The translations under genes and the position numbers were made by a program. A stretch of 32,000 nt of DNA from Geobacter sulfurreducens PCA. GTDB lineage: Bacteria; Desulfobacterota; Desulfuromonadia; Geobacterales; Geobacteraceae. How positions within the stretch are numbered: position 1 is the stretch's first letter; each line of letters opens with the position of its first letter. Under the pieces are notes generated by a model, which was given only the letters and a program-made list of their open reading frames with translations, did no database searches and was not told where the DNA came from. Of this stretch, positions 1 to 32,000 are shown piece after piece. The DNA lies in NCBI RefSeq assembly GCF_000007985.2, contig NC_002939.5:2700001-2732000 (forward strand), given 5' to 3'.

Positions 1-59
1 TTTTGCAAACGAATTGCTCGCCGTTTACGCAGATACGGCAACTTGGCGGCAAAATCCGA

Positions 60-89
60 TTGACAAACCGGCCGGGGCTTCCGTATCCT
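60..89 (+). promoter_or_regulatory. candidate sigma70 promoter for the riboswitch-metX transcript
   Basis: TTGACA at 60-65, 18-nt spacer, TATCCT at 84-89, about 20 nt upstream of riboswitch P1. Sequence match only. Confidence 0.35.
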
Positions 90-110
90 TCACCAAAAGA
101 GAATAGTAGA

Positions 111-217
111 CCTTCTTATCAAGAGTGGTGGAGGGAAAGGCCCTGTGAAACCACAGCAACCGGTCCGGTAGCGGACGCCAGGTGCTAAATCCTGCCCGAA
201 AGGGAGCGATGAGAGGG
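111..217 (+). promoter_or_regulatory. SAM-I (S-box) riboswitch aptamer
   Basis: Matches the S-box core as I recall it: CCTTCTTATCAAGAGTGGTGGAGGGAAAGGCCCTGTGAAACCACAGCAACC ... GGTGCTAAATCCTGCC ... GATGAGAGGG. P1 is formed by CTTCTTATC and GATGAGAGG. It sits in the leader of a methionine biosynthesis gene. Confidence 0.85.
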
Positions 218-241
218 AGCTTGTGACCACCGACGCGTACA

Positions 242-280
242 GGCCCCTTCCCGTTTCCCGGGAGGGGGCCTTTCATTTTC
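242..280 (+). terminator. riboswitch expression-platform intrinsic terminator
   Basis: GGCCCCTTCCCG (242-253) pairs with CGGGAGGGGGCC (259-270) with one G-U pair, followed by TTTCATTTTC. It lies between the aptamer and the metX start. Confidence 0.7.
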
Positions 281-310
281 GCCGCCGCGCGCACGCGCCC
301 GTGGGGAATC

Positions 311-1417
311 ATGTCCGTCGGCATCGTCGAAGAACAATCCGTCACCTTCGAAACGGATCTCAGGCTGGAAAGCGGCCGGATACTGGGGCCCATCACCCTG
401 GCCTACGAGACCTACGGCCGGCTGAACGCCGACCGGTCCAACGCCATTCTGGTGGCCCACGCCTGGACCGGCAACGCCCATCTGGCGGGTAAATACAGCG
501 AAGACGATCCCAAGCCCGGCTGGTGGGACGCCATCGTCGGCCCGGGGCGGCTCCTGGACACCGACCGCTGGTTCGTCATCTGTTCCAACGTTATCGGTTC
601 CTGCTACGGCTCAACCGGCCCCGCGTCCGTCAACCCGAAGACCGGCAAGCGCTACAACCTCTCCTTTCCGGTCATCACCGTGCGGGACATGGTGCGGGCC
701 CAGGCCCTGCTGCTGGACCACCTGGGCATCGAGCGGCTCCTCACCGTCCTCGGCGGCAGCATGGGCGGGATGCAGGCCCTGGAGTGGGCCACCCAGTTCC
801 CGGACCGGGTCCGCTCGGCCATTGCCCTCGCCACCACGAGCCGCCCGTCGCCCCAGGCCATCTCCCTGAACGCCGTGGCCCGCTGGGCCATCTTCAACGA
901 TCCGTCCTGGAAAAAGGGTGAGTACCGGAAAAACCCCAAGGACGGCCTGGCGCTCGCCCGGGGCATCGGCCACATCACGTTCCTCTCCGACGAATCCATG
1001 TGGCAGAAGTTCGGCCGCCGCTATTCGGCCCGGGACGGCCTGTTCGACTTCTTCGGCCAGTTCGAGGTGGAACGCTACCTCACCTACAACGGCTACAACT
1101 TCGTGGACCGCTTCGACACCAACTCGTTCCTCTACCTGGCCAAGGCGCTGGATCTGTACGACGTGGCCTGGGGGTACGAGTCGCTGGAAGACGCGTTCAG
1201 CCGCGTCACGGCTCCGATCCAGTTCTTCGCCTTCACCTCCGACTGGCTCTACCCCCCCTACCAGACCGAAGAGATGGCCACCACGCTCCGGGCCCTGGGC
1301 AAGGAGGCCGAATACCACCTGATCCCGTCGGCCTACGGCCATGACGCCTTCCTCCTGGAGCACGAAACCTTCGCGCCCATGGTCCGGGACTTCCTGGCCC
1401 GCGTGGAGCGGGGCTAG
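311..1417 (+). CDS. metX: homoserine O-acetyltransferase
   Basis: 368-aa ORF. Alpha/beta-hydrolase MetX hallmarks: [13 protein letters not shown], nucleophile elbow GGSMGGMQ, C-terminal [10 protein letters not shown]. Sits downstream of the SAM riboswitch. Confidence 0.95.
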
Positions 1418-1429
1418 GCCTCCGCACAC

Positions 1430-1458
1430 AAAAAAACCCGGCGATCGTCCGCCGGGTT
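1430..1458. terminator. bidirectional intrinsic terminator between convergent metX and the glycosyltransferase gene
   Basis: ACCCGGCG (1436-1443), loop ATCGTC, CGCCGGGT (1450-1457). An A7 tract on the + strand gives a U7 tail for the minus-strand transcript; only TT follows on the + side. Confidence 0.7.
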
Positions 1459-1462
1459 CCAC

Positions 1463-2487
1463 TCACGCGCCGGTGATCCGCCGGTAGAGCTCCAGGTAGG
1501 CCTCCGCCTCCCGTCCCGGGGAAAAACGCTCCCGCACCAGTTCCCGTCCCTGTTCGCCGAGGCGCCGTCCCAGGGCGGGATTGCGGAGCAGATCCCGGGC
1601 CCGGTCCAGGAATTCCCGCTCGCCCCGGAACAGGAAACCGGTGGTTCCCTCCTTCACTACTGAGCGGTTGCCGTCGATGTACGACGCCAGCACGGGCTTG
1701 CCGAAAGCCAGAGCCTCCAGGACGCTGTTCGCCATCCCCCCCTCGAAGGTCGAGCTGTTGATGACCGCGTCTGCCCGGCGGAACAGGGCGCCGATGGCGT
1801 CACGCCCCACTTCGCCCAGGTAGCGGGCAAAGGGATGGCAGTCGATGGCCTCAAGGGTTGCGGCGCCGTACTCCCGGTCCAGGACCGGCCCGGCCAGCAG
1901 AAAGCGGACCCGCGGCTCCTCCCGGTGGAGCTCCGCCAGGGGGCCGAGGGCAAAGGCCGCATTCTTGACCGGCCGCAGCCCCGCCGGCAGAAAGAAGACG
2001 AACTCGCCCCTGTCGAACCGCTCGTTTCCCCAATCGAACTCTTCCCCGGGCAGTTCCACCCCCTGGGGGATGACAGCCATCGTTTCGGCCAGGGATGGAT
2101 GATGATCAAGCACCCGGCACCGGACGCACTTGTGGAACGCCGCCACCGCGGCGGCATCGCGCAGGACCGCCAGGGTATCCCGGCGCCGGGTGTCCTCCAG
2201 CGCTTCATACACGTCCGAACCGGTCAGGGTGATCAGGTAGGGGATGCCCGTGGCCCGGCCGGCCTCCCGGGCCACGCCGGCCCCCCCAGATAGGCGTGCA
2301 GGGCGTGAATCAGGTCCGGCGGATCGGCCGTGATGCGCCGCAGGATATCCTCCGCGGGCGCGGCGTCAAGGGAGTGAACGGTCACCGCGTGCCCCGCGGC
2401 CCGGAGCTGTCGCTCGATCCGCCTGGCGGTGACGGCATTCCCCCGGGCAGGGGGATGGTAATAGGGGGTAATCAGAGTAATCTTCAT
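1463..2487 (-). pseudogene. GT-B (family 4-like) glycosyltransferase, frameshifted in a homopolymer
   Basis: Two minus-strand ORFs in different frames. The N-terminal part starts MKITLITPYYHPPARGNAVTA at ATG 2487 with a GGAGGGAAGGGAG RBS. The C-terminal part (1463-2275) carries FEGGMANSVLEALAFGKPVL. Adding one G to the G7 run (C7 on + at 2281-2287) gives a continuous ...HALHAYLGGAGVAREAGRATGIPYLITLTGSD. Confidence 0.8.
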
Positions 2488-2615
2488 CCGGTGCTCCCTT
2501 CCCTCCGCAGGGGGCCGATGGTAGCCCGAACCGGTGGCGGACGCAAGGACAAAGACCCTTGCGGGGCCGCTTCCGCTCATGGTATCGTGGCCCAACTCGC
2601 AGGGAGACCCACCCC

Positions 2616-3371
2616 ATGAAGATTACCATACTCGGCAGCGGCACCTCCACCGGCGTTCCCATGGTGGGATGCACCTGTTCCGTCTGTTCGTCGACCGACC
2701 CGCGCGACAAGAGGACCCGCGCCTCCCTCCTCATCGAAGCGGCCGGCCGCTACATCCTGGTGGACACATCCCCCGACCTGCGGCGCCAGGCCCTGCGGGA
2801 ACACATCCCCCACATCGACGCGGTGCTCCTGACCCACTCCCACGCCGACCACGTGAACGGCATCGACGACCTGCGCGGGTTCCACTTCATCCACCGGCGC
2901 GTGATCCCCTGCTACGGCAACCGCGAGACCATGGACGCAGTGCTGCGCAATTTCTCCTACATCTTCAAGGGAATGGAAGCGGCCGGCTATGCGCCGCTGC
3001 TGGACCCCCACGTGATCCACGATCCGTTCGCCCTGTTCGGCCGGACCATCGTCCCCATCCACCTCCACCATGGCACCATGCCCGCCACGGGCTACCGGAT
3101 CGACGGTGCGGCCTACCTGACCGATTGCAGCCGCATCCCCGAATCATCCCTGGCGCTGCTGGGGGGGCTCGACCTGCTGGTGATCGATGCGCTCCGCTAC
3201 ACCCCCCACGAGAACCACTTCAACATCGATGGTGCGCTCGGGGTAGTCGCGGAGCTGCGCCCCAAGCGGACGATCTTCACCCACCTGACCCACGAAGTGG
3301 CCTACGCCGACGGCATTCGGCTGCCGGAAGGGGTGGAGTTTGCCTACGACGGGATGACCGTCTCGCTCTAA
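2616..3371 (+). CDS. MBL-fold metallo-hydrolase (PhnP-like phosphodiesterase family)
   Basis: MKITILGSGTSTGVP start, HxHxDH motif (LLTHSHADHVNG), RBS AGGGAGA at 2601-2607 upstream of ATG 2616. The longer track start at 2559 has no RBS. Confidence 0.9.
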   Translation: MKITILGSGTSTGVPMVGCTCSVCSSTDPRDKRTRASLLIEAAGRYILVDTSPDLRRQALREHIPHIDAVLLTHSHADHVNGIDDLRGFHFIHRRVIPCYGNRETMDAVLRNFSYIFKGMEAAGYAPLLDPHVIHDPFALFGRTIVPIHLHHGTMPATGYRIDGAAYLTDCSRIPESSLALLGGLDLLVIDALRYTPHENHFNIDGALGVVAELRPKRTIFTHLTHEVAYADGIRLPEGVEFAYDGMTVSL

Positions 3372-3395
3372 GTTGTCCGCCCCAGCGTATCGTCA

Positions 3396-3424
3396 TTGAA
3401 AAACCCGTGATTTGTCGATATAAG
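3396..3424 (+). promoter_or_regulatory. candidate sigma70 promoter of the 614-aa ORF
   Basis: TTGAAA (3396-3401), 17-nt spacer, TATAAG (3419-3424), about 50 nt upstream of ATG 3475. Confidence 0.45.
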
Positions 3425-3474
3425 AGCTTATTCGCGAACACGCTCCGAGCGACGCATCTCCGGACAGGGCAGCC

Positions 3475-5319
3475 ATGCACAGAGACATTCGCCTCCACGG
3501 CCAGATAGACGAACGGATCGAGTACTACGCCATCGTGGCGGGAGACGACTCGCACCAGCGCTACTTCTTCAACGCCGCGGAGGGGCCGGGGAGAGAGCTT
3601 CGCTTCTTTGCGCCCGGCAACGAATTCGTCCTGGGCCCGGGGGGCATCAGGCACGAGGGGAACGGCGGCTCCTTCTGCGAGTACATGTTCGGCGTGGACC
3701 AGCCGGTGCCGGACCTGGCCAAGGGCGACGTCATCAACCGGCTCGTCATGTACGGCGCCCGCATGGAGGAGGAGAGCGGCAACCTCATCTTCGACGACCG
3801 CACCGGCGGCCAGCTCGGCTTCGAAAAGATGTTTTTCGAAGGCAACGCCGTGGTCAACTACTTCTTCTTCATCTCCTCGGCCCGGGTGACCGGTCCCCTG
3901 AGACGGCAGCAGGAATCCATCGTCAGGACCATCGGCAAGACCCTCAAGCGCTCCGCCGCCGTAGGGGAGCAGGACGAAAACGCCCTCATCGCCGAGGTGC
4001 TGGCCCTCCTGAGCGATCCCACTGCCCTGTTCTTCCTCTTCAAGCTGATCAACGTCCACCACCGGGAGTACCACGACACCTTCCGGCGGCTCTACTTCAG
4101 GAACAAGAAGATCGCCGACGACGACTTCGCCATGCTCACCGCCGTTGCCGCGCGTCACGACATCGACCGCTACCAGCAGGAGCGGATCAGGATCGATGTC
4201 ATGTACAAGCACCCGGCCAACCGCCGGATCGTGGACGAGTACAAAAACATCCTGATCGGCTGCCACCGCAAGGGGGAGATCAGCCGGCTCGAAAACGCCC
4301 GGCTCACGCGGCTCAAGACCCTGTCGGTCCGCAACAAGATCCCGGGCGCGCTCTTCTACACCCTCGACGAAGTCCTGAAAAACGACAAGAAACTGGTGGC
4401 GCCCGAGGAGCAGGACTATCTCTCCGATATCCGCCAGATTCTCGAAGGAATCTTCCTGACCGAACGGGACATCGAGAGTTCCATCGACCGCGAGGACATG
4501 GCCCGGCTCCTCTTCGCCAAGAAGAAGGCCGCCGAAAACCGTGACCACGCCTTCGAGGAACTACTGCTGGACGCCAGCCGACTCTGCGACGAAAAGATGC
4601 GCGACGGCGCCGAACTGGCCATCATCGAGGGCTTTTCCTACCTGATCACCTTTTTCGACCGTTACGACACCACCTCCCAGGCCGTCAACCAGCTGGCCTT
4701 CATGGAAAACGTCCGGATCACCGAAGAGATGATCCGCAGCCTGCTGGGCAACAAGACCGCCTTCGACTCGCTTCGGGACGGCCTGTTCGACGAGCTCTTC
4801 ATCGCAGGACTCCTGGAAAACAAGTACCTGGGACGCTACGGCCGGATGAAGATCACCAACCTGCGGCGCGGCCTGGCGGAAATCGAGCTGAACCGGCTCA
4901 CGGTGGCCGCCCTGATGGAGCAGCTGCTGACCATCGACCGGGAGGAGCGCCTGGCGATCCTGCTCCTGTCCCACGTGCGGGACCGCATCCGGAACTTCTA
5001 CTCGAAGTACACCACCAAGGCCGATCAGCAGGCCCTCAGGCGCGAGGTGAACGAAGAGCTGATCGCCAAGAAGCTCGTCGACGGTAACGTCCCGGACCGG
5101 CTTTTCGACGAAACCATCCTCACCATCCAGAAGGAAGCGGTCTACCTCCACGGCCTCCTCCCCCGCATCATTGCCGACCGGGACATTGCCCTGCGCGAAG
5201 ACTTCCTGGAAAACTCGGGCCTCGACCGCTTCTACGTTGAGGAACTGGAGCGGGAGTACTTCGAGCTGAACGAGCTGGATCTGGAGGAGCTGTACCAGAT
5301 CAGGAAGGGTTTGAGTTAG
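3475..5319 (+). CDS. conserved hypothetical protein, 614 aa, with a mixed N-terminal domain and a long helical C-terminal region
   Basis: Long uninterrupted ORF with host-like GC. I recognise no catalytic motif. The antisense ORFs overlapping it are low-complexity shadows. Confidence 0.8.
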   Translation: MHRDIRLHGQIDERIEYYAIVAGDDSHQRYFFNAAEGPGRELRFFAPGNEFVLGPGGIRHEGNGGSFCEYMFGVDQPVPDLAKGDVINRLVMYGARMEEESGNLIFDDRTGGQLGFEKMFFEGNAVVNYFFFISSARVTGPLRRQQESIVRTIGKTLKRSAAVGEQDENALIAEVLALLSDPTALFFLFKLINVHHREYHDTFRRLYFRNKKIADDDFAMLTAVAARHDIDRYQQERIRIDVMYKHPANRRIVDEYKNILIGCHRKGEISRLENARLTRLKTLSVRNKIPGALFYTLDEVLKNDKKLVAPEEQDYLSDIRQILEGIFLTERDIESSIDREDMARLLFAKKKAAENRDHAFEELLLDASRLCDEKMRDGAELAIIEGFSYLITFFDRYDTTSQAVNQLAFMENVRITEEMIRSLLGNKTAFDSLRDGLFDELFIAGLLENKYLGRYGRMKITNLRRGLAEIELNRLTVAALMEQLLTIDREERLAILLLSHVRDRIRNFYSKYTTKADQQALRREVNEELIAKKLVDGNVPDRLFDETILTIQKEAVYLHGLLPRIIADRDIALREDFLENSGLDRFYVEELEREYFELNELDLEELYQIRKGLS

Positions 5320-5334
5320 GCCGCCCACGCGCAA

Positions 5335-6711
5335 TCAGAAATCCAGCGGGCTTCGCGCCTCCTTCACGGTCCTGACCGGAACACAATGGGTATAAATCAT
5401 TGTCGTTTTCAGGCTGGCATGCCCCAGCTTGGTCTGGATGGTGCGGATATCGTAATTGGCCTGCAGCAGGTGCGTCGCGTAGGAGTGGCGGAAGGTATGG
5501 GCCGTAACCCGCTTGGGGATCTTTGCCTTGCGGACGGCCAGGTAGAGCGCCTTCTGCAAGAGTGACTCATGGACATGCGCCCGCCTGAGCTGCCCGTTCG
5601 CCTCCACCGGCGTCAGATCCTTTTGCGGAAAGAACCATTGATGAATCAGCTCCTTCGGCGCTTTGGGGTATTTTTTCTCCATAGCATCATCGAGGAACAC
5701 ACCGTCATACCCCTGCTCCAGATCCTTTTCATGCAACTCCTTCACCCGCCGCATCTGCCGCTGCAAATCATTCAGGATAGACTCCGGCAGCGGCAGAGTC
5801 CGATCCTTCTTCCCCTTGCCGTGGACCGTAAGGATACCCGCATCGAAGTTGAAATCCCGAACCCGCAGCTGCAGACACTCGAACAGCCGCAGCCCGCAGC
5901 CGAACAGGAGTTTCACGATCAGGCCATGGGGGTGATAGAGGTGGGCAAGGATAGCGTCGATCTCTGCACGGGACAGCACCACCGGCACATAGAGCGACTT
6001 CTTGGCGCGCGGCACGTCCCTCAGTTCGCCGAAATCCCGCTTCAGGGCATGGCGGAACAGAAACAGCAGCGAGTTGAACGCCTGATTTTGCGTAGAGGCG
6101 GCCACATTACACTTCACCGCCAGCCAGGTTAGATACTCTTTCACATCCGCGGTTGTCAGCTCCACTGGAGGCTTGTTCTTCAAAAAGCGCTGGAATTGAC
6201 GGCACCACTTGGCGTAGGTCTGCAATGTTTTCCTGGAATAATGCCTGACCTTGATTTCCGCTGCCAGCTTCGCCATAACCTCATCCCATTCAGGAGAGTC
6301 GGATTTTTCCTGGTAGCCAGCGACGTTATAGAAAGAGTGCCGCGGGGGAACAGGAGGAGAGTCGGGCGGCACGTCAGCCGAACCTTCCGACTGCTGCGCC
6401 ATCGGTTGTGCGGACGGGGCTGAGGACACCGGCAACGTGTCACTGGCGCCACCCTTCAGCATGACGAAATACAAAGATACCGCCTGACTGGCCTGCTGCC
6501 GCTTCTGCTCAGACTGTCCTTTTTGCTGCAACTTGTTCAGGAAGAGATCGATTCTCTCCGGCTCGCTTCCCGTAACATGATACTTTTCACAGAAATCGAG
6601 AAAGTAGCGCAGCCATTTCAGATAGTCGGCAAAATCAGCGACCGCGATTCCGCAGTTGTTGTAAAAAGAACGGTATTGCCTGAACAGATGGTGCGGCAGT
6701 AAAATCATCAC
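5335..6711 (-). CDS. intI: integron integrase (tyrosine recombinase IntI) with an approximately 145-aa N-terminal extension
   Basis: LQLRVRDFNFDAGILTVHGKGKKDRTLPLPESI; IntI-specific insertion AMEKKYPKAPKELIHQWFFPQKDL..RRAHVHESLLQKA; catalytic AHTFRHSYATHLL..DIRTIQTKLGHASLKTTMIYTH; C-terminal ARSPLDF. Good SD (GAGGA) 6 nt before ATG 6711. An IntI1-length protein would start at Met146 (6276). Confidence 0.93.
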   Translation of the reverse strand: MMILLPHHLFRQYRSFYNNCGIAVADFADYLKWLRYFLDFCEKYHVTGSEPERIDLFLNKLQQKGQSEQKRQQASQAVSLYFVMLKGGASDTLPVSSAPSAQPMAQQSEGSADVPPDSPPVPPRHSFYNVAGYQEKSDSPEWDEVMAKLAAEIKVRHYSRKTLQTYAKWCRQFQRFLKNKPPVELTTADVKEYLTWLAVKCNVAASTQNQAFNSLLFLFRHALKRDFGELRDVPRAKKSLYVPVVLSRAEIDAILAHLYHPHGLIVKLLFGCGLRLFECLQLRVRDFNFDAGILTVHGKGKKDRTLPLPESILNDLQRQMRRVKELHEKDLEQGYDGVFLDDAMEKKYPKAPKELIHQWFFPQKDLTPVEANGQLRRAHVHESLLQKALYLAVRKAKIPKRVTAHTFRHSYATHLLQANYDIRTIQTKLGHASLKTTMIYTHCVPVRTVKEARSPLDF

Positions 6712-6788
6712 AATTCCTCAGAATTTTTAATTTAAGTTCTATCAAAGAATGCGTATAGTTGGCGACATATTTTCGATGCGGGTGACCA

Positions 6789-7139
6789 ATGAAAACACGC
6801 TTGACCCTGAAACCCGGGCAGCACGGCACAAAATCTCTGATAAAGAAATACGGCGACGCACTGGTATGCGTAAGATTTCGTTATGATCCGGAAACGAAGC
6901 AACGCCTGAAGACCGTAGAACTCATTGTCGAGCGGAGTGACTGGACCCCGCCGCCACCCCGCTTCACAAACGACACGCTTGTCCCGTTACGGGTAAAAGC
7001 CACCGACGTGGCAATCCGCAATCAGGTAAAAGCAGTCGGTGGACGTTGGAACCCGGAAAAAAAGTTATGGTTTGTCACCTACGGCAACATAGTCGGTACT
7101 CCGCTGGAAAAGCATATAGATGTAGATGGATTCGGATAA
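6789..7139 (+). CDS. small hypothetical protein between intI and the first recombination point; C-terminal GGRWNPEKKLWFV motif (DUF5710-like)
   Basis: 116-aa ORF with GGGTGA 5 nt upstream of the ATG. The C-terminal half resembles the x-R-W-D/N-x3-K-x-W-F/Y-V module seen at the termini of plasmid primase/topoisomerase-type proteins (from memory). Its last codons are encoded by the first 16-mer repeat. Confidence 0.6.
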   Translation: MKTRLTLKPGQHGTKSLIKKYGDALVCVRFRYDPETKQRLKTVELIVERSDWTPPPPRFTNDTLVPLRVKATDVAIRNQVKAVGGRWNPEKKLWFVTYGNIVGTPLEKHIDVDGFG

Positions 7140-7237
7140 GGATAACCCTCGACTCCATCTATATCTATATAGGCAAGCCCCATATAGATGTAGATGCTTC
7201 CATCTACATGTACTTGGTTCTATATATTTGTAGATAG
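7113..7237. repeat. array of five alternately oriented copies of a 13-16 bp motif (CATATAGATGTAGATG)
   Basis: Perfect direct copies at 7113-7128 and 7181-7196. Inverted copies are CATCTATATCTATAT (7156-7170, 1 mismatch) and CATCTACATGTAC (7201-7213). A degenerate direct copy TATATATTTGTAGATAG is at 7221-7237. The second pair forms ATGTAGATG-cttc-CATCTACAT. Confidence 0.9.
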
Positions 7238-7240
7238 CAC

Positions 7241-7268
7241 ACCCTAACGGGTGATTTACGAGTTGAAT
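7241..7268 (+). other. candidate attI simple site (CCCTAAC ... G|TTGAAT)
   Basis: GTTGAAT (7262-7268) fits GTTRRRY and is the exact complement of the R'' (ATTCAAC) of the next attC, which marks the start of cassette A. A CCCTAAC L-box-like element lies 15 nt upstream. No attC-like arms precede it. Confidence 0.45.
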
Positions 7269-7291
7269 GATTAAAAACGGAGAAACAAGAA

Positions 7292-7819
7292 ATGAACTGG
7301 AAATCATTTGCCTTCGGGTTTGTTGCTGGAGTGGCTCTCCTTTCTGCCATTAGCCACTGGAGAGCAAGACCGCAAAATGTTATCGCTTCCTGGCCAGATG
7401 ATGACAACAAAAAAGGAATGCAGATGATGGCGCCATGGGTGACAGAGGCGAGAGTAGGAAGGCTTGGCCCTTTCGTTGCGATGGTTCCAAATAAATTTGA
7501 TGCCAGCCCGGAAGCATTACTTCAACCAGTAAAAGCGAAAAGTCCATGGATTTACGTCAAAGGCGAGGAAGTAATGATTCACGACAGCAAGAAAAGGGCA
7601 ATTTCCATCGATTTCAATGCGTCAAACGGAGAATTTAGTTCTTACACCTTTCATCCTGACTTGACCACTGCAACAGGTCAAAGTTTCACGGATAAAAACC
7701 TGACAGGTGTCATGGAAAAATTTGAGCCCCAAGTGAAGAAGAAGTTAACATTCAACCAGGAAGAAGCAGCGGCCTATAAACCGCCGCTGTTCTCCCGGCC
7801 CGTTAGGCAAAAAGAATGA
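7292..7819 (+). CDS. cassette A protein: N-terminally membrane-anchored or secreted, unknown function
   Basis: 175-aa ORF, one hydrophobic segment (WKSFAFGFVAGVALLSAISHW), GGAG upstream. The ORF reads through attC1 and stops 15 nt into the next cassette. Confidence 0.65.
   Translation: MNWKSFAFGFVAGVALLSAISHWRARPQNVIASWPDDDNKKGMQMMAPWVTEARVGRLGPFVAMVPNKFDASPEALLQPVKAKSPWIYVKGEEVMIHDSKKRAISIDFNASNGEFSSYTFHPDLTTATGQSFTDKNLTGVMEKFEPQVKKKLTFNQEEAAAYKPPLFSRPVRQKE
7750..7808 (+). other. attC site 1 (59 bp)
   Basis: R'' ATTCAAC, L''/L' palindrome AGCAGCGGC / GCCGCTGT, R' GTTAGGC. The 3' arm is nearly identical to that of attC2. Confidence 0.8.
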
Positions 7820-7842
7820 ATGACATGACTCAGGGAGGTGAC

Positions 7843-8598
7843 ATGAAAGATCGAGATTACACTGCTCCGGGTATTGTTATGGGAGTCATTTTTTATATTA
7901 CTATTTTGAGTTCAGCTGCACCGACACTTAAAATGATTGACATAGTTGCTCCAATTGCAACTTTACTTGCTGCATTAGTTGGTGCTGAAGCCGCATTTAG
8001 ATTGCAAAGGGAAAAAACTGAAAAAACAGAAATGACCCGAAGAAAGAGCGCTGCAAACCAAACAGTTCACTTAATATCAAACATCTACTCAAATTTAAGA
8101 CAATACAGAAGAGAAATTATTGAACCTACAGAAACTTTGCCTGTACCGTGGTTAGGGTTAAGAGGGTTGTTGGCCTATCACTATGAAGTGAATTTGCCGC
8201 GCGAAGGATTGCTATTCATGTTCGAGGGGGAAGGTGATGGTGCACAAATATATGCAGAACTAATAATGGAAGAGCAACGATATAATTTAGCCATAGGAAT
8301 GATAAAGCAATTACATGAAACCATTAAAAACAAACTTCAACCTGAACTGGAACGCCTAGGTTATTACCCCGGCAATGTTGACATACAACAGTTATTGTCT
8401 CAACTCCCACCTAGCTTAATAATTGATCTCAACAGCCTTACACATGAAACATACAAAATAGTTCGTGAAAATATTGAATCCATACAAGAAGTGTACGAAA
8501 AGTTTCAACAAAGTATGAAGTCACAATTTCCCAACATAAAAGTGGCACGCTTGATTTTTGATGACGGAATGCCTAACCAGGCAGAAACACCGGCCTAA
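7843..8598 (+). CDS. cassette B protein: two TM helices plus an approximately 190-aa helical soluble domain, unknown function
   Basis: ORF in frame from 7816. The best start is ATG 7843, 4 nt after GGGAGG (7833-7838). TM segments GIVMGVIFYITILSSAAP and IVAPIATLLAALVGAEAAF. The stop TAA lies inside attC2. Confidence 0.7.
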   Translation: MKDRDYTAPGIVMGVIFYITILSSAAPTLKMIDIVAPIATLLAALVGAEAAFRLQREKTEKTEMTRRKSAANQTVHLISNIYSNLRQYRREIIEPTETLPVPWLGLRGLLAYHYEVNLPREGLLFMFEGEGDGAQIYAELIMEEQRYNLAIGMIKQLHETIKNKLQPELERLGYYPGNVDIQQLLSQLPPSLIIDLNSLTHETYKIVRENIESIQEVYEKFQQSMKSQFPNIKVARLIFDDGMPNQAETPA

Positions 8599-8628
8599 AA
8601 CCGCCGGTGTTCTCCCGAACCGTTAGGC
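8571..8628 (+). other. attC site 2 (58 bp)
   Basis: R'' GCCTAAC, L''/L' ACACCGGC / GCCGGTGT, R' GTTAGGC. R'' is the exact complement of the G|TTAGGC that opens this cassette at 7802. Confidence 0.85.
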
Positions 8629-8635
8629 AATTAAT

Positions 8636-9025
8636 ATGAATTTTGCGGAAATCATTGTAGTCGCCTTGGCGATCATCCTCATCCTCGGTCTGATTGCGAT
8701 CATACTAGGACCAATGTTCGGTTGGCGAATCGCCGCGAGGAATGAAGAGTTTATTCCATTTTCCTCCAGAATTGAGGCACGAGAAAAAATTCGTGTCGCA
8801 CTAATGGAACAAGGATGGGAGATTGAGCACGACGGCCCGGATAGAATGAAAGCTCGAACGAAAATAAGCTGGCGGTCATGGGGGGAAATCATAAAGATCG
8901 AGTTTGCCGATGGAGGCGCAAAAGTGAGTTCTGAATGCTCACTACCGACGCAAGCTATCGATTACGGGAAGAATAAGATCAACGTCCAAAAACTTGTGGA
9001 TGCGCTGACGAAAAGAAATGCCTAA
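8636..9025 (+). CDS. cassette C protein: single N-terminal TM plus a small soluble domain, unknown function
   Basis: 129-aa ORF with TM IIVVALAIILILGLIAIILGPMFGW. The stop TAA overlaps the R'' (GCCTAA) of the interrupted attC3. Weak SD. Confidence 0.65.
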   Translation: MNFAEIIVVALAIILILGLIAIILGPMFGWRIAARNEEFIPFSSRIEAREKIRVALMEQGWEIEHDGPDRMKARTKISWRSWGEIIKIEFADGGAKVSSECSLPTQAIDYGKNKINVQKLVDALTKRNA

Positions 9026-10934
9026 TCGGGTAGCCGGGGGTTTTACCCCCCCAGCCCCCACACCACCCGGCATGCGGGTCCGCACCGGGCGGTTCGACGA
9101 AGTTACCGGGCCGTGGCCGGGTAATGGATCTTCACCCACAGTTCTTTGACAGATACAAGTCCTTGATCCTTCAGCCACTGGTTGGTCATACCGTGCTGGG
9201 CGGCAAGCCTGCGGGACATGGCCCACGGACCGTTGCGGTTCAGCCCTGCTCTGATGGATGTGCCAAGCTGTACACCCAGTTTGAGCAGGTTCCGAATCTT
9301 GGTGCGGCACCACCGCCACTGCTTCCAGTAGCACAGCCGCACCCGCCGCCGTATCCAGCCGTCGATCTCCGGGATGTCACGGTAGGCTTCGGCAATGCCG
9401 AAGTACCCCATCCAGCCGCGGAGGTAGGTCGACAGCTTGTTCAGTCGGTACTCCATGGAGACGAACCAACTCCTGCCGGTGTACTTCCTGACCCGGCGCC
9501 GGAACTCCTTGTACGCCTGGTCAGACCAGAGGATTTTGGTTCCCTTGAAGACAAAGCCAAGAAAGCTCAAGTCGCCGCTTCTGGCGACTTTGCTCTTGTC
9601 TTCGTTGACCGTGAGCTTGAGTTTGTTCGTCAGATACTTCCTGACGCTCCCCATGACCCGCTCGCCGGCACGCTCGCTCTTCACCAGAATGACGAAATCA
9701 TCGGCGTAACGGACGAACTTGTGGCCACGGCTCTCAAGCTCCTTGTCCAGGTGGTCGAGGAGGATGTTGGCGAGAAGCGGGGAAAGCGGACCCCCTTGGG
9801 GTACGCCCATGCGGGTCTTTTCCAGCCGCCCGTCAACCTCCACCCCGGCTCTGAGATACCTGCCGATCAGGGTGAGAACCCGCTTGTCGCGGACCCTCCT
9901 CCCCACCATTGTCATGAGGAGGTCGTGATTGACCGTGTCGAAGAACTTGGCAAGGTCGATGTCCACGGCAATGCGGTAGCCCTGCCGCAGATACTCCCGC
10001 AGCTGCCGCACGGCATTGTGTGCCGAGCGGCCGGGGCGGAACCCGAAACTCGATGCGGAGAATTCCGGATCGAAGATCGGCGTGAGCACCTGGGCTGTTG
10101 CCTGTTGGATCAGCCGGTCAAGGACGGTGGGAATCCCCAGCGGGCGGGTGCCGCCCGTTGGTTTGGGTATTTCCACTCGAAGGACCGGCTGTGGTTGGTA
10201 GGTACCTGTTGCAAGCGATGCACGGATATCGCCCCAGAGGGGCCGGAACCGTTCGGGGAACGCGTCGATGGTAACACCATCGACGCCAGGTGCGCCCTTG
10301 TTGGCCCGCACCCGTTTCCACGCCAGGTCCATGTTCTCTGTGGCAAGTATCCGCTCCAGTAGGTGCTCTTCCGGAGTTGGCCGGTCAATGACGCGCTCCA
10401 CGGGCATTCCCCCGGTCGGGTTCGGTATGTCGTGAAAGCTCATTGGGGCTTACCTCCTCTTCATCGTTCGGCCCTTCGGCGGGGTAAGGCTTCCCGGCTG
10501 TCTGTGACGACGCCGGGCTTGTTTCCAGGTGCCGGATCGCTGGCGGCAACGTCCGCGCCTACTATGGCTTCTGCTGACTCCTGCCCCATCACGGCAGCTG
10601 TTACCAGAGGCCGCGCCAGCAAACATCGCTAGCATGTGGAGCAGGTCTCCCCGGATAAGAACGTGAACTGTGGCTACACAACCGCAGCATTTACCTTGGC
10701 ATCCTGAATCCGTGGGACTTCGTCATGTTGTGCTGACTTGCCCGGACACCCCGGCCTTGTATGCTGTTTCTGTTCGTCGGCTCATAGCTTTGCGCTCGGG
10801 CTTCCTTCAGACCCCTCCTCGCGGAGGCGCCCTTGCCGTCGGCTAGTACTTTGGTACCCTGTCTCGCGACAGTGCTGGATTCTACGTACAGGGGACTTGC
10901 ACCCCATTAGTTCACGCCCATGCCGGGCGTACAC
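9025..10934 (-). mobile_element. bacterial class C (attC-associated type) group II intron, full length (ends uncertain by about 3 nt)
   Basis: The minus strand starts GTGTACGCCCGGCATGGGCGTGAAC (GUGYG-type 5' end, c10934). Domain V GAACCGCCCGGTGCGGACCCGCATGCCGGGTGGT has a CGC triad. Domain VI GGGGCTGGGGG-GGTAAAA-CCCCCGGCT(A)CCC has a bulged A 7 nt before ...GAT. The RT ORF sits in domain IV. The 5' exon ends 9 nt after the attC hairpin stem (3 nt if the outer CGCCAC/GTGGCG pairing is counted). Confidence 0.85.
9103..10443 (-). CDS. group II intron reverse transcriptase/maturase (no endonuclease domain)
   Basis: 446 aa. RT motifs RPLGIPTVLDRLIQQA, FGFRPGRSAHNA, VDIDLAKFFDTVNH, GVPQGGPLSPLLANI, FVRYADDFVIL. 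Maturase X domain LGF..RGWMGYF. Short C-terminus typical of class C. Confidence 0.95.
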   Translation of the reverse strand: MSFHDIPNPTGGMPVERVIDRPTPEEHLLERILATENMDLAWKRVRANKGAPGVDGVTIDAFPERFRPLWGDIRASLATGTYQPQPVLRVEIPKPTGGTRPLGIPTVLDRLIQQATAQVLTPIFDPEFSASSFGFRPGRSAHNAVRQLREYLRQGYRIAVDIDLAKFFDTVNHDLLMTMVGRRVRDKRVLTLIGRYLRAGVEVDGRLEKTRMGVPQGGPLSPLLANILLDHLDKELESRGHKFVRYADDFVILVKSERAGERVMGSVRKYLTNKLKLTVNEDKSKVARSGDLSFLGFVFKGTKILWSDQAYKEFRRRVRKYTGRSWFVSMEYRLNKLSTYLRGWMGYFGIAEAYRDIPEIDGWIRRRVRLCYWKQWRWCRTKIRNLLKLGVQLGTSIRAGLNRNGPWAMSRRLAAQHGMTNQWLKDQGLVSVKELWVKIHYPATAR

Positions 10935-10985
10935 TAGCGCCACGACCGGCCTAGAAACCCGCCGGTCAGGCTTGTGGCGTTGGAA
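10935..10985 (+). other. attC site 3, right-hand part (left part is GCCTAAT at 9020-9026, separated by the intron)
   Basis: TAGCGCCAC-GACCGGC-ctagaaacc-CGCCGGTC-aggcttgtggc-GTTGGAA. The spacing of L''/L' and R' is identical to attC1/attC2 (9 nt and 11 nt spacers). The R' core is degenerate (GTTGGAA). Confidence 0.65.
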
Positions 10986-10990
10986 GAAAG

Positions 10991-11392
10991 CTAAACCGTC
11001 CAATCAATGATATTGAGGGAAGGGACCCGTAAAAACTCGCGGGTGTTATTAGTGACCAGAGGGATTCCTAACGATACAGCGTGAGCGGCAATCAACATAT
11101 CCATGGAGCCAATGGGCGTACCAGCTTTTTCAAGAGCTGCTCGAATATCTCCATAGACATGAGCCGCCGATTCATCATAAGAAACCAATTCCAAAGGAAT
11201 GATGAATTCGTCGAGGGCCTTGGCGTTTTTCTCCATATGGGTGCTCTTCGCAACTCCGTAGCGCAATTCCGAGAGAGTTATGGATGAAATGCCAATATCG
11301 CCAACCTGGTACTCTAAGAAACGCTCAAGTACAGCAACCGGCTGCTGCTTTATGATGTAAATGCAGATATTGGTGTCGAGAAGCAATTTCAT
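10991..11392 (-). CDS. vapC: PIN-domain toxin VapC
   Basis: MKLLLDTNICIYII..., acidic PIN residues, ...LVTNNTREF. ATGA overlap with vapB. The stop is 6 nt from the attC3 R' core. Confidence 0.92.
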   Translation of the reverse strand: MKLLLDTNICIYIIKQQPVAVLERFLEYQVGDIGISSITLSELRYGVAKSTHMEKNAKALDEFIIPLELVSYDESAAHVYGDIRAALEKAGTPIGSMDMLIAAHAVSLGIPLVTNNTREFLRVPSLNIIDWTV

Positions 11393-11619
11393 CAGAAGCC
11401 ATCCCGCTTGTCCAGTTCAGGTTGTATGCGCTCGGACATGAAATCGCGGGAGAATTTCTTGAGACTGCCGAAGAGGGAATTCCACGAATCGCTCCGAGGG
11501 ATCAGTTGAACGACGTTGCCGCTTTTCTTGATGAATACTTCGCTGTCTTCGAAGCGAAATTCTTTGGGAAGCCTTACTGCCTGACTTTGTCCATTTTGAA
11601 AAATCTTTGCAGTTTTCAT
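11392..11619 (-). CDS. vapB: AbrB/SpoVT-type antitoxin VapB
   Basis: MKTAKIFQNGQSQAVRLPKEFRF. GGAGG 6 nt upstream of ATG 11619. The track start at 11634 adds 5 unsupported residues. Confidence 0.9.
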   Translation of the reverse strand: MKTAKIFQNGQSQAVRLPKEFRFEDSEVFIKKSGNVVQLIPRSDSWNSLFGSLKKFSRDFMSERIQPELDKRDGF

Positions 11620-11633
11620 TTCTGACCTCCACA

Positions 11634-11795
11634 TTAATATATATTTGAAGTATATATTTCAGGTTTTAGGTTGGCAAGTAAAATTTCAACAATGATGAGA
11701 GAACGAACTCCCAACATGGCCACAAAGATCAAAACAACTTTTATGACTGTAATCTCACGGATTCAGGTAGGGGGAAGACCATTTTTTGTCGCCAT
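11634..11795 (-). pseudogene. higA-like (Xre HTH antitoxin) remnant with an in-frame stop and C-terminal truncation
   Basis: AAGGAG RBS overlapping the higB-like stop, then ATG 11795: MATKNGLPPT-TGA-IREITVIKVVLIFVAMLGVRSLIIVEIL... The stretches xREI(T/L) and LGV......EI resemble HigA N-terminus/HTH by eye. It ends after about 53 codons at the vapB promoter region. Confidence 0.35.
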
Positions 11796-11806
11796 AATAT
11801 TTCTCC

Positions 11807-12055
11807 TTAATGGTAGTCGGTTATTTCAACATAACTCGCTTCGCCGTCAATAAAACTGAAACATATTCGCCACTTCAGGAGTTCCGGGGACATCCATGGA
11901 AATATACAGACCCAAAGGCGTTGGAGCAAAGAACCCATGACGCTAGAAGAGCGATAAAGACTCGCAAGATTGAACGCCGCTTGGCTTGCAGGAGAGAAGA
12001 TTGACGCTCTCAGGTTTCGGTACAATTCAACCTTATCAAATATTTCGTGGAGAAC
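11807..12055 (-). pseudogene. higB-like (plasmid-maintenance killer family) toxin remnant
   Basis: C-terminus KWRICFSFIDGEASYVEITDYH matches the family signature WRIcF...g.a..VeivDYH. An N-terminal IFDK..ELY is present. There is no start codon at the expected N-terminus and the middle is about 8 residues short. The 117-aa track ORF begins in unrelated GC-rich sequence. Confidence 0.45.
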
Positions 12056-12137
12056 TTGACGAGTACGTGCTTTCCTCCCCAGAGGAACTGCAGCAGGTCC
12101 GCAAAGGGCTGAGCTGAGTAGAGAACGCCCGCCTCCC

Positions 12138-12167
12138 TTGACTTTCCCCCTCCCCTTCACCTACACT
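12138..12167 (+). promoter_or_regulatory. candidate sigma70 promoter of the EBP gene
   Basis: TTGACT (12138-12143), 18-nt spacer, TACACT (12162-12167). Two more TACACT copies lie downstream. Weak evidence. Confidence 0.25.
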
Positions 12168-12202
12168 GCCCCTGAGTACACTTTTTACACTCAGAGGTTT
12201 CA

Positions 12203-15013
12203 ATGGAGTCCCTTTCGTCGCACCTCCCCCTTTTGCGGGATCAAATCGTTGCCTACGGCAAGGAAAACCTTGAGGAAATGCTCCACCTGCTGGCCGAGGG
12301 GGTGCGTCTCGTCTCCGGCCAGGACCGGATCCGCATCTACCTGGAAGACCTGACCCGCGGCGTCCTTACCTGTGTCCACGCCTCGGGCCCCCTGGCCGAT
12401 GAGATCCGCGAGGTGAGCTTCCCCATCATCTCCCGTGAGGCGTCGGTTTCCAGCGTCTTTGTCTCCCAGTACGCCACCGAATTCCACTACGAGCCGGAGG
12501 GAAAACACACCTTCGACCGGGGCTTTGCCGAACGCTTCGCCATCGGCCACAGCTACATCCTGCCGGTGGTGAGCCAGGGGAAATCCATCGGCGTGGTCTG
12601 CGTCGACCGCTTCCGGCCGGGGGAGATCCTGCGCGGCAAGGGGAAGGCGCTGCTGGGCGAGTTCGTCACCTCCGTGGCCGACCGGCTCGACGTCGCCCGC
12701 ATCTACCACCAGCAGCTCCTGCTCGCCCGCCGGGTCGAGGAGTACAAGAAACGGGAAGCTGCCTCGTTCATGGTGCAGTCGGCCGTGCGCCTCATCGACC
12801 GGCTGGTCCTCGCCTCGGTGCTGGTGCCCGTGCCCGGTCCGGAAGGCTCGTCGCGCCTCGCCATCCTGGCCAGCCACTCGGAAGACCCCAGCCTGAAAAA
12901 GCAGTATGACGAGCAGGGAGAGATCGCTCTCCAGAGGGGTACCTCCCTCATCTCCCGGTTCCTGGACGACAACGCGGTCATCGCCGACGAACGGCTTCTG
13001 CGCCCGCTGTTCATTCCGGACCTGACCCAGCAGGAGCTCCAGAAAAAGGCCCTCACCGAGAAGATGGCGCTGCGCTCCCTCTACGTGGTGCCCCGCTACG
13101 AGCCGTCCAGCCGCAAGGTCATCTGCCTGGTCAACTATTTCACCAAAGACCTGTACCGCTTCTCCGACTTCGAGATGGGCCTGCTCCAGACCCATGCGGA
13201 GATGGCGGAGCGGATGGTGAACGAGATCGGCGGCGAACACTTGGAAATCCGCGTCCTGGCCGAGATCACCGAACTCCTCCAGGAGCGCAACGAAGAGCTT
13301 TCCCCGTTCCTCACCCGGGTCCTGTCAATGGCCACGGAGCTGATCGGCGCCGATACCGGCAGCATCGCCATCGTCCAGGAGCGTGACGGCGAAAAATGGC
13401 TTGTGGTGGAGGACGAAGAAGGGACCATCGTCGGGGCCAAGAACAAGTCGTGGCTCAAGAAGTACATCCCCCCCTTCAGAATCGGCGGCCACGAGCTCCC
13501 CGCCGAGGAGCGGAGCCTCACCGGCTACGTGGCCTGGTCCAAGCAGCCGAAGATCATCGCCCACGTGGCGGACGAGCAGGGGGGCGAGGGGTTCCACCGC
13601 TCCATGCACGAGCTGATCAAGAGCGAGATCGCGGTCCCCATCGTCTGCGACGACGAGGTGATCGCCGTGGTCTGCCTCAACTCGCTCAAGCCCGCCTGGT
13701 TCACGGAAGAGCACAAGCGGATCCTGCAGATCATCGACCGGCTCACCTCCCGGCACATCTCCGACGTCCAGCGGATCGAGCGGCTCGAGGGGGAGGTGAC
13801 CCGGCTCAAGACTGACGTGGCCTACAAAGACCCCCAGATCTCCTCCTACCGGCTCGGCAACATCATCGGCAACAGCCGCAAAGCCCAGGAGATCGTTGAT
13901 TTCATCAACACCGTGTCGGTGCCCCTCTTCAACCGGATCACCCTCTGGAGCAAGAACGTCCTCCAGGAGGCGACCATCGGCCTCCCCTCCATCCTCGTCC
14001 AGGGGCAGACCGGCGCCGGCAAGGAGTTCTTCTTCAACAACCTCTACAACAAGCTGAACGAGATGTACCGGGAGAAGCTCAACCCCGCTGGCCAGCTCCC
14101 CGTGAAAAAGACCAACATCGCGGCCTACAGCGGTGACCTGACCTACTCGGAACTCTTCGGCCACAAGAAGGGGGCCTTCACCGGCGCCTACAGCGACCGC
14201 AAGGGCATCCTGGAGGATGCCGCCGGCGGGATCGTCTTCCTGGACGAGATCGGCGACGCCGACCCCAAGACCCAGGTGCAGCTGCTCCGGTTCCTGGACA
14301 ACGGCGGGTTTGTGCGGCTGGGGGAAAACCAGGACCGTTTCAGCCGGGTGCTCCTGGTGGCCGCCACCAACAAGGATCTGGCGGAAGAGATCCGCAAGGG
14401 GAACTTCCGGGAAGACCTCTACCACCGGCTGTCGGAGCTGGCGGTGCAGGTGCCGTCCCTGAACGAGCGGCGCGAGGACATCCCCGACCTGGCCACCCAC
14501 TTCCTGGGCAAGCTCTACCGCACCTACCGGGGGGACGAGTCCAAGGACGCCGCCCCCACCCTGGCGGAGGAGGCCAAGCGGCTCCTGATGAACCACCACT
14601 ACCACGGCAACATCAGGGAACTGCGGAGCATCCTGCTGCGGGCGCTCTTCTTCCGCAAGGGCACGGTGCTCACCGCCGACGACGTCCGGCGCGCCCTGGC
14701 CGCGGGCATGCGCGAGTTCGCCCCTGCCACCGCCACCCAGGAGCTGAACGACCGGATGGTGACGGAAATCCTGGACAAGATCGCCAATGGCGAAACCTTC
14801 TGGGAAGCGGTCTACGAGCCCTACTCCCGCAACGCCATCCCCCGCGACGCCGTCCGGCTCGTCATCGAGCGGAGCCGCGACGCGGCGGGCCGGAGCATGC
14901 CCCAGGTGGCCCGCTACCTCAAGGCCGTGGGCGACGATGTGGAAGAAAACGACGAGGAGCGGAAGCGGTTCTTCAAGTTCAAGAATTTCCTCTATAAGAC
15001 CGTGAAGATCTGA
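12203..15013 (+). CDS. sigma54-dependent transcriptional activator (EBP) with a large multi-GAF-like N-terminal sensor region
   Basis: 936 aa. AAA+ sigma54-interaction domain: Walker A GQTGAGKE, YSELFGHKKGAFTGA (GAFTGA loop), GGIVFLDEIGD (Walker B), RVLLVAATNKDL, FREDLYHRL, PSLNERREDIPDL. About 550 aa of GAF-like repeats precede it. The C-terminal HTH is atypical. Confidence 0.9.
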   Translation: MESLSSHLPLLRDQIVAYGKENLEEMLHLLAEGVRLVSGQDRIRIYLEDLTRGVLTCVHASGPLADEIREVSFPIISREASVSSVFVSQYATEFHYEPEGKHTFDRGFAERFAIGHSYILPVVSQGKSIGVVCVDRFRPGEILRGKGKALLGEFVTSVADRLDVARIYHQQLLLARRVEEYKKREAASFMVQSAVRLIDRLVLASVLVPVPGPEGSSRLAILASHSEDPSLKKQYDEQGEIALQRGTSLISRFLDDNAVIADERLLRPLFIPDLTQQELQKKALTEKMALRSLYVVPRYEPSSRKVICLVNYFTKDLYRFSDFEMGLLQTHAEMAERMVNEIGGEHLEIRVLAEITELLQERNEELSPFLTRVLSMATELIGADTGSIAIVQERDGEKWLVVEDEEGTIVGAKNKSWLKKYIPPFRIGGHELPAEERSLTGYVAWSKQPKIIAHVADEQGGEGFHRSMHELIKSEIAVPIVCDDEVIAVVCLNSLKPAWFTEEHKRILQIIDRLTSRHISDVQRIERLEGEVTRLKTDVAYKDPQISSYRLGNIIGNSRKAQEIVDFINTVSVPLFNRITLWSKNVLQEATIGLPSILVQGQTGAGKEFFFNNLYNKLNEMYREKLNPAGQLPVKKTNIAAYSGDLTYSELFGHKKGAFTGAYSDRKGILEDAAGGIVFLDEIGDADPKTQVQLLRFLDNGGFVRLGENQDRFSRVLLVAATNKDLAEEIRKGNFREDLYHRLSELAVQVPSLNERREDIPDLATHFLGKLYRTYRGDESKDAAPTLAEEAKRLLMNHHYHGNIRELRSILLRALFFRKGTVLTADDVRRALAAGMREFAPATATQELNDRMVTEILDKIANGETFWEAVYEPYSRNAIPRDAVRLVIERSRDAAGRSMPQVARYLKAVGDDVEENDEERKRFFKFKNFLYKTVKI

Positions 15014-15207
15014 GGGCGGCAGACCGGAAACCGACGGCAAGGCCGGCCCGAATACCGGTGCCGGCCGATCAGCGCAACGGCCATGCCTGTTAAAAGACGA
15101 TTCGCGGTAGCGATCTCGCTTACTGCGCCGTTCGCCGGCGCCGGGCACCGCCTGCGCCATGACGGACCCCTTTGGCGTTCAGCCACTCGCTCCATCAGGG
15201 ATACGCA

Positions 15208-15223
15208 TGGCGCAATCTTTGCA
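15208..15223 (+). promoter_or_regulatory. sigma54 (-24/-12) promoter
   Basis: TGGCGCAATCTTTGCA fits TGGCAC-N5-TTGCW with correct GG/GC spacing. It is 50 nt upstream of ATG 15274 and directly downstream of a sigma54 EBP gene. Confidence 0.75.
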
Positions 15224-15273
15224 CAAGACATAACCCCTAACCGGCAGTTCATTCCTCGTTATGGAGGTGCTGC

Positions 15274-16974
15274 ATGAAAAAAAAGAAGGCGCATGCCGCG
15301 GGAGCAGGGCCGAAGCTGTCCGTGACCAATCCCCCCCGCACTTTTTTTGAAGACACGCTGGCGCTGTTCAATTCGAGACGCTTTGACCTGCTGGACCAGA
15401 AGATCAATGAGGCCGTGAACAAATGGCCCAACCACGCCGTGGTCTGGAAGGCGATCGGGGTCATCATGCTCATGGAGGGACGGTTCAAGGAAGCAATCGA
15501 ACCGTTGACCACGGCGGCGAACCTGGCGCAGGGCGATGCGCAGCTGCACCACAACCTCGGGGTGGCATACCTGCGGCTCGAGCAGTATGAAAAAGCCGTA
15601 CCCTGGCTGCAGCGGGCCACCAGCCTCAAGCCGGATTATGCCCAGGCCTTCGCCAACCTGGGTATCGCCCAGGCAGAGATCGGGCTTCTCCAGGCGGCGG
15701 AAAGCAACTATCGCACTGCGCTGAAAATCAACAAGGATTTTCCCGAGGCGCTCAACAATCTCGGCAATGTGCTGAATGATCAGAAACGGTATGGGGAGGC
15801 AGAGGAGTGCTTCCGGAGGGCTCTCGTCCTCAAGCCGGATTTTGCCGAAGCCCTCAATAACCTGGGCACGAGCCTGAAGGGGCTGAACCGGCTGGAGGAG
15901 GCAGAAACCACCTACCGGAAGTCCCTGTCGCTGATGCCGGATTACACCCGCGCCCACATCGGCCTGGGCCACACCCTGTTCAAGCTCCGCCAGCCGGACA
16001 AGGCAGCGGCGAGTTTCCGCCGGGCAATCGAGCTTTCCCCCTACGAACTGGAAGCCCATGACGGCTTGAGCATGACCCTCGGCGACACGGTTCCCCTGTG
16101 GCATCTGCCCATGATGAACGACAAGCCCAGGAACGATGCCTATTTCAATGCCCTGCAGGCCGCGGTCACCCCGGAGACGCGCGTTCTGGAAATCGGGACC
16201 GGATCGGGCCTTCTGTCCATGATGTCGGCCCGCCTGGGCGCACGGCACGTGACAACCTGCGAGGTGGTCACGGCAATTGCCGAGACTGCCGCGTCCATCG
16301 TGAAAGACAACGGATTCGCGGACCAGGTCACCGTGATTCCGAAACTGTCCACCACCCTGGAGGTCGGCGTCGACCTGGAAGAGCGGGCCGATCTGCTCGT
16401 CTCGGAAATCCTGTCGAGCGAATTTCTCGGCGAAGGCGTTCTGAGCAGCATCGAAGACGCAAAACGGCGGCTGCTCAAGCCGGGAGCCCGGATCATCCCC
16501 GCCCGGGGCTCGGTCCGGATTGCCCTGTTCGGCGGACGGGACATCGAAATGAACGTCCGGGTCGACGAGGTCTACGGCTTCGACCTGTCGAGGTTCAACG
16601 ACATCGTGCCCCCGAAGCAGTATGTCGGCAGGAACGATCTCAACATCGAACTGCTGAGCGACGGCATCGGGGCCATTCATTTCGACTTCATGGGCACGGA
16701 TCACTTCCCCACCAGCAGAAGCTACGGCATAGACGTGCCGATCACCAGGGCCGGCAGGTGCTGCGGCGTCATCCAGTGGATACGCCTTGAAATGGACGAT
16801 ACCTTCGTCTTTGAGAACCATCCGGCAGAGAGGAATGTGGCATCCGGCTGGCAGCACTGCGTCTATCTCTTCAAAACCCCCGTCGACGTGCAGCCCGGCC
16901 AGGTCGCGCAGATCATCGCCTCCCACGACATCAGGACCTGCTGGTTCTTTCTGAAGAAAATCGTGACCCCATGA
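15274..16974 (+). CDS. TPR-repeat protein fused to a PRMT-type (protein arginine methyltransferase-like) SAM-dependent methyltransferase
   Basis: 566 aa. About 7 TPR units (aa 40-270). Then HLPMMNDKPRNDAY, motif I VLEIGTGSGLLSMMSARLGA, post-I TTCEV, double-E-like LVSEILSSEFLGEG, and THW-loop-like SGWQHCVY, followed by a beta-barrel-length C-terminus. GGAGG RBS. Confidence 0.88.
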   Translation: MKKKKAHAAGAGPKLSVTNPPRTFFEDTLALFNSRRFDLLDQKINEAVNKWPNHAVVWKAIGVIMLMEGRFKEAIEPLTTAANLAQGDAQLHHNLGVAYLRLEQYEKAVPWLQRATSLKPDYAQAFANLGIAQAEIGLLQAAESNYRTALKINKDFPEALNNLGNVLNDQKRYGEAEECFRRALVLKPDFAEALNNLGTSLKGLNRLEEAETTYRKSLSLMPDYTRAHIGLGHTLFKLRQPDKAAASFRRAIELSPYELEAHDGLSMTLGDTVPLWHLPMMNDKPRNDAYFNALQAAVTPETRVLEIGTGSGLLSMMSARLGARHVTTCEVVTAIAETAASIVKDNGFADQVTVIPKLSTTLEVGVDLEERADLLVSEILSSEFLGEGVLSSIEDAKRRLLKPGARIIPARGSVRIALFGGRDIEMNVRVDEVYGFDLSRFNDIVPPKQYVGRNDLNIELLSDGIGAIHFDFMGTDHFPTSRSYGIDVPITRAGRCCGVIQWIRLEMDDTFVFENHPAERNVASGWQHCVYLFKTPVDVQPGQVAQIIASHDIRTCWFFLKKIVTP

Positions 16975-17036
16975 CATCCCTTCGCACGGGGCAGATCAGA
17001 CATGCATCCCGTATGTAACGTCTTAATGGTGAACCA

Positions 17037-19631
17037 ATGAACCGCAAACTGAGACGAGCCAACCTGAAAGCAAGCGAGCCGACGCCCCACGAGACCGGCA
17101 ATGTAATCAACTACATGCGGCAGGGTCGCTACGCAGAGGCGGCGCATCTTGCAAAGGGCCTTACCGAACGGTTCCCCGATCATGGTTTCGGCTGGAAGAT
17201 ACTGGGGATCTGCACCTTGCTGCTGGGGCAGAACGGGGATGCGCTGCCCCTGTTCCTGAAGGCCGCCGGCCTGTTGCCCGACGACCCGGATATCCACTGC
17301 AATATCGGCATCATCTACTATGAGCTGAATCAGCTCAACGAGGCTGAATACTACTGCCGCTACGCGCTGAAGCTGCGGCCGAACGACGCCATCGCGCACA
17401 ACAATCTCGGCAACATTCTGAGCAGCCTGGGGCGGCTGGACGAGGCGGAAGCCTGTTTCCGCCGCGCCATCGAGAACAACCCGGATCTGGCTCAGGCGCA
17501 CTACAACCTCGGCTCCGCGCTTCAGGCCCTGGGCCGCCTGGAGGAAGCGGAGAGCTGCTATCGCCGCGCAACGGCAATCAGACCGACGTATGAGGAGGCC
17601 TACGCGAGCCTCGGCAACGTCCTTAAGGAAATGGGCCGCCTGGATGAGGCGCTCGAAAGCTGGAAACTGTCTCTCGCGCACCAGGAAGATTGGACAAACG
17701 CATTACGGCGCCTGACCAATCCCCTGCTCATGGACGGGGATCTGACCCGCGGTCCCGAGTATCCCGCCGCGGACGCGGCAGAGGGACAGCCGCGGCAACT
17801 ATCGTCACATCCGGCGGCGGCATCCGTAGAGTCGCTCGACCGGAAGTATCGGGTCCCCTCCCATGGGCATGACGGATCTGCCGAAGCGGGAGCCGTTGCC
17901 GGGAGAGACGAAAACGCGCCCCGCCCCCTGCGCATTGTGTTGGTCTACCCTCCGTTGTGGCAGATACCGTCCGCGGATCTGGCCGTACCGGAAGGCATGC
18001 CGTTCGGCCCGCCCGCCACCGCCGGCGGACCGGTCGCCATCAGCAGGGAACTCAAGACCATTACCCAAGGCGTGCTGTCCATCGCGGCCCAGGCGAAAAA
18101 AGCCGGGCACGACGTCCGCGTGTACAATCTGTTCAACGCGCCCTGGGCCGACATCGTGGCCCTCATCGCCGGAACCGGGGCCGACGTGTACGGCGTATCC
18201 GCCTACAACTCCAACCGGCGCGGCATGGGTGCGCTGTGCGCCCTGATCAGACAGTATCATCCGCACGCCCACATTACCGTCGGCGGCCCCTTCGCAACGA
18301 CGCTCCCCCTTGAAACGCTGCGCTATTACCGCGCGATCGATACGGTTGTCGTCGGCGAAGGCGAAGAGACCTTCATGGAACTGCTCGACCATATCCGCTC
18401 GCACCGGCCGGCAGTTGGAATCCCGGGCACTGCGTGGCGAAACGGCGACGAGGTGGCGCTCGGTCCAGTGCGCCCCCGGATCGGCGACCTCGACACGCTT
18501 GCATCCCATTTTGACTACTATTCAAGCAATATCGTGATGACGTCGCGCGGCTGCCCTTCCAAATGCTCGTTCTGCGGCAATCCCGTATTGTGGGGACGGA
18601 AGATCCGTTTTTACTCCACAGACTACTGCATTGACATGTTCAGGAAGGCACTGGCCCGGCTGCCGGTGCCCTACCTCATGATCGCAGACGACACCTTCAC
18701 CGCCAACCAGCAGCGTACCCTGAACATGTGCGACGCGATCATCGGGAACAAGCTCGACTTTCTCTGGAGCTGCAGCACCCGCGTGGATGCCATGGAGGAC
18801 AAGGTACTGCACAGGATGAGGCGGGCAGGCTGCCAGGAGATCATGATCGGGGTGGAATCGGGGTCACCGGAGATCCTTGAGAGGATACACAAGGGGATCA
18901 CCCCCGAAATGGTCCTCACGGTGACCCGCGCGGCCAAAAAGTACGGCATGCTCGTCCACTACTACATGATGGTGATCAATCGTGGAGAGACGCCCGACAC
19001 GCTCCAGGCGAGCATCGACCTGATCAAGGCCGGTCGGCCCAACAGCTACGACCTCACGCCACTGATGTTTCTTCCGGGCACGGAAGACTACGGTCATCTG
19101 TGCGAACAACAGGGATTGACCTCGGATATCTTCTTCCGGAACGACTTCATGGATATATCCGTGGAAAGAAAGCGCAAAAAAGACCTGGATACGGTCATGC
19201 AGCATCTTTACTGCAGCATCGGAACCATCGGCGGCTACGAATATACCGTAGCGGAAAGGGAAGCCGTCGTGGAGCATCTGCCCGACGTGCCCACCGTCCA
19301 TGTGGAGCTCGCCAACGCATACCTTCGCGCGGGCCAGTTAGACAAAGCCACGGCGGCATTGACTCGGGCAGAGGAGCTGGGCTTCCCCATCGGCAACATC
19401 ATCCTCAACCAGCACGCGTGCATTGCCCTTGCACGCAATCAGATCGACACGTCCCTCGATTTCCTGGAGCGGGCGTGCCGGTCCTTCCCTGACGTCACGG
19501 TGAAGGGCAACTACGATAAACTGGCGGCCTGGATCGACAGCCGTACGAGCGGCCAGGTCAAGCCGTGCCTGCTGTGCGATTCCGTCCGGGCCCAGGATTT
19601 CGTGTTCCGCGCCGATGAAACCGCACCATAG
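17037..19631 (+). CDS. TPR-repeat / B12-binding domain / radical SAM fusion protein
   Basis: 864 aa. N-terminal TPRs similar to those of the upstream gene. Low-complexity linker. Cobalamin-binding-type domain (RIVLVYPP...VGVSAYNS...ITVGGPFAT...VVVGEGEETF). CX3CX2C cluster motif SRGCPSKCSFCGN (Cys codons 18552, 18564, 18573). C-terminal TPR-like helices. Confidence 0.9.
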   Translation: MNRKLRRANLKASEPTPHETGNVINYMRQGRYAEAAHLAKGLTERFPDHGFGWKILGICTLLLGQNGDALPLFLKAAGLLPDDPDIHCNIGIIYYELNQLNEAEYYCRYALKLRPNDAIAHNNLGNILSSLGRLDEAEACFRRAIENNPDLAQAHYNLGSALQALGRLEEAESCYRRATAIRPTYEEAYASLGNVLKEMGRLDEALESWKLSLAHQEDWTNALRRLTNPLLMDGDLTRGPEYPAADAAEGQPRQLSSHPAAASVESLDRKYRVPSHGHDGSAEAGAVAGRDENAPRPLRIVLVYPPLWQIPSADLAVPEGMPFGPPATAGGPVAISRELKTITQGVLSIAAQAKKAGHDVRVYNLFNAPWADIVALIAGTGADVYGVSAYNSNRRGMGALCALIRQYHPHAHITVGGPFATTLPLETLRYYRAIDTVVVGEGEETFMELLDHIRSHRPAVGIPGTAWRNGDEVALGPVRPRIGDLDTLASHFDYYSSNIVMTSRGCPSKCSFCGNPVLWGRKIRFYSTDYCIDMFRKALARLPVPYLMIADDTFTANQQRTLNMCDAIIGNKLDFLWSCSTRVDAMEDKVLHRMRRAGCQEIMIGVESGSPEILERIHKGITPEMVLTVTRAAKKYGMLVHYYMMVINRGETPDTLQASIDLIKAGRPNSYDLTPLMFLPGTEDYGHLCEQQGLTSDIFFRNDFMDISVERKRKKDLDTVMQHLYCSIGTIGGYEYTVAEREAVVEHLPDVPTVHVELANAYLRAGQLDKATAALTRAEELGFPIGNIILNQHACIALARNQIDTSLDFLERACRSFPDVTVKGNYDKLAAWIDSRTSGQVKPCLLCDSVRAQDFVFRADETAP

Positions 19632-19672
19632 TGTGCCGGTGCCACCCTGACCACCACTTTCCCACCCTGCAC

Positions 19673-19701
19673 GGCCCCGCTCACGCGGGGCCTTCGTTTT
19701 T
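19673..19701 (+). terminator. intrinsic terminator ending the TPR-MT / TPR-rSAM operon
   Basis: GGCCCCGC-tcac-GCGGGGCC followed by TTCGTTTTT, 42 nt after the stop codon. Confidence 0.75.
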
Positions 19702-19833
19702 CCCTCCCCGGCCTCCGGCACGCGCGGTCTCTCCGTCTTGATGACTTCTTGATGCGTTTCCCCCCTCTTTTGAGCCTGCTTTGAGGCGCTTTCCGCTAGG
19801 GTAGTAACAAAGAGTTCACGCGGGAGGACGGCC

Positions 19834-20043
19834 ATGAAAGTCTATTTTTTCGATTGCGCCACGGGCGTGTACCAGGGTGAGGGGTTCGAGGACGAGGCAG
19901 TGATCGAGATGATCGAAGGGGTCACGGTCGTGGCGCCGCCACCCTATCGCAAAGGGGAAATACCGGTCTACCAGTGCGAACGCAAGGCATGGACAGTGAA
20001 GCCTCTCTCGCCTGAGACAGAAACCGGGCCAACGCCGGGTTGA
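19834..20043 (+). CDS. small hypothetical protein (69 aa) with an N-terminus resembling tail-fibre-assembly/chaperone-like proteins
   Basis: GGGAGG 7 nt upstream of the ATG. MKVYFFDCATGVYQGEG...VAPPPY...W pattern. Host-like GC. Confidence 0.55.
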   Translation: MKVYFFDCATGVYQGEGFEDEAVIEMIEGVTVVAPPPYRKGEIPVYQCERKAWTVKPLSPETETGPTPG

Positions 20044-20261
20044 CCGGCCGTGCGGGCTCCTCTTTCGACCTGGCGGGGCCGCAGGACGGTACTTGTCCCG
20101 GCCGGTCGGTACCGAGAAAACAATCCAGCAAAACGCCGCACGGCACCGGCTTCACTGCCCCCTCACCAATGCTCCCGTTCGCAATGCAATAAGGGCCGGT
20201 CCCGGCGAGAAGCCGTAAGCGTGCTAGACTTAATGACATCGATCAATTCGGAGACTGTCTC

Positions 20262-22040
20262 ATGAACGTGTACGAATCGCTGCAAACAGTTCTCTTGTTT
20301 GTCGTTCTCCTGGCCATGGTCAAGCCCCTGGGCACCTTCATGGCCCGGGTATTCCAGGGGGAGCGGACGATCCTCTCACCCGTCCTCGCGCCCGCCGAGA
20401 GCCTCCTCTACGGGGTTTGCGGAGTGAACAGTGAAGAGGAGATGGACTGGAAGCGCTATGCCCGGGCCATGGTCCTCTTCAATCTGGTCATTTTCGCGAC
20501 ACTTTTCGCCATGCTGATGCTGCAGCACCTGTTGCCGCTCAATCCGCAGAAGTTTCCGGCCTTCAGCTGGCAACTGGCCCTCAACACCGCCGTCAGTTTC
20601 ACCACGAATACCAACTGGCAGGCCTATGCGGGTGAACAGGCGGCCAGCTACTTCACCCAGATGGTTGGGCTGACGGTGCACAACTTCGTCTCCGCCGCCA
20701 CCGGCATTGCCGTGGCCATCGCAGTTATTCGCGGCTTCGCGCGGCGCACGACCTCCGCGCTGGGCAACTTCTGGGTCGACCTGACCCGCGCGACGCTCTA
20801 CATCCTGGTACCGATCTCCCTGATCGCCGCCCTCGTCCTCGTTTCCCAGGGGGTGATCCAGAACTTCAGCGCCTACCAGGCGGTGTCCCTGGTGCAGCCG
20901 GTCACCTACGACACGCCGAAGCGTGACGGCACGGGAAGCCCGGTCAAGGACCCCACGGGAAATCCGGTCACCGAACGTGTGACCGCCAAGGAGGTCACGA
21001 TCCCCATGGGGCCGGTCGCTTCCCAGGAAGCGATCAAGGAACTGGGGACCAACGGCGGCGGCTTCTTCAACGCCAACTCGGCCCATCCGTTCGAGAACCC
21101 CACTCCCCTTTCCAACATGCTGGAGATCCTGCTCATCCTCCTCATCCCGTTCTCCCTCACCTACACCTTCGGCGCCATGGTGGGGAATACCCGCCAGGGC
21201 TGGACCCTCCTCGGGGTCATGCTCCTGATCCTGCTGGCCTCCTTTGCGGTGCTTCAGGGTGTTGAATCGGGCGGCAATCCGCTGGTGACAAAGCTCGGCG
21301 TTCACGGGGCCAACATGGAAGGAAAGGATACCCGCTTCGGCCTGGCCGGAAGCAGCCTTTTCACGGTCGCAACCACCGGCACATCCTGCGGCGCGGTGAA
21401 CACTATGCACGACTCCCTCACTCCGATCGGCGGCATGATCCCCATGAGCCTGATGCTCCTGGGTGAACTGGTTCCCGGCGGGGTCGGCTCCGGCCTCTAC
21501 ACCATGCTCGCCTTCGCCGTGATCGCAGTATTCGTCTCGGGCCTGATGATCGGGCGCACGCCGGAATACCTGGGGAAAAAAATCGAGGTGCGGGAGATGT
21601 GGATGTCGGTCGTCACGGTTTTGGCTGCCGGCGTCATGGTGCTGATACTTTCGGGAATCGCCATGATCTCTCCGTCCGCCGTGGCCGCCATGGCCAATCC
21701 AGGAGCCCACGGCCTCTCCGAGGTCCTCTACGCCTTCGCCTCCATGGCCAACAACAACGGGAGCGCCTTTGCGGGGCTCTCGGCCAACACGACCTTCTAC
21801 AACATCCTCGGCGCCCTGGCAATGATCGTCGGACGGTTCGCCCCGGCAGTGGCGGTGCTCGCCATGGCCGGCTCCCTGGCGGAGAAGAAATACGTACCGC
21901 CGAGCCTCGGGACCCTGCCGACGGACAAGGTGCCGTTCGCCCTCTGGCTGACCCTGGTCATCCTCATCGTCGGTGCGCTCACCTTTTTCCCGGCGCTGTC
22001 GCTCGGGCCGATCGTGGAGCACCTGACCATGACGATGTAG
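20262..22040 (+). CDS. kdpA: potassium-transporting ATPase subunit A
   Basis: 592-aa polytopic protein with KdpA motifs ([27 protein letters not shown]), followed by kdpB and kdpC. Confidence 0.96.
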
Positions 22041-22089
22041 GGGCGAATCTTGTATTCGCCCGCTCGGTGGGCGATCACAAGGATCGCCC
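22041..22089 (+). repeat. pair of REP-like hairpins filling the kdpA-kdpB spacer
   Basis: GGGCGAAT-cttgt-ATTCGCCC (22041-22061) and GGGCGATC-acaag-GATCGCCC (22069-22089). Both have perfect 8-bp stems, their loops are reverse complements, and the second unit approximates the inverse of the first. Confidence 0.8.
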
Positions 22090-22104
22090 CTACAGGAGAC
22101 GATA

Positions 22105-24174
22105 ATGACCAAACACGCCCCGCAGCCGATATCCATTTTCGATCCGCAGATCATGCGGCCCGCCCTGATCGAATCCTTCAGGAAGCTCGACCCCCGCACC
22201 CTCTGGCGCAACCCGGTCATGTTCATGGTGGAAATTGCCAGCATCATCACCCTGGCAACCTTCTTCATGTCGCTTGCCGGCGCGGGGGAGGAGCCGGCCT
22301 GGTTCACCGGCCTCGTGTCGCTCTGGCTCTGGTTGACGGTCATCTTCGCCACCTTCTCCGAGGCGTTGGCGGAGGGGCGCGGTAAAGCGCGCGCCGCCAG
22401 TCTGCGGAAGACCCGCACCGAGGTGATGGCCAAACGGCTCAACAAGCCGGAATTCGGCAGTGATTTTACCGTGGTCGGCGCCAATCAGCTCTGCAAGGAT
22501 GACTATATCCTGGTGGAGGCGGGAGAGCTGATTGCGGGCGATGGCGATGTCTTCGCCGGCGCGGCCCTGGTGAACGAGGCAGCGGTGACCGGCGAGTCGG
22601 CGCCGGTGGTGCGGGAATCAGGTGGAGACCGGAGCGCCGTCACCGGCGGGACCAAGGTGATCGCCAACGCCATCATCGTCAGGATCACCGCCAATCCGGG
22701 TGAGACCTTCCTCGACCGGATGATCTCCATGATCGAGGGGGCCAAGCGACGCAAGACCCCCAACGAAATCGCCCTGGAGGTGCTCCTCATCGCGCTTACG
22801 GCAGTCTTCCTGCTCGTGTGCGCCAACATCAGCCCCCTCTCCGTCTACAGCGTGAGGGCTGCCGGTCAGGGGTCGCCGGTATCGCTCACGGTCCTGGTCG
22901 CCCTCTTCGTCTGCCTGGCGCCAACCACCATTGCCGCTCTGCTGCCCGCCATCGGCATCGCCGGCATGGACCGGCTCTTCCAGAAAAACGTCATTGCCCT
23001 GTCGGGACGGGCCATCGAGGCGGCCGGAGATGTTAACGTGCTCCTTCTCGACAAAACCGGGACCATAACCCTGGGAAACCGTGAGGCGGTGGAGTTCATC
23101 CCGGTCGGCGGACACACCGACAAGGAGGTCGCGGAAGCGGCGCTCATGGCGTCATTGACCGATGAAACTCCCGAAGGGAGGAGCATCGTGGTGCTGGCCA
23201 AACAGAAGTACGGCATGAAGGCGGAGGCGCTCGCGGCAGATGCCGAAACCGTCACCTTCAGCGCCGAAACCCGCTTGTCCGGTCTTAATGCCGGCGGCAG
23301 ACAGTACCGCAAGGGGGCTTCCGACTCGACGGCCGCCTTCGTCAAAAGCCTGGGGGGAAAGAGCATCCCGGGCGATCTGGAGGCTGTGGTGGACAAAGTC
23401 GCCCGTGCCGGGGCAACTCCGCTCGTGGTCAGCTGCGACGCCGAGATTCTCGGGGTGGTCAACCTGAAGGACATCATCAAGGGAGGCATCCAGGAACGGT
23501 TCCAGCAACTGCGGAGCATGGGGATCAAGACCGTTATGATCACCGGCGACAACCCCCTCACCGCCGCGGCAATCGCCGCCGAGGCACAGGTGGACGACTT
23601 CCTCGCCCAGGCAAAGCCCGAGGAGAAACTCCGCCTGATCCGGGAGAACCAGGCAGCCGGGTACATGGTGGCCATGACCGGCGACGGTACCAACGACGCC
23701 CCCGCCCTGGCCCAGGCGGACGTGGCGGTAGCCATGAACACGGGCACCCAGCCGGCCAGGGAGGCTGCCAACATCATCGATCTGGACTCGAACCCGACGA
23801 AGCTCCTCGATATCGTAGAGGTTGGGAAACAGATCCTCATGACCCGCGGAAACCTTACCACGTTCAGCATCTCCAACGATATCGCCAAATATTTCGCTAT
23901 CGTCCCGGCGATGATGCTTTCCGTCTACCCCCAGTTGGGAGCGTTGAACATCATGGGTCTGGCGACCCCCATGAGCGCCATCCTGTCGGCCGTCATCTTC
24001 AATGCGGTAATCATTCTTCTGCTGGTGCCGCTGGCGTTGAAGGGAACGAAGTTCCGACCGATGCCGGCCGAGAAGCTGCTGATCAACAACCTCCTGATCT
24101 ACGGGTTGGGAGGGGTAATCGCGCCATTCGTCGGCATCAAGGCGATTGACATGGTGGTGGGGCTGTTTGTGTGA
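22105..24174 (+). CDS. kdpB: potassium-transporting P-type ATPase subunit B
   Basis: 689 aa with DKTGTIT phosphorylation site, [34 protein letters not shown]. Confidence 0.97.
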
Positions 24175-24219
24175 CTACGGTGCAGGGGCAATTCATGAAT
24201 TGCCCTACGGGAGAACATC

Positions 24220-24789
24220 ATGAAAGAACTGAAACCCGCCATCCTGATGCTCATCATCTTCACCATCCTCTGCGGCGGCATCTACCCGGCGGTCGTCACC
24301 GGCATCGCCCAGGCCGTATTCCCGAAGCAGGCCAAGGGGAGCCTCATCACCGATGCGCGGGGACGTGAGGTCGGCTCGACCCTCATCGGACAACCATTCT
24401 CCGGGCCGAAGTATTTCTGGCCCCGTCCCTCGGCCACCCCTGAATTCGGTTACAACCCGGCCGGTTCCGGGGGTTCCAATGCCGGCCCCGCCAATCCTGC
24501 ATACCTGAAAACGGTCGGAGAGCGGATCAAGGCTCTCCGTGACGCCGGCATCAAGGGCAGCATACCGGCTGATCTTGTCCAGGCCTCGGCCAGCGGCCTT
24601 GACCCCCATATCTCGCCGGAAGCGGCGAAGGTGCAGATCCCCCGCGTCGCCAGGGCCCGCGGGATGAGCGCAGGGGCGTTGAGCAGGCTCATCGCCGCCC
24701 ATACAGAGGACCGTCAGCTCGGCTTCCTTGGAGAACCGCGGATTAACGTGCTTGCTCTGAATCTGGCATTGGATACACTGATGCCATGA
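24220..24789 (+). CDS. kdpC: potassium-transporting ATPase subunit C
   Basis: 189 aa, single N-terminal TM (AILMLIIFTILCGGIYPAVVTGI), KdpC-like ...ASGLDPHISPEAA. Position between kdpB and kdpD. Confidence 0.93.
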   Translation: MKELKPAILMLIIFTILCGGIYPAVVTGIAQAVFPKQAKGSLITDARGREVGSTLIGQPFSGPKYFWPRPSATPEFGYNPAGSGGSNAGPANPAYLKTVGERIKALRDAGIKGSIPADLVQASASGLDPHISPEAAKVQIPRVARARGMSAGALSRLIAAHTEDRQLGFLGEPRINVLALNLALDTLMP

Positions 24790-27485
24790 GTGATATGGAC
24801 GACGAGAGACGCCCCTCGCCGGAGGCGATGCTGAAGCTGGCCCAGGCCGAAGAGGCCGAGGCAAAGCGGGGGAAGCTGAAGATCTTCCTCGGCTACGCCG
24901 CCGGTGTCGGCAAGACCTACGCCATGCTGCAGGCGGCCCGGGAGCGCAGGCATGAAGGGCGCGACGTGGTGGCCGCCTACGTGGAATCCCACGGCCGACC
25001 GGAAACCGATGCACTCCTGGAAGGGCTGGAAATCCTCCCCGCGGCCCGGATCGAGTACCAGGGGGTCATGCTCCCGGAGCTGGATATCGACGGGGTGCTG
25101 GCCCGCCGGCCCCAGCTCGCCCTGGTGGACGAGCTGGCCCACACCAACGCGCCAGGCTCCCGGCACGAGAAGCGCTGGCAGGACGTGGAGGAACTGCTGG
25201 CGGCCGGCATCGACGTCTTCACCACGGTCAACGTCCAGCACTTCGAGAGCCTCAACGACGTGGTGGCGCAGATCACCGGCATCGCCGTGCGCGAGACCGT
25301 GCCGGACCGCCTCCTGGACCTGGCGGCGGAGATCCGGTTGGTGGACATCCCGCCGGAGGATCTCCTGCAGCGGTTGCGCGAAGGGAAGGTCTACGTGCCG
25401 GAGCAGGCCGCGTTTGCCGCGGAAAAGTTCTTCCGCGCCGGCAACCTGATCGCCCTGCGGGAGCTATCGCTCCGCCGCGCCGCGGTCCGCGTGGACGAAG
25501 AGATGCGGGCCTACATGGAGGCGCGGGCCATTCCGGGCCCCTGGCCGGCGGCCGAGCGGCTTCTGGTGAGCATCAGCGGCAGCCCGTTCAGCGAGCGGCT
25601 GATCCGGACCACCCGCCGCCTGGCGGACGAACTGAAGGCCCCCTGGTTCACGGTCTACGTGGAGACCCCCGGCAACGGCAGGCATGAGCAGGAAAACCGG
25701 AAACGGGTCTGGAAGGATCTCCGCCTGGCGGAAAGCCTCGGCGCCCAGGTCGCCACCGTCACCGCCACGTCGGTGGCGGAGGCGCTCATCGACTACGCCC
25801 GCAGGCACAACGTGACCAGGATCGTGGTCGGCAAGCCGGCAAAGCCGCGCTGGCGCGAGTTTCTGCGCCTCCCCCTGGTCGACCGGATTATCCGCCTGAG
25901 CGGCGCCATCGATGTGCACGTGGTCAGCTACGAGCCGGCCGAGGCCGGAAAGGGGCCGGTCCTTCCCGTACGGAGGGGGCCGATCTCCTTCTCCGGCTAC
26001 CTGGCGAGCCTGGCACTGGTCGTCGCGGCCTCCCTGGCCTGCCTCCTGCTCCGTCCCTTCCTGGCGCCGACCAACATGGTCATGATCTACCTGCTGGCAG
26101 TGGTGCTGGCGGCACTGAGGCTCGGCCTCAAGCCGGCCATCCTCACGGCCTTTCTGGGGGTCCTGGCCTTCGACTTCTTCTTCATTCCGCCGCACCTGAC
26201 CTTTGCCGTGGCAGACACCCAGTACCTGATCACCTTTGTCGCCCTGTTCACCGTGGGCGTGGTCATCAGCACCCTGGTCTCCACGGTGCGCGAACGGGCC
26301 GAGGCCGTGCGGGAACGGGAGGAGCAGACCGCCTCCCTCTACTATCTGAGCCGCGACCTGGCAGCAGCCGCCGACATCGAGACCCTCGTGGCCGCCGTGA
26401 TCAGGAACATCGGCGAGACCCTGTTCGCCAGGGCCGCCGTGCTCCTTCCCGAGGGAGACCGGCTCAGAGTCGCCGCCGCCAGCAAGGGGCTCAAGCCCGA
26501 CGTCAAGGAGATGGCCGTGGCCGACTGGGCGTTCCGCAACCGCCAGACCGCGGGCCAGGGGACCGAAACCCTCGCCTCGGCGGGATTTCTCTACCTGCCG
26601 CTCCAGACATCGGGCTCCGTCCTCGGGGTGCTGGGGGTCAGGCTGAAAAACGATGCCGATTACCGCTCCACCCAGGTCCGCCGCATGCTGGACGCATTCA
26701 CCTCCCAGACCGCCATGGCCCTCGAGCGGGTCCAGCTCTCCCGGCAGGCCGAGCAGGCCCAGATCCTCCAGGCCCGCGAGAACCTCGAACGGGCCCTGCT
26801 CAACTCCATCTCCCACGACCTGCGTACCCCCCTGGTCGCCATCACCGGCGCCCTGGACACCCTGCGCGACAAGGTCCATACCCTGGCCGACGAATCCCGG
26901 CTGGAACTGCTCGACACCGCGTGGGAAGAGGCAGAGCGGCTGAACCGCTTCGTGGGCAACCTCCTCGACATGACCCGCCTGGAGTCCGGGGCGATCAAAC
27001 TGAAACGGGAGCTGAGCGATGTTCAGGACTTGATCGGGTGCGCCCTGGCGGCCCTGGAGCGGCGGATCGGCGAGCGCGGGATCGACGTGCGCCTTGCTCC
27101 CGACCTGCCCCTGGTCAGGATAGACATGGTCCTGATGACCCAGGTGCTGGTCAATCTGCTCGACAATGCGCTGAAATATTCGCCGCCCGACAGCGGCGTG
27201 GAGATAACGGCCCGGGTGGACGGAGGCAGGCTCCGCATCGAGATGGCAGACCGCGGCCCGGGCATTCCCGAGCAGGACCTGAAGCGGGTATTCGACAAGT
27301 TCTACCGCATTGCGGTTCCCGAAGGGGCGCAGGGAACCGGGCTGGGGCTTTCCATCTGCAAAGGAATCGTCGAGGCCCACGGCGGCTCCATCCGGGCCGA
27401 GAACCGGACCGGGGGCGGGCTCCGGGTGATCGTGACCCTGCCGCTGGCCGGCGGGGCGAAAGAGGGTGTTTCCCATGGGCCATGA
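24786..27485 (+). CDS. kdpD: sensor histidine kinase KdpD
   Basis: 899 aa. N-terminal KdpD domain with P-loop GYAAGVGKTYAM, Usp-like region, 4 TM helices, H-box SHDLRTPL, N/G boxes LDNALKYS, DRGPGIP, GTGLGLSI. ATGA overlap with kdpC. Confidence 0.96.
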   Translation: MSDMDDERRPSPEAMLKLAQAEEAEAKRGKLKIFLGYAAGVGKTYAMLQAARERRHEGRDVVAAYVESHGRPETDALLEGLEILPAARIEYQGVMLPELDIDGVLARRPQLALVDELAHTNAPGSRHEKRWQDVEELLAAGIDVFTTVNVQHFESLNDVVAQITGIAVRETVPDRLLDLAAEIRLVDIPPEDLLQRLREGKVYVPEQAAFAAEKFFRAGNLIALRELSLRRAAVRVDEEMRAYMEARAIPGPWPAAERLLVSISGSPFSERLIRTTRRLADELKAPWFTVYVETPGNGRHEQENRKRVWKDLRLAESLGAQVATVTATSVAEALIDYARRHNVTRIVVGKPAKPRWREFLRLPLVDRIIRLSGAIDVHVVSYEPAEAGKGPVLPVRRGPISFSGYLASLALVVAASLACLLLRPFLAPTNMVMIYLLAVVLAALRLGLKPAILTAFLGVLAFDFFFIPPHLTFAVADTQYLITFVALFTVGVVISTLVSTVRERAEAVREREEQTASLYYLSRDLAAAADIETLVAAVIRNIGETLFARAAVLLPEGDRLRVAAASKGLKPDVKEMAVADWAFRNRQTAGQGTETLASAGFLYLPLQTSGSVLGVLGVRLKNDADYRSTQVRRMLDAFTSQTAMALERVQLSRQAEQAQILQARENLERALLNSISHDLRTPLVAITGALDTLRDKVHTLADESRLELLDTAWEEAERLNRFVGNLLDMTRLESGAIKLKRELSDVQDLIGCALAALERRIGERGIDVRLAPDLPLVRIDMVLMTQVLVNLLDNALKYSPPDSGVEITARVDGGRLRIEMADRGPGIPEQDLKRVFDKFYRIAVPEGAQGTGLGLSICKGIVEAHGGSIRAENRTGGGLRVIVTLPLAGGAKEGVSHGP

Positions 27486-28179
27486 AGCGAACGCCATCAA
27501 CCGGCCGCGGATCCTGATCGTGGACGACGAAGCGGCGATCCGCCGCTTTCTCCGCACCGTCCTCGACGCGGAGGAGTTCTCGCTCCACCAGGCCGAAACG
27601 GGTCACGCCGCGCTGGCCGCAGCCGCGGCCATCCGGCCCGATCTCATCCTCCTGGATCTGGGGCTGCCGGACCTGGACGGGGTGGAGGTCATCAGGCGGA
27701 TCAGGGAGTGGTCGCCGGTGCCGATCATCGTGCTGTCGGTCCGGGAGCGGGAGGACGACAAGGTGCATGCCCTGGATGCCGGGGCGGACGACTACCTGAC
27801 CAAGCCCTTCGGCATCGGGGAACTGCTGGCGAGGATGCGGGTGGTACTGCGCCGCTCCATCCGGCAGGCGCCCGAACCGATCTGCCGGATCGGCGGGCTT
27901 GAGGTGGATCTGCCGCGCCGCCGCGTGACCGTGGACGGAGTCGAGGTACAGCTCACCCCCACCGAGTACGAGCTGCTGCGCCTCCTGGCGGTCCACGCCG
28001 GCAAGGTCCTGACCCACAGCCAGATCCTCCGGCAGATCTGGGGGGTTGCCCATGTGGAACAGCCCCATGTGCTGCGGGTGAACATCAGCAATCTCCGCCG
28101 CAAGATCGAGTCCGATCCCACGCGCCCCCGCTACCTCCTGACCGAGCCCGGGGTCGGCTATCGTTTGAAGGCCGAGTGA
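27475..28179 (+). CDS. kdpE: OmpR-family response regulator KdpE
   Basis: Receiver (ILIVDDE, LILLDLGLPDLDG, LTKPF) plus winged helix (LTPTEYELLRLL, GVGYRL). ATG 27475 is preceded by AAAGAGGG. The track ORF starts at GTG 27466. Overlaps the kdpD end. Confidence 0.93.
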   Translation: MGHEANAINRPRILIVDDEAAIRRFLRTVLDAEEFSLHQAETGHAALAAAAAIRPDLILLDLGLPDLDGVEVIRRIREWSPVPIIVLSVREREDDKVHALDAGADDYLTKPFGIGELLARMRVVLRRSIRQAPEPICRIGGLEVDLPRRRVTVDGVEVQLTPTEYELLRLLAVHAGKVLTHSQILRQIWGVAHVEQPHVLRVNISNLRRKIESDPTRPRYLLTEPGVGYRLKAE

Positions 28180-28208
28180 CCAGGGGCTCAACCATCAGGG
28201 GACAATCT

Positions 28209-28375
28209 GATGCTTGACCTGCCGGGGGAACGGGGCATACTATGGGGGACATTCATGCAGCCGAGATCCGTTCGCGAGAACGGGTGCGGGGGACCCACTT
28301 CGGGGGCGTATTCCGGCAATGGCGCCGGATAGAGGACTTTCAGCCTCGAGCCCGTCAGCTAACCTCGTAGGCATC
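28209..28375 (+). promoter_or_regulatory. c-di-AMP riboswitch (ydaO/kimA class)
   Basis: Conserved blocks as I recall the motif: GTGCGGGGGACCCA (28285-), GGGGCGTATTCC, AUAGAGGA, and TCGAGCCCGTCAGCTAACCTCGTAGGCATC at the 3' end. P1 GATGC (28209-28213) pairs with GCATC (28371-28375). The 5' limit is uncertain. Lies in the leader of a K+ transporter gene. Confidence 0.78.
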
Positions 28376-28401
28376 TGGAAGGGCACGACAGCGGTTTCAG
28401 G

Positions 28402-28433
28402 GCCGCCGGCGCCTGCCGGCGGCTTTTCCGTTT
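28402..28433 (+). terminator. riboswitch-associated intrinsic terminator
   Basis: GCCGCCGGC-gcct-GCCGGCGGC (perfect 9-bp stem) followed by TTTTCCGTTT, 38 nt before the kup ATG. Confidence 0.8.
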
Positions 28434-28470
28434 CCCGCCCCTTCATGCATATCTTCCGGGAGGCGCGTAC

Positions 28471-30288
28471 ATGAAGACTGAAGCCCAATCCTACTGGGGC
28501 GGCATCATCAAATCCATGGGCCTGGTGTTCGGCGACATCGGCACCAGCCCCATCTACACCCTCACGGTCATCATGACCCTGACCAAGCCCGACGCGGAGC
28601 ACGTGCTCGGCATCCTCTCCCTCATCGTCTGGACCCTCATCATCCTCGTCACGGTCGAGTACGCCTGGCTGGCCATGAGCCTGGGCCGCAAGGGCGAAGG
28701 GGGAACCATCGTCCTGAAGGAGATCCTGATCCGGCTGCTCAAATCGGGACGCCAGATGGCCTTTGCGGGCTTTCTCGCCTTCCTCGGCGTCTCGCTGCTC
28801 CTGGGCGACGGCGTCATCACCCCGGCCATCAGTATCCTCTCCGCCGTGGAGGGAATGCGGCTGATCCCCGGCCTGGAGGACCTGGCCCAGGGGGGGCTGA
28901 TCCTGGTGGCCGCGGTCATCGCGGTGTTTCTCTTCATCTTCCAGTTCAAGGGAACGGACAAGGTGGCCAGCGCCTTCGGCCCCATCATGGTCGTCTGGTT
29001 CTCGGCCCTGACGGTGTCGGGGCTGGTCTCGATCATCGGCACCCCCACGGTGGTCCAGGCGATCAGCCCCCACCACGCCGTCCTCTTCCTCAAGCACAAC
29101 GGCCTGGCCGGCTTTTTCGTCCTCTCCGAGGTCATCCTCTGCGCCACCGGCGGCGAGGCCCTCTACGCCGACATGGGGCACCTGGGGAGAAAGCCGATCA
29201 TCCGGGCCTGGTACTTCGTCTTCTGTGCCCTGGTCATCAACTACCTGGGCCAGGGGGCCTTCATCCTGCGCAACCCCGAGGCCAAGAACATCCTCTTCTC
29301 CATGGTGAAGAGCCAGGTGCCGATGCTCTACATCCCGTTCCTGCTCCTCACCATCTCGGCCACGATCATCGCCTCCCAGGCCCTGATCAGCGGGGTGTTC
29401 TCCATCGTCTACCAGGGGATCACCACCCGCATCCTGCCGCTGATGAAAGTGGATTACACCTCGACCCACCTGAAGTCCCAGATCTACATCGGCTCGGTCA
29501 ACTGGTCGCTCCTGGTGGCGGTCATCTTCATCATGATCCTGTTCCAGCGGTCGGAAAACCTGGCCGCGGCCTACGGCCTGGCGGTGACCGGCACCATGTT
29601 CATCACCGGCATCATGATGACCATGATCTTCTCCCGCACCACCAAGAAGTGGAAGGTCCCCATCGCCCTGGCCGTGACCGTGATCGACTTCGCCTATCTC
29701 ACCGCCAACCTGCACAAGCTGCCCCACGGCGGCTACTGGTCCCTGGTGCTCGCCTCCATCCCCCTGGCGATCATGGTGATCTGGACCCGGGGCCAGCGGG
29801 CCCTCTACCGCTCCCTCAAGCCCCTGGACCTGGACACCTTCCTCCTCTCCTACGAGCAAATCTACGCCAAGGGGCACAACATCCCCGGCACCGGGCTCTT
29901 TTTCGTGCGGGAGACCCCCGTGGTGCCCCCCTACGTGATCCACTGCATCATCAGGAGCAACATCATCTACGAGCGGAACGTGTTCGTCTCCCTGACGCGG
30001 ACCGACGAGCCCTTTGACGTGAGGACGAAGCTGACGCGGGGAATCGGCACCGGGCTCGATGCCTTCGAGGTCAACGCCGGCTACATGGAGCGGCTGGACA
30101 TCGAGAAACTGCTCAAGAAACACGGGGTCGAGGAAAAGGTCATCTTTTACGGCATCGAGGACATCGACACCAGCAACCCCGTCTGGCGGATCTTTGCCAC
30201 CATCAAGCGCCAGAGTGCCAACTTCGTCCAGTTCAACAAGCTGCCGGTCAGCAAGCTTCAGGGGGTGGTGACGCGGGTCGAAATGTAG
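28471..30288 (+). CDS. kup: KUP/HAK/KT family potassium uptake transporter
   Basis: 605 aa. N-terminal signature LVFGDIGTSPIYT, 12 predicted hydrophobic segments plus a cytoplasmic C-terminal domain. GGGAGG RBS. Confidence 0.96.
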   Translation: MKTEAQSYWGGIIKSMGLVFGDIGTSPIYTLTVIMTLTKPDAEHVLGILSLIVWTLIILVTVEYAWLAMSLGRKGEGGTIVLKEILIRLLKSGRQMAFAGFLAFLGVSLLLGDGVITPAISILSAVEGMRLIPGLEDLAQGGLILVAAVIAVFLFIFQFKGTDKVASAFGPIMVVWFSALTVSGLVSIIGTPTVVQAISPHHAVLFLKHNGLAGFFVLSEVILCATGGEALYADMGHLGRKPIIRAWYFVFCALVINYLGQGAFILRNPEAKNILFSMVKSQVPMLYIPFLLLTISATIIASQALISGVFSIVYQGITTRILPLMKVDYTSTHLKSQIYIGSVNWSLLVAVIFIMILFQRSENLAAAYGLAVTGTMFITGIMMTMIFSRTTKKWKVPIALAVTVIDFAYLTANLHKLPHGGYWSLVLASIPLAIMVIWTRGQRALYRSLKPLDLDTFLLSYEQIYAKGHNIPGTGLFFVRETPVVPPYVIHCIIRSNIIYERNVFVSLTRTDEPFDVRTKLTRGIGTGLDAFEVNAGYMERLDIEKLLKKHGVEEKVIFYGIEDIDTSNPVWRIFATIKRQSANFVQFNKLPVSKLQGVVTRVEM

Positions 30289-30311
30289 CAGGGACGTTTT
30301 TCAACAGCCTG

Positions 30312-31631
30312 TTAGGTGTTCAGGAAGGTTTCAAAGGCCTGCCGGAGCGGAGCCCCCTCCCCTTCGACCACGTTGTAGAAGGCGCGCAGCACCGGCCGGC
30401 CGGTGCCGGTGAGGCGAGCGATGTCGATGGGGGTGGCGGCCACCACCAAGTCGCACGGTACCGAGTCGATGGTCAGGGCCAGGTCGGCCACCTGGGCGGG
30501 GCTGTAGCCCATGGCCGGGAGGACCGGCCCGATGTGGGGCCAGGCGGCATAGACATCCCGCAGCGAGCCCGCCGCCCAGGGGCGCGGGTCGACCACCTCC
30601 GCGGCGCCGTACTGGCGGGCTGCGGCAAGCCCGGCGCCCGAGGGCATGGAGCCGTGGGTGATGGTGGGGCCGTCCTCGATCACCAGCACCCGCTTCCCCC
30701 TGATCCGTTCGCCGTCCGCCACGGTGATGACCGATTCCGTCCGCACCAGCGCGGCCGACGGGTTCGCGCTCCGGGCCGCCCCCTCCACCGCCGCCACGGC
30801 CGCCGGTTCCGCGGCGTTCACCTTGTTCACCACCACCACTGCCGCCCGGCGCAGGTTCACCTCCCCCGGATACCAGGAGGTTTCATGGCCGGGGCGCAGG
30901 GGGTCCGCCACCACGATCTCCAGGTCGGGTCGGAAAAAGGGGAGGTCGTTGTTCCCCCCGTCCCAGATGATGACCGCCGCTTCCTTCTCCGCCCGTCGCA
31001 GAATCCGGCGGTAATCCACCCCGGCGTAAACGATGGCCCCGTGGTCCAGGAGGTGCTCGTACTCCTCCCGTTCCTCGATGGTGCACCGGAAGCGGTCCAG
31101 GTCGGCCATGCTCTCCATCCGCTCCACGGCCTGGGCGGCCAGGTCACCGTAGGGCATGGGGTGGCGGACCACCACGGGGCGGATTCCCCGCTCCCGCAGG
31201 ATATCGCAGAAATAGCGGACCACCTGGCTCTTGCCGCAGCCGGTGCGCACCGCGCAGACCGAGACCACCGGGAGCCGGCTCGCGAGCATGGTGGCGTCGG
31301 GCCCCAGCAGGGTGAAATCGGCCCCGCAGGCCAGCACGCGGGAGGCCGTGTGCATCAGGCGCTCATGGGCCACGTCGCTGTAGGCGAATACCACCTGCTC
31401 CGCCCTGAGGCGGCGGATGAGCTCCTCCAGCTGCTCTTCGGGGACAATGGGGATGCCGTGGGGATAGAGTGTTCCGGCCAGCTCCGCCGGGTAGCGCCGG
31501 TCGCTGATGTAGGGAATCTGGGTTGCGGTGAAGGCCACCACCCGGCAGGCCGGGTTGTCCCGGAAGCAGCAGTTGAAGTTGTGAAAGTCCCGCCCGGCCG
31601 CCCCCATGATGATGATCCGTTTCCGCTTCAT
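30312..31631 (-). CDS. COG2403-type P-loop protein (cyclic 2,3-diphosphoglycerate synthetase-like GTPase family)
   Basis: 439 aa. MKRKRIIIMGAAGRDFHNFN Rossmann-like N-terminus, Walker A AVRTGCGKSQV. ATGA translational coupling to the upstream carbamate kinase gene. Confidence 0.8.
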   Translation of the reverse strand: MKRKRIIIMGAAGRDFHNFNCCFRDNPACRVVAFTATQIPYISDRRYPAELAGTLYPHGIPIVPEEQLEELIRRLRAEQVVFAYSDVAHERLMHTASRVLACGADFTLLGPDATMLASRLPVVSVCAVRTGCGKSQVVRYFCDILRERGIRPVVVRHPMPYGDLAAQAVERMESMADLDRFRCTIEEREEYEHLLDHGAIVYAGVDYRRILRRAEKEAAVIIWDGGNNDLPFFRPDLEIVVADPLRPGHETSWYPGEVNLRRAAVVVVNKVNAAEPAAVAAVEGAARSANPSAALVRTESVITVADGERIRGKRVLVIEDGPTITHGSMPSGAGLAAARQYGAAEVVDPRPWAAGSLRDVYAAWPHIGPVLPAMGYSPAQVADLALTIDSVPCDLVVAATPIDIARLTGTGRPVLRAFYNVVEGEGAPLRQAFETFLNT

Positions 31632-32000
31632 GTCGTCCCTCCGGTTATCTCAGTCCCCGCCGTTCCCGCCACCGCGGCCTCGATCTCGTCCAGATGGCAG
31701 ATGACGGCCCGCGTGCCGCCCCCCCGGACAAAGCGGACGGCCGCCTCCACCTTCGGCCCCATGGAGCCGGGAGGAAACTCGCCCGCCGCCAGCAACTGCT
31801 CCGCCCGCGCCGCGTCCAGCCGCCGCAGGAACGTCTCCCCTGCCGTGCCGAAGCCGGTGGCCACCCCGGCCACGTCCGTGGCGATGACCAGGGTATCCAC
31901 CCCCACTTCCCGGCCGAGGCAGGCGCTGGCCAGGTCCTTGTCGATCACCGCATCCACGCCGTGAAAGGCGCGGCCCTCCCGGGTCACGGGGATGCCGCCG
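31628..32000 (-). CDS. arcC: carbamate kinase, C-terminal part (gene continues beyond the window)
   Basis: AVIDKDLASACLG..VGVDTLVIATDV...FPPGSMGPKVEAAVRFV..GG..AVI. The ORF is open to the window edge, so the Met at 31987 is not the real start. Confidence 0.88.
   Translation of the reverse strand, partial: GGIPVTREGRAFHGVDAVIDKDLASACLGREVGVDTLVIATDVAGVATGFGTAGETFLRRLDAARAEQLLAAGEFPPGSMGPKVEAAVRFVRGGGTRAVICHLDEIEAAVAGTAGTEITGGTT

Follow-up and report, generated by a model that had tools for sequence, protein, structure and literature searches.

The superintegron of Vibrio cholerae, with about 180 cassettes, is the model of a sedentary chromosomal integron, and antisense toxin-antitoxin cassettes are typical of large chromosomal arrays. 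In class 1 integrons, attI1 comprises a core simple site ending in GTTRRRY and accessory IntI1-binding direct repeats, DR1 and DR2, upstream of the crossover. In the attC bottom strand, group IIC-attC introns insert by the rule TTGT/T (PMC7923331). Such an intron, G.s.I1 (Ge.s.I1), is known from an integron of Geobacter sulfurreducens PCA (PMC3001079; Leon, Quiroga, Centron and Roy 2010; AE017180), in a paper whose accessible parts have intron promoters as their subject.

The stretch of DNA analysed here (the window, 32,000 nucleotides) apparently contains this same published locus: there too the intron lies in an integron context with vapC on its 5'-exon side, and comparison revealed no substantive difference. 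We consider it very likely that the region is a complete, probably functional Geobacter-type integron in the G. sulfurreducens chromosome; it has intI and attI, and the attC sites of its three cassettes are real. A second N-terminal SAM-like domain of IntI, a 116-aa gene and the attI repeats together form what is possibly a new platform kept across Geobacter-type integrons. In the accessible parts of PMC3001079 we found no discussion of the attI repeats, orf116, the IntI N-terminal domain or the insertion signature.

The integron integrase and its additional N-terminal domain

5335-6711, minus strand: intI, integron integrase, 458 aa (457 aa from the second Met) (TIGR02249, PDB 2A3V, alignment A1)
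6457-6711, minus strand: additional SAM-like four-helix domain, the second of IntI, at the N-terminus (residues 1-85) (PF13495, AF2)

In a profile search, the integrase scored 362 bits against TIGR02249, whose cutoff is 265. It aligned with VchIntIA (PDB 2A3V) with E = 2.5e-68, and the alignment was almost free of gaps over residues about 322-385, where alignments with XerA and XerC break. These results bear out the earlier note, which had recognised an IntI with the IntI-specific insertion. The catalytic residues R275, K299/K301, H405, R408, H431 and Y440 fall in invariant columns of alignment A1.

Unlike VchIntIA, the protein carries an extra N-terminal region of about 140 residues. PF13495 matched residues 29-82 with 27.6 bits, and the AF2 model predicts helices over residues 7-85 with pLDDT of 75-91. 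This domain is kept in all aligned homologs; a variable, disordered linker comes after it (residues 90-133). No LexA box was found near intI.

Recombination cores and attC sites

7750-7808, minus strand: attC1, 59 nt, the bottom strand being the minus strand (R1 37.9 bits, E = 3e-7)
8571-8628, minus strand: attC2, 58 nt (R1 49.1 bits, E = 7e-10)

Four recombination cores had been described as fitting or nearly fitting GTTRRRY, and all four are in place: GTTGAAT at 7262-7268, GTTAGGC at 7802-7808 and at 8622-8628, and GTTGGAA at 10979-10985, the last base of which misfits the Y. Matches to GTTRRRY alone mean little, because about 60 are expected by chance (calculated) in the 64 kb of both strands. 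A covariance model, R1, was built from 24 attC candidates, all from other genomes. Searching the 32-kb window with R1 gave three matches, 7750-7808, 8571-8628 and 10927-10985, so that each of the three proposed attC sites was recovered (E <= 2.5e-4); the runner-up had E = 0.1. Across the searched loci R1 found 147 sites, 145 of them in 80 related loci and all of these on the intI strand, with the checked positions upstream of intI. In an alignment that is itself fitted to the model, 96% of cells show pairing in the L-box helix, and 315 changes affect both of its sides.

The R'' boxes of attC1 (ATTCAAC at 7750) and attC2 (GCCTAAC at 8571) are complementary to the first six bases of their own cassettes, TTGAAT and TTAGGC respectively. 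Folding of the bottom strands, proposed earlier as a check, gave z = -2.7 for attC1 and z = -6.6 for attC2, the latter showing an extrahelical T in the 3' arm. The attC bottom (minus) strands would adopt the usual hairpin of R-box, unpaired spacer and L-box, with the extrahelical base on the 3' arm. Such hairpins, like the insertion in IntI, are shared with the V. cholerae superintegron. As first noticed, attC1 and attC2 have almost identical 3' arms, and over their whole length they share 81% identity. The attCs had been called homogeneous, but attC3 is only 56-66% identical to both and belongs to another attC type, common to other Geobacteraceae arrays. In contrast to the uniform repeat of V. 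cholerae, the attCs of this array are of at least two types.

An Xer-like recombinase lying beside ordinary genes, with terminator hairpins and chance GTTRRRY-like words, could in principle imitate such a locus, given the number of chance matches and the lack of any family for the cassette ORFs. We rejected this explanation, whose probability is negligible: the integrase passed the IntI model (TIGR02249) while Xer models stayed far under their cutoffs, the alignment with VchIntIA holds, a covariance model built independently of the window matches these three sites alone, R'' pairs with the cassette start in three cassettes out of three, and attI is kept in relatives.

A group II intron interrupts attC3

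9020-9024, minus strand: R'' part of attC3, GCCTA, on the cassette side of the intron (intron removal)
9025-10932, minus strand: group IIC-attC intron G.s.I1, 1908 nt, antisense to the cassettes (RF00029, RF02001, RF01998)
9103-10443, minus strand: intron-encoded reverse transcriptase/maturase, 446 aa (TIGR04416, 418 bits; RVT_1 and GIIM)
10933-10985, minus strand: main part of attC3 (L'', loop, L' and R' GTTGGAA) (R1 match 10927-10985)

The third site was found by R1 with 25.7 bits (E = 2.5e-4) despite its interruption by a 1.9-kb group IIC-attC intron, on which the earlier note was silent. Rfam models matched the intron at 9025-9094 (RF00029) and 10660-10828 (RF02001), and also with RF01998. 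Its ends were placed with the help of PMC3001079, the accessible parts of which report an experimentally mapped promoter, P1out (TTGCCG-N16-TACCCT), at intron positions 73-100, and describe a weak outward promoter inside G.s.I1. The published P1out sequence matches 10833-10860 of the window, and intron position 1 is therefore at 10932. Logan contig breaks fall at 9053 and 10934. Excision of 9025-10932 yields GCCTAAC/TAGCGCCACGACCGGCC..., which matches the uninterrupted attCs of two related loci (L029 and L080). The R'' of attC3 had been read as GCCTAAT at 9020; this word is GCCTA followed by the last two intron bases, and the true R'' is therefore GCCTAAC. The proposed complementarity of R'' with the cassette start thus stands for all three cassettes, with this one sequence corrected.

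Like S.ma.I2 of Serratia marcescens, G.s.I1 combines a class C ribozyme with a reverse transcriptase/maturase, is antisense to the cassettes, and immediately follows the hairpin of the attC bottom strand, at a site resembling TTGT/T. The site is TAGT/T here, whereas an intron fragment copy in strain L094 lies at TTGT. The 5' end departs from the consensus GUGYG, being GUACG under the published numbering, with up to 2 nt of ambiguity. The target hairpin of G.s.I1 is the folded attC bottom strand; inserted there, the intron should stop both read-through transcription and attC3 folding.

Cassettes and the distal end of the array

7263-7802, plus strand: cassette 1 (65% homolog inside the array of a related locus, L017)
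7803-8622, plus strand: cassette 2, predicted membrane protein with no family (ORF and profile analysis)
8623-10979, plus strand: cassette 3, including the intron-interrupted attC3 (ORF 8636-9025, 129 aa, no family)
10980-11722, plus strand: vapBC cassette, its genes antisense to the array (NF047863, NF047862)
10991-11392, minus strand: vapC
11392-11634, minus strand: vapB
11723-12033, plus strand: decayed cassette remnant (similarity to L070 and L080)

On the minus strand, intI points away from attI, after which come three promoterless plus-strand cassettes, each ending in an attC of 58-59 nt. The ORF of cassette 1 (7292-7819, 175 aa, no family) runs through attC1 and stops within cassette 2. 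That of cassette 2 spans 7816-8598 (260 aa) or, in the public assembly record, 7843-8598 (251 aa). The array had been counted as three cassettes. Three do carry a real attC, but a vapBC cassette (10980 to about 11722) and a fragment come after them, and the integron span, previously ended at 10985, should be extended to about 12117. The attC of the vapBC cassette is truncated after TCCCAACATGGCCA (11709-11722). In strain L094 a vapBC cassette 90.5% identical to it, with the same G/TT start, has an intact attC at 20506-20568, and the same cassette, with its own intact attC and attCs on both sides, also occurs in L018. Positions 11770-11872 of the remnant share about 83-85% identity with DNA inside cassettes of L070 and L080, and no attC was detectable in 11723-12033. 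The truncated attC, with only a cassette fragment beyond it, indicates that the distal end of the array is decaying.

orf116 and the attI region

6789-7139, plus strand: orf116, a conserved gene of 116 aa that lies between attI and intI and diverges from the latter (50 of 68 related loci)
7113-7236, both orientations: 16-nt near-palindromic repeat (CATATAGATGTAGATG), four to five copies (motif search)
7242-7268, plus strand: attI core CCCTAAC-N13-GTTGAAT, crossover G7262/T7263 (related loci, L011 junction)

In 50 of the 68 related loci with room for it, orf116 lies 78-229 nt upstream of intI. More than 770 homologs were found, the best 120 of which are 66-96% identical to the query. The AF2 model of the protein is confident, yet it gave no PDB fold match. 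The repeat matched four times at <=3 mismatches (0.05 expected) and nowhere else in the window; its first copy is inside the 3' end of orf116, and related loci have lineage-specific versions at fixed offsets. At the core, ...CTAAC..ACGA/GTT is kept in related loci and similarity stops after GTT. No Pc promoter could be demonstrated above chance.

As in attI1 of class 1 integrons, a core simple site is preceded by extra repeats upstream of the crossover. Unlike DR1 and DR2, these are near-palindromes of 16-18 nt unrelated to the core sequence, present in 4-6 copies at fixed offsets of about 20-25 or about 45 nt, the first inside a conserved gene. A conserved gene and phased repeats between intI and attI also set the locus apart from V. 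cholerae.

Cassette movement

According to the established integron model, IntI would recombine folded bottom-strand attC with attI, inserting circular cassettes beside attI, and attC x attC recombination would excise them. From 7262 onward, a metagenome contig, L011, matches the window at 100% identity and has the same three cassettes. Upstream of 7262 it carries another cassette and attC (CCCTAAC...G/TTGAAT), joined exactly at G/TT, in agreement with the footprint of cassette recombination that had been proposed for these cores. This short contig could in principle be chimeric, which is unlikely because the join falls exactly at G/TT after a proper attC. The presence of at least two extra cassettes upstream of otherwise identical DNA implies a recent insertion on the attI side. 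Cassette content, which was to be compared among strains, differs at the same site in a further strain of G. sulfurreducens; between its attCs, strain AP017912 carries a Hachiman cassette together with the vapBC cassette described above.

The array was identical in 10 of 11 Logan contigs inspected, L011 being the exception, which indicates that it is stable in laboratory lineages. In the Logan collection 93 blocks index the intron reverse transcriptase and 147 the cassette-1 protein. This constancy, the split attC3, the truncated vapBC attC with its neighbouring fragment and the truncated intI of G. pickeringii would suit an inactive relic, in which intI and the attCs are still recognisable while recombination has ceased and the array is frozen and decaying. 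We consider such a state unlikely, since the intI ORF is full-length and keeps every catalytic residue, attC1 and attC2 score well and are undamaged, and L011 carries extra cassettes.

A probable insertion at the end of the TIGR04442 gene

5236-5319, plus strand: left, attL-like copy of the 3' end of the TIGR04442/CHP04442 gene (gene 3475-5319) (alignment A4)
12034-12117, plus strand: right, attR-like copy of the same 3' end (alignment A4)
12203-15013: sigma-54 regulator gene, beyond the right copy

The segment from about 5320 to 12100 (about 6.8 kb) has a GC content of roughly 50%, against 63-66% in its flanks. At this locus, G. anodireducens and G. pickeringii lack the segment; there, about 85 nt separate the TIGR04442 gene from the sigma-54 regulator gene downstream. 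Alignments with the sister species and with another strain lose homology at 5315-5321. The last ~18 nt of the left copy (AGGAAGGGTTTGAGTTAG) are unlike the ancestral sequence; the right copy is diverged in its upstream part, retains about 17 ancestral nt at its end and runs into the ancestral intergenic region. These features, seen at a single locus, suggest that the whole unit entered the TIGR04442 gene at its 3' end, between the attL- and attR-like copies. The unit is specific to G. sulfurreducens and variable in content among strains.

As in integrative genomic islands aimed at a gene's 3' end, such as SGI1 at trmE, imperfect direct repeats of the target gene end bound the segment, sequence carried by the element restores the gene, and a tyrosine recombinase gene is found close to one junction, here at 15 nt. 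Unlike in those islands, the sole recombinase of the unit is the integron integrase: it contains no other island integrase, and no excisionase or transfer genes were recognised in it.

The integron had been called sedentary. Its chromosomal location, with no transposase or plasmid genes nearby, agrees with that label, as do the identity of attC1 and attC2, attC types common within Geobacteraceae, and an antisense toxin-antitoxin cassette like those of V. cholerae. A classical sedentary chromosomal integron, ancient, vertically inherited, fixed in place and with a homogeneous species-specific attC family, is nevertheless quite improbable here. Unlike that of V. cholerae, the locus is not kept between sister species and the array has only 3-4 cassettes; another G. 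sulfurreducens strain has other content at the site, attC3 is divergent, duplicated gene-end copies flank the unit, and the same flanking genes were found in none of 80 related intI loci. The unit is better seen as a small integron of the chromosome, housed in a variable island, than as a large sedentary integron of the classical kind. Among the genomes sampled, this integron was not seen at the TIGR04442 locus outside G. sulfurreducens; related integrons occupy other loci in other species.

An integron integrase with an additional N-terminal domain

The earlier note read this stretch as carrying a chromosomal integron, and that reading was borne out by an integron integrase model, an independent attC model, an attI site and the footprint of cassette exchange. 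The integron itself is already known, having been published as the G. sulfurreducens integron that carries the intron G.s.I1. Novelty could lie only in the attI/IntI/orf116 architecture and in the insertion signature at its borders. Its elements, in window positions, are listed below.

Features of the integron and its borders
5236-5319 and 12034-12117, the 3' end of the TIGR04442 gene in two diverged copies of the same orientation, flanking the integron (alignment A4)
5335-6711, minus strand, intI
6277-6711, minus strand, extra N-terminal region of IntI, residues 1-145 (homolog alignment, domain model and AlphaFold2 model, see below)
6789-7139, plus strand, orf116
7113-7236, phased near-palindromic repeats of 16-18 nt in both orientations, also found upstream of intI in the comparison loci L014-L088
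7242-7268, plus strand, attI core with crossover between G7262 and T7263
7750-7808, attC1, bottom strand is the minus strand (attC covariance model R1, 38 bits, E = 3e-7)
8571-8628, attC2, bottom strand is the minus strand (R1, 49 bits, E = 7e-10)
9025-10932, minus strand, group IIC-attC intron G.s.I1
10927-10985, attC3 match, bottom strand is the minus strand (R1, 26 bits, E = 2.5e-4)
10991-11634, minus strand, vapBC pair, cassette (NF047863 and NF047862)
11709-11722, residual vapBC attC, first 14 nt only (TCCCAACATGGCCA), from comparison with L094 (G. sulfurreducens strain AP017912)

The intI product matched TIGR02249 with 362 bits (cutoff 265), and all Xer models scored far under their own cutoffs. 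Its alignment with VchIntIA (PDB 2A3V, E = 2.5e-68) was near-gapless over residues ~322-385, confirming the IntI-specific insertion that the earlier note had recognized; the alignments of XerA and XerC to IntI split in two pieces at this insertion. The catalytic residues R, K, H, R, H and Y were invariant in an alignment with 12 homologs. The ORF encodes 458 aa (457 aa in the public gene call). Close homologs are all 430-490 aa long and have in common an extra N-terminal region, VchIntIA being ~320 aa. The SAM-like domain model matched a second time in this region, at residues 29-82 (27.6 bits), and in the AlphaFold2 prediction residues 7-85 form a four-helix domain (pLDDT 75-91) with a disordered linker after it. 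Both the SAM-like four-helix domain and the linker are kept in all close homologs. By its model score and its insertion, the product is a tyrosine recombinase of the IntI clade with the IntI-specific additional domain. A search with the pattern GGTTN2CN4GN3ACC, which we take to be the Geobacter LexA box, gave no site near intI, and its total matches were below chance.

The attC sites

The four recombination cores (7262, 7802, 8622 and 10979) and the R'' boxes lie at the positions proposed in the earlier note. As GTTRRRY words are frequent by chance, the sites were tested independently with a covariance model (R1), seeded by 24 attC candidates taken entirely from other genomes, on the array side of related intI loci; the density of harvested candidates upstream of intI was about 30-fold that found downstream. 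The model encodes the R-box and L-box pairs. When the whole window was scanned with filters off, exactly three matches appeared, corresponding to the three proposed sites, all with the minus strand as bottom strand; the next best hit had E = 0.1. At E <= 0.01 the model retrieved 147 sites, 145 of them within 80 related loci. All 145 were on the intI strand, and the positions that were checked lay upstream of intI. In the alignment fitted to R1, 96% of the cells of the L-box helix were paired, with 315 double-sided changes, and the unfitted MAFFT alignment already showed compensatory changes in seven of seven pairs.

Folding of the attC2 bottom strand (8571-8628), which the earlier note had suggested as a check, gave z = -6.6 and produced an R box, an unpaired spacer, an L box and an extrahelical T on the 3' arm. 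The sites are imperfect palindromes with R'', L'', L' and R' boxes whose bottom strand forms a hairpin with extrahelical bases, as attC sites do. They had been described as homogeneous; this fits attC1 and attC2 (81% identity) better than attC3, which is 56% identical to attC1 and 66% to attC2. Early scans combining a regular expression with folding energy were too strict, missing attC1 and also attC3 (the latter because its R' ends in A), and were kept for the seed harvest only. The minimum free energy fold of the attC3 arm (CGCCAC/GTGGCG) was dropped in favour of the family-wide register GACCGGC/GCCGGTC plus GCC/GGC.

Cassette boundaries and cassette movement

The attI core (...CTAAC-N13-ACGA/GTT, the slash marking the crossover) is kept in related loci, whose likeness to the window ends directly after GTT; the site thus lies beside intI with its crossover at G/TT. 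As the earlier note had observed, the first six bases of each cassette are complementary to the R'' box of its own attC: six of six positions pair in cassettes 1, 2 and 3 (the third after subtraction of the intron). For the vapBC cassette the count was 5/6 in the window and 6/6 in AP017912. Such complementarity is the footprint of circular intermediates.

Over 7262-9051 the window has a 100% identical counterpart in L011, a contig from a metagenome. Upstream of 7262 L011 has no attI; this position is occupied by another complete cassette with its own attC (CCCTAAC...G/TTGAAT), preceded further upstream by the end of another attC. The junction falls exactly at the G/TT of the proposed attI core, as the integron model predicts for new cassettes inserted at attI, an event that would have occurred in a close relative. 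On the comparative evidence of L011 and strain AP017912, IntI-driven insertion and excision of cassettes may have shaped this array.

Scanning for a Pc promoter returned one sigma-70-like site (6676-6705, plus strand), inside intI and not above chance. The ORFs of cassettes 1 to 3 had no match in Pfam, NCBIfam, PHROGs or PADLOC. The cassette-1 ORF (7292-7819) has no stop codon in its own cassette and reads through attC1; the TGA that ends it lies 11 nt inside cassette 2, which makes its C-terminus dependent on the downstream neighbour.

The third attC is split by a group II intron

The R'' box of cassette 3 had been read as GCCTAAT. This word turned out to be composite: only GCCTA belongs to the attC, and the remaining bases are the 3' end of a group II intron. 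This intron encodes an RT/maturase (TIGR04416, 418 bits) and contains the Rfam intron domains D1-D4 and D5-D6 (RF02001, 132 bits; RF01998 and RF00029 over the gathering score), the D5-D6 match ending at 9025; it thus combines group II ribozyme domains with an RT/maturase. According to PMC3001079, an outward promoter of G.s.I1, TTGCCG-N16-TACCCT, was mapped by 5'-RACE to intron positions 73-100. We located this motif at window positions 10833-10860, which places intron position 1 at 10932. Removal of 9025-10932 in silico restored GCCTAAC-TAGCGCCACGACCGGCC...GTTGGAA, a 58-nt attC with the expected R'' box that closely resembles the uninterrupted attCs of the comparison loci L029 and L080.

On the bottom strand the junction reads ...GCGCTAGT, intron, TAGGC. 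The intron runs antisense to the cassettes and interrupts the attC bottom strand past the hairpin, at TAGT/T. This insertion fits the TTGT/T rule described for group IIC-attC introns (PMC7923331). PMC3001079 lists the intron as integron-associated, with vapC as the gene on its 5'-exon side, and on this basis the locus has already been described. Many short-read assemblies break at 9053 and 10934 (contig ends of the Logan contigs L002-L012), a pattern to be expected of an intron present, whole or in part, more than once in the genome; some Logan contigs cross the intron 3' junction unbroken.

The distal array contains a vapBC cassette and a cassette remnant

The array runs on past 10985, where the earlier note had placed its end, and its count of three cassettes has to be extended accordingly: there are three intact cassettes, one with a broken attC and one fragment. 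The fourth cassette carries a PIN-domain toxin gene with an adjacent AbrB/MazE-type antitoxin gene, a type II VapBC pair (NF047863, 176 bits, cutoff 140; NF047862, 106 bits, cutoff 100). In AP017912 (L094) the vapBC module is 90.5% identical, begins at the same G/TT and has its own attC (L094 20506-20568); in the related locus L018 it likewise lies between attCs. R1 detected no intact attC after vapBC in the window at E up to 10. Further on, 11770-11872 resembles cassette-internal DNA of two other arrays. The truncated vapBC attC and this cassette fragment indicate that the distal end of the array is decaying.

The integron lies in a putative insertion at a gene end

G. pickeringii and the sister species G. 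anodireducens have no integron at this locus: there, ~85 nt separate the end of the TIGR04442 gene from the sigma-54 regulator gene downstream. In the window the regulator gene starts at 12203, and the intervening ~6.8 kb have a GC content of ~50% against 63-66% in the flanks, the drop extending over 6000-12000. The left of the two TIGR04442 3'-end copies is ancestral save for its last ~18 nt, and the right copy is diverged save for its last ~17 nt, running into ancestral DNA (A4). Reciprocal ancestral and foreign halves of this kind are the pattern of site-specific insertion into a gene end, and the region would accordingly resemble an integrative genomic island in having flanking repeats from the 3' end of its target gene with a crossover signature. 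Homologous replacement was dropped as the main origin of the island as it leaves unexplained the duplicated gene end with its reciprocal halves. The only recombinase within the island is IntI, whose gene has its stop codon 15 nt from the left junction.

The strain comparison proposed in the earlier note revealed other content at the same locus of AP017912 (L094 16523-20568), the vapBC cassette being common to both strains. The left junction is the same as in the window and is followed by a large gene with Big domains. A Hachiman cassette of ~3.1 kb (HamA and the DEAD-box helicase HamB) lies between two attCs, and another attC contains, at a TTGT site, a fragment of G.s.I1 (82 nt, from its 5' end). 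The 10 kb examined after the TIGR04442 gene contained no intI. The genes flanking the window integron were found at none of 80 related intI loci. At another chromosomal locus of G. pickeringii (L099, CP009788, 9396-10351), an orf116 of 93% identity lies beside a truncated intI remnant of 174 aa, the decayed form of an integron of this type.

The term sedentary applies only in that the integron is chromosomal: the record is a 3.83-Mb chromosome, and no transposition or conjugation genes lie between the flanking chromosomal genes, so that no linkage of the mobile-integron kind was found. CP078092.1 (3.83 Mb) and many Logan contigs encode identical copies of the intron RT and the cassette proteins, and G. 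sulfurreducens entries match the flanking TIGR04442 protein with 99-100% identity. The integron is absent at this locus from G. anodireducens and G. pickeringii, remodelled in AP017912 and bordered by attL/attR-like copies; it does not occupy the same locus in all strains and related species, as vertical inheritance would have it. Nor does the window hold a large array of tens of cassettes; among relatives, the loci L027, L018 and L043 each pack at least 10 attCs into 10 kb. GC skew on the plus strand is negative in the flanks; the attC bottom strands would then lie on the template of the lagging strand, to our knowledge not the orientation typical of large sedentary arrays.

The locus is of value as a small, clean case whose junctions are all readable: it displays cassette gain on the attI side in a wild relative, an attC split by an intron whose intact form can be rebuilt from relatives, a toxin-antitoxin cassette losing its attC at the decaying end of an array and, in another strain, a phage-defence (Hachiman) cassette at the same locus.

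orf116 and phased repeats at attI

Between intI and attI, orf116 occurs in 50 of the 68 related loci with room for it. More than 770 homologs were found, the best 120 listed being 66-96% identical to the query. Searches of Pfam, NCBIfam, PHROGs and PADLOC gave only a sub-threshold DUF5710 match; its AlphaFold2 model is confident (pLDDT 90), and a Foldseek search of the PDB with this model returned no match below E = 0.7. CATATAGATGTAGATG occurs four to five times, in either orientation, in the 150 nt between orf116 and the attI core and nowhere else in the window; 4 matches were counted where 0.05 were expected. Across related loci the repeat motif varies with lineage, for example GCATCTAATATTAGATGC or TTTATAGTAGTAGAAA, in two to six copies. 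The offsets are kept across lineages (0, ~45, ~70, ~90 and ~110 nt, the first copy lying in the end of orf116), as is the distance of ~146 nt to the attI core. No mention of the second IntI N-terminal domain, of orf116 or of phased attI repeats was found in the searched literature.

We tentatively propose, while holding it rather doubtful, that Geobacter-type integrons form a distinct platform variant linking a second, N-terminal SAM-like DNA-binding domain of IntI on a flexible linker, the highly conserved orf116 and four to six phased near-palindromic attI repeats. The repeats could act as arm-type sites bound by the extra IntI domain, by orf116 or by both, and, once bound, might assemble attI into a higher-order complex or control how cassettes are captured and expressed. 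The attL/attR-like repeats at both borders suggest a bolder extension: such a platform might let the whole integron enter a host gene's 3' end as one unit. If functional, these features would be evidence that an arm-site-like layout is open to the attI sites of integrons, something little explored beyond class 1, and would offer handles on the control of cassette capture by environmental integrons.

Elsewhere in the window, two riboswitches were found on the plus strand, a SAM riboswitch at 113-215 (RF00162, 78 bits) and a c-di-AMP riboswitch at 28249-28388 (RF00379, 77 bits).

Follow-up and report, generated by a model that had tools for sequence, protein, structure and literature searches.

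Integrons are usually presented as having three parts, the integrase gene intI, the recombination site attI, and a promoter. Among described integron features, the closest to the locus analysed here is the pair of repeats DR1 and DR2 in attI1 of class 1 integrons, although these are IntI sites of a different design. DR1 and DR2 are extra protein-binding repeats which, like the array described below, are placed upstream of the simple site, and they modulate attI x attC recombination. They are, however, two direct repeats in which the GTTA core motif is present and to which IntI1 binds, whereas the present locus has five phased palindromes without GTT, together with a dedicated gene. Most attI sites have no DR-type repeats (PMC8191803). 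The attI1 region also hosts reading frames, namely ORF-11, ORF-17, and ORF-18, which likewise lie between the promoter and the first cassette, in or beside attI. These frames have 11-18 codons and act by translational coupling, with the peptide sequence mattering little (PMC8876359), whereas the gene reported here encodes a conserved 116-aa protein with a predicted fold.

Outside integrons, a comparable layout is found in Xer recombination at cer and psi, where a tyrosine recombinase related to IntI acts on a core with ~150-180 bp of accessory sequence to one side, and this sequence is bound by other proteins (ArgR/PepA or ArcA) that shape the synapse. In the Xer case the accessory proteins belong to the housekeeping set of the host and have their genes elsewhere, whereas the candidate factor here is encoded by the element itself and its gene overlaps the first site. 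A topological filter in the Geobacter module would be hypothetical. The attP arms of lambda-type phages, with Xis, IHF, and Fis, likewise combine phased accessory sites beside a tyrosine-recombinase core with a small element-encoded protein, DNA binding by the protein of the present locus being putative. Compared with lambda attP, no arm-binding domain of IntI is implicated here, the sites are identical palindromes instead of mixed site types, and no role in directionality is evident. According to reviews, attI x attC recombination in chromosomal integrons also appears to depend on accessory factors yet to be identified (PMC8191803, PMC8946536). The original prediction, made from the DNA alone, knew of no described equivalent of this locus, and our literature search, in which reviews of integron host factors were included, likewise found no published description of such a gene or of a palindromic array inside an attI region.

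The locus lies in a 32,000-nucleotide stretch of the Geobacter sulfurreducens PCA chromosome, referred to below as the window. The intI gene at 5335-6711, on the reverse strand, encodes a long-form integron integrase of 458 aa, identified with TIGR02249 and Pfam. It scored 362 bits against the TIGR02249 integron integrase model (cut-off 265) and covered model positions 2-313 of 315, a score indicating the integron-specific insertion of IntI-type tyrosine recombinases, and it contains the Pfam domains Phage_int_SAM_4 and Phage_integrase. On the forward strand, the attI core at 7242-7268 was defined by the family consensus and by a strain alignment, and consists of CCCTAAC (7242-7248), GATTTAC (7253-7259), GA, and GTTGAAT (7262-7268). 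GTTGAAT begins 551 bp from the intI start, which agrees with the predicted large distance between intI and the first recombination core. When four G. sulfurreducens assemblies were aligned, they showed 100% identity through GATTTACGAGTT (7264) and were unrelated from the following base onward, which proved that crossover takes place within this GTT, between its G and the first T, and showed that the cassette content past this point is variable.

Cassette 1 occupies 7263-7808 on the forward strand, as delimited by its boundary repeats and attC fold, and carries the ORF 7292-7819. Its attC runs from ATTCAAC to GTTAGGC (7750-7808, forward strand), and a fold was detected. The inner repeat ATTCAAC (7750-7756) is the reverse complement of GTTGAAT (7262-7268), a complementarity by which cassette boundaries are classically recognised. 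The attC of cassette 2 runs from GCCTAAC to GTTAGGC over 58 nt (8571-8628, forward strand) with a bottom-strand fold of -33 kcal/mol, and its GCCTAAC (8571-8577) pairs with GTTAGGC (7802-7808), so the cassettes are bounded by attC sites with complementary inner repeats. The cassette region has low GC and canonical attC sites. The integron in the window is real and active, with cassettes entering between the G and the first T of the GTT at 7262.

Between intI and this core we found a 116-aa gene (6789-7139, forward strand), documented by its homologues, its dN/dS, a DUF5710-like match, and an AlphaFold2 model. As predicted, its product carries GGRWNPEKKLWFV. The gene is genuine and under strong purifying selection. 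A total of 770 homologues were found at E<=1e-3, and the best 120 of them, with 68-93% identity, come from Geobacter, Desulfuromonadaceae, and Nitrospirota. When 1.84 billion cluster representatives (50% identity) were searched with a profile, 2427 clusters reached E<=1e-3, and 1225 of these reached E<=1e-10, with family members mostly of 110-130 aa. The dN/dS of the gene was ~0.10, with dS saturated, and was alike in loci with intI adjacent (16 loci) and in those without (32 loci). In 53 full-length copies, third codon positions were free to vary and the amino acids were kept.

In the AlphaFold2 model (pLDDT 83.7), a PPPP linker connects two small domains, both alpha/beta. The N-terminal domain has no family match, and alone, with another C-terminus, it occurs on a plasmid of Trichlorobacter lovleyi. 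The C-terminal domain is DUF5710-like: the whole protein scored 22.8 bits and the domain alone 24.5 bits against PF18974, below the gathering cut-off of 26.5, and 19 of 20 relatives matched DUF5710 at E<=0.01. The best matches in the viral structures of BFVD were also DUF5710 proteins, with local probability up to 0.99 and E-values of 0.01 or worse. DUF5710 of Rep_3 initiators and of phage and giant-virus proteins shares the motif GGRW-x4-K-x-W-x-V with this domain and is predicted to fold in a similar way locally; the window protein differs from these proteins in falling below the Pfam cut-off, in its N-terminal domain, and in its genomic context. No recognisable DNA-binding fold was seen in searches against the PDB, either with the sequence profile (best E 0.43, to SRP9, not significant) or with the model in Foldseek (best E 0.73, no fold match). 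NCBIfam and PADLOC gave no match, and PHROGs gave one family of unknown function at E 0.028. Relatives of the protein were absent from IMG/VR viral contigs, and a search of 72,556 plasmids returned one partial match, to the N-terminal domain.

We next describe the five sites that lie between the gene and the core. Site 1, CATATAGATGTAGATG, is at 7113-7128, inside codons 109-114 of the small gene, and encodes its last residues HIDVD, in keeping with the prediction that the first repeat forms the C-terminus of the ORF. Site 2, CATCTATATCTATATA, is at 7156-7171 and was found by motif scan, with its position kept in 34 loci. Site 3 at 7181-7196 is a second perfect copy of CATATAGATGTAGATG, 68 bp from the first, and site 4 at 7201-7216, CATCTACATGTACTTG, is a degenerate copy; both are conserved in the locus alignment. 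Site 5, TATATATTTGTAGATA, is at 7221-7236 and starts exactly 41 bp before the crossover GTT. Thus the predicted count of five copies, two of them perfect and those at 7156, 7201, and 7221 degenerate, was correct, and the predicted hairpin of 9 bp with a 4-nt loop is present as the junction of sites 3 and 4. The alternating orientation that had been assigned to the repeats is not real, as every unit is a dyad-symmetric 16-mer and for this reason reads similarly on both strands. The site consensus is the 16-bp dyad YATMTA-N4-TAKATR, in which A2, T3, T5, A6, T11, A12, A14, and T15 are 95-99% conserved. The sites are palindromic and carry neither GTT nor AAC, and so, as foreseen, are unlike the DR1/DR2 type, none of them belonging to direct repeats with the IntI core motif GTTA.

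Outside the arrays, such sites are rare in the loci examined. Within the window, four matches to the 16-mer with three mismatches or fewer were observed, as compared with 0.05 expected from shuffles. With a looser motif, 47 sites were counted in 441 kb of flanking DNA of related loci, against 4-5 per array of ~125 bp. The excess of matches over expectation in the window speaks against a chance or decaying array that has no function, to which we give almost no credence.

The codons under site 1 provided a further result, obtained from codons 107-113 of the 53 gene copies. Histidine under site 1 was encoded by CAT in 41 copies and by CAC in 0 (histidine elsewhere was not tabulated). Isoleucine was ATA in 45, ATT in 4, and ATC in 0, as compared with 11, 15, and 26 at Ile69. 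For valine, GTA was used in 32 of 37, whereas Val65 had GTT in 32, GTG in 9, GTC in 8, and GTA in 3. Aspartate was GAT in 45 and GAC in 0, as compared with 39 and 14 at Asp33. The variable residue x of HIxVD corresponds to the free central N4 of site 1. Synonymous positions are thus frozen only in the codons under site 1, indicating selection on the DNA itself, which a functionless array would not explain.

Which variant is preferred depends on the position within the array, and this preference is retained from phylum to phylum for all five, with A4 and G13 of site 1 found in 32 of 34 loci. Positions 4 and 13 were complementary in 65 sites and non-complementary in 102. As the half-sites lack hairpin-type co-variation, the sites are selected as duplex DNA, putatively for protein binding, and not as folded DNA or RNA, and folding of the sites into hairpins or attC-like structures was ruled out by this missing compensatory variation, as the original prediction expected when it saw nothing attC-like in the array. 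Known binding sites were also considered. LexA boxes differ among phyla, and the Geobacter box is GGTT-N2-C-N4-G-N3-ACC. An array of LexA operators was ruled out, given that the same site sequence occurs in Geobacteraceae and Nitrospirota and has no likeness to the Geobacter box. The consensus of IHF is WATCAA-N4-TTR, and the weak resemblance of the sites to it was set aside on account of their symmetry and of a 20-bp spacing that would be too tight for IHF-sized footprints.

To define how far the arrangement extends, 78 genome loci were collected via the 116-aa protein. In nearly every intact genome locus the gene is followed by three to five sites and then by the core consensus tctaaC.g.tcAAtAAc..GTT, with similarity ending after GTT; three loci (L109, L110, and L132) have one array in common and part directly after GTT. 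The array was seen in ~50 of the 78 genome loci and in ~38 metagenome loci. Gene, five sites, and core occur together in well over 60 loci, with hosts in Geobacteraceae, Nitrospirota, Chloroflexota, and Burkholderiales, and the hosts of the genome loci also include other Desulfuromonadales. The three recur as one unit in at least three phyla. In Nitrospirota the module lies directly downstream of lexA and is co-oriented with it. Such recurrence in many anaerobes of several phyla makes the unit look like an undescribed built-in helper or regulator of cassette capture.

The geometry of the unit is fixed. An alignment of 34 Geobacteraceae and Nitrospirota loci needs no gap across sites 2-5, which fall at 0, +25, +45, and +65, with GTT at +106. 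The 41 bp from site 5 to GTT are invariant in this alignment and are the same in a variant array of G. metallireducens. Site 1 precedes site 2 by ~45 bp and in every case falls within the final codons of the gene (LEK-HIxVD). The window sites at 7113, 7156, 7181, 7201, and 7221 and the GTT at 7262 match this family geometry. The proposal that the interval between intI and the core is a functional unit therefore held in one respect: conserved across phyla, fixed in geometry, and under selection at the DNA level, the interval is not filler. Collapsed arrays in some loci (L007, L043, and L048) would suit a decaying repeat, whereas the geometry kept across phyla would not.

We then determined how often the parts of the module occur apart. 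Beside the module, intI was substantial in 19 of the 78 genome loci, a fragment in 8, and absent within 4 kb in 51. Intermediates of the loss of intI in place were seen in L033, L001, and L007, and in L050 when compared with its syntenic relative L049. In loci without intI, attC sites still follow the core. An array-first scan of metagenomes gave 66 hits, of which ~38 were true modules and ~28 were unrelated AT-rich satellites, so that the raw count understates how tightly gene and array are linked; in 21 of the ~38 true modules the gene adjoins the array. In at least 6 independent modules the gene was reduced to its last 12-45 codons with sites 1-5 and the core intact (the gene-deleted modules being L084, L092, L116, L117, L140/L144, L097, and L090/L130). 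One metagenome-assembled genome holds three modules with three site types, two of them with a pseudogenised gene and intact arrays. Arrays that persist without intI or without an intact gene show that neither is strictly needed in cis. The gene-less modules may be recent relics, may be served in trans, or may have another protein as binder, and action in trans is plausible because some genomes hold several modules. Because intI is missing within 4 kb of about two thirds of the modules, a role confined to recombination would need IntI in trans.

These observations bear on which protein would bind the sites. The original prediction had named IntI itself, through its N-terminal extension, as one candidate. 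The IntI core corresponds to aa 146-457, preceded by an extension of ~145 aa with a second SAM-like domain at aa 29-82, and the extension alone scored 27.8 bits against PF13495 (cut-off 27). At least 120 full-length IntI homologues of 445-489 aa were found, and small gene and array were present in 3 of 4 further long-form IntI loci inspected. However, an ordinary short-form IntI of 347 aa lies beside the small gene and array in one locus (L057), and Pelobacter propionicus has a long-form IntI with neither small gene nor array. With the extension and the array each found without the other, an obligate partnership between them was ruled out, the candidacy of the extension is disfavoured, and from these sequence comparisons it is an improbable binder of the array.

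More broadly, the array could be made of accessory sites for IntI itself, of arm type or DR-like, with the small gene doing another job. The 16-mer can be written xATxTAC-NN-GTAxATx, an inverted layout like that of the attI simple site xAxTAAC-NN-GTTxxxx, and the L box of G. sulfurreducens is GATTTAC. Such a role would also fit arrays that survive deletion of the small gene, and attI1 offers a precedent in its accessory IntI1 sites DR1 and DR2 (PMC8191803). Nevertheless, the sites contain no GTT or AAC, two recombinase monomers do not fit on the 20 bp available to each palindrome, and arrays persist without intI in cis. The array can, moreover, switch class as the core stays constant, as described below, and the extra N-terminal domain and the array each occur alone. 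We consider IntI sites of this kind quite unlikely.

The case for the 116-aa protein as the binder is circumstantial. Its gene adjoins and overlaps the putative sites, and gene and array have been co-transferred across phyla. In a variant clade (G. metallireducens L149, Geotalea L151, L077, and relatives) the sites read TTTMTA-N4-TAKAAA, so that the array class has changed from CAT...ATG to TTT...AAA with the core unchanged. In the protein, R39Q and R77Q were present together in 7 of 7 sequences of the TTT class that could be scored at both ends, as compared with 0 of 125 in the CAT class. Arginine usually contacts guanine, and glutamine usually contacts adenine. The exchange of both arginines together with a G-to-A switch in the sites fits this pairing. 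Being confined to a single clade, the covariation amounts to one event, and we take it as a lead and do not use it to assign site specificity to the protein as opposed to IntI.

Our preferred explanation, held at a little under even confidence, is that at this locus attI is extended by an accessory module of its own. The small protein would bind each palindrome as a dimer. In sites 3-5 half-sites recur every 10 bp, which would place the bound dimers on one helix face and produce a phased nucleoprotein complex about three helical turns from the core, given the 41-bp offset. This complex would shape or mark the DNA, and IntI would then assemble a productive attI x attC synapse. In such a scheme the complex would serve IntI at attI as a cofactor, either architectural or gating, by analogy with ArgR/PepA at cer and with Xis/IHF at lambda attP. 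The same complex would probably also gate read-through transcription into the first cassettes, considering that gene, array, and cassettes are co-oriented and that no separate cassette promoter was found.

The main rival to this mechanism is a transcriptional role as the sole role. Here the protein would sit on its own operators, repress itself, and block or permit read-through into promoterless cassettes, either from its own promoter or, in Nitrospirota, from lexA, with no part in strand exchange. The shared orientation just mentioned suits this model equally, as does the Nitrospirota module lying behind lexA in the same direction, and operators placed behind the gene of their own regulator are common in autoregulation. 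Purifying selection that persists on the module without adjacent intI is also easily accommodated. Further, alignment of Geobacter-type loci revealed a conserved -10-like element, GCGTATAGT (TATAGT at 6754-6759), in the divergent intergenic region between intI and the small gene (6712-6788). This element may be a putative promoter of the small gene and, via read-through, of the cassettes, a role that we infer, since the consensus promoter scan did not call the block. That scan, of 6600-7400, found no promoters or terminators above the shuffle background, and in particular no promoter inside or after the array, which counts against a purely transcriptional role. Recombination geometry is the simpler reading of the invariant 41 bp from site 5 to the crossover, and a simple operator needs fewer than five phased sites. 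Transcriptional control alone is therefore in our view unlikely, while deserving serious attention.

A different function was considered from the DUF5710 domain. In the literature found, DUF5710 appears solely in fusions with Rep_3 plasmid initiators (PMC11233732). Cassette insertion produces an atypical Holliday junction at attI x attC and requires replicative resolution, for which the host factors are unidentified (PMC8946536). It could thus be imagined that the array, being an AT-rich run of repeated sites, is iteron-like, and that the DUF5710 protein recruits priming or replication-restart proteins. Yet the protein has no Rep, primase, or helicase domain, and neither Pfam nor NCBIfam gave a match to Rep_3 or another initiator domain. 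Iterons are usually direct repeats and not palindromes, whereas the repeats here are dyad-symmetric, so a Rep_3-type origin is not what we found. To our knowledge, the DUF5710 domain has no known function in any context, and it has no tie to replication of its own, which makes the idea entirely indirect. An iteron-like array is very improbable. Within the accessory-module explanation, a weaker form of the idea is a speculation drawn from the association of DUF5710 with Rep_3 initiators, namely that the module might recruit replication functions that resolve the recombination intermediate (PMC8946536).

Judged from sequence conservation, the integron platform described here has a fourth conserved component with a putative function. 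A wider claim would be that many chromosomal integrons of environmental anaerobes encode an attI-specific accessory protein of a new two-domain family with a DUF5710-like C-terminus, which assembles on a phased array of five sites, 41 bp from the crossover, and is required for, or controls, cassette capture. We regard this as possible, and on balance doubtful. If true, the protein would be the first integron-encoded recombination cofactor and a concrete candidate to explain why sedentary chromosomal integrons behave as if they had a "missing host factor", and its DUF5710 domain might link capture to the replication step resolving the recombination intermediate. With its exact geometry and a gene supplied by the platform, this conserved fourth part makes the accessory-factor question accessible to experiment in G. 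sulfurreducens, which is a tractable species. A protein family that is large and so far unnamed (~1,200-2,400 clusters at 50% identity) is now given a context, and the module would aid the annotation of attI in metagenomes, including cassette arrays without a neighbouring integrase.

Two minor observations concern the strain. The exact 116-aa protein is also encoded in KN400 (CP002031), in CP010430, and in one ENA assembly, always beside the same TIGR04442 gene and intI. The window also contains a group II intron followed by vapC, which matches the published G.s.I1 of strain PCA (PMC3001079; Rfam matches).

The gene encoding the TIGR04442 protein, which adjoins intI, was found to have its 3' end represented twice in the window. 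Its last ~24 codons (ending ...YQIRKGLS*, 5245-5319) are repeated in diverged form (...QQVRKGLS*) at 12041-12106, directly beyond the cassette array. Because the end of this gene recurs in diverged form past the array, the whole block of intI and cassettes (~5320-12040) seems to have inserted at the TIGR04442 3' end and to have carried a replacement end with it. The integrase encoded in this block (5335-6711, minus strand) is of a long form, and a second Phage_int_SAM_4-like domain (aa 29-82, 27.8 bits) was detected inside its ~145-aa extension. The same extension is present in at least 120 homologues with lengths of 445-489 aa; most of these come from Geobacter and other Desulfuromonadales.

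Within the cassette array, the first-cassette ORF (7292-7819) reads through its own attC and ends 11 nt inside the next cassette, so that its stop codon comes from the neighbouring cassette; it overlaps the ATG of the ORF of that cassette (7816-8598) by 4 nt. The published intron G.s.I1 (~9027-10935, minus strand), which is of the group IIC-attC type, interrupts the third attC and is followed by a PIN/VapC and antitoxin cassette on the opposite strand (10991-11620, minus strand). In G. sulfurreducens strain KN400, the same toxin-antitoxin pair closes a different cassette array.

The 116-aa gene varies among the loci gathered from genomes and metagenomes (L numbers). In a subgroup of ~130 aa (L010, L011, L020, L021, L028, L030, L033, L037, L045 and L048), the frame runs on through site 2 and ends in ...KKHLYVYTS*, which places two putative binding sites within the coding sequence. 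On the Trichlorobacter lovleyi plasmid pIAE1 (L082, 3977-4294), the N-terminal domain was found among small unnamed genes without its partner domain and fused to a Cys-rich C-terminus, and because it stands alone in this way, the two domains of the protein are separable.

The array itself also varied. A sister class with TTTMTA-N4-TAKAAA sites was found in G. metallireducens (L149), Geotalea sp. (L151) and L077, with spacing, 41-bp offset and core unchanged relative to the main class; the C-terminus of its gene is altered as well (EKFIVIE), and the protein carries R39Q and R77Q. A third type, CATATAATATTAGATG, with a conserved AATATT centre, was present in L076, L097, L112, L134 and L136, and the gene copy is degraded or absent in several of these loci. 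At three further loci, a tyrosine recombinase and an IS91-type Y2 transposase are inserted exactly after the attI GTT (L022, 2190-4291; L044, 4671-6728; L049, just past the core). The first bases after GTT are identical in L022 and L044 (GAACTAAGCCGCT), and L049 starts near-identically (GAACTAAACCGCT).

In Nitrospirota, the module lies directly 3' of lexA and co-oriented with it (L004, L008, L015, L019, L023, L031, L053, L059 and L062; upstream of 4001), in some loci with a PD-(D/E)XK gene in between, and downstream of the cassettes in L016, L023 and L034 there is a gene for a Y-family DNA polymerase. Since lexA precedes the module and the polymerase gene follows the cassettes, the Nitrospirota cassette array appears to be embedded in an SOS-type lexA...dinB unit.

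Elsewhere in the window, a SAM riboswitch (113-215) and a c-di-AMP riboswitch (28249-28388) were matched at the Rfam gathering score, both unrelated to the integron module.

Follow-up and report, generated by a model that had tools for sequence, protein, structure and literature searches.

A probably horizontally acquired Geobacter sulfurreducens gene pair with a predicted sigma-54 promoter encodes a TPR-fused PRMT7/PRMT9-type enzyme and a TPR-fused B12 radical SAM enzyme

In the Geobacter sulfurreducens PCA genome, GSU2476 and GSU2477, whose products each join a TPR array to a catalytic domain, lie just behind a gene for an activator of the EBP class and share its strand. This arrangement raises the questions of what the two enzymes modify, whether they share a substrate and which regulator controls them. 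A preliminary description of the locus had proposed a two-enzyme module, directed to a common substrate by closely related TPR arrays and governed by a dedicated signal-sensing activator. We analysed a stretch of 32,000 nucleotides (NC_002939.5, 2700001-2732000; hereafter the window), and all the features listed in that description were found in place. The reading that we favor, with moderate confidence, is that of a two-gene sigma-54 unit, likely gained by horizontal transfer, which encodes a cytoplasmic TPR-targeted methyltransferase of the PRMT7/9 type and a class-B radical SAM enzyme modifying one or more proteins. The features, in window coordinates, are as follows.

1463 to about 2485, minus strand: GT4 glycosyltransferase (GPMC), frameshifted here; from the NCBIfam GPMC/TIGR profile search of the window
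2559-3371, plus strand: MBL-fold hydrolase (GPMC); from the same profile search
3475-5319, plus strand: TIGR04442 protein, by its TIGR04442 match
5335-12150, no strand assigned: strain-variable insert of about 6.9 kb (integron and intron) splitting the GPMC genes from the regulator
5335-6711, minus strand: integron integrase (TIGR02249, 362 bits)
about 8900-10828, minus strand: group II intron (reverse transcriptase TIGR04416; Rfam RF02001, RF01998)
12203-15013, plus strand: EBP ORF, 936 aa; GAF domains, Sigma54_activat AAA+ domain (E 7e-45), GAFTGA
15208-15223, plus strand: predicted -24/-12 sigma-54 promoter, TGGCGC-AATCT-TTGCA, by motif match; Promoter 34 of Leang et al. 2009
15274-16974, plus strand: GSU2476 ORF, 566 aa; TPR array and PRMT-type domain
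15274-16041, plus strand: N-terminal part of GSU2476; Lys-rich N-terminus, then about six TPRs (Pfam TPR_1, TPR_2, TPR_11, E 1e-35 to 1e-42)
16042-16974, plus strand: C-terminal part of GSU2476; single PRMT7/PRMT9-type module, Rossmann domain and beta-barrel
17037-19631, plus strand: GSU2477 ORF, 864 aa; TPR array, B12-binding and radical SAM domains
19673-19701, plus strand: intrinsic terminator closing the GSU2476-GSU2477 unit

A GGAGG ribosome-binding site precedes the ATG of GSU2476 at 15274, a gap of 62 nt separates the two genes, and the terminator consists of a stem with eight G-C pairs (19673-19692), a loop of 4 and the tail TTCGTTTTT. The ORF and stem coordinates bear out the description of two co-directional genes with a terminator behind them, and, with the predicted sigma-54 promoter ahead, the sequence features support a two-gene unit. 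Both TPR peptides quoted in the preliminary description are present in the translations of the two ORFs. As had also been noted, the unit contains no small or precursor-peptide ORF; a 69-aa ORF at 19834-20043 sits downstream of the terminator, linked to enzymes of these types in no other locus, and its position in relatives is taken by a gene for a 388-aa cytochrome. The RiPP arrangement, in which a precursor peptide gene adjoins the modifying enzymes, was therefore not seen at this locus.

On the evidence of profile searches and a structural model, GSU2476 is a true member of the PRMT family, so that its earlier designation as PRMT-like can be made firmer. Its profile matched mouse PRMT7 in the PDB with an E value of 2e-58 (284 of 307 profile positions aligned), TbPRMT7 with 4e-49 and PRMT9 with 3e-41; the Pfam PRMT_C match was weak. 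The AF2 model (pLDDT 86.8, pTM 0.83) had only PRMTs among its best 50 PDB fold matches, with a TM of 0.83 to TbPRMT7, to which the catalytic module is 29% identical. Motif I of the class I Rossmann SAM-binding domain (VLEIGTGSGLL) and the C73-E74 pair with its post-I acidic residue, aligned to motif I of PRMT7, are invariant in 13 homologues, and so are R30 and the glutamates E122 and E131 (E-x8-E) of the double-E loop, VSEILSSEFLGEG. This loop aligned with the mouse PRMT7 segment ITELFDTELIGEG, the glutamates of which we take to be E144 and E153. At the THW-loop position GSU2476 has S-G-W-Q-H-C (S-x-W-Q-x-C in the family) versus D-H-W in PRMT7; the Trp is invariant among the homologues and the His is not conserved. 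With an intact arginine-binding double-E loop, GSU2476 would be expected to place N-methyl groups on protein arginine. N-terminal TPR repeats are found in PRMT9 too, which gives the TPR-PRMT architecture a parallel in eukaryotes.

The assignment of GSU2477 as a TPR-B12-radical SAM enzyme held up as well. An N-terminal TPR array (approximately residues 25-220) and an Ala/Pro-rich linker precede a B12-binding domain (residues 333-450; PF02310, E 5e-26) and a radical SAM core (residues 502-663; Pfam Radical_SAM, E 2e-22) with the CxxxCxxC cluster motif GC507PSKC511SFC514, whose cysteines are invariant in nine homologues; the C-terminal domain is TPR-like and helical, and its helices match TPR proteins by fold. 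Among NCBIfam models of named subfamilies none reached its cutoff, the best being TIGR04479 (PhpK family) with 137.5 bits against 600. Fold neighbours were the cobalamin radical SAM enzymes OxsB, TsrM, MgmA, CysS, TokK and AprD4, and MgmA (9ccb) was among the best matches by both sequence and fold. Sequence and fold matches thus point to a class-B radical SAM enzyme with a B12-binding domain, of an unnamed subfamily, which would most likely perform radical C-methylation; enzymes of this class also carry out non-methylation chemistry (OxsB, BchE, HpnJ).

These likenesses could also be taken to mean that the substrate of GSU2477, or of both enzymes, is a small molecule, lipid or cofactor, the TPRs serving only in complex assembly. 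Among the best partial NCBIfam matches of GSU2477 are PhpK (P-methylase), HpnJ and HpnR (hopanoids), BchE and BzaD, its fold neighbours OxsB, TokK, CysS and AprD4 all act on small molecules, and bacterial PRMT-like domains have been found in peptide-antibiotic pathways (PMC3417536). We consider this very unlikely: all those NCBIfam matches fall far under their cutoffs, the PRMT domain is nearest to the protein-modifying PRMT7/9, no biosynthetic genes were found near the enzymes in any locus examined, and the recurrent partner of these genes in other genomes, GT41, is a protein glycosyltransferase family. The homology to PRMT7/9, the TPRs, the clustering with TPR-GT41 (OGT-family) genes and the fold likeness of GSU2477 to the protein methylase MgmA make a protein substrate the most reasonable guess.

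With respect to control, the near-consensus -24/-12 promoter sequence described within 200 nt of the EBP gene is present; it begins 194 nt past the EBP stop codon and ends 50 nt ahead of the ATG of GSU2476. It differs from the consensus TGGCAC-N5-TTGCW by one mismatch, with GG at -24, GC at -12 and exact spacing. A scan of the 32-kb window returned one site with at most one mismatch where 0.93 were expected, so that the motif by itself is at chance level. What is not random is its placement, as this sole site is on the correct strand and falls within the intergenic region of 260 nt; we put the probability of a chance match within those 200 nt at about 0.003. No sigma-70-like promoter was found in 14800-20400, and we could not delineate an upstream activator site for the sigma-54 promoter.

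The sigma-54 promoter and the operon assignment are not new, since both were published in 2009 (PMC2725144). Supplements 3 and 4 of that study list ATGGCGCAATCTTTGCA at 2715212-2715228 (+), with a PromScan score of 86 and GSU2476-GSU2477 as the target; the site ranks 34th among 110 PromScan sites, and validated promoters scored 80-88. GSU2477 was entered there as found by both methods, having changed -1.26-fold in the microarray of an RpoN-overexpressing strain, which is a marginal change; GSU2476 was not detected, and in the same strain repression was seen at strongly consensus promoters (PMC2725144). If the unit is transcribed from the -24/-12 promoter, it would therefore depend on RpoN together with one of 28 EBPs in G. 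sulfurreducens, where an EBP next to its target is common (pilR-pilA, dcuB, fdnG) and not every EBP adjoins its targets (PMC2725144). Upstream of the methyltransferase homologues, a convincing sigma-54 site within 300 nt was found at none of 76 loci; sigma-54 control is therefore not a trait of the enzyme family.

The EBP encoded upstream is a full-length equivalog of the GPMC system transcriptional regulator (NCBIfam NF038230, 1662.7 bits, cutoff 1200), with a GAF-GAF-AAA+ architecture and an RtcR-like C-terminal region (Pfam Sigma54_activat, GAF, AAA_lid_14), and a 100% identical NCBI protein bears the GPMC-regulator name. The GPMC context is present at 1463-5319, matched by NF038229, NF038231 and TIGR04442. 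The insert behind it contains low-GC cassettes with attC-like repeats including GTTAGGC, and other strains have a hipA and an RR-HD gene in its place. Across the Geobacteraceae the EBP gene is kept beside the GT4, MBL and TIGR04442 genes, directly adjoining them in Geotalea uraniireducens, for example. At five Geobacteraceae loci encoding EBP orthologues of 82-87% identity, the downstream genes are unrelated and the enzyme pair is absent. This conservation speaks against a dedicated activator. We propose instead that the regulator is the older, conserved element and that the enzyme pair landed beside its gene; it would be a candidate activator of the promoter, and the obvious one only because of adjacency.

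A fortuitous -24/-12 match, or one served by a distant EBP, would leave the operon outside the control of the adjacent regulator. Chance alone should yield about one such match in 32 kb, the EBP is kept in relatives that lack the pair, it is one of 28, some of which are not beside their targets, and native clusters of these enzymes have instead a nearby NtrC-type two-component EBP (locus L011). We nevertheless regard this as somewhat unlikely, given the ideal position and orientation of the site, its PromScan rank and the failure to find an alternative promoter; the whole intergenic region is also identical in other strains, although the flanking 3.5 kb are identical too.

Several observations suggest that GSU2476-GSU2477, as a putative sigma-54 unit for protein modification, was probably acquired horizontally. 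The best homologues of both proteins, at 71% identity each, are encoded in one Desulfobulbaceae MAG (L005), and no other Geobacteraceae appeared among the best 80 genome hits. The GC3 of the pair is 0.78-0.80, versus 0.85-0.94 for the neighbouring genes, and synteny and homology with relatives break off exactly at the EBP stop codon.

The gene neighbourhoods in other genomes were compared at 80 methyltransferase loci (the best 80 genome hits, 14 of them close and 66 beta-proteobacterial) and at 23 radical SAM loci (20 from a metagenome scan and three looked up singly), searching for the partner within 10 kb. The pair does occur outside this genome. Its genes are adjacent in G. sulfurreducens strains and in L005, L011, L012, L113 and L116. 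About five Desulfobulbaceae-like contexts show the pair again, frequently accompanied by TPR-GT41 glycosyltransferases, which are the commonest neighbours of either gene in relatives. The partner was present at 3/14 close methyltransferase loci and at 2/23 radical SAM loci (2/20 from the metagenome scan, 0/3 of those looked up singly), where we would expect co-linkage of less than 1% for unrelated genes. Linkage of the two genes recurs in these lineages and does not appear obligate, the partner being absent from 77 of the 80 methyltransferase loci and 21 of the 23 radical SAM loci. Both families are widespread, mostly as stand-alone genes, the Methylophilaceae copies sitting among housekeeping genes; therefore the two enzymes need not share a substrate.

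Nor do the TPR arrays argue for a common substrate. Those of GSU2476 and GSU2477 are 36-38% identical, and each shows 33-40% identity to TPRs taken from orthologues and from unrelated proteins; their description as closely related was overstated, and the similarity is generic. It could then be that two unrelated enzymes, each with its own protein targets, were co-transferred and are co-transcribed, their TPRs reflecting a habit of fusion. Gene order and orientation at the shared loci vary in keeping with this: the two genes are convergent in L005, arranged as PRMT-GT41-rSAM-GT41 in L011 and L012 and as rSAM, GT41, PRMT in L113 and L116, while in the close clade GT41 lies beside the PRMT gene at 6/14 loci versus 3/14 for the radical SAM gene. 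We find this reading unlikely, as adjacency recurs far above chance in several lineages, the best hits of both proteins share one MAG at equal identity, and the two families have N-terminal features in common, namely a Lys-rich start or the SecA-like SEC-C zinc motif found in many members. In our preferred reading, GSU2476 and GSU2477 are part of a broader group of TPR-fused modifying enzymes comprising PRMT, GT41 and B12 radical SAM types.

A possible target emerged from the closest relatives, which are Desulfobulbaceae-like and about 70% identical. In these the enzymes cluster beside genes for OmcS-family hexaheme cytochromes, an OmcS homologue lying directly upstream, on the same strand, of the TPR-radical SAM gene or of the PRMT-GT41-radical SAM cluster; the L011 cytochrome matched OmcS (PDB 6ef8) over its full length (E 8e-70). 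Unexpectedly, the OmcS-family gene ahead of those clusters has a consensus sigma-54 promoter. An OmcS-like gene was found within 10 kb at 5/14 close methyltransferase loci and 9/23 radical SAM loci, versus 0/66 beta-proteobacterial methyltransferase loci, and as these genes are 34-86% identical to one another, they represent several lineages. The clusters are also flanked by further multihaem cytochrome genes and by genes for NHL beta-propeller proteins and PPIases.

GSU2476 and GSU2477, with TPR-GT41 enzymes encoded elsewhere, might modify OmcS-family pre-proteins in the cytoplasm before Sec export. The enzymes are cytoplasmic and such a substrate would be exported, which would resemble the case of HMW1C, a cytoplasmic GT41 that acts on a secreted adhesin while it is still in the cytoplasm. 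OmcS is present in G. sulfurreducens, and predicted RpoN promoters precede GSU2506/2507 (an EBP and a kinase) and the TPR protein gene GSU2508, a few genes from omcS by locus tag. The filaments of OmcS and OmcE are glycosylated on their surface (PMC9473688), and Geobacter OmcE clusters continue with glycosyltransferase, methyltransferase and TPR genes (bioRxiv 10.1101/2025.10.22.684050). Against this, the pair in strain PCA lies about 43 kb from omcS, we came across no account of Arg methylation in OmcS, and these genomes are rich in cytochrome genes. Many of the related loci derive from similar metagenomes and are therefore not all independent, and in L011 and L103 the OmcS-like gene has a strong terminator behind it, so that co-transcription with it is at most putative. 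On this evidence a role in nanowire-cytochrome maturation is doubtful. The broader idea of an unrecognised set of cytoplasmic TPR-targeted enzymes (PRMT, B12 radical SAM, GT41) decorating OmcS-family or other exported electron-transfer pre-proteins while unfolded, before export, is likewise speculative; if true, a protein substrate would for the first time be defined for a bacterial PRMT, and conductive cytochrome filaments would have a maturation pathway.

Our preferred reading, a sigma-54 unit for protein modification, can be set against known systems. The pilR-pilA, dcuB and fdnG units (PMC2725144) likewise have an EBP gene followed by a same-strand -24/-12 promoter and its target; here, unlike in those units, the EBP comes from another conserved neighbourhood and has orthologues without this target, so that the link is only putative. 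Of the GPMC system (NF038229, NF038230, NF038231 and TIGR04442) the EBP is a full member and the three other genes lie in the window, whereas GSU2476 and GSU2477 are outside the conserved set, which is here split by the integron and has a frameshifted GT4 gene. The eukaryotic PRMT7 and PRMT9 (type III and type II) share with GSU2476 the Rossmann domain and beta-barrel, the H-x2-M-x2-D-x2-R-x3-Y helix, GxGxG and E-x8-E; the animal enzymes are tandem pseudo-dimers, in contrast to the single module of the bacterial protein, which resembles TbPRMT7 in this respect and has S-G-W in the THW loop, and its methyltransferase activity, substrate and product type are at most predicted. MgmA and Mmp10 are C-methylases of MCR glutamine and arginine, respectively, and PoyC and ApyD are RiPP C-methylases. 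All four have the N-terminal B12-binding Rossmann domain, CxxxCxxC core and class-B fold of GSU2477, which differs from them in its TPR arrays at both ends, its scores below curated cutoffs and the absence of a precursor peptide or MCR context, methylation being assumed. Finally, although no GT41 gene lies in this operon or window and the catalytic domains differ, the GT41 enzymes OGT and SPINDLY have the same design as GSU2476 and GSU2477, a substrate-selecting TPR superhelix fused to a catalytic domain.

The first two genes downstream of the sigma-54 enhancer-binding protein (EBP) gene encode a TPR-PRMT-like methyltransferase (GSU2476) and a TPR-B12-radical SAM enzyme (GSU2477). Together with the EBP gene they form three same-strand open reading frames of high GC3. 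The anatomy drawn in the preliminary description was borne out at every coordinate, for the EBP gene, the promoter, the 62-nt gap between the enzyme genes and the terminator, and the two-gene unit preceded by a predicted sigma-54 promoter holds:

12203-15013, + strand, EBP gene (936 aa)
15208-15223, + strand, predicted sigma-54 promoter TGGCGC-AATCT-TTGCA, 194 nt past the EBP stop and 50 nt short of the ATG at 15274
15274-16974, + strand, GSU2476 (566 aa), with a GGAGG ribosome-binding site at its start
17037-19631, + strand, GSU2477 (864 aa)
19673-19701, + strand, terminator with a hairpin of 8 G-C pairs and a T-run, 41 nt beyond the GSU2477 stop
19834-20043, + strand, ORF of 69 aa preceded by a good ribosome-binding site, in the gap from the operon terminator to kdpA

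No sigma-70-like promoter was found in 14800-20400, and the region ahead of the operon yielded no cobalamin riboswitch and no other RNA element. As 0.93 chance matches to the -24/-12 consensus with at most one mismatch are expected per 32-kb window, only its position gives the site meaning. Between the EBP gene and the promoter, a search for upstream activator sites returned two short, uninformative GC palindromes, and the complete identity (100%) of the operon intergenic region between strains is no sign of selection, because the entire stretch 14000-17500 is equally identical. The 69-aa ORF was considered as a precursor or substrate and discarded, since it showed no linkage to the enzymes at any other locus; it is 72% identical in other strains and matches no family. 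An anti-phage defence system was also rejected, as PADLOC matched only generic TPR, AAA and methyltransferase models.

The regulatory half of this finding is a predicted promoter and operon published in 2009, ordinary and not new. The 17-mer ATGGCGCAATCTTTGCA exactly matches 'Promoter 34' from the supplementary material of Leang et al. 2009 (PMC2725144), which credits the GSU2476-GSU2477 operon to both prediction and transcriptome. Gene lengths agree exactly as well, placing the window in G. sulfurreducens PCA at about 2,700,006-2,732,005. In the RpoN-overexpressing strain of that study GSU2477 changed -1.26-fold and GSU2476 was undetected. Primer extension in that work covered 12 promoters, a set outside which Promoter 34 falls. 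G. sulfurreducens has 28 EBPs, several of them adjoining their own targets (PMC2725144).

The EBP had been proposed as an activator dedicated to the two enzymes, a view that its relatives do not sustain. It carries two GAF domains, a Sigma54_activat AAA+ domain (E 7e-45) with its AAA lid and the GAFTGA motif, and over its full length it is the 'GPMC system transcriptional regulator' of NCBIfam (NF038230, 1662.7 bits vs a cutoff of 1200). The remaining GPMC genes, encoding a GT4 glycosyltransferase (NF038229), an MBL-fold hydrolase (NF038231) and a TIGR04442 protein, also lie in the window, and in PCA an integron integrase, low-GC cassettes and a group II intron split the EBP gene from them. 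Orthologues of the EBP with 82-87% identity keep the GT4/MBL/TIGR04442 neighbourhood on five other Geobacteraceae contigs and what follows them downstream is unrelated (for example a cold-shock gene, the gene of a beta-helix protein, or a phage integrase together with a mobile element). Nucleotide homology with these relatives ends at the EBP stop codon, and the EBP-GSU2476-GSU2477 arrangement was found only in other G. sulfurreducens strains (98% identity over 12103-19638). The EBP may have been co-opted for Promoter 34, the sole evidence being adjacency. As to a possible ancestral target, no sigma-54 promoter was found in the GPMC intergenic regions within the window, and apparent sites in two of the homologous loci (L089 and L095) were dismissed because they fall within coding sequence, at the 3' end of the MBL gene, and lack conservation. 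Just past GPMC regulator orthologues, sigma-54-like sites with 1-2 mismatches precede small unannotated ORFs (L095 12824-12839, L091 13091-13106). Literature searches on the GPMC system or TIGR04442 found nothing.

The enzyme pair has a GC3 of 0.78-0.80 against 0.85-0.94 for its neighbours, and other Geobacteraceae are missing from the best hits; together with the break in synteny at the EBP stop, these data suggest that the pair was horizontally acquired. Between strains, the kdp region 20314-24889 is only 86.5% identical (comparison with L085 and L086) whereas the flanking EBP/GSU2476/GSU2477 block is 98% identical, and the SNPs of this block crowd into the 3' half of GSU2477, which suggests recombination boundaries. 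Other features observed in the window were:

113-215, + strand, SAM riboswitch (RF00162, 77.9 bits), upstream of metX (311-1417)
1463-2595, - strand, GT4 gene of the GPMC set, into which 2 nt are inserted near 2275 when compared with other strains (where the product has 340 aa), shifting the first ~67 codons to another frame; a pseudogene or a sequencing error
5335-9100 and 10830-12150, chromosomal integron, replaced at this position by hipA and an RR-HD gene in other strains of G. sulfurreducens
5335-6711, - strand, integron integrase (TIGR02249, 362 bits)
7292-7819 and 7816-8598, low-GC cassette ORFs with no family match
7778-7821 and 8598-8641, attC-like repeats with GTTAGGC
~8900-10828, - strand, group II intron with an RT/maturase ORF (9103-10443) and Rfam D1-D4 matches (10557-10828), inside the cassette array and adjoining an attC-like repeat copy at 9017-9033
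20262-28179, kdpABCDE, adjoining the kup region
28249-28388, + strand, c-di-AMP riboswitch (RF00379, 76.8 bits), upstream of the potassium transporter gene kup (28471-30288)

Judged from its sequence and its structural model, GSU2476 is a genuine member of the PRMT family. A profile built from its C-terminal 310 residues and 12 homologues matched mouse PRMT7 (E 2e-58), Trypanosoma brucei PRMT7 (E 4e-49) and PRMT9 (E 3e-41), with PRMT3, CARM1 and PRMT1 ranking below. Invariant in the family and aligned with PRMT7 are H-x2-M-x2-D-x2-R-x3-Y, motif I (EIGTGSG) and the double-E pair E122/E131 (E-x8-E); S-G-W occupies the THW-loop position. The AlphaFold model (pLDDT 86.8, pTM 0.83) superposes on TbPRMT7 with a TM of 0.83, and its 50 best PDB fold matches are all PRMTs. 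The TPR-PRMT family is large: clustering at 90% gives >1000 matches, and 50% identity with a threshold of E <= 1e-30 leaves 696 clusters, almost all of which have an N-terminal extension. It is represented in Methylophilaceae, Usitatibacter, Ramlibacter, Magnetococcus, Desulfobulbaceae and others. No characterised bacterial TPR-PRMT7/9-like member was found, a literature search on bacterial TPR-PRMTs was empty, and bacterial PRMT-like 'peptide methylases' have been noted computationally only (PMC3417536). The upstream regions of 76 methyltransferase homologues contained essentially no sigma-54 promoters. The Methylophilaceae genes revealed no functional theme in their surroundings, their neighbours being housekeeping genes (radC, coaBC, dut, lgt, cstA, ilvD). 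Near the homologue in L001, sigma-54-like sites with 1-2 mismatches (11622-11637, 13047-13062) precede GGDEF and EBP genes.

GSU2477 is assigned by its domains and predicted fold to an unnamed subfamily of class-B radical SAM enzymes. It contains a B12-binding domain (E 5e-26) and a radical SAM core (E 2e-22) with the motif C507-x3-C511-x2-C514, and no NCBIfam model came close to its own cutoff. Its neighbours in sequence and fold are the cobalamin enzymes OxsB, TsrM, MgmA, CysS, TokK and AprD4, among which MgmA is a protein C-methylase acting on glutamine in methyl-coenzyme M reductase. The C-terminal ~130 residues form further TPR-like helices by fold, and the N-terminal TPR fusion is common to most homologues of 48-71% identity; because of these TPR domains, a protein target is likely.

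Whether the two enzymes belong together was judged from their neighbourhoods. Among species-representative genomes, a radical SAM gene lies within 10 kb of the PRMT gene in 3 of the best 80 methyltransferase loci, all three inside the closest clade (14 loci): the genes are convergent in L005 and ordered PRMT, TPR-GT41, radical SAM in L011 and L012, GT41 being the OGT-type family of TPR-fused protein glycosyltransferases. From the other side, a PRMT gene is present at 2 of 20 orthologous radical SAM loci from metagenomes (convergent in L113; radical SAM, TPR-GT41, PRMT in L116) and is absent from three further radical SAM contexts. The best match of both PCA proteins is in the same metagenome-assembled genome, L005, at 71% each. 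The linkage is therefore loose but real, far above chance and far from obligatory, and we read the more general unit as a cluster of TPR-fused enzymes comprising PRMT, GT41 and B12-radical SAM members. Of the original proposal, the enzyme classes, the two-gene unit and a likely protein substrate stand, and the shared TPR module falls along with the dedicated activator, since the 36-38% identity between the two arrays is the general level among consensus-like TPRs.

The clusters of these relatives point to a candidate substrate. In a Desulfobulbaceae-like clade, a ~388-aa hexaheme cytochrome gene lies directly upstream, on the same strand, of the TPR-radical SAM gene or of the PRMT-GT41-radical SAM cluster, and the L011 cytochrome aligns over its full length with OmcS, the hexaheme nanowire cytochrome of G. 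sulfurreducens (PDB 6ef8, E 8e-70). An OmcS-like gene occurs within 10 kb at 5/14 loci of the close methyltransferase clade and 9/23 loci of radical SAM orthologues, and at 0/66 beta-proteobacterial methyltransferase loci. As these cytochromes share 34-86% mutual identity, several lineages are involved. OmcS-family hexaheme genes with a consensus sigma-54 promoter upstream and a strong terminator downstream, placed immediately before the TPR-radical SAM or TPR-PRMT genes of Desulfobulbaceae-like contigs, are:

L011, 7657-8966 (promoter with 1 mismatch)
L012, 7205-8729 (promoter TGGCACACCTCTTGCT, 0 mismatches)
L103, 350-1883 (promoter TGGCACGGCTATTGCT, 0 mismatches)
L112, 3119-4594 (same promoter, 0 mismatches)
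L100, L101, L104, L106 and L110, further such genes

The promoter of L103 and L112 also precedes the cytochrome gene in L119 with 0 mismatches, and that of L109 has 2. Because a strong terminator follows the cytochrome gene, the relatives' enzyme genes may depend entirely on read-through or on promoters of their own. Also flanking these clusters are genes for multihaem cytochromes (16 and 26 haems), an NHL beta-propeller and a PPIase.

In PCA, omcS (GSU2504) lies ~43 kb from the operon. Judged by locus tags, omcS is separated by a few genes from the EBP and kinase operon GSU2506/2507 and from GSU2508, a 538-aa 'TPR domain protein' that may be a paralogous TPR enzyme; GSU2506-GSU2508 (PCA 2762042-2767465) carry the divergent predicted RpoN promoters 41 and 65, of which 65 is that of GSU2508 (Leang 2009). 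Expression of omcS rose 2.6-fold in the RpoN-overexpressing strain. The filaments of OmcS and OmcE are surface-glycosylated (PMC9473688), and in Geobacter, genes of the glycosyltransferase, methyltransferase and TPR types come after the OmcE clusters (bioRxiv 10.1101/2025.10.22.684050).

OmcS-type cytochromes are thus a concrete, if unproven, substrate candidate for GSU2476 and GSU2477. Both enzymes lack signal peptides and would therefore need to act before OmcS export; the GT41 enzyme HMW1C acts on its adhesin before export. A SecA-type SEC-C zinc motif (GRNDPCPCGSGKKYKKCC) starts 67/120 PRMT homologues and 11/120 radical SAM homologues (homologues P0011-P0120 and P0257-P0296); the window proteins lack it, and the TPR-PRMT and TPR-radical SAM proteins of G. 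sulfurreducens and Desulfobulbaceae have a Lys-rich start (MKKKK...) instead. That the two families share a module at the N-terminus hints at targeting by a common mechanism, and the observation fits pre-export action on OmcS-type cytochromes. Even so, we regard it as unlikely that GSU2476 and GSU2477, as PRMT and B12 radical SAM enzymes, mature nanowire cytochromes.

In summary, GSU2476 and GSU2477 are uncharacterised members of large families, and the main new value of this work is the comparative link of these enzymes to TPR-GT41 enzymes and to OmcS-family cytochromes. To our knowledge no enzymes decorating OmcS filaments have been described, and literature searches found none; the link is directly testable in the genetically tractable G. 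sulfurreducens. Arginine methylation of proteins by enzymes with the PRMT fold is regarded as an essentially eukaryotic trait, and the activity and substrate of a bacterial TPR-PRMT, if shown, would open bacterial arginine methylation as a field and bear on the origin of PRMT7 and PRMT9.
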